Origin: a virus | Strand: one strand, 5' to 3' | DNA: 49,185 nucleotides | IMG/VR virus record: IMGVR_UViG_3300045988_177308 | Span: 1 to 49,185 of that record | Made by a program: the position numbers and the translations under genes | Part shown: one piece after another, positions 1 to 49,185 of the stretch | Numbering within the stretch: the stretch's first letter is position 1 | Layout of the letters: the number at the start of each line of letters is the position of its first letter | Notes under the pieces: generated by a model | Databases searched by the model: none | What the model was told of the DNA's origin: nothing | What the model saw: the letters and a program-made list of their open reading frames with translations, nothing else

Positions 1-777
1 GCCATAGTGGCGTGGATGGCGAAGCACGACGGTGACTTCGGCTACACCAACGACTACCGCCGCAAAGACCCGGAGCGCTACGGCTGGGGCGACTGTTCTA
101 GCACGATAGCGCAGGCCTATAGGCAGTGCGCGGGCATCGAAATAGGCGAGCGGAGTTTCAATATAGCGTCGGACCCAGATGCGTACACGGTGGCGTCGGC
201 GACGAGTTGGCGAGATCTACCCCTCAGTGATCTGAAGCCGGCGGATATCATCTGCATGGGCTGGCATTCGGGCCCCTTCGCCGGCCGCATATCCCATGTG
301 GAGCTCTATGCCGGGGGCATGTACACGTGGGGGCACGGAGGCCCGGGCCGTGGGCCCAGATTGCACTCGCTGTCGGATCGGTCCCTGACGGGCTCGGCGA
401 CGATCATCATCGTCAAGCGCTATATCGGCGATACACAGGACAATGACAACACCAGTAAAGGAGACGAGTTGACACCTGACGAGCACAACATGCTCAGCTG
501 GCTGTATGAGAACATCAAGGTGCCGAGCCAGGGCTTCGGCTACCCCCAGGCGACGCAGAACTCTATCGCAGAACTGAAGGAGGTGGCGGCCAACCTGACG
601 CAGGCCGTGGAGTCGATGACGGCGACTGTGAACAGGATCGCCACCGACTTGACGGTGCCGGGGTACGGCTTCGGCTACCCGGCTGCCAGCCACGCTGCGC
701 TGGAGGAGACGATCAACAAGCTGAATGACATCCAGAACACGTTGAAAGACGTGAAGAAGGGGGTCGATGTGAAGTGA
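1..777 (+). CDS. endolysin, continuation (cysteine peptidase, CHAP/NlpC-P60-like, with two GYGFGYP repeats)
   Basis: Motif YGWGDCSS...H typical of Cys-His peptidase lysins; repeated GYGFGYP segments near C-terminus; followed directly by holin-like gene with 4-nt overlap. Confidence 0.7.
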   Translation, partial: AIVAWMAKHDGDFGYTNDYRRKDPERYGWGDCSSTIAQAYRQCAGIEIGERSFNIASDPDAYTVASATSWRDLPLSDLKPADIICMGWHSGPFAGRISHVELYAGGMYTWGHGGPGRGPRLHSLSDRSLTGSATIIIVKRYIGDTQDNDNTSKGDELTPDEHNMLSWLYENIKVPSQGFGYPQATQNSIAELKEVAANLTQAVESMTATVNRIATDLTVPGYGFGYPAASHAALEETINKLNDIQNTLKDVKKGVDVK

Positions 778-1199
778 CGGCGCAGGAAACACCCACGGGG
801 CCCAAGCACCTGGACACCCCCACGCTGACGGACGAGCAGAAGGAAGCGGCGTTCGCCGCGGCTGCGCACACCGTGGAGACGGGGGGCCTGCCCCAGGGGG
901 ACGGCGGCCTGGCGGACCCTAACCGGAAGAACGCCTACCACTTCGACGAGCTCGTGCCGACGCAGATACAGCACAAGGCGCGGTCGGTCATCCGGACGTT
1001 CGTGGTCAGCCTTATCGGCGTACTGGCTGCGTGGGGCGCCAAGGTGGGTATCACTCTGCCTGCGGACCTGGCGGACACGATCACGGCGACCGTGTGGGGG
1101 CTGGTGACCGTGTGCGCACAGTGGCTGCTCAATACTAAGCCCGTGGACCGCTTCCTCCACAAGATAGTGCCGTTCCTGGCGACAACGCCGAACAAGTAA
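774..1199 (+). CDS. holin-like membrane protein
   Basis: GTG start overlapping lysin stop (GTGA); hydrophobic segments VVSLIGVLAAWGA and TVWGLVTVCAQWLL; position immediately after endolysin. Confidence 0.55.
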   Translation: MTAQETPTGPKHLDTPTLTDEQKEAAFAAAAHTVETGGLPQGDGGLADPNRKNAYHFDELVPTQIQHKARSVIRTFVVSLIGVLAAWGAKVGITLPADLADTITATVWGLVTVCAQWLLNTKPVDRFLHKIVPFLATTPNK

Positions 1200-1215
1200 C
1201 GCACAGCATAAGAAG

Positions 1216-1265
1216 GACCCCCGTCGCGTCCCATTCCGGGAAACGTCGGGGGTCTTTATATCTTC
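1216..1265 (+). terminator. intrinsic terminator after lysis cassette
   Basis: 8-bp GC stem gacccccg/cgggggtc with structured loop followed by tttatatcttc. Confidence 0.55.
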
Positions 1266-1268
1266 AGT

Positions 1269-1373
1269 TTACACGTCGCAGACGGCATTGTCGAGCCGGA
1301 CTGCGGTGACTAACAGATCCAGGTTCCGTACCAACCGGCGAACATCCGTCCGATCAGGTTCCATGAAAACATG
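1269..1373 (-). CDS. possible very small ORF (20-31 aa)
   Basis: Extended SD agagaggagaaaac immediately upstream of ATG on minus strand; very short, weak coding signal. Confidence 0.2.
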   Translation of the reverse strand, partial: HVFMEPDRTDVRRLVRNLDLLVTAVRLDNAVCDV

Positions 1374-1432
1374 TTTTCTCCTCTCTGTTGAGTTACTGTG
1401 CGAAAACAGTGTGCACGCTGAACGAGCCGTTG

Positions 1433-1642
1433 TCAAGCCGCGATGAGGTTGAGCTGGTGCTGTGTCCACGCGAAGGCGGCGAGGGCGGAGATCGCGCCGA
1501 GGGATGTGAAGGCGAGGGAGACCCAGAAGACAACAGAGCCAGCCCTGGGGAAGCCGCACCACGTGACGATGTAGGCGATGAGGGTCCAGAACCCCTGTGC
1601 GACGAGGAATGCGACGGGGACGGCGATGAAGTAAAGAAGCAT
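1433..1642 (-). CDS. small membrane protein (69 aa, 2-3 TM helices)
   Basis: ATG at 1642 preceded on minus strand by agagaaaggacttcac (the recurrent extended SD); protein almost entirely hydrophobic. Confidence 0.5.
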   Translation of the reverse strand: MLLYFIAVPVAFLVAQGFWTLIAYIVTWCGFPRAGSVVFWVSLAFTSLGAISALAAFAWTQHQLNLIAA

Positions 1643-1710
1643 GTGAAGTCCTTTCTCTAGTCCGGTGGTTCGATGGCTTGACTGTAACTCGAATACGGGC
1701 GGAAGTCAAG

Positions 1711-1740
1711 TTTGCGTGACCCATCCCGTCCTGCTAGAGT
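1711..1740 (+). promoter_or_regulatory. candidate promoter TTTGCG-18-TAGAGT upstream of DHFR, with atatcag leader element shared with the small-gene promoters
   Basis: Hexamers read directly; same TAGA-type -10 and leader as the cassettes at 44428, 45360, 45890 and 46226. Confidence 0.4.
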
Positions 1741-1782
1741 CTTCATATCAGCCAATACGCCGCACACGGGAGGAGAGACACA

Positions 1783-2316
1783 ATGTTTCACGTGCATTTC
1801 ATCTGGGCGCAGTCTACGTCCGGGATCATAGGGGTCAATGGGAAGCTGCCGTGGCACGATCGGGGGGATCTGCAGCATTTCAAGGACATGACGACCGGTA
1901 AGACCGTGGTGATGGGCCGGAAGACCCGACAATCCCTGCCGCAACGCAACAAGAAGCTGCCCAACAGGACGAACATCGTGTTGAGTCGGACGATGACGTC
2001 AACCAAATCCGTCAAGGCGGTGGCTAGCCCATACGCGGCTATAGAGCAGACCCTCGCAGAGGGCCGGGATGAAGCGTGGGTGATCGGGGGACACGAGACG
2101 TTCCAGGCGTTCATTACAGCTCACGACCTGGACAAGCTGCCATTCAGACTGGACGCTTACGTCTCCGTGCTGGCGGTGGACGACGAGATCCAGCCGATCA
2201 CCGCACAGGACAGCATCACATGGGCGCCTACGCTGGACGACCGTTGGGTGCTGCTGTACGACCATATGGCGGGGCCTAGGCGGCGCCTGCAGAAGTATGT
2301 TAAGGTGTTCAGGTAA
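1783..2316 (+). CDS. folA: dihydrofolate reductase
   Basis: IWAQSTSGIIGVNGKLPWH...DLQHFKDMTTGKTVVMGRKT...NRTNIVLSR motifs characteristic of DHFR; SD gggaggagag. Confidence 0.9.
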   Translation: MFHVHFIWAQSTSGIIGVNGKLPWHDRGDLQHFKDMTTGKTVVMGRKTRQSLPQRNKKLPNRTNIVLSRTMTSTKSVKAVASPYAAIEQTLAEGRDEAWVIGGHETFQAFITAHDLDKLPFRLDAYVSVLAVDDEIQPITAQDSITWAPTLDDRWVLLYDHMAGPRRRLQKYVKVFR

Positions 2317-2331
2317 GCTCCTTTCTCTCAG

Positions 2332-2367
2332 GACCCCGCCGGATGAGCGCTATGCCCCGGCGGGGTC
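2332..2367 (+). terminator. hairpin terminator after folA
   Basis: Perfect 11-bp stem gaccccgccgg/ccggcggggtc, 14-nt loop, then tgctgtgtg. Confidence 0.5.
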
Positions 2368-2420
2368 TGCTGTGTGCGCATGGTAACATTCCTCTTAAGC
2401 CTGACTAGAGAGGGAGTTTC

Positions 2421-2702
2421 ATGAGAATCGACGTTCAAACAAGCCGCTTAGCCACTGTTAACGGGTCTATTGCGACGCTTAGCGGCACGCTGCCCAACCT
2501 CGATCTGGACGTTGCGTTGGCTAAGAGCGTGAAGGCCGTGTACCTGACGGTGTTCGCCAACGCAACGGAGACGAAGGTCACGTCGCTGTGTACAGAGGGC
2601 GGCACGTTCTGCGTAACCATACACACCATGGCTGAGCGGCCTACCGTGAAGGTATGCGACCCGCTGGAGGCGCCGGTGGTGATCCGGTACAGGGGGCTGT
2701 GA
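2421..2702 (+). CDS. hypothetical protein (93 aa)
   Basis: ATG preceded by ctagagagggagtttc; stop overlaps next start (TGATG). Confidence 0.55.
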   Translation: MRIDVQTSRLATVNGSIATLSGTLPNLDLDVALAKSVKAVYLTVFANATETKVTSLCTEGGTFCVTIHTMAERPTVKVCDPLEAPVVIRYRGL

Positions 2703-3316
2703 TGGCAGCGCCTAAGAAAACGACGAAAAAGAAGCCGGCTCAAACCAAGACTGCGACCAAAGAGCTGGTGAAGAACGACCGGGATCGCTTCGCGATCCAG
2801 AAGTCGACCGGTGAACTGGCGATGGACGACAGGCGGCTGCTCACCCTCGCACAGGCGGGGGCCAGCCCATCCGAGATGTCTGAGGAGCTAGGTCTGCCGG
2901 CCGAGACGTGCCTGGCCCGTGTGCGCTCCTTGCTGAAGCGCAACGACGTGTGGACAAACCTCGAACGGCAACAGATGCTGATCGCCGACATGTACGACTT
3001 GAAGACGCGCGCTTTTAACTTCCTGGAGAAGTGCTTCGAGTCGGACGAGATAGCCGCCCGGCACATCGAAGCGGTCAACAGCGTCCTGAAACAGCTCGGC
3101 GACCGCTTGGACAAGGTGAAGGAATACAACGACGAGGAAGAGGCTCGGGTGACGAAGCAGCAGACCCGGCTGATCCTCGACCTGGTGGAGGACGCCTGGG
3201 AGCGTGTGCGAGTTCATATATCCAGAGCGTATTCGAACGGCCAGCTGCTTGACCCGGAGGCGATGGACGAAGTCTTCTATCAGGCGCTGAAGGAGGCCCA
3301 TGCTGATCAAAGCTAG
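2702..3316 (+). CDS. terminase small subunit (putative)
   Basis: Lys-rich N-terminus MAAPKKTTKKKPAQTK, HTH-like region, lies immediately upstream of and overlaps terminase large subunit; start chosen at ATG overlapping upstream stop. Confidence 0.55.
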   Translation: MAAPKKTTKKKPAQTKTATKELVKNDRDRFAIQKSTGELAMDDRRLLTLAQAGASPSEMSEELGLPAETCLARVRSLLKRNDVWTNLERQQMLIADMYDLKTRAFNFLEKCFESDEIAARHIEAVNSVLKQLGDRLDKVKEYNDEEEARVTKQQTRLILDLVEDAWERVRVHISRAYSNGQLLDPEAMDEVFYQALKEAHADQS

Positions 3317-4853
3317 CGCGATCGACAGCGCTATCGCCACCGTCAAGGCGCACAGGAGGCAGGACAGCTTCAAGTCGGATCCCGTGGGATGGGCTCAGTA
3401 CATGCTGGGCACAGACGAGGGAACCCTGTGGAGTAAGCAGCGGGAGATCGCCCGGGCCGTAGTGGATAACAACTCGACGGCGGTGAAGGCAGGCCACGGG
3501 GTGGGCAAGTCCCGGCTGATGGCTGTTCTCATATGCTGGTGGGTCGATACCCGCTACCCTCACTGCTATGTGATATCCACGGCGCCGTCGATGGCGCAGG
3601 TGCAGGACGTGCTGTGGCGCGAAGTGATGCAGCTGAAGGACATCGTGGAGAGACGCTTCGAGGAGGGACTCGTCGACCATAAGCTCCCGGGGCGCATCAC
3701 GATGGACGTGCAGTGGAAGGACGACGTGACGAAGCTCCCGCTGGGCCGCGGCAGGAAGCCGCCGGACAACCTGGGCGGCAACTCCTTCCAGGGAATTCAC
3801 GGCGACGTGTTGGCGATCGGCGACGAGGCCTGCGGGCTCTCGGGTGAACTGATCGACGCCCTGGCGAACATCACGACGAACGAGGCGTCTCGGCGTGTGC
3901 TGATCGCGAACCCCACGGACCCGATGAGCTACCTGGGGAAGATCTTCAAGGAGGAGATGGAGAACTGGAAGCGCATGTCCATCTCGGTCCTGGAGAGTCC
4001 GAACTTCACAGGCGAGCCCATGCCCCCCAATGTACTGCAGAAGCTCACCGGGCCATCCTATGTGGAGCAGAAGAAGCAGGAGTATGGGGAGGACAGCGCG
4101 AGGTTTAAGGCTCGCGTGCTGGGCGAGTTCGCATTCGACATCGAAGACTCGTTGATTCTGCCAGGAGATGTTGAGACGGCCTGCTTGACGGAGAGGGAGC
4201 AGATCGGCCGGCCGGTGCTCGGCGTCGACGTAGCGCGCTTCGGCGCGGACCGCTCGGTCGTCTACTTGTGCGTCAACGGTGTTGTGCGCTTCGTAGACTC
4301 GTGGGCGAAGACGGACCTGGTGCACAGCGCACAGCGGGTGCACGACCTGGCCCTGCGTGAGGGAGCACACGCCGTGGCGATCGACTGCGACGGGATCGGC
4401 GGCGGGATGTTCGACATCCTCAACTCATACGCTAACCGCACCTACGACATCTTGGCTGTGCGGGGTTCTATGTCGAGCCCGGACAGGGGCCGGTGGCACA
4501 ACTACCGCTCCTACATGTGGGACTCCTTCAGGTACCGGTGTCGCACAGGCGAGCTGGATCTGGATCCACTGGACATCGACTTGCACGACGAGCTGCTGTC
4601 CGTCGGCTATTCGTATAATACGATGTCCGGGGGGCTCGTCCTGGACTCGAAGGACAAGCTGAAAAAGGACGTCGGCAAGTCGCCCGACTTGGCAGACGCC
4701 GCAGTGTACGCTGCTATAACGGACCAGAACATACGGGACGCCATTCAACAAGAGACCGTGTTCTCTGACGCGGGGGACATGATGGACGGCGACGAAGACG
4801 ATTACCTACACGAAATGGGGGAGACTTTTGGATTCCAACGCATACTCGTTTAG
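3300..4853 (+). CDS. terminase large subunit
   Basis: 517 aa; ATPase P-loop-like GHGVGKS and nuclease C-terminal domain; SD aaggaggccc; synteny with portal. Confidence 0.85.
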   Translation: MLIKASAIDSAIATVKAHRRQDSFKSDPVGWAQYMLGTDEGTLWSKQREIARAVVDNNSTAVKAGHGVGKSRLMAVLICWWVDTRYPHCYVISTAPSMAQVQDVLWREVMQLKDIVERRFEEGLVDHKLPGRITMDVQWKDDVTKLPLGRGRKPPDNLGGNSFQGIHGDVLAIGDEACGLSGELIDALANITTNEASRRVLIANPTDPMSYLGKIFKEEMENWKRMSISVLESPNFTGEPMPPNVLQKLTGPSYVEQKKQEYGEDSARFKARVLGEFAFDIEDSLILPGDVETACLTEREQIGRPVLGVDVARFGADRSVVYLCVNGVVRFVDSWAKTDLVHSAQRVHDLALREGAHAVAIDCDGIGGGMFDILNSYANRTYDILAVRGSMSSPDRGRWHNYRSYMWDSFRYRCRTGELDLDPLDIDLHDELLSVGYSYNTMSGGLVLDSKDKLKKDVGKSPDLADAAVYAAITDQNIRDAIQQETVFSDAGDMMDGDEDDYLHEMGETFGFQRILV

Positions 4854-6219
4854 CGACGAGGGTATCGCGTTCATCAACGAGGCGCAGAGGTCCTACCTCC
4901 TGGACGAGGGCGCCAACTGGGTCAGCTACGCCGACGACAAGGGGCTGACGCTGGCTTTCATCCATGAGGTTGTACGCGGCCTGAGGGACATGGCCCGGGA
5001 CCACCCGTTGCATAAGCGCGGCGCACAGTTGAGGACCAGCTACATTTTCGGCGACGACTTGGTGTTCAGCGACACGTCTGCGAAGCTGGACAAGTTCATC
5101 AAGTCGGAGTCGGCGCAGAGGACGTTGTTCTCAGCATCGGCTATGGAGAGCCTGAACTTGGAAAGGTTCTGTGCGGGGAACGTGTTCCTGTTCCGTGAGG
5201 TGCATACCGACAAGCTGACGCTCGTCCCCGTGGAGGAGGTCGAGGAGATCGTCCGGGATTCGTTCGATTCATCCGTCGTGAAGTATGTGCGTCGCACATG
5301 GACCCCGGACGGGCAGAACACGATCAGTCAGTGGTTCCCGACAGCCGAGTATAGGCGGAGCGTACAGCGTCTCCGGAAACCGCCGAACACGGCCTACGAG
5401 GTGAATGGCAGTTATGTCGTGTACATTCTGTCGTCGGGCAGGCATGCGGGGCATGCGTTCGGTGCGCCGGATTCACTGGCGGCTGCCCTGTGGAGCGTCG
5501 CTTACTCGGGTTACCTGCGCGACAGCGCTAGGCTGTCTAAGGCGTTGTCGAAGATCGCATGGGCTATCGTCAACAGCAACAACCAGGGCAAGCGGCAGTC
5601 GGCTGTGGAGATCTCGAACCGCGGCGACGTGGTGGGCGCCACGGCGAGCTTGGGGCCCAATCAGTCTCTGGCTGGTGTGGGAGTCCCGAGCGCACAGGTC
5701 AACTACGGGAACGGCCAGCCCCTGGCGGCGCTTGTGGCTGCCTCGTTCGGGATCCCGGTCATCGCGCTGTTGTCGTCTCCTGGTGCGACGGGCGGCTCGT
5801 ACGGGGCTGCGACGACGCTGGACAGGCCGACGATCAACGGTTTCAAGCTAGAGCAGCGCAAATGGCGGGATTTCTTCAAGCAGGTGATGATGGACGTGGA
5901 TCCGTCGGTGAAGGACGTTGACATCAAGTTCCCGTCGATCGAACAGGACCCGACCTACAGGGCGTTGCAGTCGCTTGCTACGTCTATGTCCACGGGGGCA
6001 ATCCACCAAGACGAGTACCGCCAAGCGGTGTTGAACCTTCTGGCTGTGCCCGATATCCATGGCGACGAACTCCCAGAGCCGAATGCTTTTTTGAAGACTG
6101 GTAATGTGTCCGGTGGGGATGACGGCGATGCTGTGCGCGACCCTGTGGCACGACAGGGCAACCAGGGCGCGGTCCCCGGCGGTTTCAACCAAGGAGACAC
6201 TGAAGATGAAGATAAGTGA
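4828..6219 (+). CDS. portal protein
   Basis: 463 aa following terminase, acidic C-terminus, typical size and position; TTG start after gggggag. Confidence 0.75.
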   Translation: MDSNAYSFSDEGIAFINEAQRSYLLDEGANWVSYADDKGLTLAFIHEVVRGLRDMARDHPLHKRGAQLRTSYIFGDDLVFSDTSAKLDKFIKSESAQRTLFSASAMESLNLERFCAGNVFLFREVHTDKLTLVPVEEVEEIVRDSFDSSVVKYVRRTWTPDGQNTISQWFPTAEYRRSVQRLRKPPNTAYEVNGSYVVYILSSGRHAGHAFGAPDSLAAALWSVAYSGYLRDSARLSKALSKIAWAIVNSNNQGKRQSAVEISNRGDVVGATASLGPNQSLAGVGVPSAQVNYGNGQPLAALVAASFGIPVIALLSSPGATGGSYGAATTLDRPTINGFKLEQRKWRDFFKQVMMDVDPSVKDVDIKFPSIEQDPTYRALQSLATSMSTGAIHQDEYRQAVLNLLAVPDIHGDELPEPNAFLKTGNVSGGDDGDAVRDPVARQGNQGAVPGGFNQGDTEDEDK

Positions 6220-7162
6220 GAGCACGAACACCAGCGTCCTCAAGCCTATTAAGGGGACGCGCAAGTGGCTTGTGCGACTCATAACCGAGGGTCAGGGCTC
6301 GACCGGCGTCTATACGAAGGAAGCGCTGCAGGGTAGTTTCGCCGAGGCGTTCCCCGTCGGTACGCACATGTATATCGACCACGCTACCGAGGCTGAGACC
6401 GACGAGCGCCCCGAGGGGACGTTGACGAAGCTGGCGGCCGTGATCGCCGAGACCCCTCGTTGGCAGGATGCGCCGGAGCCCGGGATGTACGCGACGATCG
6501 AAGTGGTCGAGCAGTGGGCACCCTTCATCGAGCAGGTGTCGGATATCATCGGCGTGTCGATCCACTGCGGCGCTACGTTGGTCCAGGACGACGACCTCGT
6601 GACGGCGGGTGAGCCCACGCCGCCTGTGATAGAGTCGTTCATACCGTCGCCAGTTAATTCCGTTGATTTCGTCACAGTTCCGGGTGCCGGCGGGCGCCTC
6701 GTCGAGGCTCTGGAATCATTCAAAAACGGAAATGCTATTATGGATGGTAGCAACAAACACAATTCCGAAAGGAAGAGAATGGACACTGAGTTCAAGGAGG
6801 CCCTGGAGGCCCTGGACACTAAACTCTCCGCTCTCGTCGAAGCCCTCGCCGATAAGGCTAAAAAGAAGGACGAAGAGGACGAAGAGGACGCCAAGAAGGC
6901 CAAGGAGGAAGAAGAGGACAAGGCCAAGAAGGCTAAGGAGGCCATCCTTGCTCTCGCCGACTCCGATCTCCCCGAGGTTTCCCGTGTGCGGGTAGCCGAA
7001 GCTATCGCCCGCGGCTATGACGCGAAGTCGATCCTCGACCGCGAGACCAAGCTCGTCGAGTCTATCCGCGAGAGCCTGTCGGGCGGCTTCGCTCCCGAGC
7101 ACGTGCCCTCCGGTAAGAGCGCCGACGACTTCGAAGCCGAATTCGCCAAGCTGACCTGGTAA
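6206..7162 (+). CDS. scaffolding protein with N-terminal domain (possible capsid maturation protease-scaffold fusion)
   Basis: C-terminal 100 aa is a K/E/D/A coiled-coil (KKKDEEDEEDAKKAKEEEEDKAKKAKE); position between portal and capsid. Confidence 0.55.
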   Translation: MKISESTNTSVLKPIKGTRKWLVRLITEGQGSTGVYTKEALQGSFAEAFPVGTHMYIDHATEAETDERPEGTLTKLAAVIAETPRWQDAPEPGMYATIEVVEQWAPFIEQVSDIIGVSIHCGATLVQDDDLVTAGEPTPPVIESFIPSPVNSVDFVTVPGAGGRLVEALESFKNGNAIMDGSNKHNSERKRMDTEFKEALEALDTKLSALVEALADKAKKKDEEDEEDAKKAKEEEEDKAKKAKEAILALADSDLPEVSRVRVAEAIARGYDAKSILDRETKLVESIRESLSGGFAPEHVPSGKSADDFEAEFAKLTW

Positions 7163-7175
7163 GGAGGATACGCAC

Positions 7176-7538
7176 ATGGCACAGAATCACGTCAAGGGCG
7201 GGGATACCTACGAAGTCCAGGTGGACGCCGCCGTCAAGTCGGGCGACGTCGTCGCCGTCGGCAAGGTCGGGGCCGTTGCTCTCACCTCCGCCACACCCAA
7301 GGGTGACAACAACTTCTATTCGACGCTTGCTTTCGAAGGCATCGCACACCTCGGGCTGGACGGATCCGTCAAGGTCGGGGATATCGTGACGATCGACGGC
7401 GCCACCGAGTCCGGCAAGGCCGCCAAGCCTGAGATCGCGGCCGACCCGAAGGGCAAGATCATCGTCGGCTTTGTGCTCAACCCTTTGTCGAGCGCATCGA
7501 CCAAGTACGCTGTCAAGCTGACCCAGGCTTGGCTCTAA
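7176..7538 (+). CDS. head decoration / DUF2190-like protein
   Basis: 120-aa Gly/Val-rich beta protein between scaffold and major capsid; SD taaggaggata identical to capsid gene. Confidence 0.45.
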   Translation: MAQNHVKGGDTYEVQVDAAVKSGDVVAVGKVGAVALTSATPKGDNNFYSTLAFEGIAHLGLDGSVKVGDIVTIDGATESGKAAKPEIAADPKGKIIVGFVLNPLSSASTKYAVKLTQAWL

Positions 7539-7551
7539 GGAGGATATCTAC

Positions 7552-8646
7552 ATGGCAATCAACGCGAGGGAAGCCTACAAGGCGGGTATCCTTCTGCACA
7601 AGGCGCTTCACGCCGATGATATTCGTGTGCGCAACTCGGCCCGTAAGGACCTGAGCGAGGCCATCTCGACTTCTGACCTTCCAGTCAATCTCGGCCCGAC
7701 CATGAACAAGATCATGCAGGGCGAGTACCAGCAGGTCCCGTCGAACTGGCGCGAATGGGCGGACACCCTCGAAACCCCTGACTTCGAGACGGTTCCCTAC
7801 TTCAGCTTCGACTTCACGGACGACAATATCCCCGTGCGCAAGGACGGTAAAGGTTACGTCGCGCAGGGGCTTCCTGCTGTCGGCGAGCTCGGCGAATACC
7901 CGATCCTCGGTCTGAAGGCAGAGCAGTTCAAGCTGAAGCTGGCTAAGGCCGGTGTCCAGATCCCGCTTTCCTGGGAGACGCTGAAGCGTTACGGCGCCGA
8001 CTGGGGCCTGATTCCTCGGATCACGAAGGAACTTGGCCGCCGTGCCGCCAACCAGGAGTCGATTGAGGCCGCCCTCCAGTTGGTTCAGCCGACCGGCCTG
8101 AACACGACGAACTTCAAGGCCGCCAACAAGAACGTTCTGGCTGGAAACCCCGAGCTGAGCATCGAGGCGCTGGAGAAGGCTTTCGCACAACTAGCTACTA
8201 CCAAGTACAACGGCCGCCGGATCATCATGCCGACCAAGTTCAACCTGATCGTGCCCCCGGCCCTCGCAAGCCGCGCCGAGCAGATCATGAAGGTCGTCGA
8301 GATCCGCCGCCAGAACGGCACCGAGACCCAGGTGATGGGCAACACGGTGTCCGGGAAGGTCGCGAATGTCTTCGAGGTGCCCGAGCTTGCTCTTATCGCC
8401 GGAGATTACGCCGACAAGTGCTGGTTCCTTCTGCCCCCGAAGAACTCGATGCCCCGCAAGAACATCGTGAACGTGTTCCTTGAGGGCGAGACCGCTCCGA
8501 AGATCTTCGTCGAGAAGACCACGAATAGCTCGGAGCTGGATGGCTCGTTCGATAACGATGCGTACAGGACGAAGATCCGTCATCTCGTCAAGTCTGCTTT
8601 CATCGCTCCGGAGGGCACTCTGGCCTCCAGCGGTGCAGGCGCCTGA
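7552..8646 (+). CDS. major capsid protein
   Basis: 364 aa after scaffold/decoration genes, strong SD taaggagga, followed by strong hairpin. Confidence 0.8.
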   Translation: MAINAREAYKAGILLHKALHADDIRVRNSARKDLSEAISTSDLPVNLGPTMNKIMQGEYQQVPSNWREWADTLETPDFETVPYFSFDFTDDNIPVRKDGKGYVAQGLPAVGELGEYPILGLKAEQFKLKLAKAGVQIPLSWETLKRYGADWGLIPRITKELGRRAANQESIEAALQLVQPTGLNTTNFKAANKNVLAGNPELSIEALEKAFAQLATTKYNGRRIIMPTKFNLIVPPALASRAEQIMKVVEIRRQNGTETQVMGNTVSGKVANVFEVPELALIAGDYADKCWFLLPPKNSMPRKNIVNVFLEGETAPKIFVEKTTNSSELDGSFDNDAYRTKIRHLVKSAFIAPEGTLASSGAGA

Positions 8647-8666
8647 TAACGATACCCGACAAGGAT

Positions 8667-8699
8667 GGAAACCCCGCCCTCACAAGGGGCGGGGTTTCC
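8667..8699 (+). terminator. strong hairpin after major capsid gene
   Basis: 13-bp perfect stem ggaaaccccgccc/gggcggggtttcc with 7-nt loop. Confidence 0.55.
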
Positions 8700-8719
8700 T
8701 GCAGTGGAAAGGAGCTGCC

Positions 8720-9079
8720 GTGCCCGACAAGCCGAAGATAACCGTGGACGAGCTGAAACTCTTCCTACCCGGTATCGACCTGGACGCTAAGCTGCTCGAA
8801 CGGTTGTGCGCGCTGTACACGAACGTGTTCAAGGCCGCTGCGGCTGCTTTGCGTGCGTATGCTGCGAAGCTCGTGTCGGAGGGCGGGGTCGAGAACGTCA
8901 AGGCGGATGACTTCACGCTGTCCGGCGGGGACAAGAACATTGAGGCCCTGCTCGCTCTGGCTGATAAATACGACGCACAGGGGGATGCGCTGGAGAACGG
9001 CGAGGGGCTCGTCCTCGTCCCGATGAGGGGGGACGACGTGTTCGAGAGAGCGAGGGAGTTCCTTGGCCGGTATCTCTGA
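8720..9079 (+). CDS. head-tail connector / adaptor protein (putative)
   Basis: GTG start after ggaaaggag; position after capsid. Confidence 0.45.
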   Translation: MPDKPKITVDELKLFLPGIDLDAKLLERLCALYTNVFKAAAAALRAYAAKLVSEGGVENVKADDFTLSGGDKNIEALLALADKYDAQGDALENGEGLVLVPMRGDDVFERAREFLGRYL

Positions 9080-9092
9080 GGGCCGCCTGGCC

Positions 9093-9476
9093 ATGGCGGC
9101 TAAACGCGTCGAACGCTATATGGTCGATGAGGTGACTATCTACGATGGCAAGAACATCAAATACGACGCTAAGACTGACAGCTATGATTATGGCACAGTC
9201 CTATATACTGGGAAAGCGCGTATACAGCCGATACGCCAACCTGAGGTAGCCAACGATCAAATCGCACCTCAGACGACTAACCGTGTGCGCGTACAGCTGC
9301 CACGATCGACGATGTCGCTGAACATCCCGATGGCTGCACGTATCAAAGTCGTAAAGACCCAAGATACACCGCACATGGTGGGCTATCTGATGACGGTGGC
9401 TTCCTTGGTGGATGCTTCACAGTCATTCGAGCGGACGATCATCTGCAACACGCCGATGAACAAGGCGGAGGCGTAA
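9093..9476 (+). CDS. head-tail joining protein (putative)
   Basis: Synteny; ATG at 9093. Confidence 0.4.
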   Translation: MAAKRVERYMVDEVTIYDGKNIKYDAKTDSYDYGTVLYTGKARIQPIRQPEVANDQIAPQTTNRVRVQLPRSTMSLNIPMAARIKVVKTQDTPHMVGYLMTVASLVDASQSFERTIICNTPMNKAEA

Positions 9477-9481
9477 CCTAC

Positions 9482-9922
9482 ATGAAGATCCGCACGAAGA
9501 TTGGGGCGAACAAGTTTACGAAGTACGCTAAACGCATCCAGGACTTCAGGGAATACGACTTGTTCGCGAACGTCATCGACAAGCTGTCGGAAGAGATACC
9601 GCCCGCCCTGCAAGACACGATAGAGAAGACTCCGTCTGCTCTCGTTCCCGGTAAGATAGGCCGTATCTGGACGGGGCACATGCACGACAGCGTAAGCGTC
9701 ATCGTCCCGGACAACGTCACCGTCGAGTACGGCTGGATCGAGGGATCCAACAAGTTCGACGGCGGGTGGGACCACGATTATATCCTCGGACAGGAGTATG
9801 GCGATGACAGAGTGTGGGGCATGAAAGCCCTGGAGAAGGTGGAGAAGCAGGTGAAGCTCGCCGAGAAGACCAGTAAAGAGGTCTACACGGAGACTCGCCG
9901 CATCTGGAAGTGGGGCAGGTGA
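9482..9922 (+). CDS. neck / tail component (putative)
   Basis: Synteny; SD ggagg 9 nt upstream. Confidence 0.45.
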   Translation: MKIRTKIGANKFTKYAKRIQDFREYDLFANVIDKLSEEIPPALQDTIEKTPSALVPGKIGRIWTGHMHDSVSVIVPDNVTVEYGWIEGSNKFDGGWDHDYILGQEYGDDRVWGMKALEKVEKQVKLAEKTSKEVYTETRRIWKWGR

Positions 9923-9925
9923 CGG

Positions 9926-10345
9926 ATGGCCAAGTACATCGATGACGTTATGGCTAAGGTCCGTGAGCTCTCCGAAGTGCCTGCCAATCGCGTGTGCGAA
10001 GAGGTGGCGCTGCCGGACTTCGACGAAGGACAGAAGATGCCGTATATCGCAGTCGTGTTCGGCACACCGTCGCACATCAGCCAGGCAACGAGCATCGTCT
10101 CCCAACTGAACGACGGCTACCGGGTGTTTTTCCTGTGCCATGTGCGAGCACTCACCGCACAGCATGCCCGCGAGATCGGCGAGCGTATTCTGTGGGGCCT
10201 GGTCGGCTTCGAGCCGGACAACAGCGGAGGGATCACGGTCCACGGCGGTCAGGGCTTGAACTACGCCGGAACCAACCACAAAGTGGTGCAGTGCGGCTAT
10301 GAGCTGTACTGTTCCTTTATCACGAACCTCAAAAACCGCATTTGA
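9926..10345 (+). CDS. tail terminator-like protein (putative)
   Basis: Synteny upstream of tail tube genes. Confidence 0.45.
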   Translation: MAKYIDDVMAKVRELSEVPANRVCEEVALPDFDEGQKMPYIAVVFGTPSHISQATSIVSQLNDGYRVFFLCHVRALTAQHAREIGERILWGLVGFEPDNSGGITVHGGQGLNYAGTNHKVVQCGYELYCSFITNLKNRI

Positions 10346-10349
10346 TAGG

Positions 10350-10517
10350 ATGGTGTATATGGGCCTCTACAAAGACATGAACACCGGGGACGTCGGAACG
10401 TACCCGGATGACTTCGCTCAGTTCTTCGGGACGTTGGTGCCGATAACCGAGGAAGAGCCTTGTAGCGACTGTTTCATTGACAACGACAACGAGAAAAGGG
10501 GGAAGCACAGTGGCTAA
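10350..10517 (+). CDS. possible small ORF (55 aa)
   Basis: Fills 164-nt gap; weak SD. Confidence 0.2.
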   Translation: MVYMGLYKDMNTGDVGTYPDDFAQFFGTLVPITEEEPCSDCFIDNDNEKRGKHSG

Positions 10518-11049
10518 CGAAGTTCGTATGCTTCGCGGCAACGTGACTATTCTCTTCGCCGCCCCTGAGGCATTCGCTGACTGGCAGCATCCCACGGCGG
10601 CGGAACTCAACGCACAGTTCAGTGCGACCGACAACCCGCGCAACCTGGTGTTCAATGTGTCGTGTGCGATCCTGGACGGATATTCGCTCGGCGAGACCGA
10701 CCCCGACACGGACAATACTCGAACGATCTGTGATATCTCCGAGGTGGAGAACCCGACCCTCGCTAAGTATGAGGGCAAATTCACTGCGCTCCGAGACGAA
10801 AGCGTGGACGACCAGGGTGTGTTCAACATGATCCGCGATATCACGATGAAGCCGGACATCACGCTGTTCATCGTGGAACGCATCGGCAAGCGCCCGAACA
10901 AGCCGTTCGAAGTCGGCGATGTGTTCAGCATCTACCGCTTCCAGACCGACTACCCGGTCGACGGGTACGAGTCGAACGGCTTCATCAAGTACGAGCCGAA
11001 CTTCCTTCAGAACGGCGCGTTCGTCCTCAACGAGAAGGTGGCCGCATAA
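10510..11049 (+). CDS. tail tube protein paralog 1
   Basis: GTG after aaaggggga; shares local similarity with next gene (ITLFIVERIGK vs VDLVLVVRGVLKG). Confidence 0.5.
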   Translation: MANEVRMLRGNVTILFAAPEAFADWQHPTAAELNAQFSATDNPRNLVFNVSCAILDGYSLGETDPDTDNTRTICDISEVENPTLAKYEGKFTALRDESVDDQGVFNMIRDITMKPDITLFIVERIGKRPNKPFEVGDVFSIYRFQTDYPVDGYESNGFIKYEPNFLQNGAFVLNEKVAA

Positions 11050-11798
11050 TGGATAAGAAAGTACTCTCCAACGAACACGTCAACGTCTGGGTTCTTCCCA
11101 AGGCGTCCGTGAAGGATATCAACGCTATCACCGTGGAGGAAATGAATTCTGCGGTGGCTATCGGTGACGCGATCAACTGGGACGACACGACAATCCCCGC
11201 CGCGAAGGCGTCGAAGGAACAGTCGTCCCTGTCTCTGCTCGACGCTGCCGGGTCTTCGTCCCGTGGCGCCGCACAGTACGAGGGCTCCCTTACCATGTAC
11301 TACCCGACGAACCCCGACGATGCGAACTCGATCTACGCCAAGGCATGGAACATGTTCAAGAAGACTCGCGTCGACCTCGTTCTGGTTGTGCGCGGTGTCC
11401 TGAAGGGCCGTGAGCCCATCGCTGCCGGTCAGTGGTACTGCGCGTTCCTCATGATCGAGTCCACGTACAAGAACACGCTTGAGGGCGACAATCCGACCCG
11501 TTACACGGTGTCGTTCCTGCAGCAGGGCCAACTGGCAGTCAATGGCGTCTTCAAAGACAGCACGACGGCGATCACCGACACGGAAAATCTTACGGTGTCC
11601 CTCAACGAGCACCGGCCGATCCTGCCGAAGATCCACGGCCATGTGGCTCGCTCCGTGTGCTCCTACCTGTCGAAGGATACCTCGACTGTATCGGTCAGCC
11701 CGCTCGGTGTGGTGACCGGCCTGAAGGCAGGTAGCGCAGATGTCATCGTCAGCCACCCCGCCTGTGCGAATGTGACAGTCAAGGTGACTGTGGCATAA
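11049..11798 (+). CDS. major tail protein with C-terminal Ig-like (Big_2) domain
   Basis: C-terminus TVSVSPLGVVTGLKAGSADVIVSHPACANVTVKVTV is a classic Big_2 fold signature; followed by perfect terminator. Confidence 0.7.
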   Translation: MDKKVLSNEHVNVWVLPKASVKDINAITVEEMNSAVAIGDAINWDDTTIPAAKASKEQSSLSLLDAAGSSSRGAAQYEGSLTMYYPTNPDDANSIYAKAWNMFKKTRVDLVLVVRGVLKGREPIAAGQWYCAFLMIESTYKNTLEGDNPTRYTVSFLQQGQLAVNGVFKDSTTAITDTENLTVSLNEHRPILPKIHGHVARSVCSYLSKDTSTVSVSPLGVVTGLKAGSADVIVSHPACANVTVKVTVA

Positions 11799-11811
11799 CG
11801 CACGCCCCAGC

Positions 11812-11856
11812 GAATAGCACAGGGCGTCTCCTCTCCGCCCTGTGCTATTCTTGTTT
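11812..11856 (+). terminator. rho-independent terminator after major tail gene
   Basis: 15-bp perfect stem gaatagcacagggcg/cgccctgtgctattc followed by ttgttt. Confidence 0.8.
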
Positions 11857-11895
11857 ACGACGTTACCCTAACGCCTAACAGAGAGGATTTCAAAT

Positions 11896-12363
11896 ATGGA
11901 CATTTTCGAGGTGCTGTCTCGATCCAAGGCGCCGAAGGCTGAGAAGGTCGTGTACCTTGACGCCGAGGCGGTGCAGGACGTCGAGAGGCTCATCAAAGAG
12001 CAGGCCGACGCTGACGTGATCAAGGAAGCGGTGAAGAGGCGGGACGCCTCTAAGTTGACGTTCCACCTCCAGTCGGTGACTGCCGATGTGCGCGAAGAGC
12101 TGATGATCGGCATCGAGAGCGCGGACAAGACGAAGAACAAGACGAAGCGTGTGTCGGAGGCCTATCTGGCGCTTCTGTCGAAGACGCTGTACAAGATCGA
12201 AGACGCCGAAGGCAACGTGGATGAAAGGAAATTCAACTCCGAAGAGATCCGTAAGATCCTGAACGCTCTGCCCGGCGAACAGTATCTGGGCCTGCTCGTG
12301 GCGGCGATGAACCTCCTCGGAGCTTCCGCCGACTACGACAATGCGGTGACGGTGGATTTCTGA
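11896..12363 (+). CDS. tail assembly chaperone (G-like)
   Basis: Acidic 155-aa protein between major tail and tape measure. Confidence 0.65.
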   Translation: MDIFEVLSRSKAPKAEKVVYLDAEAVQDVERLIKEQADADVIKEAVKRRDASKLTFHLQSVTADVREELMIGIESADKTKNKTKRVSEAYLALLSKTLYKIEDAEGNVDERKFNSEEIRKILNALPGEQYLGLLVAAMNLLGASADYDNAVTVDF

Positions 12364-12794
12364 TAGACGCCCTCCAAGACAAAGGGGGGAGCGGCGCTCT
12401 ATCGATGGTTAGGACGGCGGTGGACCTGCACATGAGGCCCACCGCCGTTATCTATAACCAGCCCGACCCTTTCGGGCATTGGACGGAACTGGACTATAAG
12501 CTTGTGTTGGCTTACAAGACGGTTAAGGACGAGACATGTCAGAAGTGTGGTAACCCTATCTGGCTATGTCATTCGAACGATCCTGATATAGCATGGCGCG
12601 CAGAGGATAGAACATGCTATGCTACTAAAGCAAGGATGATGCATGATTGGGTCAGCACACACCGAGCCACCGACCCGCCTCCCTATGAGGACAAGCAGAA
12701 GTGGGGCAAGGATACTGTGATGACACCGTACATGCCGGACTACGCGGAGCGAGACCTTCCCACGAGAATGGACTACTACAACAGGAGTGAGTGA
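12255..12794 (+). CDS. tail assembly chaperone frameshift extension (T-like); -1 frame open from 12255, first ATG 12405
   Basis: Frame -1 relative to G is open from 12255 to the TMP start; Cys-rich CQKCGNPIWLCH segment; classic G/GT arrangement. Confidence 0.45.
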   Translation, partial: DPERSARRTVSGPARGGDEPPRSFRRLRQCGDGGFLIDALQDKGGSGALSMVRTAVDLHMRPTAVIYNQPDPFGHWTELDYKLVLAYKTVKDETCQKCGNPIWLCHSNDPDIAWRAEDRTCYATKARMMHDWVSTHRATDPPPYEDKQKWGKDTVMTPYMPDYAERDLPTRMDYYNRSE

Positions 12795-15700
12795 TGCCTG
12801 ATATCAAGCAGACTATCGAGTTCAACGTACAGGGTACGTCCGAACTCCACGAGGCTGCGGAATCCATCAACACTATCGCACAAGCCCTTGACAACATCAA
12901 GGGCAAGGTCGTCGGAGCCGACATCGGCAAAGGCCTGGACGGCGCAGGCCGAGGCGGCCGAGAAGCCGGGGAGGGCTTCGACAGGGCAGGTCGGGCCGCG
13001 GAAGAGGCGAAGTCGCGCATATCCAACATGCGCTACGCCCTCTACGACGTGGCCGCCGTTATGCAGAACATCTCGAAGGCGACGATCGGAGCGTTCACAA
13101 CCGTCGTCAAAGAGTCGATGGATTACGAGTCGGCCTTCGCACAGGTGAAGCGGACTAACGACATCGCCGGGAAGTCCGCAGACGAGCTGCGCGGCAAACT
13201 CGAACAGATGGCCGCCTCGGTGACGACCACGAACTTCAAGGACCTGTCGAACATCGCCGCTCTCGGCGGTCAGCTGGGCGTCGCCAAAGAGTCCATAACC
13301 GACTTCACCGAGACGGTCGCAAAGCTGTCGGCCACCACCGACCTTTCGCTCGACAAGTCCGGCGAGACGATCGCGCGCTTCCAGACAATCATGGGCACGA
13401 CCGGCCAGAACTTCGACAACATCGCGTCCTCGATCTTGAAGGTCGGCGTCAACTCGGCTGCGACGGAATCCCAGATCGCCAACACCTCGACGCAGATCTC
13501 TGCCATGGGCAAGTTCGCTGGCCTGACCGAATACCAAGTGGTCGGCCTGTCTGGCGCTCTGGCGTCGATCGGCGTCGCGCCCGAACTCTCCCGAGGCGTC
13601 ATCACGCGCATGTTCACCCAGATGCAGAAGGCTATCCGGGGCGGCGGTGACGAGCTCAACCTGTTCGCGCGCGTGGCGGGGGTCTCCGCACAGGAAGTCC
13701 AGTCCGCGTGGGGCACGTCGAAGTTCAGCGACATATTCGTGAAGTTCATCGCCGGGCTGAAGAACCAGGGCCAGGGCGCCATAGGCGTGCTCAAAGACCT
13801 GGGCATTAAGGCGTCCCGCGACGTCCCGACGATCCTCCGTCTAGCCGAGGCGCACAAGACACTCGAACAGACGATGAAGGACGCCGAGTCCGGCTACAAC
13901 GACTCGAAGACGCTCAACGACCAGTACCAGCAGATCGCGTCCACCACAGCCGGCAAGCTAGAGATGTTGAAGAACTCCTGGGCGAACCTGAAGGCCGAGA
14001 TCGGCCGGTCCTCCAATTCGGGGATCGGCGACATGCTCGGCTCCCTTACAGGCCTCGTCACGGTCTTGACTAATCTCGTGCAGAACCCCGCTGCACAGTG
14101 GGTTGCCAAGTTGGCCGGAGCGTTCCTGACGGCCGGCGGAATCATGGCCGGCTACTACGCCAAGCAGGCCCTTGTGCTCGGCGGAGCCTACGCGTTGACG
14201 ACAGCGCAGCGGTCGATGGGGATTGCGATGCAGCACCCCATCACGTCTATCCGCTCGCTCTTGTCGGCCCTCGCGGAGACGGTTAAACTCTACAAGCTCT
14301 CGACGGTCTCCGTCAACGAACAGACCGGTGCCCTCTACAAGAACGCCGGCGCCGCTCGGGGCGCAGCAGGCGCACAGCGGGCAGCCGGTCAGGCAGCCGC
14401 CTCGCAGTCCGCAGCCGGGGCTGCAGCAGGTGGGGCGGGGCAAGCATCCAGTGCGATGGGAACAGCCGCCAAGGCTACCTCGGGGCTCATGGGCGCCCTC
14501 AAAGGGCTTGCCGCAGGCGCCGGTATATCCTTGTTCTTCACGGGCCTGGCGAAGGTCACGGAGTCCTGGACGAAGAGATCCGAGGCCGCTAGAGCCGAGG
14601 CCAAGGCGCTCCAGCAGGCCCAGGCCGATCTCGCACAATCAGTGATGCAGGACACGAAGGCCTTCGAGGAGGGCGGGAGCGCGGCCTACGTGTTCGCCAA
14701 GGCCACCAACAAAGCCGGCGAATCCGTATCCTCGCAGCTGTTCTCCACGTCGGACGCCAACGCCCAGACGAAGGCTCTCGCACAGGCACAGGATCTCCTC
14801 GCACAGAAGACCGGCCAGTCGACGGACGAAATCACGAAGCAGACCTATGCGATCGGCGAGAATTCGCTGAAGAAGATGGCCGAGCAGATCGCCGGAAACA
14901 CGGGCTTCAAGCAGTTCGGCGATGAGCAGCTGTCCATGCTGCGCCAGATGGGTTTTTCCGTACAAGAATACTCGAAGCTGGTTACGCAGGGCAACTCGGA
15001 GATGACCGATTCACAGAAGAAGCTCGTTGAGTACTACCGCAACAACGGCTTCAGTTTCTTAGCCGACGAGATCGAGCGCAGCACCCAGAAGTCGAGCCAG
15101 TACATTGACTCGTTCAAGAACAAGATACAGGAGATGGTGGCCTCCGGCAAGATCTCCTGGTTCGACGGCGAGAAGATCCTTGACACGTTAAAGAAGATCG
15201 ACGACAATGCGCATCAGACTTTCGATGGTGTGCGCAATGAGTCCGATCTGGCAGCGCAGACCATGAAGGGCCTGAAGGGCGACACGGCCGACGCCGCGGA
15301 CGAGATGGACAACATGGGCGAGAAGGCCGACAAGGCGGCCAAGGAGCTCAAGAAGGTCGTCGACTCAGCGCTGTCCGGCGACGAGGCGTTCGTCAACCTC
15401 GAAGACGCCGTAGCCAACCTCGGAGAGAGCCTGTACAAGAACGGCATGAACTTCGACGAGTTCTCGGAAGCTGGCAGGTCTAACCTGAAGGCTCTCTATG
15501 CCGTTGTGCGCCAAGCTGCAGAGGCGTCCGGCGGGGATGCTGGGGTGATGAACGCCTATATCCAGCAGATTATGCAGCTGCTGCGCAGCCACGGAGTCGG
15601 CTCCGTCCAAGTTCTGGAGAGGGTCGAGCAGCGGCTTCACGCCGTAGCCAACAAGGCAACCCAGTCGGCCAATCAGATAACGAAGGCTGCTGCACTCGCA

Positions 15701-17614
15701 CAGAAGGCAGGCCAGGCTATCGGCATGATCGCAGCGAGCATCGCCACCGGGAAGGACTTCTCGAAGGAAGCCTCGGCTTCGCTGCAGGGCCTCGGAAAGT
15801 CCTCCACGGCCGCCCTGCCGTCCATCAAGGACCTGGGTAAGGCCCTCGACCAGGGCTTCGCGAGGGGCGCCAGGAACGCCGCCAAGCACGCCAAGAAAGC
15901 TCGGCACAGGACGAGGAAGCTCGGGGACCGTGCGAAGAAGGCGGGCAAGAAGATCAAGGAGGCGGCGAAGGAGATAAAGACCTTCACCGATTACATCAGC
16001 GAGCTGTCCTCCGTGGCGAATGCGGCCTTCAACTTCAGGTGGGAGTTCCCCAAGTCGCTGGACGAGACGGCGAAGTCGTTCAAGACGATCAAGTCGTACT
16101 TCGAGAATGCGGCGAAGGACGCGCAGTCGGCGAATAAGGAGATCGGCGACGCCAACAAGTCGATCGAGGAAACGCGCAACAAGATCGCCGAGCTGGACGC
16201 CGAGCTGTCGAAGCTGCAGTCGGACCGGAACAAGTTGACCTTCCAGCTGAAGGTGGCCGTCGACTACGGCGACACGCTGCGAGCCGATGACATCCGCGCC
16301 GAGCTGCAGAAGAACGCCGTCGCACAGCAGAAGAACCGAACGGATCGGAAGAACGCCGAAGGAGATCAGGCCGGCAATTACCAAAAGCTGTACGAGGCTA
16401 TGCAGAAGCTCTCGGACGCACAGCAGAAGGCGCGGCGCGACTTGGCGGGATTCTCGGACGCCGCTAGGGAACAGCGTGGTAACGTGCTGTCCCTTGTCGA
16501 GGCATACCAGAAGCAGGTGCTCGCATACGCCAACACGGGCGCCAGTCAGCAGCAAGTGCTCGCATACGCCTCTGCCCTGCGTGCAGAGTTCATCAACAAC
16601 ATGACGTCGATGGGCTACTCCCGTGCGGAGACTGAGAGGTACGCGGCGACGTTCACGGACTTGTCGAAGGTTATCAATGGCGTTCCGAGGAACTTCACGG
16701 TCGGCGTGAACGCCGATCCGGCACTGCGGGCCCTCTCCGACTTGGAGGCGAAGAACCGCAAGTCGCAGCACTCGATGGATGACAACCGCGATGCCGCAGA
16801 CAAGCTCGGCAACTCGCTGAACAACACGGGCGGAGATGCAGCCGGCCTTGGAGGGGCACTCGGCGGAGGCGGTGTCGGAGGGGCTGCCGAGCAAGCAGCT
16901 GTGACATTCCAGCAGCTCGGGCAGATCACGGGCAACATCGGCGCGGAGATGTGGAAGGCCGCAGGCTCGGCCAACACAGCCGCACACGGGCTGGGTAACA
17001 TGGGCAACCAAGCCCACGGCTCCGCCTATTCGATGGATGTAGCAGGCAACAAGGCCGGTTGGATGTCCTACGCGATCAACGGAATCCGCGAGGCCGGCTA
17101 CGGGGCGTTCAGCAACATCATCAGCAGCGCACAGCAGGCGGGGTTCTCGTTCAACCAGGCTGCAACCGACGCCATCAACCTGTGCAACCGTGTGCGAGAT
17201 CTGCGAAGTCTGTCGGTGGGCCAGTTCATGTTCGGCTTCAACCAGGCATGGGGTTTCTCCACGGGCGGAAAGGTCGGCGGGTCCTCGTATAGCGGTGGCA
17301 AGCAGTCCACGGACACCGTTCCGGCCATGCTGACACCCGGCGAGTTCGTCATCAACAGGCAAGCCGCGCAAACCGTCGGCTACGGCTTCCTGGAGGCCGT
17401 CAACTCCGGCCGCGCCGCTGCCTCGGGTGCCTCGGCCGCGTCGTCCGGCGGTGCAGGCGGCGGGTTCGGCGGGGGTCCGATTCTGGTCGAGCTGTCCGGA
17501 ACGGACCGGCACATCCTGGTGAGCGCGGTCAACAAACCGACGGTGATAGACGGCAATGCTATAGTGGGGATGGTCAATGGTTCTAACGCCATGGCATCGA
17601 GGAGAGGAGCATAG
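12794..17614 (+). CDS. tape measure protein (1606 aa)
   Basis: Very long Ala/Gln/Lys-rich coiled-coil protein downstream of chaperones. Confidence 0.9.
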   Translation: MPDIKQTIEFNVQGTSELHEAAESINTIAQALDNIKGKVVGADIGKGLDGAGRGGREAGEGFDRAGRAAEEAKSRISNMRYALYDVAAVMQNISKATIGAFTTVVKESMDYESAFAQVKRTNDIAGKSADELRGKLEQMAASVTTTNFKDLSNIAALGGQLGVAKESITDFTETVAKLSATTDLSLDKSGETIARFQTIMGTTGQNFDNIASSILKVGVNSAATESQIANTSTQISAMGKFAGLTEYQVVGLSGALASIGVAPELSRGVITRMFTQMQKAIRGGGDELNLFARVAGVSAQEVQSAWGTSKFSDIFVKFIAGLKNQGQGAIGVLKDLGIKASRDVPTILRLAEAHKTLEQTMKDAESGYNDSKTLNDQYQQIASTTAGKLEMLKNSWANLKAEIGRSSNSGIGDMLGSLTGLVTVLTNLVQNPAAQWVAKLAGAFLTAGGIMAGYYAKQALVLGGAYALTTAQRSMGIAMQHPITSIRSLLSALAETVKLYKLSTVSVNEQTGALYKNAGAARGAAGAQRAAGQAAASQSAAGAAAGGAGQASSAMGTAAKATSGLMGALKGLAAGAGISLFFTGLAKVTESWTKRSEAARAEAKALQQAQADLAQSVMQDTKAFEEGGSAAYVFAKATNKAGESVSSQLFSTSDANAQTKALAQAQDLLAQKTGQSTDEITKQTYAIGENSLKKMAEQIAGNTGFKQFGDEQLSMLRQMGFSVQEYSKLVTQGNSEMTDSQKKLVEYYRNNGFSFLADEIERSTQKSSQYIDSFKNKIQEMVASGKISWFDGEKILDTLKKIDDNAHQTFDGVRNESDLAAQTMKGLKGDTADAADEMDNMGEKADKAAKELKKVVDSALSGDEAFVNLEDAVANLGESLYKNGMNFDEFSEAGRSNLKALYAVVRQAAEASGGDAGVMNAYIQQIMQLLRSHGVGSVQVLERVEQRLHAVANKATQSANQITKAAALAQKAGQAIGMIAASIATGKDFSKEASASLQGLGKSSTAALPSIKDLGKALDQGFARGARNAAKHAKKARHRTRKLGDRAKKAGKKIKEAAKEIKTFTDYISELSSVANAAFNFRWEFPKSLDETAKSFKTIKSYFENAAKDAQSANKEIGDANKSIEETRNKIAELDAELSKLQSDRNKLTFQLKVAVDYGDTLRADDIRAELQKNAVAQQKNRTDRKNAEGDQAGNYQKLYEAMQKLSDAQQKARRDLAGFSDAAREQRGNVLSLVEAYQKQVLAYANTGASQQQVLAYASALRAEFINNMTSMGYSRAETERYAATFTDLSKVINGVPRNFTVGVNADPALRALSDLEAKNRKSQHSMDDNRDAADKLGNSLNNTGGDAAGLGGALGGGGVGGAAEQAAVTFQQLGQITGNIGAEMWKAAGSANTAAHGLGNMGNQAHGSAYSMDVAGNKAGWMSYAINGIREAGYGAFSNIISSAQQAGFSFNQAATDAINLCNRVRDLRSLSVGQFMFGFNQAWGFSTGGKVGGSSYSGGKQSTDTVPAMLTPGEFVINRQAAQTVGYGFLEAVNSGRAAASGASAASSGGAGGGFGGGPILVELSGTDRHILVSAVNKPTVIDGNAIVGMVNGSNAMASRRGA

Positions 17615-17616
17615 GA

Positions 17617-18420
17617 ATGCCCAAACGACCCAAAGTGTGGTTCGGCACACTGAATGACATGCGTTGGATTGACGCACCCGTGGCTAACTTCCAAAGCAAC
17701 AGCACAGGGTTCAACTACAGCGCTACGACGCTGAGAGGCGACGGCTTCGCCAAGAGGTCTGCGTTGACACACAGGGAGTTCACGCTCACTTGGGCGGCCA
17801 ACACCGTAGCTGAGCACGCTGCCCTGCTGTACCTACTGTCTACCAACGAGCTGCTTTACTACGTAGACCCGTTGGCTATGAAGACGAACCTCCTGCCGCT
17901 GTTCATGTCTCACTACACGCCTAACGCTACAGTTTTCACGGATGATATACCCCATGTGGCAACGCCCGGCGCATACAACGGAGCCCCGGCGATGTCGTGG
18001 AACCCCGCGTGGATCTGGCAGATCGGCCAGAAGATCCACTGGCCGGAAGGCTACAAGCTGTGGGCGGGGTGCCGCGGGGACGGAACGATTCAGATAAACG
18101 ACACAGCGGTCACGGCGGTCAGCGAGTTCGACGGCCGCTATGTCACGACGATGATCCCGACGAACAACGTCAGCAACCCGTGGGGCGAACTCCAGATGTG
18201 GGCAAGCTCCCGGATATCCAGTATCTGTGTGCGAGCCTACCCTGAGACGCAGGTTAAGACGATCAACGACGTGCCGAACAACTACGGACCGTTCCTGCCC
18301 GGCATGGGATATGGGGCACTCCAGCAGAAGGAGCCGTATTCGATACAAGAGTACAGCGCAGCGATCGACGGCTATGAGGTAGCCGTAACTGCGACGTTCG
18401 TTGAGAAGGTGCTGCTGTGA
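17617..18420 (+). CDS. distal tail protein (Dit-like)
   Basis: Position directly after TMP; 267 aa. Confidence 0.55.
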   Translation: MPKRPKVWFGTLNDMRWIDAPVANFQSNSTGFNYSATTLRGDGFAKRSALTHREFTLTWAANTVAEHAALLYLLSTNELLYYVDPLAMKTNLLPLFMSHYTPNATVFTDDIPHVATPGAYNGAPAMSWNPAWIWQIGQKIHWPEGYKLWAGCRGDGTIQINDTAVTAVSEFDGRYVTTMIPTNNVSNPWGELQMWASSRISSICVRAYPETQVKTINDVPNNYGPFLPGMGYGALQQKEPYSIQEYSAAIDGYEVAVTATFVEKVLL

Positions 18421-19895
18421 GCATCGCACCCGAACCCTTCGAATACAGGACGGACCGCTCGCTGGAGTCGTTCTCTGCGCAGTGGGACCGCATGTCGTAC
18501 AGCGTCCCGGGTGGCACTAAGGGCTACCCGGTTATGACGTTGACGGACCGGTTCTTCAAGCCGGCGGACGTGTCGACGACGTGGACGAACAAGCACCCTG
18601 TGTCGAGCGTGTACGAGTTCCGGGGGGATGTGCGAACGTTCACATCCAACTACTCGACGAACACCGTGACCGTCGATGACCTGTGCTATAAACTCAAGCA
18701 GGTAAAAGTCGTCCCCACGCAGTACAATAACTTCCGCAACGTGGTCGTCGAACTGTTCAAACTGTGCGACTATGACAAAGTGTACGTGGACGGTTTCATT
18801 AAGGCGGACCAGTACAACCCGATCATCATGGCGCCGGGCGGGTCGTTCAACGTGTGGGATTACTTGAACACTTTGTGCGCGGTGCATAACGTGTACATGC
18901 TCCGCCAGAACTCTAACCTGCTGTTTCTTCGCGACAACAACTTCCTGAAGGAGCACATGAACAATGTGACGGGTATGAGCTACAGCGTGGACCTCGCACA
19001 GTCCACTAAGACGGTGAAGACCACGTACAGGCCCATGCGCTATGCCTACAACGAGTATTTGCCGTTGAGCAAGGAGTCGCGGGACACGATCATCCAGGTG
19101 GACGCTCGGAAGACCGTGGAGCAGACGATCACGCTCGACGCTTATGTGATCGAAGCCATGACGCCATGGGTGACCCAGTGCAAGGACTACATCCCGGCGA
19201 AGGACACGTCGGGCCTGGAGTACACTGCTTACTGCGTCGCCGGGAACGACGGGCTCCCGATCACGGCATCCCAGTGGCTGGGGCAGGGCGGCAGCCTGTC
19301 TGTGCGCCTCGACCCGAAGAACCACAACCAGATCATCGTTACTGTGCGCGGCATGGTTACGTCGGACTATTCGCCTTTCCGTATCGCCGCCTCTTCGGGA
19401 CCGTCTAACTACTACAACTCGCTGCGATTCCGCGGCACGGGGTTGGTCATGGGGCCGGAGGATACGTACGTAACGCACACAGGATCATCGACACTGGGCA
19501 GCGACGAAGAGCAGATCAACAACCCGCTGATCAACACTCCGTCTCTGGCGATAGACAACGGCCTCCGGGCTGTGTGGGAAAAGTCAGGGTCGATCCCGAC
19601 GATCACACTCACGTCGCCAAACCTGGAGTCGCGCACACCATCCACCACGGGTAATGACCTGTTTCTGGCGTCCGGGTCGGCCTTCGACTACGGCGGGGAC
19701 CGATTCATGACGACGCACGTCGATATGAACAATCAGGAGATCACGGTAACGGCCACGTCTCGTATCACCTGTGACGAATTCTCCAACACCCTCAATACGG
19801 GCACGACCTTGGCCGACTATGAGGATAAGATCCCTAAGACGATCTACAACGTGTTCCAGTTCAATCAACCGCACAAGGAGTACAAGCCGGAATGA
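18417..19895 (+). CDS. minor tail protein (Tal/baseplate-like), lower-GC composition
   Basis: Position after Dit; Asn/Tyr/Thr-rich, clearly lower GC than rest of genome. Confidence 0.55.
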   Translation: MSIAPEPFEYRTDRSLESFSAQWDRMSYSVPGGTKGYPVMTLTDRFFKPADVSTTWTNKHPVSSVYEFRGDVRTFTSNYSTNTVTVDDLCYKLKQVKVVPTQYNNFRNVVVELFKLCDYDKVYVDGFIKADQYNPIIMAPGGSFNVWDYLNTLCAVHNVYMLRQNSNLLFLRDNNFLKEHMNNVTGMSYSVDLAQSTKTVKTTYRPMRYAYNEYLPLSKESRDTIIQVDARKTVEQTITLDAYVIEAMTPWVTQCKDYIPAKDTSGLEYTAYCVAGNDGLPITASQWLGQGGSLSVRLDPKNHNQIIVTVRGMVTSDYSPFRIAASSGPSNYYNSLRFRGTGLVMGPEDTYVTHTGSSTLGSDEEQINNPLINTPSLAIDNGLRAVWEKSGSIPTITLTSPNLESRTPSTTGNDLFLASGSAFDYGGDRFMTTHVDMNNQEITVTATSRITCDEFSNTLNTGTTLADYEDKIPKTIYNVFQFNQPHKEYKPE

Positions 19896-20506
19896 TACCC
19901 AACAAAAACCTAGGCGCCGGCGACACATGGGGTTCGTGGGTGCAGGACGAGATCTCGTCCATCAACTCAGGCCTCAGCAACTTAGGGATCGGTGGTGTGC
20001 GCAACTCGCTGAACGGGCTGATGAACAACATAGACAACACCAACAACAAGCTGTCGTTCCGCTCCCTCACAGGTGATTTACGACAGCTTGGTCCTAACAC
20101 CAATGAGGTCCTGCTATCGGAAAACATCCTCAATTACCCAGAGAATGGAAAGGGTTACCTGAACTTCTTCTTCTTCGGTAGTGGACGATATGTGAATACA
20201 GGTGCCTCCGACGCTTTCCGGTCGAAGATGCAGCTTATCGTTCGAACAGCTTGGACCCCCGTAGGCGGAACGCAGACGAAATTCGAAGAATACTACGTCT
20301 CACAGATGCCAGGTATGTTCAATGGAGAGATAAACCCGGGTTTCTACGATCTCTATGCGTTCTTCAACATGACGGTGCCCCGTGTCACACAAGTGTCTTT
20401 TCGTCTTGTCGGGGAAAACAGACTGACGAGCAACCCTCACAAAGAGTTCTACAACTACTTCAACGGCACTATACTGGTAATGGAATCCAATCAGCCTAAC
20501 ACGTAA
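19892..20506 (+). CDS. minor tail protein (putative receptor-binding)
   Basis: Gly/Asn-rich, low GC, synteny. Confidence 0.5.
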   Translation: MIPNKNLGAGDTWGSWVQDEISSINSGLSNLGIGGVRNSLNGLMNNIDNTNNKLSFRSLTGDLRQLGPNTNEVLLSENILNYPENGKGYLNFFFFGSGRYVNTGASDAFRSKMQLIVRTAWTPVGGTQTKFEEYYVSQMPGMFNGEINPGFYDLYAFFNMTVPRVTQVSFRLVGENRLTSNPHKEFYNYFNGTILVMESNQPNT

Positions 20507-20517
20507 GGAGAGGAAAC

Positions 20518-21066
20518 ATGGCTACAACGGACAGCAACGGGATCGCACACATCGAGGGAACGGATCCCGTCAAGCCCCTGCAGGGCTTATTCAACACGAT
20601 ATCGTCGTCCGTGTCCAACGTCGTCGGCAAACTGCGTAAGCAGGTCATCTACCCGGTGAAGACGCGGTGGGATGCGCAGAACAAGGTGGATGAGCTGAAA
20701 CGCCAGGGCGTGGAGGGCACGGCCGACGAGCCGATCATCTTCAATATTCTGAATGACCGTATCCAGATTCAACACGACGGTTCGAGCTTCTCCTATTTCA
20801 GCGCGCAGATGGCAGTTCTCGCAGCCGGAGTATTCGAAACTGGCTATCAAAGGTGGGAGCAGCATAAGATCAAATCATTCACCGTCCCCTTCCCGGAGGA
20901 GCTTGACCGTATACCACGTTCTCTCCTGTGCCAGGTGACGGACGCCATAACGCACAACATCATTGCGTTTCCGGTGGATAAGAAACAGTTCGGCGTCGCC
21001 GCCGCTTGTAACTGGCCGTGGCCTGTCGACTCGAATGTACACGTCAGCTGGGTGGCCCTCGGTTAA
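20518..21066 (+). CDS. minor tail protein
   Basis: SD taaggagaggaaac; last gene of rightward structural block. Confidence 0.5.
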   Translation: MATTDSNGIAHIEGTDPVKPLQGLFNTISSSVSNVVGKLRKQVIYPVKTRWDAQNKVDELKRQGVEGTADEPIIFNILNDRIQIQHDGSSFSYFSAQMAVLAAGVFETGYQRWEQHKIKSFTVPFPEELDRIPRSLLCQVTDAITHNIIAFPVDKKQFGVAAACNWPWPVDSNVHVSWVALG

Positions 21067-21084
21067 CGCACCGCCAAGGAACAT

Positions 21085-21116
21085 AGAAGAAGCCCCCGCT
21101 CCGGCGGGGGCTTCTT
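21085..21116. terminator. bidirectional hairpin terminator at convergence of late (+) and early (-) gene blocks
   Basis: 14-bp perfect stem gaagaagcccccgc/gcgggggcttcttc with tccg loop. Confidence 0.7.
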
Positions 21117-21117
21117 C

Positions 21118-21408
21118 CTACTCACCGTCCCTATATCGTCTCCACCACCGGTGGATGTCTGTGTTCGGCGTGTACAGCCAACTCGGTCCTATGATGTTGA
21201 ACAGCACGTCGACGAACCTGTGCGAGCCGTTACCCTGGCCGTTCCAGGGGTGGGACGAGAAGGGGTTATCCGCGTCCCACTCGAAGACTGGGCCGATGCC
21301 CGCCTTCCCGAGGCGCACGGCCAGCTCGAAGCAATCTTCGACGTGCAGTGCCTCGTTGTCGTAGCAGTATTTCCTGATCCACCGTGCGGTGTTCCATTTC
21401 TTGATCAT
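21118..21408 (-). CDS. hypothetical protein (96 aa)
   Basis: ATG at 21408 overlaps upstream stop (ATGA) and is preceded by agagaaaggaccaattg. Confidence 0.5.
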   Translation of the reverse strand: MIKKWNTARWIRKYCYDNEALHVEDCFELAVRLGKAGIGPVFEWDADNPFSSHPWNGQGNGSHRFVDVLFNIIGPSWLYTPNTDIHRWWRRYRDGE

Positions 21409-22349
21409 CAATTGGTCCTTTCTCTTGTCAATTGCAGGAGCCCGTGGTAAAAGGCTTCGGAAGCCTGTTGGGGTGTGCACGCGTTTCCGAGGGCCGCCAA
21501 CTGAGCTGTGCGCGACACGTCGTCCGCGTCGGTCACCCACCCTTTCGGGAAGCCCATCATCCACTCGATGAACTCTACGTTGAGAGTCCCCTTAGGCTTC
21601 GCAAGTGGAGGGGCCTCGCGACCGAGTGTTTCCTCCCAACGCTCGATGGCCGCCCCGTAGGAAGCCCTCACTTCGTCTTCGCTCCAATACTTGAGGTCGT
21701 AGAAGGATGGGCGCTTGGAATACCCAAGGCTTTTCCTGCCGTCCATGCGGGACCGATTTGGGGTCGGCAGACAACGTAGCCGTGTGTCAGGCATAACTTT
21801 GACTAGCTGTGCGTTGAAAGGGACAGCCCATTTCTCCGTATGTTCGGCGAAGACGAAGAGCCTGCTTCTTTTGTGTGGCATACCGAGACGACTCGCAGGA
21901 ATGATCACAGAGCTTGTCGAGTAGTCAGCTTCGTTCAACGCGTCCAAGAGCACGTCATATGCGCCCTTCGTGAGAGCCCCTGCGACGTTCTCCCACAAGA
22001 CGTAATCCGGCTTCTTCGCCTTCACGGCTTCGATGAACGCGTAGAGCAGAGAGCTCTTCTCGCCCTCCAGCCCTTTACGGGCTCCGAGGTGTGAGAAGTC
22101 CTGACAAGGCGCCCCCCCGGTAATGCAGTCTACGTCGGGTACCGCGGACCAATCGATTTTCGCCACATCGCCGAGATTGGGCACTCCGTGGAACATAGTT
22201 GAATGATCAAGTATCTTCAGCGCATTCCCGTCAGTCTCTGCTATCCACTCGATATTGTTGTCATACGGGACAATGGATGTCACTGTGTTGAACACACCGA
22301 GCTCCAATCCGCCTATGCCTGTGAAAAGCGATCCTATCTTCATTTCCAT
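21408..22349 (-). CDS. DNA (cytosine-5)-methyltransferase
   Basis: Motif I FTGIGGLELG, motif IV PCQDFS, motif VI ENV; 313 aa. Confidence 0.9.
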   Translation of the reverse strand: MEMKIGSLFTGIGGLELGVFNTVTSIVPYDNNIEWIAETDGNALKILDHSTMFHGVPNLGDVAKIDWSAVPDVDCITGGAPCQDFSHLGARKGLEGEKSSLLYAFIEAVKAKKPDYVLWENVAGALTKGAYDVLLDALNEADYSTSSVIIPASRLGMPHKRSRLFVFAEHTEKWAVPFNAQLVKVMPDTRLRCLPTPNRSRMDGRKSLGYSKRPSFYDLKYWSEDEVRASYGAAIERWEETLGREAPPLAKPKGTLNVEFIEWMMGFPKGWVTDADDVSRTAQLAALGNACTPQQASEAFYHGLLQLTRERTN

Positions 22350-22804
22350 CCTCTCTCGTACGTGGGTTTGTGATGCTCGCGCTCGACCAGATAGGCGATG
22401 GCATGCCGTGCGGCCTCCCGCCTGTCGTGGTGGTGGTCCTCGACCTTCTCGAATAGGAGACCGAGCTTGCGGAGGTTCTCGTCACAGACGAACAACCGCT
22501 GTTGCGGTGTGCGCCACTGGATCTTCTTCCTGAGGAATCGGCCGAAGACGTGGACAGCGCCCTCAACGCGAACCGGGTTGATGTCGGCGCCGGGGATGTT
22601 GCGGTTGACATATTTCTCGCACACCACAACATCCGGCTGTACCATGCGGTCGAACATTCTCTTGTAGAACCAGTCGTAGGTCTCCTCGGTTCCGGGGTTC
22701 CACGAGTTGGAGAGTCTGGCCGGCTTGTCCCTCTCATAGTTGAGGAGGACGATGCCGGTCGTCCCCCCGACCCCGCAGGGATCGATAGCCAACAGCGTCG
22801 TCAT
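22340..22804 (-). CDS. RuvC-like Holliday junction resolvase
   Basis: N-terminal LLAIDPCGVGGTTGIVLL (RuvC/YqgF-type catalytic Asp), C-terminal HHHDRREAARHAIAY. Confidence 0.55.
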   Translation of the reverse strand: MTTLLAIDPCGVGGTTGIVLLNYERDKPARLSNSWNPGTEETYDWFYKRMFDRMVQPDVVVCEKYVNRNIPGADINPVRVEGAVHVFGRFLRKKIQWRTPQQRLFVCDENLRKLGLLFEKVEDHHHDRREAARHAIAYLVEREHHKPTYERGWK

Positions 22805-22819
22805 TTACCGTCCCTGCTC

Positions 22820-23259
22820 TCAGAGTCCGTGGTACTGCTGTGCGTAGCCCCAGTACCCGCCGTCGACGAATGACCGGGAGGCCGGGTGGTAATAGTAATG
22901 CTCCTCGCCTCTTGTATCGCACGGTTCAGCTTCTTCTCCGATTTGCGGAGCTGCCAGTCCAGCAGCGCTATAGCCACCGCCCATGCCAGAAGCATAATAA
23001 CGACCCAGATATTCATAGTATCTCCTTTCCTTCGCTTTGTTGCCCCACAGGTAGTCGACCAACAGACAGGCGAACACACCATAGTGGAACGGCCATGCCC
23101 AGACGGTCCACATGAAGGGCCTGATGCGCGTGTCGTAGTTCTCAATTCCTCGGTCGCCTCTTGTCGCCCAGATTTGGTAGGCGACGAGGTGTGCAATGGC
23201 GCCGATGAAGAGGACGAAGATGATGAGTTGCGTTTCGTTGAGTGTCGTTGTCTGTGTCA
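22820..23259 (-). CDS. membrane protein with Tyr/Gly-rich C-terminal tail
   Basis: ATG at 23259 immediately after hairpin containing aaaggag; three hydrophobic helices. Confidence 0.45.
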
Positions 23260-23314
23260 TGGGGTCGGCTCCTTTCTTTCTCCATGTCTCCATGATATCG
23301 AAAGGAGCCGACCC
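23260..23314 (-). promoter_or_regulatory. 15-bp perfect-stem hairpin between nrdG and downstream gene; 3' arm contains the SD of the downstream gene
   Basis: ggggtcggctccttt ... aaaggagccgacccc; on minus-strand mRNA the arm AAAGGAGCCGACCCC directly precedes AUG. Confidence 0.5.
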
Positions 23315-23345
23315 CGTCAAGCCGTCTGGCTGTGTCGTCCGTCAC

Positions 23346-24059
23346 TTATGCGAGCCTGAGGATATAGCGGTCGAAGCCAGCGGCCTGCACGCATTCAACG
23401 AGCTCCCGTCGGCGTTTCTCCCAGCGCTTCCTGTCCCACGAAGCTGCCACCAGCTGGAATGCCACCGGCGTACCCTCTGTGCGAGCCTCCTGCAAGGCGA
23501 AGGTGCGCACACCGGCCAACCTCAGCTGGGAAACGAGGTCTTCGAAATTGTAGTCGATGAGCGACTCGGGGTAGACGGTTGTGCGAACTTCGTAGTCAAC
23601 TCCGGACTCCAAAACGAGGTCAAGGGTCCTCCAGACTTTGTCTCCTCGCACACCGACGGCTTTCTTGTAGTCCTCGGGTCTGGCTTTTACGTCGAGCCCA
23701 ACCCAGTTGACGACGTGCATCATGCGCTCTAGCCGATCGGGGAACATCCCGGACGTGTGTACGCCGATCTCGAAACCGAGATCTGCGGCGGACTCGGCGC
23801 ACGGGATGACCGCCTCCTGGCGCAGTGCCTCTCCACCTGTGAAGACGACGCCGTCGAGCAGCCCGACGCGCCGCTTGAGAAACCCTTCGACTTCGCTCCA
23901 CGGAATGACGCCCGGTGTGCGATTGTCGAGGATGGCTGAGTTCTGGCAGTACGGGCACCTGAGCGGACAACCCTGGCAGAACACGGTGGCTACGAGCCGG
24001 CCGGGCCAGTCCACTGACGACAGTGGCACCAGCCCGGCCACCTGAAGGTCGTCGCTCAC
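23346..24059 (-). CDS. nrdG: anaerobic ribonucleotide reductase activating protein (radical SAM)
   Basis: CQGCPLRCPYC (CxxxCxxC) cluster motif; GTGA overlap with nrdD stop. Confidence 0.85.
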   Translation of the reverse strand: MSDDLQVAGLVPLSSVDWPGRLVATVFCQGCPLRCPYCQNSAILDNRTPGVIPWSEVEGFLKRRVGLLDGVVFTGGEALRQEAVIPCAESAADLGFEIGVHTSGMFPDRLERMMHVVNWVGLDVKARPEDYKKAVGVRGDKVWRTLDLVLESGVDYEVRTTVYPESLIDYNFEDLVSQLRLAGVRTFALQEARTEGTPVAFQLVAASWDRKRWEKRRRELVECVQAAGFDRYILRLA

Positions 24060-25846
24060 GCCTTCACGCTCTCCTTCTCCGTGAAACACGTCCTCTCGGC
24101 GTACTCACCTTTCTTCCCGATGTTAAACGACTGCACAGGCCTGAAGTACCCCATGACCCTCGTCCACACCTCACAGGCTTCACCGCACGTCTCACACACG
24201 AAATGCTCACCGGCGAGATAGCCGTGGTTGGGGCAAATCGAGAACGTGGGGGTGATGGTGATGTAGGGAAGGTGGAAGTTGGTGAGCGCCCTCTTAACCA
24301 ACTTGGCGCACACGGCACCGGACGAGATCTTCTCGTTCATGTACAGGTGCAGGACGGTGCCGCCCGTGTACATGGATTGAAGATCTGCTTGTTCTTCCAG
24401 AGCTTGGAAGGCGTCCTGTGTGTGCGACACAGGAAGCTGCGAAGAGTTCGTGTAGTAGGGGTTCTTATCGGTTCCCGCTTGGATGATGTTGGAGAAGCGC
24501 TTCCTGTCTTCCTTGGCGAACCTATACGTCGTTCCTTCCGCAGGGGTCGCCTCCAGGTTGTACAGGTTGCCAGTCTTCTCCTGATATTGTACGAGGCGCT
24601 CTCTCATGTGCGCGAGAAGCCTCTTCGCAAAGGCGTGGCCCCACTCGGTGGTGATATCTTCCTTATCGTGTGTGAAATTGCGGATGGCTTCGTTGACGCC
24701 GTTGACGCCGATCGTGGAGAAGTGGTTGCCGAGTCCCCCGAGGTAGCGCTTGCTATAGGGGAAGAGACCCCGCTCCATAAGCTCGGCGATCTTGATCCTC
24801 TTCTTCTCCAGGGTGGACGATGCAAGGTCCATGAGGTGGTCTAGCCTCTCGTAGAGCGCTTCTTCGTCCCCGGCCCACATGTAGCCGAGCCTCGCGGCGT
24901 TCACGGTGACGACGCCTATGGAGCCCGTGAGCTCGGCCGAGCCGAACAAACCGTTGCCCCGCTTCAGGAGCTCGCGCAGGTCGAGCTGGAGGCGGCAGCA
25001 CATCGAGCGGATCATGCCCGGGTCGAGCTCGGAGTTGATGAAGTTCTGGAAGTAGGGCAGGCCGTACTTCGCGGTCATATCGAACAGGGCGCGGGCGTTG
25101 TCCGACTCCCAGTCGAAGTCCTTCGTCATGTTGTAGGTCGGGATCGGGAAGGTGAAGACGCGGCCGTCGGCGTCGCCTTCCATCATGACCTCGATGTAGG
25201 CGCGGTTGATCGTGTCCATCTCGGCCTGGAGGTCCCCGTACGTGAAGTCGCACAGTACACCGCCTATAAGCGGATGGTTGTCCTTGATATCCTCAGGGCA
25301 CGTCCAGTCGAACGTCAGGTTCGTGAAGGGGCATTGGCTGCCCCAACGGCTTGGAACGTTGAGATTGAAAATGAGCTCTTGCATTGACTGCTTGACCTCC
25401 GCATAGTCCAGCCCGTCGAGCCGGATGAACGGCGCCATGTACGTGTCGAAGGACGAGAAGGCCTGGGCCCCCGCCCACTCGTTCTGCAGCGTGCCGAGGA
25501 AGTTGACGATCTGGCCGCAGGCCGACCTGAAGTGACGCGGCGGATCGGAGGCGATGGCCCCCGCGATGCCGTTGAATCCCTCTTCGAGCAGGCGGCGCAG
25601 CGACCAGCCCGCACAATAGCCCGCGAGCATGTCGAGGTCGTGGATATGGTAGTCGCCGTTTCTGTGTGCGGCTCCTTCTTCTTCGCTGTACACCTTCGAC
25701 AGCCAATAGTTCGCGATCGTCTTGCCGGCGGCGTTGAGAATGAGGCCGCCGACGGAGTAGCCCTGGTTCGCGTTCGCGTTGACGCGCCAATCCGCCTGCT
25801 CCACGTACTCCTCCACTGTGGAGATGGGGTCGATGTTAACAGTCAA
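24056..25846 (-). CDS. nrdD: anaerobic ribonucleoside-triphosphate reductase (class III)
   Basis: 596 aa; glycyl-radical motif RVMGY near C-terminus, C-terminal CxxC...CxxC zinc ribbon. Confidence 0.95.
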   Translation of the reverse strand: MTVNIDPISTVEEYVEQADWRVNANANQGYSVGGLILNAAGKTIANYWLSKVYSEEEGAAHRNGDYHIHDLDMLAGYCAGWSLRRLLEEGFNGIAGAIASDPPRHFRSACGQIVNFLGTLQNEWAGAQAFSSFDTYMAPFIRLDGLDYAEVKQSMQELIFNLNVPSRWGSQCPFTNLTFDWTCPEDIKDNHPLIGGVLCDFTYGDLQAEMDTINRAYIEVMMEGDADGRVFTFPIPTYNMTKDFDWESDNARALFDMTAKYGLPYFQNFINSELDPGMIRSMCCRLQLDLRELLKRGNGLFGSAELTGSIGVVTVNAARLGYMWAGDEEALYERLDHLMDLASSTLEKKRIKIAELMERGLFPYSKRYLGGLGNHFSTIGVNGVNEAIRNFTHDKEDITTEWGHAFAKRLLAHMRERLVQYQEKTGNLYNLEATPAEGTTYRFAKEDRKRFSNIIQAGTDKNPYYTNSSQLPVSHTQDAFQALEEQADLQSMYTGGTVLHLYMNEKISSGAVCAKLVKRALTNFHLPYITITPTFSICPNHGYLAGEHFVCETCGEACEVWTRVMGYFRPVQSFNIGKKGEYAERTCFTEKESVKA

Positions 25847-25876
25847 AATATCGTCCTTTCTACGATGGGTCTTCGA

Positions 25877-26686
25877 TTATACAGCCACGGGGGCCTTGAT
25901 GGCGGGATGGTGTTTGTACCCGGCCGATGCGTATATATCACTCATTTGATAGTCGAATATCGATGGCGCCTTCTTGAGGCTGAGCTCGGGAAACGGGTAG
26001 GGGTTGCGGGTGATTTGTTCTCGCACAGCCACTACGTGGTTCTTGTATATGTGGCAGTCTCCTCCAGTCCAGATGAACTCGCCCACGTCGTAGCCTGTTT
26101 GCTGTGCGATCATGTGCGTCAACAAGGAATACGACGCGATATTGAAAGGCACACCCAAGAACAAGTCCGCACTACGTTGATACAGCTGACACGATAGCCT
26201 GCCGCCTGCTACATAGAACTGGAATAGAACATGGCACGGTGCAAGAGCCATGGCGTCCAAGTCGCCGACGTTCCATGCCGACACGATATGCCGGCGGGAG
26301 TCCGGATCGGCCTTCAAGCTCTCAACGACCTCGTAGATTTGGTCGATGCCCTTTCCATCCGGTGCAGGCCAGGAGCGCCACTGGTGTCCGTACACGGGCC
26401 CGAGGTTGCCATCTGCGTCGGCCCACTCATCCCAGATAGTGATACCATGGTCTTTCAACCACTTGATATTCGTGTCGCCTGATAGAAACCACAGAAGTTC
26501 GCCCTTCACCGCTTTCATCGGAACGAACTTCGTCGTTATACGAGGGAAGCCGTTACTCAGGTCGTATCGAATCTGCCGCCCGAAGACGGACAGCGTCCCC
26601 ACCCCTGTGCGATCCTTCTTCTCCACCCCGTGCTTCAGAACGTCTGCGAGAAGAACCTCATACTGTCTGTCAATTGTATTCATCAA
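25877..26686 (-). CDS. thyA: thymidylate synthase
   Basis: Canonical ThyA motifs ([28 protein letters not shown]). Confidence 0.95.
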
Positions 26687-26907
26687 ACGAACTTCCTAAC
26701 CATGTCAGGGCGGAACCCGCTCCAATGCGTTTCCCCGATTACAACGACCGGAGCCTGCTTATAGCCGAGTCCAAGCACAAAGGACAGTGCGTCGTGGTCT
26801 TCGGTGATGTCAACCTCATCGAACGGTATGCCTTTCTTCGTCAGGTCCTTCTTCGTCATCTTGCACTGGACGCAGCCAGGCTTCGTGTACAGCGTTGCTT
26901 TCGTCAT
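26683..26907 (-). CDS. nrdH: glutaredoxin-like NrdH redoxin
   Basis: 74 aa with CVQC active site. Confidence 0.8.
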
Positions 26908-26922
26908 ACGTTTCTCCTTTCG

Positions 26923-29010
26923 TCAGTGGGAGGCGTGCTCCCAGTCGTCTGCCGGCTGCCCGTGTGCGGCTGTGAACTCCACCCCGTTCCACGTCGTGGA
27001 CATAAGCTCGGCGATTTTCGGCACCGCCCATTCTAGCTCGGATTCGGGGACGGAGAAAATCAGCTCGTCGTGGATTTGTGCGCGAAGCCAGTGAATGAGG
27101 CGAATGTCACATTTCAGCATCCGGATGAGCGCGTCGGTCATGATCTCCCGCGTCCCGGACTGCCCCATGAGAGCCGAGGACTGCGTGTAGGACCGCTCGA
27201 CGTTGACGCTCATGCGCCTGCCCCACGCGTTGTAGATCCAGCCGTTCTCCCCCTGATCCGCACAGTCCTGACGCCATTCGACGACCCGTGGATAGGCTTT
27301 CGCCATCTGTTTGACGAAGTGTTCCGCTATGTCTAACGGTTGTCCAGAAGCCTTGGCGATCGTCTTCGCCCCGCCTCCATAGTTCCAGGCGTGCGAGAGC
27401 GCCTTGGCTTTCTGGCGGTACGGGTTGTGCTTTCGCGCCTCAGGATCGGTCTCCCAGCCTTCAGGCATGTGCGCCTCGTACTCTTCGTCGCCCCAGACGG
27501 CTCGACCCGTGATCTCGTGCGGGTCGGCGCCGGGCAGGAAATTCTTCAGGTATGCGGGGTCCTGTGCGTAGCCGGCGACGATCCTCGCATCCGCATTCGA
27601 GTAGTCGAACGACACCAGCTTGCAGCCGGGGTCCGGGATGAAATAGGACTTCTCCACAGCGTTGTCTCCGCGAGCCGTCCACACGGTCAGGCCGGGCTTT
27701 GTCGTCGACGAGCGTCCGGAGCGCTGAAGATCGTCGACCTCGGGATGCACACGGCCGTCAGGCTGCAGACAATCGATTGTGAGCTGCGCAAGAGAGCGCT
27801 GGCCCAGTAGCTCGCCCAGAACCTTTCCGAAGGCCTCAGCGTGGCTTCCGTGGCCTCTGAGGAGGTCCTGTACGACGCTGCCGGATAGCTGCAGAGCGCC
27901 CGTCGGTGTGCGAGGCCACTCGGGGTGCGTGAACTCGTCCACACCGAACGCAGCCAGGGCGTCGAGGACACACTGCTTGCCTTTAGTAGTCCGCCACGGC
28001 TGCTTCGAATCGAGCGGCATGCCCACCGACTGGTGAAGGTAATCGAGCAGTTTCTCCTTCCTGTCCGCCAACTCGTAGAGCCTGTCATAAGCCTTGTCGG
28101 CGTCGATGAGGAAGCCGTTCCTCGACATCTGCGCATTGATGGCGGCCTTCAACTGTTCGCGCCAATCATACTCGTCGACCTCATGACGAAGCAGAAGCTC
28201 CTTGAAAATACCCCTGAGCACCACTACGTCCTGTTCGGAATACTCGCGGAACGTCGAATCGTCAAGCGGAATCAGTCCGAAGTCGAGATCTGCGACCTTC
28301 GTCCCCGGGGAGTTGAACTGCTTGGCGAGGTCTTTCAAGTCCATGACCTTGCCTTCCAATCCCAGGTGGTATGCGAGGTTGTCGAGCGATAGCCATCTGC
28401 GCACATTCGAAGGACTGAGGTCGGTGACGACGCGACGCCCAGCCCTATCCAGGTAGACGGACGGAGCGGGATAGGCGATGTTCGCCAGCACCATGGTGTC
28501 GATGACCTTGCGATCCATAGTCATCTTTAGCGGTTCGTCGCTGTCCTTGCCGAACAGCACGGACAAGTCGAAGTTGTGGCCATTGTGGATCACTACGCCG
28601 TCGGCTTGCCGAATAGCGTCTATGACTTCGTCGTAGTCCTCCGTCAAGACGACGGGGCCCTCGCCCCACGCATACTGCCCGAGTCGGAAGAACTCGCGCG
28701 GTGACATGGACCAGCGCTTCTCGACCCCGTGGGACTCGATGTCGAGGAATAGGATCTTCGACCATTCCCCGCCGAACGGCGACGACCACGCGCCGTTGTC
28801 CAGTAGATAGCGTCGCACAACACCGGCGAACCACTGGGCTGCCGTGTCGATGCCGCAGTCAACCCACGGTTCGAGGTCGAAGACAGCAGCGCCTTCCTCG
28901 GTGTCTGACCACTCATAGTTGAGGGGTCCGAGCTCCGGGTGGGCAGCCACCGCCACCTCCTTGAACATCTCGATGTCGCCGGATGCCAGGTAGAATCGCA
29001 CAGTCCTCAC
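26923..29010 (-). CDS. DNA polymerase I (family A) with 3'-5' exonuclease domain
   Basis: Exo motif FLDIESHG; motif B RQKAKALSHAWNYGGG; motif C HDELIF; start placed at GTG overlapping upstream stop (GTGA). Confidence 0.9.
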   Translation of the reverse strand: MRTVRFYLASGDIEMFKEVAVAAHPELGPLNYEWSDTEEGAAVFDLEPWVDCGIDTAAQWFAGVVRRYLLDNGAWSSPFGGEWSKILFLDIESHGVEKRWSMSPREFFRLGQYAWGEGPVVLTEDYDEVIDAIRQADGVVIHNGHNFDLSVLFGKDSDEPLKMTMDRKVIDTMVLANIAYPAPSVYLDRAGRRVVTDLSPSNVRRWLSLDNLAYHLGLEGKVMDLKDLAKQFNSPGTKVADLDFGLIPLDDSTFREYSEQDVVVLRGIFKELLLRHEVDEYDWREQLKAAINAQMSRNGFLIDADKAYDRLYELADRKEKLLDYLHQSVGMPLDSKQPWRTTKGKQCVLDALAAFGVDEFTHPEWPRTPTGALQLSGSVVQDLLRGHGSHAEAFGKVLGELLGQRSLAQLTIDCLQPDGRVHPEVDDLQRSGRSSTTKPGLTVWTARGDNAVEKSYFIPDPGCKLVSFDYSNADARIVAGYAQDPAYLKNFLPGADPHEITGRAVWGDEEYEAHMPEGWETDPEARKHNPYRQKAKALSHAWNYGGGAKTIAKASGQPLDIAEHFVKQMAKAYPRVVEWRQDCADQGENGWIYNAWGRRMSVNVERSYTQSSALMGQSGTREIMTDALIRMLKCDIRLIHWLRAQIHDELIFSVPESELEWAVPKIAELMSTTWNGVEFTAAHGQPADDWEHASH

Positions 29011-31403
29011 TCGTCCACCACCATTGTGTAGAACCAACCCTTGGACTTCTTGCTCTTACCCTTGCCTCGAATGTATTCGAGCTCGACCGGGCCGGAGATA
29101 AGACCCCTGCCTCGCAGTGACGAGATGATGTTCTTGTACGTCCACTCGTCCAACTCAGGGAATTTATCCCGGACCTTTGTGCACAGGATGGCGTGGTTAG
29201 CCTTGTCGCAGTGCGTGCGAATGAACGTCATGACCGACTCCTGCTGCTTGACGTAGTGGCTGGCCGTAACGTCGTTGAGCGCTTTGAGCAGACACCGCAC
29301 CCAGTGGTTGGCATAGTAGATGGCGTTCAACATGTGTGTCTTGGTGATGACGCCGTCGTCCCGGTCCATGAGGCTGAACAGCCCGGCGACCTGAGGGACG
29401 GTGATGCACAACCTGCGGAACGCCGACTCGAAGATCGATGACTTGTCTTCGACGATGTCGAAGCGCTGTACATTGAGACACCATGTCTCGTAGCGGTCGA
29501 GCGCCTCGTCGTCCACGTCGAGGAGAATGCGGTTCACGTCGAGCTCCCGCTCCTGAAGTCGCTGCTCTACGTCGGGCACGTCGTCAGTCTTGTAGCACAC
29601 GTGGCACAGTTGATTGACGCGACTCGCCAGGGTGTGCGCGAGCTTCTGCGCCTTCCTGTCTCGGTCCTTGCTGTTGCCGAACTTGCGGCGACTGTTGAAC
29701 ATAGCAGCGATCTTCGGCTTATCATCGCTTTTACTCTCGTTGTCTTCTTCGATGTACGTCACCCACGTGAAACGCGTGAGGAACCCGTTCTTGAAGTTGC
29801 GCATTTCGAGGATGTCGATTGACTCATCGTAGATACCAGTGAGAATCACATTGAGGTGTGCGTTAGCGCGATCTACACCCTCAGTCGTGATACGACGGGT
29901 CATCTCGACTTCGCCGCTGAACAACTTGCACAGGCCGGCGTCGAAGCCGTTCCACGACCCGCGGTTGTCCATGATATCTCGGAACTTGTCTTGGATCTCA
30001 TCGAGGGCCATGTACGTTGGCGTGTTGTGAAACGGAGCGATGTCACGCTTCATAGCTTGGATAGTGGAGTCGCTTGCCACTTTGATGCTGTTGGTGCGCC
30101 CGACCAGAGTGCTGCACGAGTCGATGACGGTCTGAGCGCCGTTGACGGCTGTGGTCTTGTGCGCAGTACCGGAGGGGCCGAGGATGAGCGGCCAGAAGCG
30201 AAGACCCTGCTCGTCGTCCCCCGTCGTGTTGATGGACCCGAAGGCTCCGATCGTCGTAGCCATCGTCACCAAACCAAGCGCAGCATGGTAGGCGTCCGCA
30301 GTATCCGTCACTGTGCGACCATAGTCGATATAATCCTTGATGAACGTGGGGTTGTCGTCACTCTCTATAAAAGCCACTTCGTCGTCGGTGAGAAGCTGGA
30401 TCTCACCAGTCTGATACTCGCGAATGGCATTGGCAAAGCTTTCGTCCCCGAGAGCGATGCCATTCTCATCGAGGTGCGTGAAGCTGTCCTTATACTCCTT
30501 ACTGAACTTCTCGACCTCCTTCCACGTGCACAGCTCCCAATTATCCCGCCTCGGGATAGCGTGGCCTTCCTTGGTTTTCCGACCAGCGTAGACGGGGTTG
30601 TACTTGTTGCAGTGTGCGCGGAGCATCAACTGGTATACCTCGTTGTCGGTGAACGTAGAACGAAATAGCTCCATCTGGAACTTCTTGGCCGTCTGAGACC
30701 AACTCTGACGCCCGTCCTCGATCTCGTCGAGATACATAGACCGAAGCGACTGCGTCTTGAGCTTATCTTCGATGACGCGAAGCTGCTCATCATCGCACAT
30801 AGGGGGCGCTTCTCCGACCTTCTTCGCCTCTGCGAGGAGCACAACGGGGTAGACCGCCTTAATCTCATCCAACGTGTAAACGGCGCCGATGTTCTCCACC
30901 ACGCGCACAGGGTAGTCTGCGCCGTACTTCGTGTTGACGGAGCCCGGCACTCGAAGCAGCTTGGACGCCTGCCAGCCGGAGTCGCAGCCTTTGTCACGGT
31001 GCTTCTGATAGATGGACCTCGCAACCTCTGAGCACTCGGCCAGCGAGTATGCCTTGTCGAGGACCCACCAACAATGCGTGCGACTTCTCGATGTGCGCAC
31101 AACCAAACTCGGCTCAACCTCGAATTCGCTCGGCGGGCAGGTATCGGCCTCAGCCCACACGACATTGCACATAGCCCCTTCGTCATCGCCTGAGCGGCTC
31201 TTGCCTGTGAAGACGCCGACCGAGCAGTAGGTGTTCTCATCCTCGCGCATCGACAGGTAGCGCTGGGCGAAGTCGCGCTTCTCCGGCCACTCGACGAATT
31301 TGCTTTTAACGGTCTCCTCCTCATCGAGGGGATCCATCGTCACGATGTTGATGTACCCTTCGATGTCCCCATAGATCATGTCCAGGAATTCTATCGCTTC
31401 CAT
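29007..31403 (-). CDS. DNA primase/helicase (prim-pol N-terminal domain plus NTPase domain)
   Basis: 798 aa; P-loop-like GPSGTAHKT; position upstream of polA; start at ATG preceded by agagaaaggaagagaag. Confidence 0.65.
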   Translation of the reverse strand: MEAIEFLDMIYGDIEGYINIVTMDPLDEEETVKSKFVEWPEKRDFAQRYLSMREDENTYCSVGVFTGKSRSGDDEGAMCNVVWAEADTCPPSEFEVEPSLVVRTSRSRTHCWWVLDKAYSLAECSEVARSIYQKHRDKGCDSGWQASKLLRVPGSVNTKYGADYPVRVVENIGAVYTLDEIKAVYPVVLLAEAKKVGEAPPMCDDEQLRVIEDKLKTQSLRSMYLDEIEDGRQSWSQTAKKFQMELFRSTFTDNEVYQLMLRAHCNKYNPVYAGRKTKEGHAIPRRDNWELCTWKEVEKFSKEYKDSFTHLDENGIALGDESFANAIREYQTGEIQLLTDDEVAFIESDDNPTFIKDYIDYGRTVTDTADAYHAALGLVTMATTIGAFGSINTTGDDEQGLRFWPLILGPSGTAHKTTAVNGAQTVIDSCSTLVGRTNSIKVASDSTIQAMKRDIAPFHNTPTYMALDEIQDKFRDIMDNRGSWNGFDAGLCKLFSGEVEMTRRITTEGVDRANAHLNVILTGIYDESIDILEMRNFKNGFLTRFTWVTYIEEDNESKSDDKPKIAAMFNSRRKFGNSKDRDRKAQKLAHTLASRVNQLCHVCYKTDDVPDVEQRLQERELDVNRILLDVDDEALDRYETWCLNVQRFDIVEDKSSIFESAFRRLCITVPQVAGLFSLMDRDDGVITKTHMLNAIYYANHWVRCLLKALNDVTASHYVKQQESVMTFIRTHCDKANHAILCTKVRDKFPELDEWTYKNIISSLRGRGLISGPVELEYIRGKGKSKKSKGWFYTMVVDE

Positions 31404-31447
31404 CTTCTCTTCCTTTCTCTTCCGAACCGACGGTGTCTTATAGAGCA

Positions 31448-31472
31448 GGAACGGCCCCAACGGGGCCGTTCC
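31448..31472 (-). terminator. hairpin ggaacggcccc-aac-ggggccgttcc
   Basis: 11-bp perfect stem, 3-nt loop, between two minus-strand genes. Confidence 0.45.
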
Positions 31473-31485
31473 TTACTCCTTCCTC

Positions 31486-32085
31486 TTAACCGATGCTGAA
31501 CTTCCTCGTCGTGTCCCTGGCCGGCTGGACCTTAGCCGTGGGTGCGTCCTGCACGACCTTGGGCTTCAGCGGCTCGCCGAGCTGTTCCAGCTCTCGCTTT
31601 CCGTCGTCCACGTAGTAGGACTCGACCGTTGCGTTTACGTAACCCCGATCATTGTGGCGGTTCCCGATTTTGACGAGGACCGTCTGGTCGGGGTCGACCA
31701 GTTCGGTTTCGTCTTCGGGGATCAGGAAGCCCTCGTCGGGGTCGTAGGCGCCGACGGCCTCCCAGAAGTTCGGAAAGCTGTAATTGAGCTTGCCGTTCTT
31801 CCAGTGCGGTTGAAGCGGGACGTTGAAATCCTTGACGATGGCACCGTCGTAGTCGTCGGTCGGGCCATCGATGATCTTCAGGTCAACGACGAGACGCGGT
31901 AGCCCTGCATTGGCAGCGGACTTGTACTCTCCCTTCTCCACATCGCAGATGATAGCCCGATAAACCCCGGGCGCCGGAACCTTGACCGCACCGCCGCGGC
32001 CTCCGAAGTGGCCGTCGGCTCCGAGAGCGGACTTGAGTTCCTTGTCGTCGAGTTTGAATGCCTTATAAGCGGGTTTGCGTACCAT
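31486..32085 (-). CDS. hypothetical protein, possibly ssDNA-binding (DUF2815-like)
   Basis: ATG 32085 after agagaggagaacacc; lies within recombination/replication module. Confidence 0.45.
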   Translation of the reverse strand: MVRKPAYKAFKLDDKELKSALGADGHFGGRGGAVKVPAPGVYRAIICDVEKGEYKSAANAGLPRLVVDLKIIDGPTDDYDGAIVKDFNVPLQPHWKNGKLNYSFPNFWEAVGAYDPDEGFLIPEDETELVDPDQTVLVKIGNRHNDRGYVNATVESYYVDDGKRELEQLGEPLKPKVVQDAPTAKVQPARDTTRKFSIG

Positions 32086-32099
32086 GGTGTTCTCCTCTC

Positions 32100-32867
32100 T
32101 CAGTGGTTGTCGCAAAGCTTCCAGAGCTTTTCGATGGTCAGGTCCTCCACAAACGGAGGAAGGTTGAAGCGATTCTTGGCCCCGATCGTTCGGGATGCGA
32201 ACATCTGCGCTTCCGTATGCGACTCGCCGGTCTTCCGGTCGGTGTCCAGTGACAAATGTACCACCACGTCGGGCGTCTGTCCAACCTTGGCCCGCGAACC
32301 GGATCCGCGCCAAGCGAAGTCGGCCACCCCGTTGTCGTCGGTCTTCTGGTGGACTACGAGGATGGACAGCACCCCGGCGTCCTTCAGAAGAGGGAAGATC
32401 CCGTTCGAGCCGGTGGTCTTCTTGGCTGCCTCCGTCCAGATGGCGAACTTGTTGGGATTCTGCTTGGCCATCTCGACGGCCTCGAAGTGATCCGCACACC
32501 AGTCATTGTAGACGTTGAGCGGGTCAATGACGATTGTCTTGTATTCACGGGGCACTTCACCTGTGAGGAAGGCCACAAGGATGCTGTCCGTGTTGTGGAT
32601 CCAGCCTTCCTCCTTGGTCATGCCCTCCGGTATCGGCATGTTCTTAGGCCTAACGATGTCGATGTTTTCCGGTGGAACATCGCGTGTGACCCCTGTCGTG
32701 CTGCCTTCGAGGTCGAGGTACAACACAGGCGAGGTTGGTGCGAACTTAGCAGCCGAGGCTGCGAACGTCGTCTTCCCCTGACCATAGTCGGAGTAGACGA
32801 GAATCTGCTCGGGTTTGCTGAGTTCGTCGGGTTTGATGATGAATGATTCGATGTCGAAATCTGTCAT
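32100..32867 (-). CDS. AAA_24 / Sak4-like RecA-fold ATPase
   Basis: Walker A YGQGKTT, Walker B-like VIDPLNVY; 255 aa. Confidence 0.7.
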   Translation of the reverse strand: MTDFDIESFIIKPDELSKPEQILVYSDYGQGKTTFAASAAKFAPTSPVLYLDLEGSTTGVTRDVPPENIDIVRPKNMPIPEGMTKEEGWIHNTDSILVAFLTGEVPREYKTIVIDPLNVYNDWCADHFEAVEMAKQNPNKFAIWTEAAKKTTGSNGIFPLLKDAGVLSILVVHQKTDDNGVADFAWRGSGSRAKVGQTPDVVVHLSLDTDRKTGESHTEAQMFASRTIGAKNRFNLPPFVEDLTIEKLWKLCDNH

Positions 32868-33202
32868 TCGTCTTCTCCTTTCTCTTGACGGATGTAAAGC
32901 TGCTCTGTGCTCTTAAGGCACTGGAGATATTCCTCTGCCGAAGCCAGCATTTTCACTCTTTTCGGATCCAACTTTTGAACATAGCAACGTCGAAGCGTAT
33001 CTCCAGATAGAGCCTTTTCAGCCGTCGATATATCGAAACGGTGAACCTCCCTTCGCGTAACTATGTACGGGCCAGCTACTCCGGACTCACCAATCTGCAG
33101 GCGTTGTTTGATGACCGCAGCGAGTTCCTTCTTCCTCTCTTCGAGGCTGTCGATGAGCCCCGATATGTAACCGTATTCGAGAATGTCGTCCTGTTCTTTC
33201 AT
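32864..33202 (-). CDS. hypothetical protein (112 aa)
   Basis: ORF overlapping neighbours by 4 nt. Confidence 0.45.
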   Translation of the reverse strand: MKEQDDILEYGYISGLIDSLEERKKELAAVIKQRLQIGESGVAGPYIVTRREVHRFDISTAEKALSGDTLRRCYVQKLDPKRVKMLASAEEYLQCLKSTEQLYIRQEKGEDE

Positions 33203-33215
33203 ACGATAACACCGC

Positions 33216-33953
33216 CTACGTAGTCTTCTTGACAGCTAGCACGTTACAACGGTAGCAACCGGGATACGACGGGAAGTCCGTGAAGCCGTCGCACAGGGCG
33301 TCGATGATGTGCTGCCCTCTTTCCCACACCTGCTCCGCCTTTTCACGTTCATAGTCAAGGGTGAAGATCTCCACATCGGACACCTGCGAGGCATCCCTCG
33401 GAATGAAAACGACCTTGATCTTGTGCACCGTCCCCTCGCCGTCGCGGCGCTCCTTACCGAGCGCGTAGAGGTGGGTCTGTGCGACGTAGGCGATGTACTT
33501 GGCTTTAGCGCTGTCACCCGTCACATCCGGTACGTCCCCGTGCATCGAGAACACCGCGCTGAGCGCCTTCAGCTTGGCGCGGGTGGTCGTCTTGTAGTCG
33601 ACGATCGTCCCGTCCTCCGGGTCGTAAGCGTCGGCCGTAGACCTGATGAGCCCGTAGTTCTCGTAGAGCCCGAGCTCGAAGCGCTGCTCCAGCTCCCACT
33701 GGGGGAAGAGCCGCTTCGCCCAATATTCCAAGCCGCGGTGGATGTCAGTTCCGATCCTTGCCCCCATGACGAAGTTGGATTCCCGCATCTCGCGCGGCAC
33801 CAACTCGACCCCGCTCTTATCCTTGATACCAGGAAGGATGTCTTCGGCCAGGCACAGCGCACACGGGTTGGAGAGGTTCGAGGCGCCCACCCGAATCTGC
33901 TTGTCCCTCCGGGTCTGCGGCGTGAACAGTGATAGTAATTCGTCGTTCCTCAT
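33216..33953 (-). CDS. Cas4/RecB-family PD-(D/E)xK exonuclease with Fe-S cysteines
   Basis: N-terminal NPCALC, DYK catalytic triad segment, C-terminal CDGF...CYRC; start could instead be the TTG at 33971. Confidence 0.65.
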   Translation of the reverse strand: MRNDELLSLFTPQTRRDKQIRVGASNLSNPCALCLAEDILPGIKDKSGVELVPREMRESNFVMGARIGTDIHRGLEYWAKRLFPQWELEQRFELGLYENYGLIRSTADAYDPEDGTIVDYKTTTRAKLKALSAVFSMHGDVPDVTGDSAKAKYIAYVAQTHLYALGKERRDGEGTVHKIKVVFIPRDASQVSDVEIFTLDYEREKAEQVWERGQHIIDALCDGFTDFPSYPGCYRCNVLAVKKTT

Positions 33954-34319
33954 ACCAGTTGAAGCTCCCAACCTTTGTTGATTGCGAAGTTGATGATATG
34001 CTTACACTCGATAATAGCGGGTGTGTCGCCGGTGTTGTGCAAGATGATCGGCCCGTCCTTGTATTTCAGTGTGGTGTGTGGTTCAATTGCCGCTCGTTGA
34101 GTATCCCGCTGACCCCACACGTGTTGAATGAAGGGCACAGGTGCGAAGTAGAGCAGGTCGTTTTCCATGAGGTTGCGCATGTCCGCTAGCCCAAGGCAGT
34201 AATCCGCACCGTTGACGTCCAGCCACTTATTAAGAGCGGGGATGTATGCGTAGTGCTTATCGAAATTATCGAACAGCACAAATGCGTCCTTCAATCGCTC
34301 TTTAATGTAGTCGTCCATT
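33950..34319 (-). CDS. hypothetical protein (122 aa)
   Basis: ATG preceded by agagaaaggaggaacgaa. Confidence 0.5.
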
Positions 34320-34337
34320 TCGTTCCTCCTTTCTCTG

Positions 34338-34547
34338 TTAACCGAGAACGACGGCCTCCTCGGCCCCGAACCCGGCATTATTCGACTCGAAGAACTCGTC
34401 ATAATGCTCGTTGTACCCCACGCGGCAGTCGAACAAGTCGAGCGACTCAGCCGGGTACAACTGGTATCCTCTCGCCACGAACAGCTTCAAATCGCCGTAC
34501 TTGGCGCGGGCTTTCTCAAGGTCTTCGATGAACTCCGTGATCGTCAT
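34338..34547 (-). CDS. hypothetical protein (69 aa)
   Basis: ATG preceded by gagagaaaggaacacacc. Confidence 0.5.
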   Translation of the reverse strand: MTITEFIEDLEKARAKYGDLKLFVARGYQLYPAESLDLFDCRVGYNEHYDEFFESNNAGFGAEEAVVLG

Positions 34548-34575
34548 GGTGTGTTCCTTTCTCTCAATCAGCTTG

Positions 34576-34623
34576 TACCTTTACGGTACAGGCACAGCCC
34601 CGGACGTGCAAGCTGGGGCTGTG
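34576..34623 (-). terminator. two adjacent hairpins after helicase gene
   Basis: cacagcccc/ggggctgtg 9-bp stem plus gtacc/ggtac. Confidence 0.35.
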
Positions 34624-34632
34624 TGATATAGT

Positions 34633-36105
34633 TCACTTGTTCAGTACTGAACGATTGTTCTCCGCCTGCTGCGCGAGACGCTGGAACGTGCCGTCGTCCA
34701 TCGTGTCCCGAGCCTGGAAATAGTAGCGAATGATCCGCTCTGCAGGCTGGCCCATCCGGTTCAGCCGGCCCTTCGCCTGCTCGCACAGCATCCCGTTCAG
34801 GTCCTCGTCCAGCCACACCTCCACGTGGCACACGCGCTGCAGGCCGTCCAGGCCCTCAGCCGCGGCTCCGACAGTGCACAGCAAGACCTGCACACCCCCC
34901 GCTGTGAACCCCGCAAACGCCTCACTACGTGCCTTAGCCGACTGCGCACCCGTGTACAGAGCTGTCTTCGCACACACCCTGTGTGCAACAGCATTCGCGA
35001 ACCGTTGACTCGACGTGAACACCAGCACTTTGTCGTGTGCGTGGTACTTCTCGATCAGCGCGTTCAACATGTCAAGTTTCCTAGAGCGGCAGTCCGAGTC
35101 GAACGTCACCCTGTCCATGTCAATATCAGGGTCGTACACCATGCACGGCTCGCCCAACGCCACCTGACGCAGACGCACAAGCTTCACAATCGGAAGAGAC
35201 GCCACGAGCAAGCCGCCCTCGATCTCCGTGATCAACTCATACTGCAGGCTGTCATATATCTCACGCTGCTTGTGCGTCAATTCGCACTCGACGATACGCG
35301 TGTCCACGGGCTTCCTCTCGGCGGGCAAACCCACTACACACGGCAAAGAACGAAGGAACGCGCCCGGCTGCTTCTCCGAAACGATCGTCTCGATCTCCTG
35401 CAGTCTGCCGTATCTATCATGTATCCAACTGTTCTGAACAATGCACCACCTCGCTTTCCAGCGGTGGAAAGAACCCTCCACGTACAACCAGTCCCTCTTG
35501 TCGTGGGACAGCGGAACGCGGCTCGGATCTTCAACGTTCCACCACAACCAGCGGCAAATCGACCACAGCCCTTCGAACCGGTTGCCTTGCGGTGTGGCTG
35601 ACATCGCCAGCTTGAAGCCAGCATTCCGCAGGCTCCACATGGCCTTCGCCCTTCCGGATTTACGGTTCGACGCCGACTGCACCTCGTCATAGACGACGAA
35701 GTCAGGCTTGGCCTTCGACCAGGGGAGAAGGTTCTCTTTACCCTTCTCGATGTTCTTCGCATTATAGTCGGATAATCCTAGGTACTCCCTACCGACGTAG
35801 TAGACACCGGGCACACCGGCGCGGAGGTCGTCGAAATGGCCGAGGTGCTTCGAATCGATCCGCTTGAACGGAAGCTCCACGCCCTGCCGGGCGAACGTCG
35901 CCTTCCACGCGCTGACGATCTGCGGCTTCGCCGGCCCCACGATCAACGTCGTAGCCGGCTCAAGCCGCTTCGCCACCTCCACCGCACACAGGGTCTTGCC
36001 CGTCCCCGTGTCCGACACGTCCAAAGCGGCCCGGAAGCCACCCCGCTGTGCGACGATGGCCTCCACCTTCTCCAGTTGCGCCGGGGTAAGATCCAAGAAT
36101 GTCAC
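34633..36105 (-). CDS. SNF2/DEAD-like DNA helicase
   Basis: Walker A DTGTGKT, DEVQ box, helicase C-terminal motifs; GTGA overlap start. Confidence 0.85.
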   Translation of the reverse strand: MTFLDLTPAQLEKVEAIVAQRGGFRAALDVSDTGTGKTLCAVEVAKRLEPATTLIVGPAKPQIVSAWKATFARQGVELPFKRIDSKHLGHFDDLRAGVPGVYYVGREYLGLSDYNAKNIEKGKENLLPWSKAKPDFVVYDEVQSASNRKSGRAKAMWSLRNAGFKLAMSATPQGNRFEGLWSICRWLWWNVEDPSRVPLSHDKRDWLYVEGSFHRWKARWCIVQNSWIHDRYGRLQEIETIVSEKQPGAFLRSLPCVVGLPAERKPVDTRIVECELTHKQREIYDSLQYELITEIEGGLLVASLPIVKLVRLRQVALGEPCMVYDPDIDMDRVTFDSDCRSRKLDMLNALIEKYHAHDKVLVFTSSQRFANAVAHRVCAKTALYTGAQSAKARSEAFAGFTAGGVQVLLCTVGAAAEGLDGLQRVCHVEVWLDEDLNGMLCEQAKGRLNRMGQPAERIIRYYFQARDTMDDGTFQRLAQQAENNRSVLNK

Positions 36106-36662
36106 GCCCGCACCACCTCGAACTTCGCGCACGAGATATCGATCGAACGTACCAGAATGTCCATGTTCAGACCGATCGAGAATGCCTTAATGTAGTACTT
36201 GTCCACATCCGCCTTACCTTCAGGGTCCTTCGTCAAGAGGAACTCAGTACCATCGTATTTACGGCGGCACCATACATATCCCTGATCTTTCAGAATACCC
36301 GTCACCGAATCGGCAGGACACTCCTCCCCCTTCACGTGGAAAGGAGGGTCGTAGAAGCGATCCACCGTGTGCCGTGACGCGTCGTAGTAATACCCGGACG
36401 GGGCCTTGCCAGGTCTGAAAGGCGGTTCGTCCTGCTTGACCAGAATCAATCGAATCCCGTTGCACGTGTAGAAGACCTGCCGCTCCGACGCGTACCCGAT
36501 GCTGATAGCCCGGAACGGCTTGCCCTTGGCGTCTTCCACCGTCTCCCGATATGAGTTGTGCATCGCCTCACTTGACGTCGGCACATAATCCAGCGTGTCG
36601 TCCAGATTGACGGCGAACCAGCCCTCCAGCGGTCCCTTCTTCCCGTACAGCAACTGCCTCAC
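36102..36662 (-). CDS. putative DNA N6-adenine/N4-cytosine methyltransferase
   Basis: DPPF motif (FYDPPFH); GTG start overlapping whiB stop; 186 aa. Confidence 0.45.
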   Translation of the reverse strand: MRQLLYGKKGPLEGWFAVNLDDTLDYVPTSSEAMHNSYRETVEDAKGKPFRAISIGYASERQVFYTCNGIRLILVKQDEPPFRPGKAPSGYYYDASRHTVDRFYDPPFHVKGEECPADSVTGILKDQGYVWCRRKYDGTEFLLTKDPEGKADVDKYYIKAFSIGLNMDILVRSIDISCAKFEVVRA

Positions 36663-36946
36663 AGCTTGCCCTCCTCTTCTCTCCGTGCCCGGCGCTCGAA
36701 CGAGTCTTCCCCGCCTATCACGCCGAACAGCCTCTTCTGCCCTTTCTCCACGCGGTCCGCATAGTCCCTGCACTCACGTCGCACGGGGCAAACCGAGCAC
36801 ACCCACTTGGCCCGCGCATAGTAGGGGTCGTCCTCGACGTCGGCCCCCTCGCGGGGAGCGAAGAACAGGTGCATGCCGATGTCGCTCTTCTTGCAGCGCG
36901 CCTGCTTGACCCATTCTTCGCCCCTCCAGATGTCAGCGATGTCCAT
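36659..36946 (-). CDS. whiB: WhiB-family transcription regulator
   Basis: Four-Cys pattern C-x29-C-x2-C-x5-C and C-terminal basic tail. Confidence 0.8.
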   Translation of the reverse strand: MDIADIWRGEEWVKQARCKKSDIGMHLFFAPREGADVEDDPYYARAKWVCSVCPVRRECRDYADRVEKGQKRLFGVIGGEDSFERRARREEEGKL

Positions 36947-37488
36947 TACCGTTTCTTCACACACCCCTTGAGGCGGGACAGCTGGGGACCGATCGGGTTA
37001 CGGTAGTGCCCTTTTGTGTTGTACGGTTCCCTAGCCTTCGACGAAAGTTTCATGAATGACACCTGAGCGATCGGCTCCACACCGGTCGAATCCAACAACA
37101 GGTCGAAAACCGTCGGAAGAATCAACGGGTGGGAATTGACGTTGTATAGCTCCAGGGTGATCATCCCCTCGAACCCAGGATCGATGAAGCCTGCGGTGAT
37201 GTGCGTCAACAGCCCGAGGCGGCCCCAACTCGACCGGCCCTCCACCTGTGCGGCGATATTCGCTGGGAGAGAGAACTTCTCCAAGGTCGCTCCGAGCCAC
37301 AGTTCGCCGGGCGGGAGAACGAACTCGCTCCGTGCGCCCCAGGCCACATGCCGCTCACCTGTCTTCGTGTTGAGAAAGTACGGGCCTAGGTGCACGTCGT
37401 AACTAGCCGGTTGAAGGCAATCATCACGGAGCGGGTCCACCAGTCCCGTACGCTTCGCCAGTTTTTTAATGTCTCTGTCAGATAACAT
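36946..37488 (-). CDS. dcd: dCTP deaminase / dUTPase family
   Basis: ASYDVHLG, EGRSSWGRLGL, HITAGFIDPGFEG motifs. Confidence 0.8.
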   Translation of the reverse strand: MLSDRDIKKLAKRTGLVDPLRDDCLQPASYDVHLGPYFLNTKTGERHVAWGARSEFVLPPGELWLGATLEKFSLPANIAAQVEGRSSWGRLGLLTHITAGFIDPGFEGMITLELYNVNSHPLILPTVFDLLLDSTGVEPIAQVSFMKLSSKAREPYNTKGHYRNPIGPQLSRLKGCVKKR

Positions 37489-38094
37489 TGAATGACAGCC
37501 CCCTTCCATTTAGTGTGTATTGGTTCAGTCTGAACATCACGACGGGTTTTTGATCGCCCGGGTCGGCTGCGCAAATGCGCAGCATGTCGAAGCCGTCGCC
37601 GTGGTTGACGTCGACGCAGCCCACTGTGAAAGGGACCCTATTCGCGTCGATGCGCACACGGGAGGCGCCGTTCGACACAGCGTCGTAGTCGTCGTCCAGG
37701 TGAAGGCACAGCCCGCCGTCCGATACCGACACGGACTGGATGCGATAGCCCACCAGCGCCTCCCTCATATGGGAGATGAAGACGGGTAGCGGATCGGTCG
37801 GCTGGGACAGTCCGATCACGGCGACGACGTCGTTCATTCTATCGAACAGTTGCCACGTATACGACCCGTCTCCCGTCCGCCTGCGCGCCATACGCTTGAG
37901 AGGCATGGCGCACACGGCCGGCGCCGGGTGGTCAACGGTGAACTCAGATTTCTTCAAATACACTGAGGTGCCGTTGCCGAAGAAGAACGTCGTTCTGTTG
38001 ACAGAGTCAACAATGCGGTCGACGGTCCACCCTTCTCGCACAAGGGGGTTGAACAGGTCGAATATGTGCTGGAGCAGTTTCTCATCCTTACTCA
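37478..38094 (-). CDS. hypothetical protein (205 aa)
   Basis: ORF with consistent codon bias. Confidence 0.45.
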
Positions 38095-38648
38095 TTAGCC
38101 GCGTCTCCGTCTTTGAAAAGCAGCTCGACAGCATGACCCGCTGCGGTTTCGATGTATATCGCGTCCCCTTGGTCGAGGATGTGTTCCACAGGCGAGTCCA
38201 CCGCCAACCAATTCACGAAGACGCCCGTCAGGCCATCGGCCTCCTCCGTGAACACCACACCGGTGGCCAAAAGGGCATATTTCTTATATTGGTTGACATT
38301 CATCGAGCTGTGCAGGTTCTGTCCGTACAGCTCGCCGAGCAGCCACTCCTTCCGGGTGATGTTCCGAAGCTCCACGTGTGCGATAACGTCGCCATACTCG
38401 TTGAAGAGTCGAACCTGCCTGAACTGATCGTCGTACCTCACGTAGCTCACAAGCACATCGAGATTGTTCAAGCCATAGCGCCCCACTCTATAACCCCAAT
38501 CTCTCCTTTTGTTACACAAAGGGAGAGCTACGTAGCTGGACAGGCTGGTGAAGAACAAGCGACCATCCATGACCTCCATGCCCATCAATGGGAGGCCTTC
38601 AAGCCTTTTCAAAGCATCCACGTAGTCCTGTGGTTTTTCGAAGCTCAT
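38088..38648 (-). CDS. hypothetical protein (186 aa)
   Basis: ATG preceded by gagagaagggattaatcaat. Confidence 0.5.
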   Translation of the reverse strand: MSFEKPQDYVDALKRLEGLPLMGMEVMDGRLFFTSLSSYVALPLCNKRRDWGYRVGRYGLNNLDVLVSYVRYDDQFRQVRLFNEYGDVIAHVELRNITRKEWLLGELYGQNLHSSMNVNQYKKYALLATGVVFTEEADGLTGVFVNWLAVDSPVEHILDQGDAIYIETAAGHAVELLFKDGDAANE

Positions 38649-38698
38649 ATTGATTAATCCCTTCTCTCGGTGATATGCGTATTAAGAAGTGTATACGG

Positions 38699-38728
38699 AA
38701 AGGGCGGGGGCCGTCAAGCCCCCGCCCT
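38699..38728 (-). terminator. intrinsic terminator (minus strand)
   Basis: gggcgggggc/gcccccgccc 10-bp stem, followed on minus strand by TTTCC. Confidence 0.6.
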
Positions 38729-38748
38729 GTGAAATACGTCACTGTTTG

Positions 38749-39387
38749 TTACCGCATAGTGCGTTTACAAACAGACGTCAAACGCCACAAACCTGTTGAA
38801 CAATTGTTCTCCTCCCACGCTTCGCAGGTCGCGTGACTCCGAGCCGGCTTCAGCGTCAAAGAACCGTCTACCTCTCTCCACAGCCTGCCGAGAACCCGGG
38901 TCGAGCAGCTGTCCGGACCGGGGTCGAGGCCTTCCTCCAGGGGTGAGAAATCGCACAGCCATATAGCGCCCACGTCGTCCGCCCGGGCCAACGTCCGCCA
39001 CGGGTTCGTCTCCTGACTTTCCACAACAGGTGGAAACAACACCACATCGTACAAAGACACGTGCATGTGCTCCATGTACGCCTGAGGACTGTCGAACTCC
39101 AATACGTGCAGGTCGCCGACCGTCACATAGAAACGATCGAAGAAGCACAGCACCATGCGGAAACTCGAAGAGTCGAACACTCGCACACCGTGTAGCTTGT
39201 ACGGATCCAGCGGCTCCACGAACACCGGAATGTTGTCGAGATCCTTGAGAGGTACCAGACTTGCGGTGTGCGCTTCGACGTCCACGTGCAACACGCCGTA
39301 CATCGAACCCTCGAAACGGATGTAGTACTCTCTCAGCTTACTGCCCTGACCGGGCGGAATCAATTTCAAACCCACAGCAATCGTCAT
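38749..39387 (-). CDS. hypothetical protein (212 aa)
   Basis: SD aggaaggag. Confidence 0.5.
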   Translation of the reverse strand: MTIAVGLKLIPPGQGSKLREYYIRFEGSMYGVLHVDVEAHTASLVPLKDLDNIPVFVEPLDPYKLHGVRVFDSSSFRMVLCFFDRFYVTVGDLHVLEFDSPQAYMEHMHVSLYDVVLFPPVVESQETNPWRTLARADDVGAIWLCDFSPLEEGLDPGPDSCSTRVLGRLWREVDGSLTLKPARSHATCEAWEENNCSTGLWRLTSVCKRTMR

Positions 39388-39394
39388 CTCCTTC

Positions 39395-39610
39395 CTAGTC
39401 GTCTCCTAAATAGAACAACCCGATGGTATCGTGGTGCGGATACAACAGAACCTTCAGCCGCTTCGTCAACGGGTTGTATCTCGTCATATACCTCGCCTCC
39501 TCAGTGTTCACCGTGATCGTTCCGTCCTCCCTGTAATAGCGCACCGCTTGTGCGCTAGGCGCGGTGTCGTACGCTTCCGCTATAGCTCTGGCGATGTCCG
39601 TGTGCGTCAT
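39395..39610 (-). CDS. hypothetical protein (71 aa)
   Basis: ATGA overlap with upstream stop; SD aagtgaggtg. Confidence 0.45.
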   Translation of the reverse strand: MTHTDIARAIAEAYDTAPSAQAVRYYREDGTITVNTEEARYMTRYNPLTKRLKVLLYPHHDTIGLFYLGDD

Positions 39611-40071
39611 ATTTTGAGGCACCTCACTTTGAACGTTCTGACGAACTCGTCTTTCTTCATGTCAAACGGCTCACCTGTATCCGGCTCGCAGTGGATCGTC
39701 TTAGTCTCGCGGTTATACGTCAGGTCGCCTAAGAAAAACTCGTTACCTGAATCCAACGACACAGCTACACAACCATGCAACATCTCCGTATAGGGGTTCG
39801 GCTCGTTGTCCTCCACCGTGAACATGTTCGGCCAGTCTTCCGGCACCAGCTCCTGCAACACAGTGTTGTAGCACATGTCAGGCGGAAGGCGGTGGTGCGC
39901 AAGCAGAACATCCCCATAGGGGTTCGTGTACGGCACCGCCTCATCGCACGTCGTCAAGTTGAAATGCATCGGCAGTTCTTCGTCGAAGCGGGGACTGTTC
40001 GCGTCCACGCACACGAAACCGCGGTTCCTGATGTAGGCGCACAGGGAATCCTCGTAATCGTAGAACAGCAT
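39607..40071 (-). CDS. hypothetical Cys-rich protein (154 aa)
   Basis: SD aaaggaggg 7 nt upstream. Confidence 0.5.
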   Translation of the reverse strand: MLFYDYEDSLCAYIRNRGFVCVDANSPRFDEELPMHFNLTTCDEAVPYTNPYGDVLLAHHRLPPDMCYNTVLQELVPEDWPNMFTVEDNEPNPYTEMLHGCVAVSLDSGNEFFLGDLTYNRETKTIHCEPDTGEPFDMKKDEFVRTFKVRCLKI

Positions 40072-40084
40072 GTTAACCCTCCTT

Positions 40085-40573
40085 TCAGCAAGGCTCGACG
40101 ATGACCAACCACGGCTCGTCAGAGGTCTCATCTTCGAAGAACGACGTGATCACGTCCGACGTCGTGTCCGTCTCTTCGATCACGGACACCGCACCGATCT
40201 CAGACTTGAGCTCCACCGAAGCGGCGGGAGAGAGGACGATGGATACCTTATCCAGGCCCTCTTCGAACCACCGGCTGACGACGAAAGACACGCACACCCC
40301 CGCAGGCTGTGCGGAAACCGTGACCTTCTCCACTTCATGGTCCATTATCAAACCGAACCGCGTGCTGTCTTCATCGTATTCTGTCGTCACAGACGCCAAC
40401 TCCACATCGCCGACGTCGAAGAGCGTCGTCTTACAAACCCAATCACCCGTGTAGCGCTTCGTACAGGAGGACACCCACTGCTCCTTCGGTGTCACCGGAA
40501 TCTCCAAGCTTCTCACGTTCGGTTTCTTAGCCAGTTCTGCCAACAGCCCTGGTGTGTAATTAGTCCCTATCAC
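40085..40573 (-). CDS. hypothetical acidic protein (162 aa)
   Basis: GTG start after gaaaggagaaagagc. Confidence 0.5.
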   Translation of the reverse strand: MIGTNYTPGLLAELAKKPNVRSLEIPVTPKEQWVSSCTKRYTGDWVCKTTLFDVGDVELASVTTEYDEDSTRFGLIMDHEVEKVTVSAQPAGVCVSFVVSRWFEEGLDKVSIVLSPAASVELKSEIGAVSVIEETDTTSDVITSFFEDETSDEPWLVIVEPC

Positions 40574-40607
40574 GCTCTTTCTCCTTTCGTTCCGTGTCGT
40601 GTCATGC

Positions 40608-41045
40608 TTAAAGCAGGTAGTCGGCTTCGTCCTCGGAGTAAGGCCGGATCGCCGTCACAGTAGCCGGACCGTACGCCACCGCCGATATGCGGCGCCCAAA
40701 CTCGCAGTTTGGGCCCACCTGCACATCTGCGAACGGGAAGAGGTCAACAGGCTCCTCGCGTGTGCAGTCGTCGTCTTTCAGGATTGCGTAAAGCCGGCCG
40801 TCTTCCGCGTGACGCGTACCGACCAGTTTCTCGCCGAAGAGCGAATCGAACTGCGTGCTCACGATGTCCGACTTCAGCGTCATGAATTCGAACCCAGCGG
40901 CGTTGTAGAACCGCACGGTCGAGCCCTCGGCTGTGCGAGTGTCGACGATCGAAGCCGCCTGGCGGTCGACGACGTCAAGATGATGTGTAACGGTTTTCGC
41001 ATTGAACCGAGTGGCTTCGCTCTCAACAGTGGGCATTGTCCCCAT
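40608..41045 (-). CDS. hypothetical protein (145 aa)
   Basis: ATG after agagaaaggaacacatc. Confidence 0.5.
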   Translation of the reverse strand: MGTMPTVESEATRFNAKTVTHHLDVVDRQAASIVDTRTAEGSTVRFYNAAGFEFMTLKSDIVSTQFDSLFGEKLVGTRHAEDGRLYAILKDDDCTREEPVDLFPFADVQVGPNCEFGRRISAVAYGPATVTAIRPYSEDEADYLL

Positions 41046-41099
41046 GATGTGTTCCTTTCTCTCGGGTCGGCGGTTGTCCCGCCGTAGTTACAGTCTAGG

Positions 41100-41134
41100 C
41101 GCACACGGGGCGGCAGTCAAGCGCCCCGTGTGCG
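41100..41134 (-). terminator. 13-bp GC hairpin
   Basis: cgcacacggggcg/cgccccgtgtgcg. Confidence 0.45.
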
Positions 41135-41141
41135 ATGTACG

Positions 41142-41771
41142 TCACATTCCCCTTTGCAAGCCCGTGGTCCATTCGGCGATCTCCGCAGCCACGGAATCGG
41201 GCGTGTCGACGGGGGGGTCCACGACGATCGGTATGAACCTCGACAGCTCCCCCGCGACGAACGCGTTCGTCAGGAACGTCCGGTACGCCTCAGTCACCGC
41301 GAGGGGGTCGTAGCCGTCGGGGTCCGGGTAGTCCGGGTCCGTCAACTCGGCGGGGTCGCGGGGCATCAGCACGAACGTCGTCAGCGGAACGCGGTTCAGC
41401 CAGTTCAGCGTGAGCGCTACGTTCTCCGGTATGGGCTCGCCCCGCAGCGAGGCGTACACCTCGCTGCTGAGCGCCCACCTGTCCAGAATGTACAGCTGTT
41501 CTTCGCTCGCACTCGTCGGAGTGTCGGGGAACAGCACGGGCTCCGGTCGGAAGGAGAGCCAGTTCTCCATATCCCTCGCGTAGTCCTCCGCCTTCAGGCG
41601 GTGGTTTTCGCTTTGTGCACACACAGTCAGCACGTCCGTGGGGAAGTGCCGTATGCGCACATCGGAGTAAGAGGGGGCGGCGGTGCGGCTTTGAAAGAGC
41701 TCTTTCAGGGCTGCTGCTACAGTCGACTTCCCCACTCCGTCGGGACCCTCCAGTGCTATGTAAACTGCCAT
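41142..41771 (-). CDS. tmk: thymidylate kinase
   Basis: P-loop IALEGPDGVGKST characteristic of dTMP kinase. Confidence 0.8.
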   Translation of the reverse strand: MAVYIALEGPDGVGKSTVAAALKELFQSRTAAPSYSDVRIRHFPTDVLTVCAQSENHRLKAEDYARDMENWLSFRPEPVLFPDTPTSASEEQLYILDRWALSSEVYASLRGEPIPENVALTLNWLNRVPLTTFVLMPRDPAELTDPDYPDPDGYDPLAVTEAYRTFLTNAFVAGELSRFIPIVVDPPVDTPDSVAAEIAEWTTGLQRGM

Positions 41772-41790
41772 CGTCTATCGCTCCTTTCGT

Positions 41791-42300
41791 CTATCGCATA
41801 TGCGGCGCGGGCGTGCAGGATATGCCTGTCGCACACCCCTCTTCCGAGAACGCCTCGAACCACGTGTAGTCTTCCACTGCGGTCCACACCGTGTTCGTCG
41901 TGGGCTTACCGGGCCACAGCACATGGTAATCGGGGAGGGACACGGCCCCCTCGTCGATCACAGCGCCCGGCGCTATCCCGTAGCCCAAGTCGCACACGCA
42001 GTCCAACGGCAGGTTCTTGTGCACAACCGCATCCACTTCTATCAAGGGGTTGGAGAGCCTATCGCACAGCTCCAACGTCGCCTTCATTGGCATTGTGCGC
42101 ACACGGACGAGCCCCACCGTGAAGGGCTTCCGCTTCTCTTCATGCGGCTGCACGCATATCGAGCGCGCAAAGGGACTACGGCCGTACAGCACTACGGAAC
42201 CGGAGCGCACAGTGCCGTGGCGGTCCATCGCGGCGGGTTCTATCGTGCGGCCCGGCAGCGTCGCCAGGAGAGCGATGTCGAAAAAGGCTACGATCGTCAC
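41791..42300 (-). CDS. hypothetical protein (about 169 aa)
   Basis: Start ambiguous (GTG 42300 or GTG 42312). Confidence 0.4.
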   Translation of the reverse strand: MTIVAFFDIALLATLPGRTIEPAAMDRHGTVRSGSVVLYGRSPFARSICVQPHEEKRKPFTVGLVRVRTMPMKATLELCDRLSNPLIEVDAVVHKNLPLDCVCDLGYGIAPGAVIDEGAVSLPDYHVLWPGKPTTNTVWTAVEDYTWFEAFSEEGCATGISCTPAPHMR

Positions 42301-42301
42301 G

Positions 42302-42740
42302 TTACGCCGCACCCCCTTCCGCGTTCACGTCACCCAAGTCGTCCAAGCAGAACGGCCACCCGCACACAGACAGGTGCGGGTTCAACCCCGTCGCTTCGAT
42401 TATCCCCTTCACGGCATCCCGTGCGTTCAAACCGCGGGCGTTGACTTCTACGGCCTCGTCGCCCCGGTCCAGGGACGATGCGGAGAGAGGGGTGTTGTTC
42501 AGCACGATGTGTGTCCTGGCTTGACTAGTCAAGCGAACCAGCGGGGTGTACATCACCTGCAGTTCGCAGTAGAAGACGTTCAGCCGTTGGAAGAGCCACA
42601 CGCGCACAGCGGATTCGACGTCGGGTGTGAGGTTGTGAACGAACACCCACCTGTGAACGTCTTTTTTCGTCGAGGCGGGCCATTGTGCGCTGCATGAAGG
42701 CGTTCCCCTGCGAGCGTGCGGGCATCGCATAGTGCGTCAT
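42302..42740 (-). pseudogene. gene interrupted by a +1 frame change at an A6 tract (42662-42667); N-terminal 27 codons in one frame (ATG 42740, strong SD agaggaagggg), remainder in the 42302..42730 frame
   Basis: Third-position GC stays high only if the reading frame switches at GACGAAAAAAGAC; each frame alone gives Arg/Pro-rich wrong-frame-like sequence on the other side of the tract. Confidence 0.4.
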
Positions 42741-42745
42741 GTTGT

Positions 42746-43321
42746 TTATCCCCTTCCTCTAATGTCTTTCGCCATCTTCACCGCAGCCCGATATTCAGGC
42801 CACTGCTTCTCGTAGGGCCGGCGGTCCGCATCCCAGTAGTCCTTGTAGCTCAGCCCGGGGTTGGCCGCTATGAACTCGGCCAGAGAAGTGTAGAAGGCCT
42901 CCTTGAAGCGCTTGGCGCGTAGTTTGCGCGCCAGTTTTGAGGGGTCCGCCGGGTCTTTTCCGCGCAGGTCCACTTCGGACAGCGGGTTTGATTTGAACTC
43001 GCGGAACATGAGCCTTAAGCGCTTTCTCGCCGATATGTTGTCCCGTTCAGCGCCCGACAGCATCGCATCGTCCAGAGACGACGGCGTGGCGACGGCCACG
43101 CCGAGAGCTTCGAGTGCGGCCTTCAGAGAGCTGTAGCGCACAGGGGGGAGGAACTCCTCACCCCCTGTTTGCATCAGCTCGGGCACTATCAGGAGCGCCT
43201 TGTCGGCGTAGTTCGAATTGAGAACGATTCTCACTCCGTATTCGCTCTCCACGTCGGCTCGCAGTCCCTGTTCGTCCAGGTTTTCGTCGGCGACTTCGAT
43301 CGCCACGGCAATCCGTTTCAT
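42746..43321 (-). CDS. first gene of leftward early operon, hypothetical (191 aa)
   Basis: ATG 43321 after gagaggagaaatcgag. Confidence 0.55.
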   Translation of the reverse strand: MKRIAVAIEVADENLDEQGLRADVESEYGVRIVLNSNYADKALLIVPELMQTGGEEFLPPVRYSSLKAALEALGVAVATPSSLDDAMLSGAERDNISARKRLRLMFREFKSNPLSEVDLRGKDPADPSKLARKLRAKRFKEAFYTSLAEFIAANPGLSYKDYWDADRRPYEKQWPEYRAAVKMAKDIRGRG

Positions 43322-43355
43322 CTCGATTTCTCCTCTCACTCGAAAATGTATTTTC

Positions 43356-43422
43356 GATCGATTTCGACTCACATTGCGTGATCGATTTCAACTCGATTTT
43401 ATCCTAGGGACGGATCGATTTC
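43356..43422. repeat. three direct copies of GATCGATTTC (A/G-extended 16-mer) plus two partial copies in the leader of the leftward operon
   Basis: Copies at 43356, 43380 and 43413; third copy sits inside the promoter spacer. Confidence 0.55.
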
Positions 43423-43429
43423 AAGTCAA
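43401..43429 (-). promoter_or_regulatory. leftward promoter TTGACT-17-TAGGAT
   Basis: Read on minus strand: -35 at 43429-43424, -10 at 43406-43401. Confidence 0.45.
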
Positions 43430-43455
43430 ATCGTGGAATGTGAATTTGGTCACAG

Positions 43456-43477
43456 TAGTGTTGTGAGGGGTTGTGTT
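43456..43477 (+). promoter_or_regulatory. extended -10 element TGtTATAAT (rightward)
   Basis: gtgttataatc; no good -35. Confidence 0.3.
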
Positions 43478-43572
43478 ATAATCACGCGCCCGCGCGCACC
43501 CGACCCGGCGCACACCACATAGATCGGCGAGATGTCGCGGGTTCTGTGTCAAGCTCGGCCCCGGGGCGGTGG

Positions 43573-43624
43573 AAATTCTGACAGTGACTGTCAATTGACA
43601 GTGACTGTCAGAATTTCGATACAT
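43573..43624 (+). promoter_or_regulatory. twin 15-bp palindromic operators TGACAGtgaCTGTCA x2 flanked by inverted gaaattc/gaatttc, overlapping a TTGACA -35 (43595-43600) with TACAT-type -10 about 18 nt downstream
   Basis: Exact repeat 43579-43593 and 43596-43610 separated by 2 nt. Confidence 0.6.
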
Positions 43625-43952
43625 CTTTGAATTGAGAATCATTCTCACTAAGGAAAATACTCCTAATACACCACCCCCACACATACTACTACAACGTTAT
43701 ATATCCCTATTTGTATATTCCTTGTAATCCCTTGGTTTCCCTCCTTTGAAATTACAAAACCTCTTGGATCAGGGCAATGTGCTTGATCAATAAGGCGATG
43801 TCACACCCCGGGTATACCCAGCACGGTTTGCACTTGATGCTGTTTAAGAACAACGTGTTCTGCGTCTGTTCAGTTTTGTCACATTCTTCACACGCCCCCG
43901 CTGCGTGGGCTGTGCGCCTGGGGGTGTGCGCCTCCTCGCGGGCCCAGTTGCG

Positions 43953-44060
43953 CCTCAGGATCACGAGGTTGCCCTCTGAGGCGTTTTCAGGGTCGCCCCG
44001 GTAGGGTCGCTTGGGTAAGGGGCTGAAATCGCCTCAGAATCGATCCTCGTGATCCTGAGG
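43953..44060. repeat. 16-bp perfect inverted repeat CCTCAGGATCACGAGG / CCTCGTGATCCTGAGG, 76 nt apart, with a nested 9-bp inverted repeat
   Basis: Read directly; loop contains agggtcgc x2. Confidence 0.5.
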
Positions 44061-44150
44061 GGGTGCCGCTCGACCGCCGGTGCTGTGTGGTGTGCGCCTC
44101 GGGACTGTCCGTTCCGCTCGACCGCCGTTCTAATTTCCCTTATCTTTGAG

Positions 44151-44222
44151 CCCCGAAATTCGAAAATGGCCCTCTTTGTACCCGAAACCTGCCCCCGAAA
44201 TTCGAAAAGGGGCTTCTTTGTA
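44151..44222. repeat. two tandem ~41-bp direct repeats CCCCGAAATTCGAAAA..CTTTGTA
   Basis: 44151-44180 and 44192-44222. Confidence 0.5.
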
Positions 44223-44253
44223 ACGTTTAATGACAACCTTTACCTACGTAACC

Positions 44254-44379
44254 GTAAGTTACTGCTACGTAGGTGTAAGTTACCCTGTGGTAGGTTACGC
44301 TGGTGTAGGTTACTGGTGAGTAAGTTACCCAGTGGTAGGTTACGGCTTCGTAGGTGTAACCTACTGCGAGGTAGGTTAC
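44254..44379. repeat. iteron-like array: eight 9-mers GTA(A/G)GTTAC (one inverted) with 15-bp periodicity
   Basis: Copies at 44254, 44275, 44290, 44305, 44320, 44335, 44356 (inverted) and 44371. Confidence 0.7.
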
Positions 44380-44427
44380 CGTGGCGTATGGCGCTCAGAA
44401 ATGTGGTGAAGGACACACCGCTGGGGC

Positions 44428-44456
44428 TTGACACGGGGGGTGGCGGTTGATAGAAT
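44428..44456 (+). promoter_or_regulatory. consensus promoter TTGACA-17-TAGAAT (cassette 1)
   Basis: Perfect -35, 17-nt spacer, TAGAAT -10, followed by conserved leader agagagaaaggaaacccca. Confidence 0.7.
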
Positions 44457-44495
44457 GGAGGTACAACAAAGGGGAAAGAGAGAAAGGAAACCCCA

Positions 44496-44582
44496 ATGGA
44501 CATCGAAATCGACTTCTTCGAGGAGCTCGGCGGCTACTACACCGCAGACCTGGCAGACGTCCTGGAAGACTTCGAAGGCTGA
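44496..44582 (+). CDS. tiny acidic ORF (28 aa, MDIEIDFFEELGGYYTADLADVLEDFEG)
   Basis: ATG 7 nt after extended SD, in identical cassette context to the larger genes; followed by GC hairpin. Confidence 0.35.
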   Translation: MDIEIDFFEELGGYYTADLADVLEDFEG

Positions 44583-44585
44583 CCC

Positions 44586-44613
44586 GAAGGCCCCCGCCCC
44601 GGCGGGGGCCTTC
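44586..44613 (+). terminator. GC hairpin after tiny ORF
   Basis: gaaggcccccgcc/ggcgggggccttc. Confidence 0.45.
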
Positions 44614-44817
44614 CCATGCCCGCAGACGCGCCCCAGAATGGCCCCTGAGGCGCCTTCGGAGCCGGGGTGGGGCCACCCTACCGGCGAAGGCCCGCCAGGC
44701 TCTCAGGGGGCCGTCTGCGAGCTCGGAGGGGCGCCCCCGAAGGCGGGGGCTGGGCGCCTCCGGAGACGGCCCCGAGCAATTACGCAACGTCGGTGTTGCG
44801 AAAATCCCGGAACTCAA

Positions 44818-45043
44818 AATGTGAGCTTGGTCTCACTTTCGTGAAATCGGGACTAAAGTCCTAGCTCGAGGAACCATGTGAGCAATCTCACACTCGGAGA
44901 GGCTCTCGAGCAACCATGTGAGAAACATCACAATGTGAGATACATCACGCTCGGAGGGGCTCTCGAGGCTCTCGAGCAACCATGAAAAATACATTTTCCA
45001 GGGGCTCTCGAGCAACCATGAAAATGTGACACACACCATACCC
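44818..45043. repeat. four tandem degenerate repeats (CTCGGAGRGGCTCTCGAGCAACCATG...) containing five ATGTGA(G) motifs and palindromes TGTGAG-N4-6-CTCACA
   Basis: Palindromes at 44821-44836 and 44878-44893; ATGTGA at 44819, 44876, 44916, 44932 and 45022. Confidence 0.5.
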
Positions 45044-45050
45044 GAGCGGC

Positions 45051-45085
45051 TTGACACGGCGCCTCCGGCTGTGCGAGGATAGAGC
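45051..45085 (+). promoter_or_regulatory. cassette 2 promoter (TTGACA, then TGcGAGGAT extended -10 at 18 nt)
   Basis: -35 perfect; -10 assignment uncertain (TAGAGC lies 23 nt downstream). Confidence 0.35.
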
Positions 45086-45116
45086 CATCGGAACAACAGA
45101 GAGAAAGGAAACTCCG

Positions 45117-45338
45117 ATGACCGCGAAGTACCCCTACAGCCAGGCCCTGGCGAAGTCGCTCACCGAGAAGCTCGGGGGCCTCGCCTTCGTCCTGCCCGAC
45201 GGCGCAGTCCAGGCCGATACCCCCGACGGCACCCTGACCGTCTACGCCGACGGCGCCGTGAGAGTTCGCGAGTGCGGCGAAACCGAAGCCTGGCCCACCC
45301 TCCGCAGCGCCGTCGCCGACTGGGGCGTGGAAGTGTGA
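45117..45338 (+). CDS. small early protein (73 aa)
   Basis: ATG after agagaaaggaaactccg. Confidence 0.6.
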   Translation: MTAKYPYSQALAKSLTEKLGGLAFVLPDGAVQADTPDGTLTVYADGAVRVRECGETEAWPTLRSAVADWGVEV

Positions 45339-45347
45339 GCTACCCCA

Positions 45348-45389
45348 CTCCGGAGGGGCTTGACAGCCCCTCCGGAGGACCGCTAGAAT
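45348..45389 (+). promoter_or_regulatory. cassette 3: 12-bp inverted repeat ctccggaggggc/gcccctccggag with TTGACA as its loop, then 18 nt and TAGAAT
   Basis: Read directly; hairpin begins 10 nt after upstream stop. Confidence 0.6.
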
Positions 45390-45424
45390 GAAGACATCGG
45401 AACGAAGAGAGAAAGGAAACTCCG

Positions 45425-45739
45425 ATGAACACCTGGAAAGTCGCCAACGCCGTCGTCCGGCACCTCGAAGCCACGATCCCCGTCTACGACGTCTCCGAGC
45501 GAGGCTACAGCCTCTACGTCAGCCTCGTAGACGGCCGCGACTTCATCGTCGACGCCCCGTTCGAGGGCGACGTCAGGATCACCCCCGGTGTGCGCACCTC
45601 CGAAGGCGGCCTGCAGCTTCTCGAAGACCTGGAAGCCGAGCTCACGGACGCCGGCTTCGACGTCCGCCAGGTGCGCTGCAGCCGAACCCTCGCCACCGAG
45701 CTCCGTGTGCGCGACGACGTAGGCGGGTGGGACTGGTGA
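45425..45739 (+). CDS. small early protein (104 aa)
   Basis: ATG after agagaaaggaaactccg. Confidence 0.65.
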   Translation: MNTWKVANAVVRHLEATIPVYDVSERGYSLYVSLVDGRDFIVDAPFEGDVRITPGVRTSEGGLQLLEDLEAELTDAGFDVRQVRCSRTLATELRVRDDVGGWDW

Positions 45740-45909
45740 GGCGTTTCTGGGCGTCCGTCGCCGTCGCAGCCGGCATCCTGGCCGGCTGGGGCTGCGGCGA
45801 GGATCTCGGCCGCTGGGACGCCTACGCGGGCATCCGCGACGAACCGACGGTGCTGGGCTTGACTGTGATACAGGTCATACACTACGGGCTTGACACAGCC
45901 GCCCGATAG
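45736..45909 (+). CDS. possible small membrane ORF (57 aa)
   Basis: GTGA overlap with upstream stop; hydrophobic FWASVAVAAGILAGWGCG; reads through cassette 4 promoter. Confidence 0.3.
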   Translation: MRRFWASVAVAAGILAGWGCGEDLGRWDAYAGIRDEPTVLGLTVIQVIHYGLDTAAR

Positions 45910-45919
45910 CCACTAGACT
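45890..45919 (+). promoter_or_regulatory. cassette 4 promoter TTGACA-18-TAGACT
   Basis: Followed by agagatatcag...agagaaaggaaaagctg. Confidence 0.55.
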
Positions 45920-45955
45920 AGAGATATCAGCGAAGACGAGAGAAAGGAAAAGCTG

Positions 45956-46081
45956 ATGCATACCACCACCTTCATCCCCGAAATCGACGTCCCCGACTTC
46001 GTCGCCAGCCTCCGGGCAGACCGCGAGCGCCAGCGAGCACGACGCCGGAGCCGCCGTCAGAACCGCGGATGGGAGGCCTGA
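45956..46081 (+). CDS. tiny ORF (41 aa, Arg-rich C-terminus)
   Basis: ATG after cassette leader. Confidence 0.35.
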   Translation: MHTTTFIPEIDVPDFVASLRADRERQRARRRSRRQNRGWEA

Positions 46082-46084
46082 GCG

Positions 46085-46204
46085 ATGACCTGGCTCGACT
46101 TCGCACAGGGCATCTGGGACGCCTTCTACGGCCTCATGTCCACCTCCGAAGAGCTCGTGGAGCACCTTCCGACGCCGCTGCAGTGTTTCTTCGACTGGTG
46201 TTAA
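46085..46204 (+). CDS. tiny ORF (39 aa)
   Basis: ATG 4 nt after upstream stop, SD gggagg. Confidence 0.3.
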   Translation: MTWLDFAQGIWDAFYGLMSTSEELVEHLPTPLQCFFDWC

Positions 46205-46215
46205 CGACATCACAC

Positions 46216-46254
46216 CGAAGGCCGCTTGACAGCGGCCTTCGGGCCGACTAGACT
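46216..46254 (+). promoter_or_regulatory. cassette 5: inverted repeat cgaaggccgc/gcggccttcg with TTGACA loop, 17 nt, TAGACT
   Basis: Read directly. Confidence 0.6.
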
Positions 46255-46290
46255 AGAGATATCAGGAAGACAGAGAGAAAGGAAACCCTG

Positions 46291-46926
46291 ATGATCAACC
46301 GTTACCTCACCGCCGTCTCCGACGCCGACATCCTGGACGCCGCCTCCGACGCCCTCGTGGATGCGGGGTGGAGCCTGGACGAAGACCGAGAGCTACCTTT
46401 CGAGGCGGACTACTACGAGGATCCGGAGGCCGCCTTCGAGGTTGACTCCGAGTGGAGCGAGATCCAGGCCGACGCCGTCGGCAGGCTCTGGGACCGGCTC
46501 TCCGACGAAGAGCGGGTGGAGCTTTGGCTGCACGACTGTGCGGGGCAGGATCCCGACGAGCCCGTCGACGCCGAGACGGTCTGGGAGCGGATGGAGGCCG
46601 CCGTGCTAGAGCGGCTCGGGAGCGTCTACGAGGACACGGGCGCCTCCGTCACGGAGGCCTGCACCCGAGCTCTGAGGCTGACTTCGGCCAAGGCCCTGGC
46701 CAGGGTACTGGGCCTGTACGAAGCCGCCCGAGCGGATGCCCGGAGGCACTGGGGCGGGTCTTCGAAGGTGCGGACCTTCGACGTCGAGCACGGCACCGTG
46801 GTGGTCCGGAGCGAAGGCGGCGCCGTGGAGGCTCGACTGAGGCCGGCCTTCGAGGAAGGCGATGACGAAGGCGCCGTCATCGTGGAGATGCTCGGGGACG
46901 CGCTCCGCGAAGTCGGGCTCGACTGA
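46291..46926 (+). CDS. highly acidic early protein (211 aa)
   Basis: ATG after agagagaaaggaaaccctg; Asp/Glu-rich throughout. Confidence 0.7.
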   Translation: MINRYLTAVSDADILDAASDALVDAGWSLDEDRELPFEADYYEDPEAAFEVDSEWSEIQADAVGRLWDRLSDEERVELWLHDCAGQDPDEPVDAETVWERMEAAVLERLGSVYEDTGASVTEACTRALRLTSAKALARVLGLYEAARADARRHWGGSSKVRTFDVEHGTVVVRSEGGAVEARLRPAFEEGDDEGAVIVEMLGDALREVGLD

Positions 46927-46972
46927 CGTTTCACGTGAAACGGATTGGGGCCGCCGCCGAAGGCGGCGGCCC
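46927..46972 (+). terminator. double hairpin after acidic gene
   Basis: cgtttcacgtgaaacg palindrome then gggccgccgcc/ggcggcggccc. Confidence 0.5.
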
Positions 46973-47123
46973 GGAAAGGGGGGTGCTATTGAGAATCAAT
47001 ATCACTAAGATCTGGGTTGGAATAGTTGGACTCATGTACGCGGCGTGGTTCGTCTGCGTCATCGTCGAAGCGATAAGTTACCCTACGGTAGGGTAGGTAA
47101 TACAAGTTGGAGTGGTAGGAAAA

Positions 47124-47165
47124 GTAGCCCCTAGGACTAACGTCCTAGGGGCTACTTGTGTTTTT
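47124..47165 (+). terminator. rho-independent terminator
   Basis: 12-bp stem gtagcccctagg/cctaggggctac followed by ttgtgttttt. Confidence 0.75.
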
Positions 47166-47203
47166 GGTGGGAAAAGTTGGAATTTTTGGATGGGTGGGTC
47201 GAC

Positions 47204-47232
47204 TTGCATGGGGGGACCCAACCGCATACATT
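47204..47232 (+). promoter_or_regulatory. candidate promoter TTGCAT-17-TACATT
   Basis: Read directly; upstream of low-GC gene at 47282. Confidence 0.4.
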
Positions 47233-47281
47233 AATCGCTATTTTTCACTACTGGAAATCATACCGAGGTACGATCGCTATA

Positions 47282-47656
47282 ATGGTCTCTGTGCACGACA
47301 TAATCCTCATCGCCGACCACCTTCTAGGGGCGCCAGCAGTGGGCTTAGGCGCCCTTATAACCGCTATTGCGACGCTTTACACGTCATTGAAGACCAATAG
47401 GAAGGTCCTTAGCGTCAAACAAGACATGGAAAACAACCATGGGAGTTCCTTACGGGATGCGATAGACCGCATAGAGAACAACACCAAAGTCTTGACGGAC
47501 CTCGTGCACATGCACACAGGGCAGTTGGATGACATCCAGTGTGCTGTGCGCCGACACGACGAAGAGATAAAATCGTGGCATGACAAGCCCACGGCCCCCG
47601 CAGCACCCCCTTGTGCGCATACGGAAGATCTACAACGAGGCGACGATAACGCCTAA
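47282..47656 (+). CDS. membrane-anchored protein (N-terminal TM helix, coiled C-terminal domain), lower GC
   Basis: Hydrophobic IILIADHLLGAPAVGLGALITAIATLYTSL; upstream of lysis genes. Confidence 0.5.
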   Translation: MVSVHDIILIADHLLGAPAVGLGALITAIATLYTSLKTNRKVLSVKQDMENNHGSSLRDAIDRIENNTKVLTDLVHMHTGQLDDIQCAVRRHDEEIKSWHDKPTAPAAPPCAHTEDLQRGDDNA

Positions 47657-48557
47657 CCCGACACCCCCCTACGACTCGACGCTCCTCCTGACACCTCCGC
47701 CTCCACCAAAGCCTAACCCGGACCAGCCGCTGGGCGCTACAGCGGCCAGCTTGGCAGCCCCCATCGAGGCCCTTTCCCCTCTGCTCAAGATAGAGCGGGT
47801 GCCCGTCCCCTCCACGGACCCGGACACAACTAAACATAACCGCCTACAGGTGGTGTATAGCCTGTCGGCGAATATCGTCACCACAGCCCAGCTTCGCAAC
47901 AAGGACAACACCCCGCCGACCCCGGACAACCCCACCAGCGAGCCGAACCCGTGGGAGGTGGGCTGGCTGCTGTGGTGCTTCAGCCCGGATCCGACGCACC
48001 CATATGACCCTAGCCCGACTAGCAACAGCAATTTCCGCTTCTACGCCTTAACCCTAAAGCCCAACGGCTGGGAGGTCTCCAAACAGGACCCTTCCTACAA
48101 AGGAGGTCAGCGCTTCCTGAAGTCGAACACCGACACCGATCCGAGGAAGTTCCCCCCGCACAACCCGGCCGACGAAAACGAATTCCGACTGGATCCCTAC
48201 TCTGTTATCGTAAACGCATGCCACGAATACCCGCTGGGGACGACCCCGGCCGACGTGCAGAATGACATCGTCCCGGCCAATCGGAACTCCGAGGCTGGCA
48301 ATAAAGCTCGACTAACCCCCTCTAGGAACGTCTTCCATATTTTCGTGGAGAGTCAGCTGCTGGCCACCGTTGTCGACACTGAACGCCCTCTACCCCCGCA
48401 CATTCCGGCGTTCTACGCGGAGGATGCCCGTGTGCGCTTCTCTCACATGTGGCATGCGACCCCCAAGCGCCCCTCCCTTCAAACCACCCCTGCAGAATAC
48501 GACCCTCTCTCCCTCCATGCGACGGGCTACCAGCCGCAGGGCGTGGTATGGTTCTAG
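47580..48557 (+). CDS. proline-rich protein (325 aa), overlaps upstream gene by 77 nt in +1 frame
   Basis: First in-frame ATG at 47580; C5 runs at the overlap. Confidence 0.45.
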   Translation: MTSPRPPQHPLVRIRKIYNEATITPNPTPPYDSTLLLTPPPPPKPNPDQPLGATAASLAAPIEALSPLLKIERVPVPSTDPDTTKHNRLQVVYSLSANIVTTAQLRNKDNTPPTPDNPTSEPNPWEVGWLLWCFSPDPTHPYDPSPTSNSNFRFYALTLKPNGWEVSKQDPSYKGGQRFLKSNTDTDPRKFPPHNPADENEFRLDPYSVIVNACHEYPLGTTPADVQNDIVPANRNSEAGNKARLTPSRNVFHIFVESQLLATVVDTERPLPPHIPAFYAEDARVRFSHMWHATPKRPSLQTTPAEYDPLSLHATGYQPQGVVWF

Positions 48558-48559
48558 CC

Positions 48560-49117
48560 ATGGAAGAGAGCCCTACATCCAAACGGGATTACGACCCGAA
48601 ATATCTAGACGGCTTGACGTATGGCTTCTATGACGCCTACCTGGCGCAAGAGGCGGGCAGGCCGCCGATGTACAACAGGGACCCCTCTATCTACGAACCG
48701 CATTACAGTCCGGCGTGCCGCTCGCTGTGTGGGTTCAACCCGCCGATACCGACGCACGACGGGGCCGCTATATCTAGGGGGGAATTCTCAGACGAGATAG
48801 AGGAATTCAGCGTGCAGTTGGCCGCACTCAAGTCGCTGATCGATGCGGCATGGCGCATTGTCCCTGGCAACGACGACCCGCTTCTGCGTCGATACCCCTA
48901 CGCTGTGCGCCACATGGAAGACAGCTGGGTGGAATTCCGGCTGTCGAACGACTATACGACGACCCCTGTGCGGCTGCAGCCTGGCGAAGGCTACGACTTC
49001 CTCCGCAACCGTAAAATCCCGGCGCACAGCCAGCGGCCTGACCGAGCTAGTTTCGTGCCGTATACTGAGGTGAAAGCACTTCTAGCTAAAAGGAAGGAGA
49101 CGGATGACGCAGGCTGA
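48560..49117 (+). CDS. hypothetical protein (185 aa)
   Basis: ATG 3 nt after upstream stop; ends 11 nt into endolysin gene. Confidence 0.5.
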   Translation: MEESPTSKRDYDPKYLDGLTYGFYDAYLAQEAGRPPMYNRDPSIYEPHYSPACRSLCGFNPPIPTHDGAAISRGEFSDEIEEFSVQLAALKSLIDAAWRIVPGNDDPLLRRYPYAVRHMEDSWVEFRLSNDYTTTPVRLQPGEGYDFLRNRKIPAHSQRPDRASFVPYTEVKALLAKRKETDDAG

Positions 49118-49185
49118 CGTGCAGCGTAACGCCATAGTGGCGTGGATGGCGAAGCACGACGGTGACTTCGGCTACACCAACGACT
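49104..49185 (+). CDS. endolysin (lysin A), N-terminal 27 codons; gene continues at window start (circular junction)
   Basis: ATG at 49104 preceded by aaggaggagacgg; reading frame runs into the terminal 55 nt that are identical to nt 1-55, in frame with ORF 7..777. Confidence 0.55.
   Translation, partial: MTQADVQRNAIVAWMAKHDGDFGYTND

Follow-up and report, generated by a model that had tools for sequence, protein, structure and literature searches.

A repeat-dense, non-coding interval at the divergence point of two phage gene arms as a candidate replication origin and early promoter region

Layout and conservation of the interval

We analyzed a 49,185-nt stretch of viral DNA (IMG/VR record IMGVR_UViG_3300045988_177308), hereafter the window, in which a gap of ~1.2 kb (43322–44495) between two gene arms is dense in repeats and encodes no conserved protein (Table 1). 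This interval, or hub, is the main divergence point of both arms on a circularly permuted map. The original prediction that it contains no convincing open reading frame (ORF) was borne out, as none of the frames, on either strand, is kept intact across the 24–29 related phage genomes from metagenomes to which the interval was compared. ORFs of 70–133 aa exist inside the interval and none is conserved in relatives; because stops and frameshifts differ among relatives, a coding reading was rejected. Gene calls made independently on ENA contigs likewise skip ~1.25 kb at this place, and the untranslated zone effectively extends to 45113, with a conserved 28-aa ORF as its sole interruption. Two individual candidates were discarded: a minus-strand ORF at 43752–43964, with a CxxC...CxxC pattern and high third-position GC, has internal stops and frameshifts in relatives, and an iteron-array ORF (MTTFTYVTVSY...), annotated as a gene of 82–86 aa in some relatives, ends at stops ranging from codon 23 to >100 and is frame-shifted in 4 genomes.

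Across relatives, identity peaks at 93–95% in segments 43300–43500 and 43900–44300; no other part of the 15 kb compared reaches these values, and most of the flanking coding sequence is 75–90% identical. As judged from such comparisons, the interval is under strong selection and functionally constrained. It resolves into three evolutionary classes — a universal right half (44063–44500), a lineage-specific left half (43322–44063), and a palindrome cassette that shuffles within the left half — with mosaic junctions at about 43540, 43700, 43873 and 44063. All six repeat or palindrome systems named in the original prediction were recovered close to where it had placed them and far above chance, together with further systems: a third palindrome, TGAGAATCATTCTCA, at 43633, four copies of GGCGCACAC and two of CGCTCGACCGCCG. 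When their conservation was compared in related genomes, the repeats were present in all relatives, which excludes an assembly artefact. Four promoter-like sites occur in the interval against 1.0 ± 0.9 expected, and the anticipated consensus promoters correspond to three such sites kept in all relatives, namely P_L (leftward) and P_R' (rightward), back to back in the left half, and P_R1 (rightward).

Table 1. Features of the interval and its partner genes, with positions in the window.
Feature	Position	Strand	Details
Helicase and C-terminal part of gp817	29010–30505	-	Distant partner swapped with the left half
gp191, first leftward gene	42746–43321	-	C-terminal half basic; replaced with the left half
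Start codon (43321–43319) and Shine-Dalgarno GAGAGGAG (complement of 43330–43337)	43319–43338	-	First leftward gene, gp191
TCGATTTC repeats	43323–43422	-	Exact at 43323, 43358, 43382, 43415; degenerate at 43393
P_L	43396–43424	-	TTGAAA, 17 nt, TAAAAT; promoter score 10/12
P_R'	43473–43483	+	Extended -10 TGTGTTATAAT, no good -35; directed at A+T-rich segment
GGCGCACAC, left copy	43507–43515	+	Inverted relative to copies at 43910, 43924 and 44090 (minus)
Mosaic palindrome cassette	43540–43660		Twin TGACAGTGACTGTCA and TGAGAATCATTCTCA (43633–43647)
A+T-rich core, candidate DNA-unwinding element	43580–43780		GC 0.375 versus genome ~0.59
Two-allele segment	43700–43850		~60% identity between alleles; linked to gp191 allele
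Lineage-specific, nearly invariant block	43847–44062		93–95% identity, 24 relatives
Universal block	44063–44243		CGCTCGACCGCCG twice (44067, 44115), GGCGCACAC (44090, minus), paired CCCCGAAAnnnnAAAAnGGnnnTCTTTGTA
Iteron array GTA[A/G]GTTAC, 6-bp spacers	44244–44388	+	7 copies plus, 1 minus; near-palindrome, 9 bp
P_R1	44428–44456	+	TTGACA, 17 nt, TG-TAGAAT; promoter score 11/12
28-aa acidic micro-ORF MDIEIDFFEELGGYYTADLADVLEDFEG	44496–44582	+	Right-hand boundary of interval

At the left end, the predicted TCGATTTC/GATCGATTTC repeats proved strongly clustered, with four of the six exact copies in the whole window lying within 100 bp. They span the P_L -35 and -10 hexamers, the expected transcription start, the 5' leader and the ribosome site, and a palindrome, CGAAAATGTATTTTCG, lies among them at 43341–43356. 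An alignment of relatives found the repeats conserved and the spacer at 43367–43380 variable, with a divergent clade retaining three of the four copies. The P_L hexamer columns are 100% conserved across 25 genomes; forms of the P_L -10 in relatives are TAGAAA, TAAAAA or CAGAAT. The -10 hexamer of P_R' is likewise invariant in 25 aligned genomes (its composite conservation score of 0.89 includes arbitrary -35 positions), and in the divergent clade P_R' is unchanged in three genomes, while L073 has TGCTATAAT.

Downstream of P_R' lies the lowest-GC 200 bp of the genome, its least stable DNA, ~100 bp from that promoter and with a top strand depleted of G at 43661–43760 (6 G per 100 nt). Copies of GGCGCACAC, three of whose seven exact occurrences in the window fall inside the hub against 0.17 expected, flank this A+T-rich core in opposite orientations. 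In the hubs of the sister lineages Y and Y', the corresponding core is also A+T-rich and G-poor but unrelated in sequence, and the Y' hub also carries a plus-orientation GGCGCACAC to its left, reproducing the opposed arrangement. The GTARGTTAC array is ~470 bp away from the core, which is flanked instead by the GGCGCACAC copies and palindromes.

The twin palindromes overlapping this core, originally proposed as operators, are present as described: TGACAGTGACTGTCA occurs at 43579 and 43596 with a 17-bp period, as the only exact copies in 49 kb, within a 46-bp near-perfect palindrome (43572–43617). The operator assignment fared less well, in that they form one of several interchangeable cassettes and a matching regulator was not found; no protein co-varying with palindrome type was detected within ±10 kb. 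In relatives this position is occupied by different palindromes (CGTTCAGGACTGAACG, GAGACACAGTGTCTC and TTTCGCTATATGTCGAAA, in 1–3 copies), these 15–17-bp elements shuffle freely among relatives, and the B-type and D-type versions recur at other intergenic or regulatory positions (46990 and 34638). The twin pair sits ~95–130 bp downstream of the P_R' -10 and overlaps none of the conserved promoter hexamers. Farther right, the nearly invariant block at 43847–44062, which is missing from the Y and Y' lineages, contains GGCGCACAG/C twice on the minus strand (43910 and 43924), along with the long inverted repeat that had been predicted (arms 43953–43990 and 44023–44060, 38 nt, 84% complementary).

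The right half (44063–44500) holds paired 13-bp and 42-bp repeats, the iteron array and the first early promoter. Its universal block is common to the W, W', Y (96.6%) and Y' (81%) lineages, and the 19-mer TCTTTGAGCCCCGAAATTC is found exactly in 31 IMG/VR contigs. What had been read as tandem 41-bp repeats is indeed a direct repeat, with a period of 42 bp: copies of CCCCGAAAnnnnAAAAnGGnnnTCTTTGTA at 44151–44180 and 44193–44222 share a 30-nt core that is 90% identical. The proposed 15-bp-period iteron array also held up, with eight copies of GTARGTTAC at 44254–44379 and one elsewhere in the window; these nine matches compare with 0.27 expected, and no shuffle reached nine. Core positions of the array logo mostly carry 1.4–2.0 bits each (0.84 at A/G) and spacers 0.17–0.45 bits. 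Neighboring copies are spaced by 15 bp in 151 cases and by 21 bp in 61; relatives have arrays of 171–275 nt with 5–9 strict GTARGTTAC copies each. With at least three short repeats, conserved cores, free spacers and regular spacing, the array qualifies as iterons; its 15-bp phasing is unusual. The hexamers of P_R1 are 100% conserved among aligned genomes, and with this promoter begins a series of five repeated promoter-leader cassettes, which continues with starts at 45050, 45359, 45888 and 46226. The micro-ORF peptide that follows is present in 18 of 25 genomes (12 identical, 6 with one substitution) and is succeeded by a G+C-rich hairpin (44586–44613) with a weak 6C-like Rfam match.

Joint replacement of the left half and a distant helicase module

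The gene for the primase-helicase gp817 lies at 29007–31460, 12 kb from the hub. Its product matches DUF3987 (E = 9.9e-9) and returned no sequence match in the PDB. In an AlphaFold2 model with an overall pLDDT of 51, the last ~75 residues adopt a strand-helix-helix-strand-strand arrangement (pLDDT 64–86), and a fold search with this C-terminus gave winged-helix domains as top matches, with E-values of at least 0.36 and none significant. The first gene of the leftward arm encodes gp191, a protein conserved across 25 IMG/VR genomes, with Y and Y' versions of 243–256 aa. It has no match in Pfam, PHROGs, NCBIfam or the PDB sequence set; its AlphaFold2 model has a pLDDT of 61, and Foldseek returned nothing significant.

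Sister lineages are 77–94% identical elsewhere, and only two segments are replaced together: the left half with gp191, and the helicase/C-terminal part of gp817 13 kb away. Setting shorter gaps aside, contig 134100 matches the window at 90–94% identity everywhere but 29023–30504 and 42300–44063; its gp817 is 91–95% identical over residues 1–300 and 30–38% over residues 300–798. In a second lineage, Y', a single contig carries helicase and gp191 of matching types, with intervening DNA that is 77–88% window-like. Replaced left halves keep the same layout of palindromes, an A+T-rich G-poor core and TATAAT, and no mixed helicase/hub combinations were seen among 26 IMG/VR genomes. A third helicase type, X (P0126), exists on contigs too short to reach the hub. 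As Y and Y' are related, the swap evidence amounts to one ancestral event. It points to the left half and the helicase/C-terminal part as an origin-initiator specificity pair; alternatively, gp191 and the helicase could be matched to each other as proteins, the left half being a passenger beside gp191.

The original prediction of a combined replication origin and early-transcription switch is partly supported: the left half co-varies with the helicase/C-terminal module, as an origin would be expected to do, and the iteron array does not. The array is 81–97% identical between lineages in which the helicase/C-terminal part is ~33% identical and gp191 is replaced, and no co-variation with any replication protein was found. 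Because it stays stable while the helicase/C-terminal part diverges, the array does not serve as the specificity site of that domain. The array follows the rightward early arm and may be a promoter-control element rather than an initiator binding site.

Interpretation of the interval

The phage group is abundant in metagenomes and has no close cultured relative known. DNA of the region found no match in the INPHARED phage collection, tblastn with a neighboring protein found none there either, and no described relative was found in the literature. The 695 homologues returned for a hub-neighboring gene included one that is named as a metagenome-assembled Caudoviricetes sequence. Among cultured phages, the nearest, Curtobacterium phage Yappy and 'Stenotrophomonas' virus Jojan60, lack any homologue of the hub; Jojan60 contains a different repeat-rich gap of 1.1 kb. 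In keeping with the claim that the window has no integrase or recognizable repressor, neither an integrase nor a helix-turn-helix repressor was present among the 61 ORF translations scanned, which cover part of the window, and no lysogeny functions were found. Bacterial genomes scanned for a prophage copy or host clue yielded none, and a plasmid-prophage lifestyle is therefore not indicated. GC skew was discarded as an origin locator, being confounded by coding strand.

We lean, if only slightly, towards an interval that combines the early promoters of both arms with the replication origin of a virulent-type actinobacterial siphophage, and regard it as most likely a familiar type of element in a form not described before. 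The left half (43322–44062), with P_L, P_R', the A+T-rich core and the inverted-repeat block, would be the origin proper. A matching initiator would recognize it, the candidate being the winged-helix-like helicase/C-terminal part of gp817, possibly together with gp191, and the A+T-rich core would then melt, perhaps aided by transcription from P_R'. A G-depleted non-template strand usually disfavors a stable R-loop, and the strand composition downstream of P_R' disfavors one here. The TCGATTTC repeats over P_L are putative binding sites for a factor regulating the replication operon, and the palindrome cassette may be an exchangeable operator or hairpin module. Paired repeats and the array directly upstream of P_R1 would bind a factor common to all lineages, which would either complete the origin or control the first early promoter.

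A more specific version can be offered only tentatively: a two-part origin in which a plug-in left half, matched to the exchangeable gp817 module and gp191, is joined to a universal half consisting of the 42-bp repeats and 9-bp palindromes. Candidate readers of that universal half would include a host protein, a conserved early protein and the primase domain, which is itself conserved. If this is true, specificity in this abundant, uncultured actinophage group evolves by the coordinated swap of two unlinked modules, and the universal half is a previously undescribed initiation or early-switch element.

The strongest competitor is purely transcriptional control, in which every repeat would be a transcription-factor site timing the two arms and replication would start elsewhere or proceed by recombination. 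Three conserved promoters, repeats lying over or directly upstream of promoters, an iteron array that goes with the rightward early arm and not with the replication genes, the recurrence of B-type and D-type palindromes at other regulatory or intergenic positions, and a WhiB-type regulator gene in the window (36659–36964) are all consistent with it. However, ~700 bp (43500–44240) separate the promoters, and 400 bp of near-invariance exceeds normal operator needs. No helix-turn-helix or ribbon-helix-helix regulator was found among the scanned proteins of both arms, including all hub neighbors, and palindrome type lacks a co-varying protein. Transcriptional control also leaves the joint replacement of the helicase/C-terminal part 13 kb away unexplained, and overall we consider it unlikely as a full account.

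Less probable still are one or more non-coding RNAs in the conserved blocks, such as a P_R' transcript acting as replication primer or regulator in the manner of ColE1, the origin of lactococcal phage c2 or extrachromosomal mycobacteriophage prophages with RNA-based origins. The invariant extended -10 faces ~950 nt without a conserved ORF, conservation is near-invariant and shows no codon pattern, the window sequence folds well at 43940–44070 (z = -5.06), and transcribed non-coding origins are documented in actinobacteriophages (PMC7157519). Comparative tests nevertheless went the other way. A conserved hairpin formed by the long inverted repeat was rejected, given a 3-nt stem mismatch in most relatives and uncompensated changes in the divergent clade. 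There was no covariation support for the fold (RNAalifold term -0.35; 500/500 shuffles reach the observed score); substitutions break predicted pairs without compensation, and predicted loops are as invariant as stems. An Rfam scan of the region gave a best E-value of 0.089, with scores far below gathering thresholds and no match above noise, a tRNA scan found none, and the block at 43847–44062 is altogether missing in Y and Y'.

A packaging (pac/cos) site, a partition site or a recombination hotspot whose repeats lack specific function is very improbable: short near-palindrome arrays do resemble plasmid centromeres and mosaic junctions do fall within the region, but the terminase genes lie 8 kb off across the map junction, several contigs end ~5.2–5.9 kb to the right of the hub and not inside it, no ParA-, ParB- or ParR-like gene was detected among the ORFs scanned and no relatives were found in bacterial genomes, and the highest conservation in a neighborhood is not expected of a passive hotspot.

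An interval that joins early promoters to an origin would leave current views of phage replication standing, and it offers several practical handles. Defined fragments could be used for replicons or shuttle vectors in an actinobacterial host, the W and Y types constitute a natural experiment on how primase-helicase initiators recognize origins, and the exchanged segments provide markers for typing the modular evolution of these phages.

Comparison with known systems

The original prediction was correct that the hub does not obviously match classical phage immunity regions, and it overstated how unusual the hub is, because the layout of iterons, A+T-rich stretch and promoter matches known origin architectures. 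With lambdoid immunity regions (OR/OL, CI, Cro) the hub shares divergent promoters and nearby dyad sites that vary as exchangeable cassettes. Unlike them, it has no adjoining repressor or Cro-like gene, its palindromes lie off the promoter hexamers without a co-varying protein, and lysogeny functions were not found here.

Non-coding segments with a replication role have been described in actinobacteriophages: for extrachromosomal prophages of non-RepA cluster A mycobacteriophages, such a protein-free segment is necessary and sufficient for replication, probably via a transcribed RNA (PMC7157519). Cluster A prophage origins and the hub are alike as non-coding segments of actinobacteriophages; the former, however, serve plasmid-like prophage maintenance beside parABS, whereas no partition or integration genes were found here, there is no sequence similarity, and covariation lends no support to an RNA. 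T4 oriF and oriG place an A+T-rich unwinding element ~100 bp downstream of a promoter with a sigma-70-type -10 (PMC3016281), and P_R', placed upstream of and facing 43580–43780, recalls these origins as well as the T7 primary origin and ColE1. T4 minimal origins differ in being ~100 bp long and without iteron arrays, and the G-depleted non-template strand of the hub argues against the stable hybrid of transcript-primed origins.

The ori of phage lambda, with its four 19-bp iterons, is embedded in the O gene and needs nearby transcription for activation. Both lambda ori and the hub combine iterons with an A+T-rich region, which in the hub lies ~470 bp from the array, but the hub is non-coding, multipartite and far from its candidate initiator, and O and P homologues are absent. 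Among lambdoid phages, the iterons change in step with the part of the initiator that binds the origin, the two forming a swappable specificity module (see also PMC7466680, PMC3017604). In the phage studied here, it is the left half that co-varies with the helicase/C-terminal part.

Known origins of the self-loading primase-helicase type abut their initiator gene. In staphylococcal pathogenicity islands (SaPIs) the origin lies immediately downstream of rep, unlike the hub, which is 12 kb from gp817. The hub is also far larger than the origins of SaPIs and satellite phage P4 and contains three promoters, its longest iteron array is independent of initiator type, and it has no sequence similarity to them. 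The likenesses to these elements are organizational. SaPI Rep/PriRep and P4 alpha join primase and helicase in one polypeptide, as does gp817, which matches DUF3987 and has a tail modelled, with no significant fold match, as winged-helix-like, and in SaPI/P4 initiator specificity and origin are exchanged together. The C-terminal winged helix of the SaPI replication helicase reads iterons that flank an A+T-rich stretch in opposite orientations (PMC9371898), an arrangement paralleled here by the opposed GGCGCACAC copies on either side of the A+T-rich core, as putative binding sites for gp817.

Genome setting and coding content of the hub

The window holds one complete phage genome, ~49 kb long with ~59% G+C, organized as two gene arms around the hub, a gene-free control region at about 43322-44500. 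Because the relatives' assemblies are circularly permuted and the rightward arm extends beyond 49 kb to take in the lysin and terminase genes, the hub is the main divergence point of both arms, a layout otherwise broken by a single opposite-strand gene (69 aa, 1433-1642). The WhiB gene points to an actinobacterial host. As originally predicted, the scanned ORFs include no integrase or recognizable repressor; no relatives were found in bacterial genomes among 185,579 species genomes, and the nearest cultured phages show a primase identity of just about 25%.

The original prediction saw no convincing ORF in the interval, and this was borne out. ORFs of 70-133 aa exist, two of them with coding-like third-position G+C, but stops or frameshifts in an alignment of 24 relatives break each candidate frame across 43640-44020, including any that might have held a conserved protein in another frame. 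The frame through the iteron array meets its first stop anywhere from codon 23 to beyond codon 100 and is frameshifted in four genomes. Independently annotated ENA contigs have no gene over ~1.25 kb, or at most the iteron array's repeat-peptide ORF. Since these frames are not kept, a coding role was rejected. An Rfam scan of the hub returned sub-threshold noise only, and no tRNAs were found.

Three further observations concern the wider genomes. Several independent IMG/VR contigs (L001, L002, L005) stop 5.2-5.9 kb rightward of gp191, the first leftward gene, near the window's own end, and other assemblies read through; the clustered ends could reflect a terminal repeat or a physical end of the genome immediately upstream of the lysin gene. 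Thymidylate synthase is called at 473 aa in Y-lineage contigs (14766-16187 in contig L114) and at 269 aa in the window (25877-26686), with the alignment to L114 broken at 26226-26489, which suggests an insertion, for example an intein or fused domain. A distant relative by terminase and primase, Stenotrophomonas virus Jojan60 (L056, ON045087.1), carries a WhiB gene, odd for a Stenotrophomonas phage, and has its own 1.1-kb gene-free gap (18325-19457), with palindromes and direct repeats, beside a 'putative DNA binding protein'.

Gene arms, repeat systems and predicted promoters of the window
Feature	Position	Strand or direction	Remarks
Lysin, DHFR, terminase, structural genes	1-21 kb	rightward	
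Leftward arm	43321 down to 21.1 kb	minus	thymidylate-kinase-like, dCTP deaminase, WhiB, SNF2-type helicase, PD-(D/E)XK nuclease, AAA_24 ATPase, family A DNA polymerase, glutaredoxin, ThyA, NrdD/NrdG, cytosine methylase
gp817	29007-31460	leftward arm	DUF3987 primase-helicase
Small rightward genes	44496 to window end	plus	
TCGATTTC repeats	43323-43422		4 of 6 window copies
P_L	43424-43396	minus	predicted promoter; TTGAAA, 17 nt, TAAAAT
P_R'	43473-43483	plus	predicted promoter; extended -10 TGTGTTATAAT
Twin palindrome TGACAGTGACTGTCA	43579, 43596		sole two exact window copies; inside 46-bp palindrome
Palindrome TGAGAATCATTCTCA	43633		additional system
Long inverted repeat	43953-43990 / 44023-44060		arms of 38 nt each
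Direct repeats	44151, 44193		42-bp period
Iteron GTARGTTAC	44254-44379		8 copies, 1 elsewhere in window
P_R1	44428-44456	plus	predicted promoter; TTGACA, 17 nt, TAGAAT
GGCGCACAC			additional system; four copies
CGCTCGACCGCCG			additional system; two copies

Repeats, predicted promoters and neighbouring candidate regulatory sequence

All of the at least six repeat and palindrome systems claimed for the interval are present, although the tandem repeats described as 41 bp have a 42-bp period. GTARGTTAC has 9 matches in the window against 0.27 expected, and 10 of the 24 genome copies of GAAATYS fall in the hub (0.59 expected). Each iteron unit comprises a 9-bp core, mostly at 1.4-2.0 bits per position, and a 6-bp spacer at 0.17-0.45; the spacing is 15 bp in 151 cases and 21 bp in 61, and array length varies from 171 to 275 nt among relatives. 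The spacer 43367-43380 is likewise variable between kept TCGATTTC copies. Conserved repeat cores with free spacers form a binding-site pattern.

Relatives were collected through homologues of a neighbouring gene (25 IMG/VR genomes), and the conservation check against them succeeded: each of the 24 genomes with upstream DNA could be aligned to the hub, at 75-92% identity. By 100-nt bins, 43300-43500 and 43900-44300 are 93-95% identical, the highest fully aligned values in 34-49 kb, where most coding DNA lies at 75-90%; across block 43840-44260, column identity averages 94%. The long inverted repeat folds well in the window sequence (z = -5.06), but most relatives carry a three-base stem mismatch, a divergent clade has one arm altered and the other unchanged, and covariation is no better than shuffled (500/500 shuffles reach the observed values), ruling out a conserved hairpin. 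With no covariation and uncompensated arm changes, constraint here acts on primary sequence. An RNA gene in the hub is possible but unsupported, and a packaging or partition role is unlikely.

Promoter-like sites number four against 1.0 +/- 0.9 expected, and P_L, P_R' and P_R1 are kept in all relatives. No other 200 bp of the genome has a GC content as low as that of the A+T-rich core (43580-43780; 37.5%), which starts ~100 bp downstream from P_R' and whose top strand shows the strongest G depletion (6 G per 100 nt). The order of P_R' and core matches the promoter-plus-unwinding-element layout of T4 oriF and oriG (PMC3016281).

The control region really spans ~1.8 kb, because a further untranslated, conserved stretch (44583-45113, ~530 bp; 84-93% in relatives) follows a very acidic 28-aa micro-ORF, MDIEIDFFEELGGYYTADLADVLEDFEG (44496-44582), that has a strong hairpin directly 3′. 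Within this stretch, G+C-rich hairpins are nested at 44586-44770, and two more repeat families occur, CCATGTGAGnnnCnTCACA and GGCTCTCGAGCAACCATG, the latter about four times. The micro-ORF is present in 18 of 25 genomes (12 identical, 6 with one substitution); some other relatives have a different ~69-aa gene at its position. Along the rightward arm, five promoter-leader cassettes (44427-44498, the first, with P_R1; 45050-45120; 45359-45427; 45888-45958; 46226-46293) share the form GCTTGACA, 17 nt, TAGAMT, then AGAGAGAAAGGAAAC and ATG, each followed by a small rightward gene, and resemble mobile early-promoter cassettes of other phages. A 21-24-nt unit, AATTGAGAAYSATTCTCACT(AAG), looks like a dispersed regulatory site: it occurs within the gp191 coding sequence (43212-43235, kept in nearly all genomes), in the hub (43626-43649, in 8 genomes) and after the terminator behind gene 46291-46926 (46988-47010). 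The intergenic region 46927-47155, with a strong terminator hairpin (46948-46972), a B-type palindrome and an iteron-like ATAAGTTAC at 47073, is a candidate for another switch point, perhaps early to late; a perfect 32-bp hairpin lies at about 47125-47156. The interval 34548-34654, where the SNF2 helicase gene ends, carries a D-type palindrome, TTGTTCAGTACTGAACGA, at the gene's 3′ end, then a hairpin and next a leader similar to the early cassettes; it may serve as internal terminator and promoter of the leftward arm.

Evolutionary classes and exchange with gp817

The hub falls into three evolutionary classes: a shuffling cassette, a universal right half and a lineage-specific left half. Within the cassette (43540-43660), relatives differ in 15-17-bp palindromes, their combinations and copy numbers (TGACAGTGACTGTCA, 1-3 copies; TGAGAATCRTTCTCA; GAGACACWGTGTCTC; CGTTCAGGACTGAACG; TTTCGCTATATGTCGAAA); some types recur at 43219 (in gp191), 46990 (after the terminator) and 34638, and no protein tracking the palindrome type was found within +/-10 kb. 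The right half (44063-44500) is 81-97% identical in every lineage examined, and 31 IMG/VR contigs, 7 of which the protein search did not pick up, contain an exact 19-mer of this half. The left half (43322-44062) retains ~68% identity in clade W', where the A+T-rich core is unalignable; in lineages Y and Y' it is an unrelated replacement sequence of the same layout (24-bp palindromes, A+T-rich G-poor core, TATAAT).

These left-half lineages correspond to types of the gp817 helicase and C-terminal part. Residues 1-300 of gp817, the primase part, are 82-100% identical in all lineages, and the remainder falls into discrete types: W (92-100% identical to the window), W' (about 85%), X (55-75%), Y (30-38%) and Y' (63-85% identical to Y). 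With at least four or five such types in window 29010-30505 (residues ~300-798) on a nearly constant primase domain, this part is a domain-swap hotspot. A type Y contig (134100) matches the window at 90-94% identity over 25738-29023, 30504-37687, 38688-42220 and 44063-47517, with short gaps between; its major replaced segments are 29023-30504, the helicase/C-terminal part, and 42300-44063, covering part of gp142, gp191 and the hub left half. One Y' contig pairs a Y' helicase with a Y' gp191-like gene across intervening DNA 77-88% like the window, and no mixed-type genome was found among 26 IMG/VR genomes. As a caution, the left-half/gp817 swap is in effect one ancestral event, and the left half could simply have been carried along with gp191.

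The last ~75 residues of gp817 are winged-helix-like in the predicted model (pLDDT 64-86), with winged-helix DNA-binding domains as top fold matches, none significant. The replication helicases of SaPIs recognize, through a C-terminal winged helix, oppositely oriented iterons on the two sides of an A+T-rich stretch (PMC9371898); GGCGCACAC copies similarly lie on both sides of the hub's A+T-rich core, in opposite orientations.

A proposed two-part origin and its main rival

The most economical reading is in two parts. The left half would be the origin proper, interwoven with P_L and P_R', the back-to-back promoter pair, and matched to the gp817 helicase/C-terminal module, perhaps also to gp191. 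The right half, including the GTARGTTAC array, would be read by some factor common to all lineages and would either complete the origin or control P_R1. The array that the original proposal treated as origin iterons lies in this half, which every lineage shares. A purely transcriptional role for the hub, with its kept promoters, is the main rival; the exchange of the left half together with a replication helicase module is what the two-part origin would explain.

The architecture of iterons, A+T-rich core, promoters and a specificity exchanged with the initiator belongs to a known kind of phage and plasmid origin; the hub is without sequence relationship to any described origin. Compared with known phage and plasmid origins, it is unusual in its size, its two-part evolution, the 15-bp phasing of its 9-bp palindromes and the 12-kb separation from its candidate initiator.

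Follow-up and report, generated by a model that had tools for sequence, protein, structure and literature searches.

Twin palindromic sites within an exchangeable, gene-free cassette of an oral phage family: a candidate orphan operator array

The twin palindromes described here lie in a 1.17-kb ORF-free gap (43325-44496) of the window, that is, the whole 49,185-nt stretch of viral DNA that was analysed and to which all coordinates refer. Both transcription units of the phage diverge from this gap: the rightward genes start at ~44.5 kb and continue through the window ends to ~21 kb, and the leftward genes run from 43324 down to 21.4 kb. The recognisable genes encode PolA, ThyA, DHFR, a dCTP deaminase, a C5 methylase, an NlpC/P60 lysin and, on the minus strand at 36662-36964, a WhiB protein identified by Pfam. 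The ORFs 24056-25846 and 29007-31460 we take to encode an anaerobic ribonucleotide reductase, accompanied by an activase, and a DUF3987 primase-helicase. Most early genes are ORFans without Pfam or PHROG assignment, and neither an integrase nor a repressor is recognised among the ORFs scanned. A megablast search against 50,697 deposited phage genomes gives no nucleotide match; the large terminase, capsid protein and PolA are 37-53% identical to proteins of Stenotrophomonas, Microbacterium, Arthrobacter, Clavibacter and Mycobacterium phages. As judged by its lytic-type gene set, the phage looks like a strictly lytic actinobacteriophage. The WhiB gene points to an actinobacterial host; Rothia is our guess, based on GC content and on the Micrococcaceae-phage affinities of capsid and terminase.

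The phage belongs to a family with many relatives in IMG/VR samples, the ID series of which presumably stems from the Human Microbiome Project. The product of the first leftward gene, gene 1, is an ORFan confined to this family with 686 homologues, and an identical gene-1 protein is encoded on contigs of 49,075 and 49,132 bp from human oral metagenomes. For comparison, 24 related genomes were rebuilt from overlapping IMG/VR loci with zero conflicts, and three more divergent relatives as well as 21 loci from ENA and Logan assemblies were added. The features of the region are collected in Table 1.

Table 1. Features in and around the gap between the divergent transcription units (window coordinates)
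Feature	Coordinates	Strand	Basis or remark
P2-like palindrome TGAGAACGATTCTCA, within gene 1	43219..43233		414 bp from P2
Predicted leftward promoter(s) TTGACT-17-TAGGAT and TTGAAA-17-TAAAAT	43396..43454	-	promoter scan; hexamers 43429-43396
TGTGAATTTGGTCACA site (TGTGA-N6-TCACA)	43439-43454	-	9 nt upstream of leftward -35
Extended -10 promoter-like element TGTTATAAT	43474..43482	+	97% conserved, in all relatives
Exchangeable cassette, ~110 bp	43548..43659		co-segregates in sequence with P1 presence, unlike any other part of the genome
Composite near-perfect 46-bp palindrome, GAAATTC + P1a + AT + P1b + GAATTTC	43572..43617		repeat finder, fold, conservation
P1a, first 15-bp palindrome, TGACAGT-G-ACTGTCA (= TGACAGTGACTGTCA)	43579..43593		sequence and repeat finder
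P1b, second 15-bp palindrome, identical to P1a	43596..43610		sequence and repeat finder
Short dyad ATACA-N4-TGTAT	43618..43632		perfect in most relatives; degenerate in the window (GATACATCTTTGAAT)
P2, 15-bp palindrome TGAGAAT-C-ATTCTCA (TGAGAATCATTCTCA)	43633..43647		repeat finder, relatives
Conserved right flank of the cassette (CTCCTAATACACCACCCCCACACATACTAC)	43660..43700	+	homology between cassette types restarts here
Conserved non-coding block, 440 nt	43845..44285		90-98% identical across relatives; neighbouring proteins only 60-90%
About ten iteron-like repeats GTAGGTTAC / GTAAGTTAC	44240..44385		copy number differs between relatives
Predicted strong promoter TTGACA-17-TAGAAT	44428..44456	+	promoter scan, 11/12 matches, with TG

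P1a and P1b are perfect 7-1-7 palindromes, reported by the repeat finder as an exact direct repeat; they are separated by 2 nt, corresponding to 17 bp from centre to centre. The two arms of the composite palindrome (43572-43594 and 43595-43617) are 23 nt long each, abut one another and are 96% complementary, the sole asymmetry being the central G in each 15-mer. The original prediction had pointed out both the two copies 2 nt apart and the larger inverted context gaaattc...gaatttc, and both are present as described; its start coordinate of 43573, by comparison, falls one base inside the palindrome. Within the window, the exact TGACAGTGACTGTCA is confined to the two P1 positions, and a search for TGACAG-N3-CTGTCA with up to two mismatches adds one further, unrelated match. 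As single-stranded DNA, the 46-mer folds with -18.8 kcal/mol compared with -5.3 ± 1.6 kcal/mol for shuffled sequences (z = -8.3). The same twin occurs in 12 of the 24 related IMG/VR genomes at the same distance from gene 1 (~255-290 nt) and in independent human oral assemblies; hence, the twin palindromes are real and not a product of chance.

The other 12 of the 24 genomes lack P1. Comparison of the related genomes delimits a cassette with sharp borders, and in about half of the relatives unrelated palindromes take the cassette position: six or more other palindromic modules can stand in precisely the place of P1. P2 shares the 5-N5-5 geometry of P1 (P1-type site pattern TGACAGTSACTSTCA), and the half-site TGAsA is common to both. 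P3 (TGAGACAC-N-GTGTCTCA) replaces P2 in one clade; further modules include P4 (GTTCAG-N2-CTGAAC), P5 (TTATTTCG-N8-CGAAATAA) and a further dyad, TTGTTCGA-N4-6-TCGAACAA. The cassettes seen contain P1-P1-P2 (as in the window), P1-P1-P3, P4-P4-P5, P3-P4-P5 or P4-P5, and two additional types carry a single P1 with other dyads or a triple tandem P1 with the TTGTTCGA...TCGAACAA dyad. Thus, the same modules recur in differing combinations, and the copy number of P1 is 1, 2 or 3 at a fixed period of 17 bp. In form the modules resemble operators: they are near-perfect dyads, rich in AT, whose centres span 1-8 nt, as opposed to the terminators of the genome itself, which are GC-rich hairpins.

The cassette types are spread over several genomic backgrounds, P1 being found on at least three. 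A gene-1 allele 94% identical to that of the window carries P4-P4-P5, whereas an 84% identical allele carries P1-P1-P2, so that linkage fades within about 250 bp. The cassette region as such is mosaic, its alternative alleles meeting at sharp breakpoints. The pattern TGASA-N5-TSTCA matches the window four times compared with 0.24 expected, and all four matches fall within 43219-43647. The outermost of these, the TGAGAACGATTCTCA site at 43219, is found in all relatives and with every cassette type, and drifts at wobble positions; it could be either a distal partner site or a coding coincidence.

The pattern of conservation within P1 bears on the nature of the conserved element. Among 31 copies from 16 genomes, 13 of the 15 positions are invariant, the variable ones being position 4, its symmetry mate 12 and the centre. 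In the 13 twin-P1 genomes (the window and its 12 relatives), 43572-43632 is almost invariant and the preceding 25 nt are scrambled—a contrast that reads as a classic phylogenetic footprint. The right half of P1a is CTCTCA in most relatives. The underlying substitution, G12>C, is present in 14 of the 31 copies and breaks pairing in 15-mer and 46-mer hairpins alike; a complementary change compensates for it in one genome only. At the same time, it turns the half-site into TGAGA, which is the half-site of P2 and P3. Positions T7 and A9 are invariant although a 1-nt loop would leave them no possibility of pairing, and the triple-P1 array is no more stable when folded than its shuffled versions (z = +1.1). 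These observations argue for a double-stranded DNA site rather than a hairpin, and the conserved feature fits a sequence read by symmetric dimers. The paired-operator geometry for a dimeric protein that had been proposed from the window is therefore retained as far as the palindrome, its invariance and its variable flanks are concerned; its placement over a promoter is not, as set out below.

A purely structural role would require hairpins in RNA from an upstream promoter, or in single-stranded DNA, that terminate transcription, serve as RNase III substrates or lend stability to a short leader RNA. Hairpins of any sequence would do, provided they are strong, which would explain both the exchange without a partner gene and the absence of a co-varying gene; the 46-mer of the window is a very stable hairpin, and the twin-P4 cassette can fold into a long hairpin with interruptions, behind which lies a U-rich stretch. 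In genome 9965_12, moreover, complementary changes on both inner halves keep the long hairpin perfect, and in genome 9961_6 the whole twin is effectively inverted; both are compatible with some structural role of the palindrome. However, it is the sequence that is conserved and not the pairing, and a long hairpin is altogether missing from the single-copy and P3-P4-P5 cassettes. The terminator scan calls no intrinsic terminator at the cassette palindromes, whose AT-rich stems are followed by GAUACAUC and, with their short centres, are unlike the terminators mentioned above. We consider this reading quite unlikely.

The sharp breakpoints between mosaic alleles, the recombinogenic nature of palindromes and the genome with the inverted twin would also suit a mosaic junction that holds a scar of recombination or a filler of selfish palindromes, in either case devoid of function. 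Such an origin is very improbable given the invariance of P1 on at least three backgrounds and in many independent samples next to bases that vary, and given the re-use of the same modules in different combinations. A telomere resolution site, a serine-recombinase att/res site, a MerR-type promoter, an IS circle junction and a REPIN were likewise considered and discarded, since no recombinase turned up, other cassettes do not keep the symmetry or the dyad is misplaced.

The ~870 nt downstream of the twin had been described as structured and non-coding, and comparison with the relatives bears out the latter. ORFs in 43625-44496 are disrupted in most relatives; the one that stays open, 43961-44236 on the minus strand, features variable sites of 37/30/29 by codon position and 15 non-synonymous versus 5 synonymous changes and, hence, no coding signal. 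Small genes hidden in the gap were rejected on these grounds. The 870 nt fold better than their shuffles (z = -3.6). Rfam 15 applied to 43200-45200 yields nothing at gathering score, only sub-threshold chance matches, and compensatory covariation is seen neither in 43840-44240 nor in the long-range complementarities 43494-43522 / 43906-44098. The conserved non-coding block holds an inverted repeat (43953-44060; 38-nt arms) and direct repeats, and is a candidate replication-origin or control region. In addition, the stretch at about 43618-43760 is AT-rich as judged by eye, and 43001-44000, with a GC content of 0.53, is the lowest of the right-hand bins. Repeats, AT-rich stretch and position are no less compatible with an origin or control region than with a specific RNA.

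The first bases of P1b, together with the T that precedes them, spell TTGACA (43595-43600). In the original prediction, the second palindrome begins exactly with this hexamer, which serves as the -35 box of a promoter. The two do overlap, but P1b begins one base into TTGACA, and the hexamer does not hold up as a working -35 box. At the distance of 17 bp it is followed by GATACA only, a 3/6 match without the final T, the sequence in most relatives being TACATC; the promoter scan, which calls four other sites in the region, makes no call here. TTGACA is missing in relatives with a single P1 (cTGACA) or a triple P1 (aTGACA), in which the downstream sequence differs too, and the other cassette types have no recognisable promoter in common. 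Because the hexamer is gone from single-copy and triple-copy cassettes, it is best understood as a by-product of two sites joined by AATT. This weighs against the idea of cooperative repressor operators over a promoter of their own, derepression of which would yield a long non-coding RNA across 43625-44496. The match to TTGACA is perfect, the actinobacterial TAnnnT pattern is satisfied in a few relatives by TACATT or TACACT at a distance of 19 bp, and the DNA beyond is non-coding, highly conserved and prone to fold; yet a usable -10 hexamer, a promoter shared by the cassette types, an Rfam match and covariation are all missing, and we regard such an arrangement as improbable.

The only strong rightward candidate near the twin is TGTTATAAT, a perfect extended -10 located ~90 nt upstream. 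If active, as its conservation suggests, it would start transcription near 43489 and, hence, place P1 at about +90 to +121. The TGTGAATTTGGTCACA site upstream of it was tried as a class II activator site for this rightward promoter and rejected: its geometry matches the leftward promoter, and the same geometry is repeated at five other promoters in the genome. The predicted promoter at 44428..44456 probably drives the rightward operon on its own, without involvement of the cassette.

That no cognate repressor gene is evident had been noted from the window, and the comparison of genomes extends this finding. The per-nucleotide association with P1 presence singles out the cassette and no position outside it genome-wide, and among the window ORFs none is systematically more similar in P1 than in non-P1 genomes, an analysis of co-variation that is by its nature blind to an invariant phage gene. 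The association of P2 versus P3 follows the clade structure only. A search for DNA-binding genes with Pfam and PHROGs covered 101 ORFs of up to 330 aa outside the structural block 3300-21000, with PolA and the primase-helicase, the two largest ORFs beyond these limits, scanned separately; among the 101 ORFs it returned WhiB and the HTH of the small terminase and no other HTH or RHH regulator, no TetR_N domain among them. By Pfam, no XRE gene is found in the phage. In addition, tblastn of four TetR proteins linked to the motif in bacteria (see below) against the window and the 24 relatives gave E values above 0.4 throughout. The binding protein is thus probably not linked to the site. Since the cassette moves between backgrounds without an accompanying gene, the binder would be supplied in trans and be common to all these phages, and since the same backgrounds keep cassettes with and without P1, a host factor is the simplest inference; the protein may therefore come from the host.

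A conserved phage ORFan that reads the TGAsA half-sites of P1, P2, P3 and the site at 43219 and loops the divergent promoter region, with other conserved phage proteins serving the other cassettes, would be a binder that escapes this search. The clustering of all four TGASA-N5-TSTCA matches, the presence of the 43219 site in all relatives and the abundance of unassigned early ORFans speak in its favour. Nevertheless, every phage would have to keep binders for sites absent from its own genome, and the 43219 site lies in coding sequence with its drift at wobble positions. The gene-1 product was examined as a regulator and rejected, as its AlphaFold model, of mediocre quality (mean pLDDT 68), has no recognisable DNA-binding fold and the best Foldseek hit (E = 0.25) leaves it without a significant PDB match. 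Overall, we rate the chances of a phage ORFan as the binder as poor.

Replication-origin iterons of the lambda type, bound by a phage initiator, are similar to P1 in consisting of tandem 17-19-bp units with an internal dyad beside an AT-rich unwinding stretch. The 17-bp period, the 1-3 copies, the location in a non-coding gap between divergent operons with more iteron-like repeats and the upstream promoter, as in transcription-activated origins, all agree with this picture. In contrast to what would be expected of an origin, half of the otherwise near-identical relatives do without P1, and no replication or other gene co-varies with it in the way that lambdoid O protein and iterons do. The GTAGGTTAC array is the better iteron candidate, and we hold it decidedly unlikely that P1 acts as such.

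Outside the phage family, two TGACAG-N3-CTGTCA palindromes no more than 30 nt apart were found at 29 loci in 185,579 species genomes and at 109 loci in JGI metagenomes; by our own rough estimate, which is not tool-computed, the chance expectation for the genome collection is ~0.07, and part of these loci consist of simple tandem repeats, not of operator pairs. In Streptomyces, Kitasatospora and uncultured Actinomycetota, 14 loci or more immediately precede a TetR_N + TetR_C_14 gene, and several of them are divergent from an NAD-epimerase/NmrA gene. One TetR locus (L136) carries the exact TGACAGTGACTGTCA. At another locus, L200, the exact TTGACAGTGACTGTCAA occurs twice between an XRE-HTH gene and a gene of 343 aa, and in a Bosea group the twin motif adjoins DUF1127 genes. 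As judged by this genomic context, the dyad is a genuine HTH operator in bacteria, and the host phylum of the phage is among those that use it. Being used by at least two HTH families and other factors, the motif does not name its binder. A literature search for the 15-mer found no paper, and one for Rothia, phage and WhiB nothing specific.

Taken as the best explanation, tentatively and at somewhat less than an even chance, the twin 15-mers would be an orphan operator array, read on double-stranded DNA by a sequence-specific helix-turn-helix protein that acts as a symmetric dimer and is unlinked to the site. The host is the leading candidate for its source, and the protein, probably host-encoded, could be a TetR-family repressor, for example. 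They would form the left module of the exchangeable palindrome cassette, which is situated ~90-160 nt downstream of the conserved extended -10, at the entrance to the AT-rich stretch and the origin-like region. The bound protein would act as a roadblock, gating transcription that proceeds rightward into the non-coding region from the upstream promoter, and not by occlusion of a promoter of the cassette's own. A roadblock located at +90 would be atypical of a classical repressor, which counts against this reading.

A broader version of the host-operator reading, which we consider unlikely at present, is that lytic oral actinophages carry "plug-and-play" operator cassettes for host factors, TetR-like and others, that recombine independently of phage genes and either wire a conserved early or origin-proximal promoter to different physiological signals of the host or, on replicating phage DNA, titrate host repressors away from their own targets. 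In that case, operator specificity itself would evolve in phages as a mobile unit that carries no gene. Should host regulators prove to be the binders, the family—abundant, uncultured and human oral—would offer a clear natural case of a virulent phage whose early or replication control region is coupled to host transcription factors via interchangeable cis-modules; if the binder is an unrecognised phage protein, the cassette would be a routine regulatory element of a new phage family. Operators are usually studied with a co-travelling repressor gene, and here the operator-type array moves alone. Paired dyad operators as such are ordinary; unusual are the gene-free modular exchange, the variation in copy number and the lack of a partner gene in a virulent phage.

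Several known systems share part of these properties. The stoperators of the cluster A mycobacteriophages L5 and Bxb1 are repressor sites in transcribed DNA downstream of promoters and block elongation instead of initiation, which is the mode proposed here for the phage cassette. They are 13-14 bp long, asymmetric, oriented with transcription, present in dozens per genome and bound by the phage's own repressor, whereas P1 is palindromic, restricted to one locus and accompanied by no recognised phage repressor. The lambdoid immunity regions (OR/OL with cI/cro; heteroimmune exchange) likewise feature adjacent dyad operators in a divergent control region and alternative sets in related phages; however, their operators travel with the repressor genes. 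The C-protein operators of restriction-modification systems and the CapH-type XRE operators of defence systems consist of two short palindromes a few bp apart that are bound cooperatively by two XRE-HTH dimers, an arrangement matched by the TTGACAGTGACTGTCAA pair beside the XRE-HTH gene at L200. The C-box consensus, GACT-N3-AGTC, is nevertheless unlike P1, and the phage site has neither an XRE gene nor an adjacent regulated gene. Against a TetR reading stand the absence of a recognisable TetR protein from the phage and the spacing of the sites, which is 17 bp compared with 30-32 bp from centre to centre at the bacterial TetR loci; in addition, the phage site has no identifiable promoter and varies between one and three copies. 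What the TetR operators—Tn10 tetO1/tetO2 and QacR IR1, which binds a pair of dimers—have in common with P1 are paired 15-bp palindromes with a single central base, recognised by HTH homodimers, and the exact 15-mer itself is among the twin sites at TetR_N + TetR_C_14 promoters in other Actinobacteria.

The twin copies of the 15-bp palindrome P1 belong to a cassette whose composition differs among the related phage genomes. In more divergent relatives, P1 is present either as three tandem copies or singly, in combination with other dyads, namely GATAGTTCCACTATC, GTTCAATTTTGAAC, and CTTTGTTCGA-N4-6-TCGAACAAAG, and this shows that the cassette is an assembly of shuffled palindromic modules. In the relative 9961_6 (loci L021 and L002), C replaces G at both P1 centres and, hence, the entire twin corresponds to its usual form in reverse complement, which suggests inversion or template switching inside the palindrome. 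An exact TTGACAGTGACTGTCAA pair also occurs on an unrelated metagenome contig (L200, 7496-7545) between an XRE-HTH gene and a gene of 343 aa, the start of which looks, by eye, like that of a defence-system nucleotidyltransferase.

An 18-bp palindrome, TCGAAAATGTATTTTCGA (43340-43357), lies in the first leftward gene's 5' leader and is seen again as GAAAAATACATTTTC at about 44984-45000, upstream of the 45051 gene; the two may be a second operator pair. Three direct repeats of GATCGATTTC(G/A)A(C/G)TC (43356-43431) overlap both the leftward promoter and its leader and are kept in all relatives.

The non-coding DNA at 43845-44285 features a conservation of 90-98%, exceeding that of the flanking proteins. 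The block contains a long inverted repeat, and the motifs CCCCGAAATTCGAAAA and GTKCCGCTCGACCGCCG are duplicated in it; covariation was not seen within the block. The short repeats listed in the table, which include a 6-3-6 dyad, GTAGGTGTAACCTAC, and vary in copy number from relative to relative, are a candidate origin iteron array, with the strong 44428 promoter immediately downstream. The first rightward ORF is of different length in all relatives; after it comes a GC-rich hairpin that has no U-tract.

Features of the regulatory regions (window positions unless a locus is named)
Feature	Position	Description
P1 arrays, more divergent relatives	L256 about 2935-2985; L255 and L281 about 3165	
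Inverted repeat	43953-44060	38-nt arms; within conserved block
Repeats	44240-44385	GTAGGTTAC / GTAAGTTAC / GTAACCTAC, about ten
First rightward ORF	44497-44583	predicted 28-residue peptide MDIEIDFFEELGGYYTADLADVLEDFEG, strongly acidic
Hairpin promoters	38700-38745, 41100-41146, 46214-46254, 45880-45925	-35 (CTTGAC) within loop of GC-rich hairpin
TGTGA-N6-TCACA-like sites	34622, 38728, 41131, 43439, 44820-44949, 45864, 46199	

At several promoters, the hairpin-loop CTTGAC is followed by TAGACT or TATACA, and this arrangement at operon boundaries is a compact terminator-plus-promoter unit. TGTGA-N6-TCACA-like sites with at most one mismatch occur 13 times in the window versus 1.5 expected and are a regulatory motif across the genome, either of the CRP/GlxR type or for a phage factor. 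Most of these sites are intergenic and have a CTTGAC -35 positioned 9-10 nt downstream.

Follow-up and report, generated by a model that had tools for sequence, protein, structure and literature searches.

Near the right end of this 49,185-nt stretch of viral DNA (the window), a promoter, a leader and a ribosome-binding site recur ahead of one small gene after another, and the locus raises the question of whether these repeats are exchangeable gene cassettes, as the initial annotation proposed, or a fixed means of early gene expression. Our findings suggested that the five cassettes belong to a set of nine or more copies of a single composite module for early/middle transcription and translation, a model that we regard, taken whole, as the best explanation and on balance a probable one. 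By its sequence, the phage appeared to be an uncultured siphovirus of virulent type; it encodes PolA, a primase-helicase, NrdDG, ThyA and DHFR, its replication genes lie on the other arm than the cassettes, and no integrase was seen in the ORFs scanned. Its NrdD shared 86% identity with the NrdD of Actinobaculum sp. oral taxon 183, and the host is probably an oral (mouth) member of the Actinomycetaceae. The arrangement GGGC-TTGACA, a 17/18-bp spacer and TAGAMT is a near-consensus promoter for the principal sigma factor of the host, and host RNA polymerase would fire all modules soon after infection, giving rise to a large number of short and abundant mRNAs that encode small, acidic ORFan proteins.

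The presence of five promoter-leader modules, each ahead of a small gene, was confirmed at 44402-46293, and their description as repeated sigma-70/sigmaA-type promoter and leader units was supported. The leader motif AGAGAAAGGAAA occurred exactly at 44479, 45100, 45408, 45939 and 46274 (n = 5; 0.09 expected) and, at no more than one mismatch, ten times (0.09 expected). The promoter pattern TTGACA-17/18-TAGA(A/C)T was matched four times on the plus strand (44428, 45360, 45890 and 46226) against 0.01 expected, and positions 40000-49185 held ten promoter-like sites against 2.3 expected. A fifth match had been claimed at 45051 (cassette 2), but no TAGAMT lies at 17/18 nt there, and the in-register -10 is GAGGAT (45075-45080) after an 18-nt spacer. 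TAGAGC, probably the -10 originally chosen, stands 23 nt from the -35. A supposed sixth related copy at 1711 proved weak: only TAGAGT and ATATCAGC were in common with the cassettes, its -35 was TTTGCG, and AGAGAAAGGAAA, a leader stem and an upstream palindrome were all absent from the site. The gene downstream of it was DHFR, correctly named as folA.

The cassettes could have been unique to one genome, but approximately 30 related IMG/VR contigs (21-49 kb, mostly 45-49 kb) carried them, with 129 copies in 36 loci, confirming their conservation among related phages. Searches of 185,579 bacterial and archaeal genomes and of cultured phages gave no match. As the same modules, order and cargo recurred in these approximately 30 contigs, the five modules are fixed early promoters and not a mobile cargo system. 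Their anatomy was conserved, their stems covaried and their geometry was fixed; start sites, termination and timing are predictions from these features.

Cassette 1 (all five cassettes are on the plus strand) opened with the palindrome TGTGGTGAAGGACACA (44402..44417), which agreed with TGTGA-N6-TCACA at 8/10 positions and began 26 bp before the -35. Its core promoter, TTGACA-17-TAGAAT (44428..44456), had no hairpin at the -35 and a predicted start at A44463, and in its leader (44471..44498) a GGGG (44471-74)/CCCC (44491-94) stem stood round AGAGAAAGGAAA (44479-90), ahead of ATG 44496. The gene that follows, g1 (44496..44582), encodes 28 aa of pI 4.05 with no family match, and three relatives had a 69-aa ORF instead. 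Downstream lay a promoter-less array of four TGTGA-N6-TCACA sites (44820..44949; at 44820, 44877, 44917 and 44934), two of which were perfect. Cassette 2 combined the palindrome TGTGACACACACCATA (45025..45040; 8/10, 26 bp before the -35) with the core promoter TTGACA-18-GAGGAT (45051..45080), which has a weaker -10 and a predicted start at A45087, and with the leader hairpin CATCGGA/TCCGATG (45086..45119), which held AGAGAAAGGAAA (45100-11) in its loop. Its ATG at 45117 begins g2 (45117..45338; 73 aa, no family match), the stop codon of which, TGA, fell within the palindrome of cassette 3, TGTGAGCTACCCCACT (45334..45349; 8/10). In cassette 3, a hairpin (45348..45377) with 12-bp perfect arms, CTCCGGAGGGGC (45348-45359) and GCCCCTCCGGAG (45366-45377), enclosed TTGACA (45360-65) as its loop; the fold reached -33.7 kcal/mol in context, and no U-tract followed. 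The -10, TAGAAT (45384-89), with a predicted start at A45396, led into the leader hairpin CATCGGA (45395-401)/TCCGATG (45421-27), the two together spanning 45384..45427, with the Shine-Dalgarno (SD) sequence at 45408-19 and ATG 45425. This cassette preceded g3 (45425-45739; 104 aa here and 47-104 aa among relatives) and the overlapping g3b (45736-45909; 57 aa, hydrophobic N-terminus), whose reading frame ran through both the palindrome and the -35 of cassette 4.

That palindrome, TGTGATACAGGTCATA (45864-79), matched at 9/10 and was followed by the core promoter TTGACA-18-TAGACT (45890-45919), which had no hairpin, and by the leader hairpin TATCAGC/GCTGATG (45925..45958; predicted start 45926, SD 45939-50, ATG 45956, MFE -7.6, z -2.8). 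The genes of cassette 4 were g4 (45956-46081; 41 aa, basic C-terminus) and g4b (46085-46204; 39 aa, acidic). Cassette 5 began with TGTTAACGACATCACA (46199-214; 9/10), which contained the stop codon TAA, and continued with a hairpin (46215..46242) of 11-bp perfect arms, CCGAAGGCCGC (46215-46225) and GCGGCCTTCGG (46232-46242), round TTGACA (46226-31), a -10 of TAGACT (46249-54) and the leader hairpin TATCAGG/CCTGATG (46260..46293; predicted start 46261, SD 46274-85, ATG 46291). Its gene, g5 (46291..46926), encodes 211 aa of pI 4.2 with 51 D+E and no family match, and the cargo genes of the cassettes in general were ORFans. A canonical terminator with a 16-bp stem and a U-tract (47122..47157) closed the rightward early block.

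Promoters of the same class were also present on the minus strand. The leftward promoter at 43401..43454 carried the perfect palindrome TGTGACCAAATTCACA (43439-54) and TTGACT-17-TAGGAT without a hairpin. At 41043..41146, the palindrome (41131-46) was accompanied by 13-bp arms round TTGACT (41100-41134), TAGACT and a leader hairpin of another type near the 5' end, followed by GAGAGAAAGGAAC and ATG 41045; at 38646..38743, by 11-bp arms round TTGACG (38701-38728), TACACT and ATG 38648, the palindrome being at 38728-43. The promoter at 23258..23346 had its palindrome (23331-46) immediately after the nrdG stop, followed by TTGACG-17-TATCAT; its -35 lacked a perfect stem, with at most a bulged 7-bp stem judged by eye, and its spacer GGGGTCGGCTCC was complementary to GGAGCCGACCCC directly ahead of ATG 23260. 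The upstream palindrome and the leader hairpin had both gone unmentioned in the initial annotation.

The hairpin round the -35 had been described there as an inverted repeat with TTGACA as its exact loop, starting just after the preceding stop codon. The loop was correct for cassettes 3 (12 bp) and 5 (11 bp), and both hairpins follow a stop, but 9-10 nt later and not immediately (stops at 45336-45338 and 46202-46204). Stems of at least 6 bp surrounded the -35 in 62/127 family cassettes, against 0.7% of random positions, and the loop was exactly the -35 hexamer in 43 of those 62; perfect stems of at least 11 bp occurred in 2/5 cassettes and at two minus-strand promoters. Compensatory variants (CCGGAG/CTCCGG, CCAGAG/CTCTGG, CCGAAG/CTTCGG and GAGTCC/GGACTC, and a change from GGGGCG/CGCCCC to GGGGCA/TGCCCC) showed that the base pairing of this hairpin is under selection. 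The hairpin was present at 4/5 window promoters directly after a stop codon, the exception being 23320(-) with no perfect stem, and absent at 4/4 not after a stop codon. The proposal that hairpin formation modulates promoter use was thus not borne out, as the hairpin was absent from 4/9 promoters of the class, namely those without a gene end just upstream; it therefore goes with the end of the upstream gene and not with promoter function.

Since the hairpin was confined to places with a gene end just before it, its function probably lies in the transcript of that gene, where it would form a 3' structure or a U-less terminator. As part of that transcript, the GC-rich hairpin would terminate without a U-tract, insulate, or protect the 3' end, and it would wrap the -35 only through tight packing: with a constant distance from palindrome to -35 and about 85 nt between genes, the arms would have room only in the 10 bp preceding the -35 and in the spacer's first 11-12 bp. 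Like intrinsic terminators, it is GC-rich and comes right after a stop codon; unlike them, it lacks the defining U-tract. No U-tract followed any -35 stem (tails GACCGCUAGAAU and GCCGACUAGACU), and a terminator scan returned 47122-47157 as the only strong canonical site. Purified RNA polymerase of mycobacteria fails to terminate at hairpins without a U-tract (PMC3993855), and the literature on U-less terminators in Actinobacteria is divided. A role as terminator of the upstream gene is plausible, but the hairpin may just as well be a structure that protects or processes the 3' end.

The leader, of roughly 30 nt, begins with AUCNNN, and these first 6 nt pair with NNNGAU of the start-codon region, so that a stem of 6-7 bp joins the predicted 5' end to the start codon. 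Its 15-22-nt loop carries the ribosome-binding site AGAAAGGA, complementary to the 16S rRNA 3'-terminal UCCUUUCU, and is almost free of U; across the leaders, the purine-rich loops contained 4 U in 1047 nt. The leader motif stood 5-8 nt before the ATG. An A, the predicted start, occupied the 7th nt after the -10 in 5/5 cassettes, and the 5' arm began at the 6th nt after the -10 in 91/127 copies, with the start site itself predicted. Pairing held in 370/378 cells (98%) of 54 unique leaders, against 26-39% when the partner was slid. Pair 5 was G-C in 30 and A-U in 23; pair 7 was A-U in 22, G-C in 16 and C-G in 7; and one orthologous gene carried four different complementary stems. This covariation may partly reflect whole leaders copied between cassettes. 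The stems were weak (-3.5 to -7.6 kcal/mol; z -0.8 to 0.0 in four of five) and individually mostly no better than shuffles. In the proposed model, the clamp would keep the ribosome-binding site single-stranded whatever ORF follows and, by pairing the 5' end, would probably also shield the mRNA from 5'-end-dependent decay. Stem-loops at the 5' terminus stabilise bacterial mRNAs (Emory 1992, Bouvet & Belasco 1992 and Hambraeus 2002, as cited in PMC3997798). The phage leaders resemble such stabilisers (ompA, papA and aprE leaders) in having a stem at or next to the predicted +1 and a strong ribosome-binding site, but their stem is short and weak and includes the AUG. The stem of cassette 1 excludes both the 5' end and the AUG, so 5'-end protection is not the common denominator.

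Both hairpins invited other explanations. According to the idea first advanced for the -35 repeat, it would be extruded as a cruciform or hairpin in supercoiled or single-stranded DNA, hiding or exposing the -35, and topology would modulate the promoter. The arms, perfect over 10-13 bp and nearly all Watson-Crick as if both strands must pair, the loop so often confined to the hexamer, and the precedent of phage N4, in which hairpin promoters are known, are in keeping with this switch. We nonetheless consider it very unlikely: the repeat is missing from four of the nine same-class promoters and tracks the upstream gene end, GC-rich arms of 12 bp are poorly extruded when the loop is 6 nt, the canonical -35/-10 geometry suggests that host holoenzyme recognises an ordinary duplex, and no gene for a virion RNA polymerase turned up among the scanned ORFs. 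The stems contained 3 G-U against 4 A-C pairs, and with nearly pure Watson-Crick stems, selection at the RNA level and at the DNA level look the same. An N4-type hairpin promoter proper was rejected, as canonical hexamers were present and the scanned ORFs included no phage RNA polymerase. The leader stem-loop could instead be a regulatory operator, in which a phage or host RNA-binding protein reads the GAGAGAAAGGAA loop and shuts off all early translation, as happens with T4 RegA and with the operators bound by coat protein in RNA phages. The loop core shows more conservation than 16S pairing calls for, is common to all five window cassettes and changes little across relatives, although the pattern by which relatives' cassettes were extracted required the GAGAAAGGA core; the AUG lies inside the stem, and the same argument was made for start-associated sequences of Cluster K mycobacteriophages. 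Such an operator seems unlikely, given that internal early/middle genes use the same AGAAAGGA without any stem, loop length ranges over 15-22 nt, the stems have very little stability and no candidate RNA-binding protein emerged.

At all nine strong promoters of the window, a 16-bp TGTGA-N6-TCACA-like palindrome of the form tGTGA(C)-N4-(G)TCACa began 25-27 bp ahead of the -35 and usually overlapped the preceding gene's stop codon. The half-sites matched at 8-10 of 10 positions, and a match of at least 8/10 at this offset was found at 9/9 strong promoters and none of the weak look-alikes. The 40 nt upstream of the -35 that hold it are G+C-rich, and its centre lies 18.5-19.5 bp before the first -35 base, near -53.5/-54.5. 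At no more than two mismatches, the window contained 32 sites against 19.3 expected, 12 of them within 43439-46214. Each genome had at least 13 sites, including the conserved promoter-less array, which comprised 4-6 sites in the window and 18 related loci; there, as in the family comparison generally, half-sites were kept and the N6 varied freely. In IMG/VR, at least 120 stretches from at least 30 sequence families (GC 0.36-0.67) had GTGA-N6-TCAC 11-12 nt from TTGAC, while other gaps gave 3 (6-7 nt), 12 (8-10), 11 (13-15), 9 (16-17), 15 (18-20) and 35 (21-23), with peaks at 11-12 and 21-23 and the -61.5-equivalent gap (about 18 nt) at background level. The unspecified flanks of these matches were enriched for TGTGAC..GTCACA.

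The palindrome would be the site of a dimeric helix-turn-helix factor acting from one helix face. A near-consensus -35 and -10 is normally activator-independent. The leading candidate for the binder would be a Crp/GlxR-type protein of the host, because the motif equals the Streptomyces Crp consensus GTG-N6-GNCAC; it fits GTG(N)6GNCAC of S. coelicolor Crp (PMC3520106) and also the general CRP motif (PMC10187061). The phage itself yielded no candidate DNA-binding protein, Crp-like or otherwise, and no sites of this type were found at the nrdD loci of host genomes. In class I CRP/GlxR promoters, too, a 16-bp palindrome of TGTGA-N6-TCACA type precedes the -35 at spacings that follow the helical repeat, but its centre is at -61.5, -71.5 and so on, and the core promoter is weak; in the phage, the core is near consensus and the binder only a candidate. 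As -53.5/-54.5 is not a classical CRP position (-41.5, -61.5...), the site may be bound by something other than Crp, or by a factor that does not activate. More tentatively, and as a doubtful extension, the palindrome could mark a widespread, undescribed class of phage early promoters, with a Crp-family or Rex-like host factor centred near -54 beside a consensus -35, a minor class one helical turn further upstream, and here a fusion to the clamped leader as a context-independent unit for early ORFan expression. If so, many unrelated phages would tie their first transcription to the cAMP or redox state of the host, or else would have recruited an abundant host factor as a universal promoter booster; the clamped leader would circularise the 5' end onto the start codon, and the early ORFans would possibly be anti-defence.

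The notion of recombination-friendly cassettes with differing cargo was upheld only in that there was evidence of exchange of promoter/leader segments between cassettes 4 and 5. The same genes occurred in the same order in 19/19 genomes compared, with no cargo gained, lost or moved between cassettes; alternative cargo was confined to cassette 1, and cassette 5 had two homologous variants. Identical 45-nt leaders (-10 to ATG) preceded both g4 and g5a, and loci L001 and L003 each used one leader for cassettes 4 and 5. By inspection, a chimeric cassette joined the upstream half of one type to the downstream half of another, and L028 joined cassette-5a upstream context and a cassette-3-like stem to the 5b leader and cargo. 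An integron-like cassette system was rejected, as cargo was invariant and no integrase or recombinase was found in Pfam and PHROG scans of most, though not all, of the larger ORFs.

Two further alternatives bear on the repeats as a whole. Multi-copy operators in phages usually belong to phage regulators, such as the stoperators of L5 and the conserved inverted repeats of phiC31, and the palindrome might be the operator of a phage-encoded early shut-off repressor or activator, with the 44820-44949 array as a high-affinity nucleation or autoregulatory site. Stoperators are mentioned in PMC3203893. The number of sites per genome and the conserved array of 4-6 near-perfect sites agree with this, consensus promoters need repression more than activation, and many early ORFs have no recognisable family. 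Yet the recurrence of the site, at an unchanged spacing, in 30 or more unrelated phage sequence families over so wide a GC range, with an NrdH-like redoxin as the sole window protein found common to those loci (approximately 10 kb per locus compared), its position clear of the core promoter at -54, and a 10-bp periodicity typical of factors touching RNA polymerase from one face left a phage regulator possible but less than likely. The cassettes might also be alike mainly as portable homology patches for shuffling, deleting and importing ORFans, as in RB49/phi1 (PMC2839356). The common leaders and the chimeras, including L028, would fit this, as would the two alternative cargos at cassette 1 and the 47-104-aa range of g3. 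We find it improbable, as gene order and content were invariant in 19 genomes, no spread beyond the lineage was seen in the bacterial and archaeal genomes and cultured phages searched, and selection on palindrome geometry and stems explains the likeness without mobility.

The fixed early promoter modules resemble the "promoter plus stem-loop" cassettes of other phages, although parts of them are new. The closest known kind is the promoter-early stem-loops (PeSLs) of the T4-type phages RB49 and phi1 (Arbiol et al. 2010, PMC2839356). These, too, are repeated intergenic cassettes of about 60-100 bp with a strong sigma-70-type early promoter, a ribosome-binding site, a GC-rich (GGGG...CCCC) stem-loop that may overlap the -35 and is interpreted as terminating or insulating transcription from upstream, small ORFans downstream, and signs of exchange among neighbouring cassettes. 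However, they belong to an unrelated phage group without sequence similarity and carry an AT-rich block upstream of the -35, where the present modules have the TGTGA-N6-TCACA palindrome at a fixed distance and a covarying leader hairpin that pairs the 5' end with the AUG. PeSL-flanked genes differ between RB49 and phi1, whereas the cargo here was invariant among relatives, and PeSL terminator activity and mini-circles were demonstrated experimentally, whereas the modules described here are known from sequence alone. Start-associated sequences (SAS/ESAS) of Cluster K mycobacteriophages (Pope et al. 2011, PMC3203893) are likewise found in actinobacteriophages, as a 12-13-nt motif conserved beyond 16S pairing, 3-8 nt before the ATG of non-structural genes, often with an upstream inverted repeat, in many copies and conserved across relatives. 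Their 13-bp motif is GGGATAGGAGCCC, compared with GAGAGAAAGGAA here, and they are not tied to a consensus promoter; ESAS repeats are unfit for RNA pairing and were proposed as DNA sites, in contrast to the leader arms of this phage, which covary as paired RNA. The phage leader motif is an analogue of SAS and not a member.

The five repeated units that the initial annotation described between 44400 and 46300 were confirmed, each being composed of TTGACA, a spacer of 17 or 18 nt, a -10 hexamer, approximately 20 nt, AGAGAAAGGAAA, 5 nt, and ATG. Their -35 elements lay at 44428, 45051, 45360, 45890, and 46226 on the + strand (cassettes 1 to 5, respectively). The 12-mer AGAGAAAGGAAA occurred in five exact copies, all on the + strand, with no other exact copy in the window, and at up to one mismatch there were 10 matches against 0.09 expected; TTGACA-N16-19-TAGANT occurred four times against 0.01 expected. 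The promoter formula had been given for all five cassettes and held in four, as the in-register -10 of cassette 2 (45051) was GAGGAT, at 18 nt. The interpretation placed on the cassettes was partly supported, and the functional statements made here about the module are deduced from sequence.

The cassettes were not confined to this genome, as they were present in relatives across IMG/VR, where a pattern scan recovered 36 loci on approximately 30 contigs of 21 to 49 kb (mostly 45 to 49 kb), holding 129 cassettes, 127 of them unique. The expectation that cargo genes would differ was not upheld; orthologous cargo and the same order of the five cassettes were found in the 19 genomes compared, and the cassettes are therefore without variable cargo. 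Within these 19 genomes, the cargo of cassette 1 was either a 28-aa or a 69-aa ORF, that of cassette 5 came in two variants homologous to each other, and g3, the gene behind cassette 3, varied in length. Leader and promoter segments were swapped: four identical 45-nt segments from -10 to ATG stood before g4 (behind cassette 4) and g5a (one cassette 5 variant) in different genomes, and in two of the loci, L001 and L003, one leader was common to cassettes 4 and 5.

An upstream palindrome is a part of the module that was absent from the initial annotation. Every cassette carried a TGTGA-N6-TCACA-like 16-mer whose first base lay 26 bp (in one case 27 bp) upstream of the -35, and a whole-window scan of good -35/-10 pairs found it also at the four leftward promoters of the same class (43429, 41120, 38717, and 23320, - strand), while none of the poor promoter look-alikes in that scan had it. 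The upstream contexts were otherwise non-homologous, with the half-sites alone in common. A promoter-less array at 44820-44949, between g1 (the cassette 1 gene) and cassette 2, comprised four TGTGA-N6-TCACA sites, of which two were perfect. This array was kept in the window and in 18 related loci with four to six sites each, and its pattern of constant half-sites around a free N6 is characteristic of a DNA site bound by a protein. The array may serve as a regulatory hub, or as a decoy for the putative palindrome binder.

The distance between palindrome and promoter was examined across IMG/VR with the pattern GTGA-N6-TCAC, gap, TTGAC, N18-19, TAGANT. A gap of 11-12 nt was found in at least 120 stretches, compared with 3 at 6-7 nt, 12 at 8-10 nt, 11 at 13-15 nt, 9 at 16-17 nt, 15 at 18-20 nt, and 35 at 21-23 nt. 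The preferred spacing, which occurred in 30 or more families of phage sequences, was at least approximately 12-fold over the background of other spacings. The gap 11-12 matches listed came from at least 30 sequence families with a GC content of 0.36-0.67, some loci having two or three copies, and their unspecified flanks were enriched to TGTGAC..GTCACA; flanks were likewise enriched in 16 of 19 families with a gap of 21-23 nt. Because the main and minor peaks are about 10 bp apart, the spacing suggests a factor that would act from a single face of the DNA helix. The geometry is not peculiar to this phage, and a geometry-locked Crp-like site reaching many phage families is the most novel element of the module. 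In the approximately 10 kb per locus covered for other phage families with this promoter class, an NrdH-like redoxin was the only protein found in common with the window, and two of these families gave no match in BLAST against cultured phages. Among the IMG/VR loci L120-L221, which represent other families with palindrome-N10-TTGACA promoters, a second palindrome often lay inside the spacer (GGCGTGTCGACACGCC in a family of GC 0.65, AAGTGTGTAACACTT in one of GC 0.47), and some of these loci were on jumbo contigs of 180-400 kb.

Rex operators, TTGTGAA-N4-TTCACAA, have the same core as the palindrome. NrdR boxes were dropped as candidates for it because their half-sites stand in the reverse order. 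The general CRP motif is the same motif as the palindrome (PMC10187061), and the Streptomyces coelicolor Crp consensus GTG(N)6GNCAC corresponds to its GTGAC-N4-GTCAC form (PMC3520106). Unlike at CRP-dependent promoters, however, the palindrome is centered at about -53.5/-54.5, away from the classical CRP positions, and the core promoters come close to consensus, so the binder may be a protein other than Crp and may have an effect other than activation. Pfam and PHROG searches of approximately 47 ORFs yielded no Crp-like or operator-binding candidate for a phage regulator, the sole HTH match being a likely small terminase, and no palindrome sites were found near host nrdD loci. If a host Crp-type factor binds the palindrome, early transcription of the phage would be coupled to a global regulator of the host, through a geometry not described for Crp.

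The location of TTGACA in the exact loop of a perfect inverted repeat was borne out for cassettes 3 (12 bp) and 5 (11 bp), which when folded in context reached -33.7 kcal/mol (z -3.2) and -30.0 kcal/mol (z -4.2), respectively. Stems of at least 6 bp flanked the -35 in 62 of 127 cassettes, 50 of these being at least 10 bp, compared with 0.7% of random positions at 6 bp or more. The stem sequences were of several kinds, with single differences compensated, and the same arrangement occurred in two unrelated phage loci, L222 and L255. Mismatches in the stem were G-U in three cases and A-C in four, which did not distinguish selection at the RNA level from selection at the DNA level.

The initial annotation had proposed that this hairpin both ends the upstream gene and modulates promoter use, and the second role was not supported by its distribution. 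By gene-by-gene inspection in the window, on which the link rests, a perfect stem was present at four of the five promoters directly after a stop codon (45360, 46226, 41120, and 38717) and missing at all four that are not (44428, 45051, 43429, and 45890, through which an ORF continues). The fifth post-stop promoter, 23320, lacked a perfect stem and had a possible bulged 7-bp stem, seen by eye only. The presence of the stem thus followed stop codons, tying the hairpin to the end of the upstream gene and not to the promoter. As the palindrome lies over the stop codon and is held 10 bp from the -35, a hairpin formed after the gene would have room only in this 10-bp interval and in the beginning of the spacer, and the -35 would therefore end as its loop. 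Linking hairpins to ORF ends by longest open frames was abandoned, being confounded by spurious long frames in GC-rich DNA. No U-tract followed the -35 stems. Terminators without a U-tract have reportedly been found in actinophage phiC31. Purified mycobacterial polymerase requires the U-tract (PMC3993855), and the -35 hairpins bear on whether U-less hairpins end transcripts in Actinobacteria. A further U-less hairpin followed g1 at 44586-44613 (-31 kcal/mol), and the stretch past g1 (44583-44800), GC-rich and hairpin-dense, was too variable and indel-rich among relatives to be taken as a conserved RNA, with no Rfam match.

The leader hairpin is another part of the module that the initial annotation did not hold. 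In cassettes 2-5 it had the form (C/U)AUCNNN, loop, NNNGAUG, with the 5' arm beginning at the 6th nt past the -10, the A at the 7th nt being the predicted start site, and the 3' arm ending at the G of AUG. Of 378 cells in the 54 unique leaders with this form, 370 were paired, versus 26-39% when the partner was slid. Pair 5 was G-C in 30 leaders and A-U in 23, and pair 7 was A-U in 22, G-C in 16, C-G in 7, G-U in 1, and A-C in 8; these figures came from an anchored, gap-free count, a MAFFT alignment being unsuitable because of gaps inside the 3' arm. Four different complementary stems stood in front of the g4 orthologue. The stems were weak (-3.5 to -7.6 kcal/mol), and the loop of 15-22 nt consisted of 57% A and 31% G and contained 4 U among 1047 nt. 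In cassette 1, a GGGG/CCCC stem enclosed the ribosome-binding site without the 5' end or AUG.

The loop contained AGAAAGGA, which is complementary to the final eight bases of actinobacterial 16S rRNA. All five + strand copies of AGAAAGGA were at cassettes, and ten copies were on the - strand; two flavors of ribosome-binding site could be distinguished, AGAAAGGA before early/middle genes and AAGGAGG before late structural genes. CsrA-type binding to GGA in the hairpin loop was dropped as an explanation, as CsrA is not known from Actinobacteria. The leader stem may act as a clamp, by which the polypurine ribosome-binding loop would stay open regardless of the downstream ORF. In four of five cassettes the putative clamp would pair the 5' terminus too, and such pairing slows 5'-end-dependent decay according to references in PMC3997798. 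At 23258-23320 (- strand), the promoter spacer GGGGTCGGCTCC was perfectly complementary to GGAGCCGACCCC, which directly precedes the ATG at 23260. Both arms would be present only in read-through RNA from upstream, in which the ribosome-binding site would be hidden, and the gene at 23260 may therefore be translated only from the transcript of its own promoter.

At approximately 49 kb, the window appears to be an entire phage genome. Structural genes occupied 2.6-21 kb (+), with a terminase nearest to those of Stenotrophomonas, Microbacterium, and Arthrobacter phages (38-53% identity), and a leftward block (21-43.4 kb, -) encoded a C5 methylase, NrdG, NrdD, ThyA, the NrdH-like redoxin, PolA, a DUF3987 primase-helicase, a helicase, and a dCTP deaminase. 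A non-coding region of approximately 1 kb between divergent early promoters (43455-44400) preceded the rightward block with the five cassettes (+), which was closed by a canonical terminator at 47122-47157. The divergent region, which may be a replication origin or packaging region, held a 34-nt palindrome, CTGACAGTGACTGTCAATTGACAGTGACTGTCAG, at about 43578-43612 and GTAGGTTAC-type tandem repeats at 44244-44343; GAAATCGAT repeats lay at 43340-43420. Past the terminator, a proline-rich 325-aa ORF without a family match (47580-48557) lay in a lower-GC stretch and overlapped neighboring ORFs. The sixth cassette copy reported before the DHFR gene shared the -10 and ATATCAGC and lacked every other part. 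A second divergent promoter region was seen there (1640-1783), in which a promoter reading leftward, TTGACT-17-TACAGT, was followed by AGAGAAAGGA and an ATG at approximately 1640 and opposed the weak rightward promoter of the DHFR gene, both without the upstream palindrome.

The phage NrdD (24056-25846, -) shared 86% identity with its counterpart in Actinobaculum sp. oral taxon 183 F0552 and 80-81% with NrdD proteins from other Actinomycetaceae, from which we infer a host among oral Actinomycetaceae. This identity, which points to the host clade, suggests that the phage gene was recently acquired from the host. No integrase was found among the ORFs searched with Pfam and PHROG, nor any tRNA by tRNA scan, and Rfam returned no family at gathering thresholds and chance-level matches only at E <=1. 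The cassette region had no DNA-level match to cultured phages in near or distant BLAST modes, and the cassette pattern had no match in 185,579 bacterial and archaeal genomes, so that no prophage copy was found.

The closest described kind of element is the PeSL cassette of T4-type phages, in which a strong sigma-70 promoter is combined with a GGGG...CCCC stem-loop, the latter sometimes overlapping the -35 or -10 (PMC2839356). PeSLs have demonstrated terminator activity, are located before ORFans, and recombine into mini-circles (PMC2839356). The present modules are similar in outline and working, but lack the AT-rich upstream block and variable cargo of PeSLs, and have in addition a palindrome at a locked distance and a covarying leader. 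For the over-conserved ribosome-binding motif, a second analogue is provided by the SAS/ESAS elements of Cluster K mycobacteriophages (PMC3203893). With a factor site, a promoter, RNA-end structures, and an insulated ribosome-binding site within approximately 110 bp, this compact natural expression cassette could serve as a part for Actinobacteria. In uncultured phages of human oral Actinomycetaceae, the motif set also flags the ORFan genes predicted to be expressed first, and these genes are candidates for taking over the host or countering its defenses. The cargo proteins (44496-46926) were mostly small and very acidic: g1 had a pI of 4.05 and zero basic residues, g4b (the second ORF behind cassette 4) a pI of 4.05, and g5 a pI of 4.2, with 51 D+E in 211 aa. 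None of the cargo proteins had a family match, and this small, acidic character recalls early proteins of the DNA-mimic or anti-restriction kind.

Follow-up and report, generated by a model that had tools for sequence, protein, structure and literature searches.

The closest described relatives of the locus analysed here are the binding sites of the CRP family. GlxR and CAP share the motif TGTGA-N6-TCACA, within which CRP contacts G2 and G4 of the TGTGA half-site (PMC10187061, PMC7999487), and in the Actinomycetota, the phylum of the predicted host, the CRP/GlxR family acts as a global regulator (PMC10187061, PMC7999487). The locus, a cluster of palindromes in the control region of a phage, resembles the sites of CRP/CAP, GlxR and Mycobacterium CRP in being built of 16-bp palindromes with the same half-sites, and its information is highest at G2, T3 and G4, the bases contacted by CAP (PMC10187061). 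It is also like CRP-type sites in its variable spacer with a T/A-preferring centre, in its A/G-rich outer flanks (AATGTGA) and, like activating sites, in its location 5' of the -35 element. It differs in that the sites here are centred near -54, are predicted in a phage genome at every early promoter, and include a cluster of four to six copies that lacks promoters.

Operator clusters are familiar from phages, among them lambda OR/OL, the phi29 p4 sites (between the promoters A2c, A2b and A3) and, in cluster A mycobacteriophages, the dispersed 'stoperators'. As in those systems, many copies lie in a control region between divergent early units while others are dispersed at promoters; unlike in those systems, the cognate phage regulator gene is unrecognisable, the sites lie 5' of the core promoters and do not cover them, and the array copies have no promoter of their own. 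Cluster K mycobacteriophages offer a second parallel in their start-associated sequences (SAS and extended SAS), a conserved block before many start codons (here GAGAGAAAGGAA, which the phage genes proper use 7-9 nt before the start codon) together with an upstream inverted repeat, a combination repeated at many genes of an actinobacteriophage. The sequences are unrelated, and here the repeat is a CRP-type 16-mer that goes with a sigma-70-type promoter and with a terminator hairpin round the -35. The P1 pac hexamers and the GATC clusters of oriC are clusters of short hexamer or methylatable motifs in control sites, and likewise the present locus holds several copies of one 6-bp palindrome in ~150 bp of non-coding control region; those motifs are not purged elsewhere, whereas CTCGAG here is absent outside the array. 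Finally, the Rex operators of Gram-positive bacteria, TTGTGAA-N4-TTCACAA, share TGTGA...TCACA at equal overall spacing. Rex needs a T before and an A after TGTGA, however, and these are rare here (1/26 and 4/26 half-sites, respectively), so a Rex operator was rejected on its flanks.

Results

The phage and its relatives

The window (IMGVR_UViG_3300045988_177308, positions 1 to 49,185; that is, the whole stretch of 49,185 nucleotides that was analysed) is a contig from a human oral metagenome, and the feature under study spans 44615-45050. It appears to represent a virulent-looking siphophage of an oral Actinomycetaceae. Its nrdD and nrdG genes resemble those of Actinobaculum sp. oral taxon 183, nrdD being 86% identical at the protein and 82% at the DNA level, and a WhiB-like gene was counted along with nrdD in favour of an actinobacterial host. 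The phage also encodes a C5 methyltransferase. Its terminase has its closest cultured relative in Stenotrophomonas virus Jojan60 (52.6%), whose genome layout is alike and in which the 50 kb examined contain no TGTGA-N6-TCACA site.

Neither megablast nor blastn matched the region to any of 50,697 GenBank phages, and a literature search on phage CRP-site arrays, oral Actinomycetaceae phages and CTCGAG avoidance found nothing specific. The array is present in 31 IMG/VR contigs, and comparisons were made with 26 distinct relatives from human oral metagenomes at 82-95% identity. A 45,415-bp 'Actinobaculum MAG' contig was considered as a binned phage relative and rejected, its BLAST match being nrdD only (76%).

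The repeats are built on a 16-bp palindrome

The initial annotation had described a 28-codon ORF with a hairpin, followed by four degenerate tandem repeats carrying five ATGTGA motifs, and these elements were all recovered. ATGTGA occurs on the + strand at 44819, 44876, 44916, 44933 and 45024, giving five copies in ~210 nt compared with 24 across the whole 49 kb on both strands; 30-nt degenerate repeats were found at 44859, 44899, 44965 and 45001, along with an additional 17-nt unit reported by TRF (44916-44948); and the ORF is followed by a perfect GC stem (Table 1). Two TGTGAG-N4-6-CTCACA palindromes had also been claimed, a wording that was only partly right, as one copy is exact (TGTGAG-CAAT-CTCACA, 44877-44892) and the other (44820-44837) ends in CTCACT.

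When the copies are compared, ATGTGA is an A followed by one half-site of a 16-bp palindrome, TGTGA-N6-TCACA, and the unit first chosen was the wrong one; this is the register that fits every copy. Allowing at most one mismatch, the palindrome occurs 13 times in the window against 1.46 expected, a number that none of 100 shuffles reached. Three of these sites are perfect, two of them in the array, and ten carry one mismatch; four of the best fall within 44820-44949. A weight matrix trained solely on nine promoter-linked sites was then applied to the array sites and to the genome, and it scored the array's four sites at 15.7-18.9 bits, all within the top 13 of the genome. At a threshold of >=12 bits it returned 15 matches, as against 1.36 in shuffles. 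Information content is highest at T1 G2 T3 G4 A5 (1.1-1.5 bits) and about zero at positions 6-7, the operator centre favours T8/A9 (18/26), and a purine precedes T1.

Each of ten promoters is accompanied by one putative operator

Ten sigma-70-type promoters on both strands (P1-P5, PL and the minus-strand promoters at 41120, 38728, 34622 and 23320) have one copy each of this palindrome, the predicted operator, centred 17.5-19.5 nt 5' of the -35 element. If transcription is assumed to start 7 nt after the -10, the operator centres lie at about -53.5 to -55.5; the perfect site at 43439-43454 is also at about -42 relative to a candidate extended -10. Two promoter-like matches within genes have no operator. 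The operators adjoin terminator hairpins, at the 3' ends of upstream cassettes, and the promoter architecture appears uniform, with a terminator hairpin wrapped round the -35; P1 and PL have their operator at the usual distance though the flanking hairpin and known upstream transcription are absent. The weakest -10 is that of P2, which reads GAGACT in many relatives. By their shared motif and spacing, the operators beginning at 43439, 45334, 45864, 46199, 41131, 38728, 34622 and 23331, which lie outside the array, would belong to the same regulon.

The array itself consists of four strong copies (O1-O4), the promoter-proximal O5 and five interleaved CTCGAG boxes, within a 1.7-kb mostly non-coding control region that contains further repeat arrays. 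It is non-coding: GC3 is flat in every frame, and relatives differ by indels of 10 nt, 1 nt and ~100 nt. The A/T palindrome at 44984-44998 looks like an operator copy in which the GTG/CAC cores have been swapped for A/T.

Table 1. Features of the array, its surroundings and the promoter-linked operators (positions in the window).
Feature	Position	Strand	Description
Operator of minus-strand promoter TTGACG-17-TATCAT	23331-23346		AGTGACGGACGACACA, 18.5 nt 5' of -35
Operator of minus-strand promoter	34622-34637		
Operator of minus-strand promoter	38728-38743		
Operator of minus-strand promoter	41131-41146		-35 at 41120
Operator of leftward promoter PL (43429-43401)	43439-43454		perfect, 17.5 nt 5' of -35; outside feature
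Operator of P1	44402-44417		TGTGGTGAAGGACACA, 2 mismatches, centre 18.5 nt before -35
Promoter P1	44428-44456	+	TTGACA-17-TAGAAT, drives 28-codon ORF
28-codon acidic micro-gene	44496-44582	+	MDIEIDFFEELGGYYTADLADVLEDFEG
Terminator-like hairpin T1	44586-44613	+	13-bp perfect GC stem, U-tract absent
GC-rich variable spacer	44614-44765		two divergent haplotypes, indels
Palindrome/hairpin	44780-44803		TTACGCAAC-N6-GTTGCGAAA, nearly invariant, single copy in genome
Operator O1	44820-44835		TGTGAGCTTGGTCTCA, 1 mismatch
CTCGAG box X1	44865-44870		6 nt 5' of O2
Operator O2	44877-44892		TGTGAGCAATCTCACA, perfect
CTCGAG box X2	44905-44910		at would-be -35 position, 19.5 nt from O2 centre; 6 nt 5' of O3
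Operator O3	44917-44932		TGTGAGAAACATCACA, perfect
Operator O4	44934-44949		TGTGAGATACATCACG, 1 mismatch, adjoins O3
CTCGAG boxes X3 (44962-44967) and X4 (44971-44976)	44962-44976		inside GGCTCTCGA tandem
A/T palindrome	44984-44998		GAAAAATACATTTTC
CTCGAG box X5	45007-45012		
Operator O5 of P2	45025-45040		TGTGACACACACCATA, 2 mismatches, centre 18.5 nt before -35
Promoter P2	45051-45080	+	TTGACA-18-GAGGAT; -10 aligns with TAGAAT/TAGACT of P3-P5
Ribosome-binding block and ATG of 73-codon gene (45117-45338)	45099-45119	+	GAGAGAAAGGAAAC, conserved
Operator of P3	45334-45349		-35 at 45360
Operator of P4	45864-45879		-35 at 45890
Operator of P5	46199-46214		-35 at 46226

Palindrome cores are conserved among relatives

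Loss of the palindromes in relatives had been named at the outset as the outcome that would speak against a function, and the GTG/CAC cores proved to be kept across the 26 relatives, with N6 spacers that vary freely (sites 4 and 5, P3-P5). The 16-mer of O2 is the same in 26/26 distinct relatives aligned, and perfect 16-mers stand at the O2, O3 and PL-operator positions in almost every related locus that spans these positions. O4 has a hypervariable N6 and retains GTG/CAC, and the spacer of O5 is likewise free to vary. O1 takes the consensus TGTGA-N6-TCACA form in three relatives and is off-consensus in most, either with TCTCA or as a palindrome with two additional spacer bases. At 44984-44998 the window carries a ~100-nt deletion relative to 15 relatives, which hold an additional operator (TGTGAGCTGGGACACA) and a GC-rich piece.

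A different pattern is seen in the GC hairpins around the -35 elements, which show compensatory pair changes in three independent cases at P3 and three at P5. That these hairpins covary while the operators keep the same bases indicates that selection acts on pairing in the hairpins and on the bases themselves in the operators.

CTCGAG is confined to the array

Outside the array, CTCGAG does not occur in the genome, where ~23 copies would be expected; the sites removed include every CTC-GAG Leu-Glu codon pair. Inside the array there are five copies in the window and 3-5 in each relative, and the motif is restricted to the array locus in every relative. As CTCGAG is purged elsewhere yet 3-5 copies are kept in the array across relatives, those bases are marked as indispensable. 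The purge itself hints at an XhoI-type restriction system in the host, and the confinement of the motif amounts to an unusually clean natural experiment.

A micro-gene, its hairpin and a GC-rich spacer precede the array

Codon differences among relatives (30 synonymous and 8 non-synonymous) indicate that the 28-codon micro-gene is real, although it is swapped for another gene in 6-7 relatives. The stem of T1 is invariant in 26 relatives and has no T-run 3' of it; U-less terminators are common in Actinomycetota.

The ~200 nt of nested GC hairpins described for the next stretch (44615-44780) did not stand out from chance: the predicted folding energy is -98 kcal/mol against a shuffle mean of -90 (z = -1.59), and 11/200 dinucleotide shuffles fold as well. 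Relatives fall into two divergent haplotypes here, with many indels. The sequence GGCGCCTCCGGAG recurs at 44649, 44753 and 45058, and the GC-rich hairpins resemble decayed copies of the arms that flank the -35 elements. On this comparison, 44614-44765 is best described as hairpin debris that forms a rapidly evolving spacer after the terminator-like hairpin of the 28-codon gene, a reading that excludes a functional RNA. No enrichment of CCTNAGG repeats was seen in the GC-rich part, and the palindrome CGCAAC-N6-GTTGCG, considered as a member of a dispersed family, was rejected on its single occurrence in the genome.

Discussion

Based on these comparisons, we consider that the segment from about 44815 to 45045 is probably a DNA element acting in cis, an operator array within the phage's early control region, with a dimeric regulator as its candidate ligand. 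The initial annotation had weighed an operator array for a regulator of a 'cassette 2', a set of start-stop minimal ORFs and a structured non-coding RNA. The operator array is borne out by the same palindrome at a fixed distance 5' of ten promoters and by conserved cores with varying spacers; the other two readings lack support, as set out below. Its assignment to a single cassette does not hold, as the operator is found genome-wide and the array is its densest, best-matching cluster.

How such an array might have arisen and might work can be outlined. It may derive from tandem duplication of the standard module, comprising operator, GC hairpin arm and -35. Because the array copies carry CTCGAG in place of the -35 (TTGACA), they would bind the regulator and not fire. 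We infer that a dimeric, sequence-specific protein reads the GTG/CAC cores and, since the same operator precedes all ten early/replication promoters, that one regulator governs the whole early programme. Lying 5' of P2, the array would be the highest-affinity cluster, which might boost or gate P2 or might serve as a sink or nucleation centre for the regulator. A simple operator model of this kind leaves the CTCGAG boxes, the A/T pseudo-operator and the invariant 44780-44803 palindrome unaccounted for.

The leading candidate for the binder is a host protein of the CRP/GlxR family, because a regulator of this type is not detectable in the phage and because the motif equals the family consensus, including its purine-rich outer flanks and T/A-preferring centre. 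When phage proteins (those of neighbouring genes and a concatenated set comprising most non-structural ones) were searched against Pfam, only enzymes and the WhiB-like protein were identified, and PHROGs yielded no regulator among the proteins searched. Counting against a CRP-type protein, a centre near -54 fits neither position of E. coli CRP, -61.5 for class I or -41.5 for class II. The promoters are, moreover, near-consensus, so that an activator is not obviously needed.

A bolder extension would dispense with a phage-owned early regulator altogether and rest the entire early programme on the host's cAMP-responsive CRP/GlxR. The array would then be a copy-number-dependent sink that titrates the regulator as the genome replicates, shutting the phage early promoters and deranging the host CRP regulon as a built-in timer, with the CTCGAG boxes as a second indispensable element that binds protein or senses methylation. 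We regard this scenario as speculative and rather unlikely.

Alternatively, the same cis-element might be read by a phage-encoded regulator of unrecognised fold, its likeness to the CRP consensus being coincidental. In phi29, p4 binds several sites in the central control region, and early promoters are turned off and late ones on; virulent phages commonly carry their own early shut-off factor, which we counted in favour of this alternative. Most early proteins of the present phage match nothing in Pfam or PHROGs and count as ORFans, the 191-aa product of the leftward operon's first gene (42746-43321) has a basic, highly conserved helical C-terminal domain (pLDDT 80-91), and a centre near -54 is a non-canonical position for CRP. 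On the other hand, helix-turn-helix, ribbon-helix-helix and CRP-like domains were found in none of the phage proteins searched, the model of the 191-aa protein (pLDDT 63 overall) has no significant PDB neighbour (best E 0.45), nearly all right-arm early products are acidic, and the motif agrees with the CRP/GlxR consensus in core, flanks and centre. We regard a phage-encoded binder as less likely than a host protein.

The array might instead be a replication origin or a pac-like packaging site, in which the CTCGAG boxes and palindromes would be initiator or small-terminase elements beside an A/T-rich unwinding element, as in iteron origins and the hexamer clusters of P1 pac. Clustered short repeats together with the A/T palindrome (44984-44998) and a GC-rich flank would suit such a site, as would the limitation of CTCGAG to one locus in every relative, the setting in a mostly non-coding 1.7-kb control region with other repeat arrays, and the phage-encoded C5 methyltransferase. 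The TGTGA palindrome is dispersed and keeps a fixed distance to ten promoters, however, which points to transcription, and a requirement for a unique site would not remove isolated single hexamers across the genome. Packaging is also disfavoured by the small-terminase gene, which lies 7 kb off, across the junction. Nor do the contig ends of relatives mark the array as a genome terminus, an idea we rejected: three partial contigs end at 44683, 44704 and 44898, not coinciding with the array, and several full-length ones have their ends close to window position 1/49185. An origin or packaging site seems to us distinctly unlikely.

A role at the RNA level is more improbable again. Here small UGUGA...UCACA hairpins just before terminators would be bound by a phage RNA-binding peptide for nut-like antitermination, or the region would be a structured non-coding RNA. 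The sites do abut terminator hairpins at the 3' limits of the preceding cassettes, the right arm encodes a 41-aa arginine-rich peptide that would be the candidate binder (45956-46081), and the repeat part (44775-45050) folds better than shuffles (z = -3.86), but this excess follows trivially from its palindrome content. Position 12 of the sites varies (T, C, A) without a compensating change at position 5, and the only constant part, the 3-bp GTG/CAC core, is too short for a stable hairpin. Paralogous sites all use the same bases where true hairpins covary, and at P1 and PL the operator keeps its usual distance with no hairpin beside it. When covariation was assessed against relatives, as first proposed, it was about nil: the RNAalifold covariation terms were -0.47 and -0.68 kcal/mol, with double changes in only 3/42 and 1/48 pairs and the other pairs invariant. 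The best Rfam matches (E <= 10) reached at most 27 bits against gathering scores of 44-70, and a tRNA search with ARAGORN gave nothing usable. Along with the folding of the GC-rich part, these results argue against a structured RNA.

Scarcely credible, finally, is translation of the five ATGTGA motifs as minimal start-stop ORFs, on which ribosomes would stall or load: five ATG-TGA motifs do lie on the + strand within 210 nt and GAGGAA precedes the second, but comparative data already contradict this reading. TGA becomes TGG at site 4 in 10/26 relatives and at site 5 in 5/25. Some relatives, and most paralogous sites, have G or C in place of the A of ATG (promoter-linked copies have no fixed A before TGTGA, reading AGTGTGA, CTGTGA or CAGTGA). 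The would-be Shine-Dalgarno sequence is variable (GAGGGA, GAGCAA) and only 3 nt before the ATG, and the motif belongs to a symmetric site in which the opposite half, TCACA, is conserved equally.

An operator array read by a dimeric regulator thus remains the preferred reading. The phage clade to which it belongs is abundant in human oral metagenomes and has no cultured relative; homologues of one early protein number 695 (E <= 0.001). For this clade, the analysis provides a wiring diagram of early transcription, in which one 16-bp operator serves ten promoters and one promoter-less array of predicted high affinity. Should the host CRP/GlxR protein prove to be the binder, the system would clearly exemplify a virulent phage whose entire early programme is tied to the global metabolic regulator of its host.

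A promoter-linked palindrome accounts for the repeats

The 49,185-bp window (59% GC) comprises one complete phage contig, recovered from human oral metagenome ERR589350 (PRJEB6997). At 44615-45050, the initial annotation had described five ATGTGA motifs and four tandem degenerate repeats, all present in the sequence, the repeat unit being 30 nt, and had proposed an operator array, start-stop minimal ORFs or a structured non-coding RNA. A single register, TGTGA-N6-TCACA, accounts for all repeat copies and unifies everything. Allowing at most one mismatch, 13 such sites occur in the window, compared to 1.46 expected, and four of them (O1-O4) lie in the array, the repeat-bearing part of this region, O2 and O3 being perfect. 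Outside the array, every site directly precedes a near-consensus promoter (TTGACA-17/18-TAGAAT or TAGACT) instead of falling at random, and the distance from the operator centre to the first base of the -35 is 17.5-19.5 nt in 10/10 promoters on both strands. With a weight matrix built solely from nine promoter-linked sites, the four array sites score 15.7-18.9 bits, inside the genome's top 13, while the mean maximum of shuffles is 13.3 bits.

The full promoter module consists, in order, of the operator; an inverted GC-rich repeat whose left arm comes first, whose loop holds the -35 and whose right arm falls inside the promoter spacer; the -10; a leader of ~25 nt; the block GAGAGAAAGGAA; and ATG. 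At P1 and PL, the operator keeps its normal spacing although no hairpin flanks it, which ties the operator to the promoter, not to the terminator.

Positions of features in the phage genome
Feature	Position (strand)	Remarks
Structural genes	1-21 kb (+)	
Nucleotide-metabolism and replication genes	21.4-43.4 kb (-)	C5 methyltransferase, NrdG/NrdD, ThyA, PolA, primase-helicase, SNF2 helicase, dCTP deaminase, WhiB-like protein
nrdD-nrdG pair	23805-25834 (-)	
WhiB-like transcription factor gene	36659-36946 (-)	Pfam Whib, E 2e-11; downstream of dCTP deaminase gene; overlooked by simple longest-ORF gene calling
Mostly non-coding stretch	43.37-45.1 kb	
Short cassettes	downstream of 45.1 kb (+)	
Operator-linked promoters P1-P5, right arm	-35 at 44428, 45051, 45360, 45890, 46226 (+)	
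Operator-linked promoter PL	43429 (leftward)	
Operator-linked promoters	41120, about 38710, about 34600, 23320 (-)	
GC-rich inverted repeats around -35	45348-45377, 46215-46241, 41132-41104 (-), 38727-38700 (-), 34621-34590 (-)	
Three GATCGATTTC(G/A)A repeats	43356-43431	overlap PL, the leftward early promoter
Candidate extended -10 promoter	43474-43482	TGTTATAAT; perfect TGTGA-N6-TCACA site centred near -42
Long-range inverted repeats	43494-43519 with 43906-43931; 43507-43522 with 44083-44098 (94%); 43953-43990 with 44023-44060 (84%)	downstream of the candidate extended -10 promoter
46-bp near-perfect palindrome	43572-43617	GAAATTCTGACAGTGACTGTCAA / TTGACAGTGACTGTCAGAATTTC; large non-coding region
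Two 30-nt direct repeats	44151-44222	CCCCGAAATTCGAAAA(T/G)GG..CTTTGTA; spacing 42 nt
About ten GTA(G/A)GTTAC copies	44230-44390	period ~15 nt, both orientations; just upstream of P1
28-codon ORF; 13-bp hairpin	44496-44582 (+); 44586-44613	
Palindrome adjoining array	44780-44803	TTACGCAAC-N6-GTTGCGAAA; nearly invariant in 26 relatives; unique in genome
Small palindrome adjoining array	44849-44861	GGGACTAAAGTCC; conserved in 26 relatives, few positions vary
Array operators O1-O4	44820, 44877, 44917, 44934	
CTCGAG hexamers	44865, 44905, 44962, 44971, 45007	
41-aa ORF	45956-46081 (+)	arginine-rich C-terminus RADRERQRARRRSRRQNRG; pI 11.6
Canonical terminator	47122-47157	strong; 16-bp stem then T-run; ends right-arm cassette series; unlike the U-less hairpins elsewhere in the genome

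Operators are conserved as sequence and -35 hairpins as structure

Across an alignment of 26 distinct relatives (82-95% identical across the region), O2 is identical in 26/26 and O3 nearly so. In O4 and in O5, the operator of P2, GTG and CAC are retained around six almost random central positions (TGTGA-CGCACA-CCACG, TGTGA-CATAGA-ACACA, TGTGG-TGGAGG-TCACG), and the P3, P4 and P5 operators likewise keep their cores with a free spacer. The 16-mers are thus selected for base identity, the signature of a protein-recognition site. The GC hairpins around the -35 show the opposite: their sequence drifts and double changes restore pairing (three independent cases at P3, three at P5), indicating selection as structures. 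At every cassette promoter, the -35 hexamer sits between the arms of such a GC-rich inverted repeat, and terminator and promoter therefore overlap; most simply, these hairpins are terminators of the upstream cassette.

Promoter linkage, motif excess, base-identity conservation and the persistence of the palindromes in relatives support the operator-array proposal. For a structured RNA, neither Rfam nor covariation among relatives gives support; the invariant operator core is only 3 bp and position 12 changes without compensation at position 5, which speaks against a hairpin in RNA. The "200 nt of nested GC hairpins" proved to be no significant feature: 44615-44780 folds at -98 kcal/mol, little better than same-dinucleotide shuffles (-90 ± 5; z -1.59), and relatives carry two divergent haplotypes with many indels. 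Against start-stop ORFs, neither the stop codon nor the A of ATG nor a Shine-Dalgarno sequence is conserved. Flat GC3, together with indels in lengths not divisible by three, excludes a protein-coding reading. The feature is real and functional, and is best read as a DNA operator array, not as a mini-ORF set or an RNA.

The 28-codon ORF, noted initially along with its hairpin (13 bp), is a genuine micro-gene by its codon differences among relatives (30 synonymous, 8 non-synonymous); its promoter and ribosome-binding block are of the phage's standard type. Another gene's end takes its place in 6-7 relatives, and the hairpin is kept.

Array units resemble copies of the promoter module

O2 and O4 are followed by CTCGGAG(A/G)GGCT-CTCGAG, paralleling CTCCGGAGGGGCT-TGACAG at P3, which suggests that the array units are module copies that have lost the -10 and have CTCGAG, at 19.5 nt from the operator centre, in place of the -35. 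Pieces of the GC-rich spacer (44614-44765) likewise resemble the module's hairpin arms. Fifteen relatives hold one further unit (extra operator, TTGCTC instead of the -35, GC hairpin) where the window has a deletion of ~100 nt. The weakest -10 among these promoters belongs to P2, just downstream of the array, where GAGGAT or GAGACT follows TTGACA after 18 nt.

CTCGAG is confined to the array

The window has five CTCGAG hexamers, every one of them in the array and none elsewhere in 49 kb, compared to 25.8 ± 4.9 (shuffles) or 23.5-27.4 (Markov models) expected in the window; outside the array its depletion (z -4.8) exceeds that of every other 6-mer. Among 57 Leu-Glu dipeptides, CTC-GAG is used 0 times (11.4 expected) and CTC-GAA is over-used (12 vs 5.4). 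Related array-containing loci (L001-L048, about 750 kb of sequences that are not independent) hold 3-5 copies each inside the array and 0 elsewhere. The boxes lie 6 nt before a TGTGA half-site, and the composite CTCGAG-(C/G)AACCA-TGTGA occurs within IMG/VR in this clade only. The closest host-like genome fragment lacks the depletion (4 observed, 4.9 expected). On the simplest reading, the purge would have been driven by an XhoI-type restriction system carried in the host population, and the array copies would persist because their function is indispensable, for example that of a second binding box; a role in packaging, replication or a methylation switch is possible.

Phage, host and candidate binder

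No DNA relatives were found among GenBank phages, where the closest terminase shares 52.6% identity; about 30 relatives, 45-49 kb long, are present in IMG/VR, and one early protein has 695 metagenomic homologues. With one genome per species (185,579 species searched), the best nrdD match is Actinobaculum sp. oral taxon 183 (86% protein, 82% DNA identity), and it extends into nrdG (77% DNA identity, strain F0552). This match and the WhiB-like gene make an oral Actinomycetaceae species the probable host; the similarity implies a recent transfer from host to phage and is a pointer to the host lineage.

Nearly all right-arm early products other than the 41-aa one are strongly acidic (28-aa product, pI 4.1; 211-aa product, pI 4.2, 51 Asp+Glu). 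Upstream of P1, the GTA(G/A)GTTAC array looks like iterons or a centromere, and 43494-44098 may be a large structured transcript or DNA element.

Matrix information is concentrated at T1 G2 T3 G4 A5, with a purine before T1 and a preference for T8/A9 at the centre, a TA that agrees with the GlxR consensus. CAP, GlxR and mycobacterial CRP share this consensus motif, in which CAP contacts G2 and G4 (PMC10187061, PMC7999487). Searches of Pfam, with the neighbouring genes and most of the non-structural proteins, and of PHROGs found nothing CRP-like, cNMP-binding or helix-turn-helix among the phage's products, the sole transcription-related one being the WhiB-like protein; the only basic early protein that is not very small (191 aa) gave a helical model with no significant PDB neighbour. 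Given this consensus and the lack of a recognisable phage regulator, a host CRP/GlxR-type protein ranks first as candidate binder, followed by a phage protein of unknown fold. The Rex operator (also TGTGA...TCACA) is disfavoured, with a flanking T in 1/26 and a flanking A in 4/26 half-sites. Sites upstream of the -35 usually activate; the promoters here, however, are near-consensus, and the operator centre lies near -54, no canonical CRP position.

Operator clusters themselves are a known kind of element, of which the phage array is a variant. What is unusual is that a single CRP-type operator is built into all early promoters of a phage without a recognisable regulator, and that a restriction-type hexamer purged from the rest of the genome is retained only in the array.
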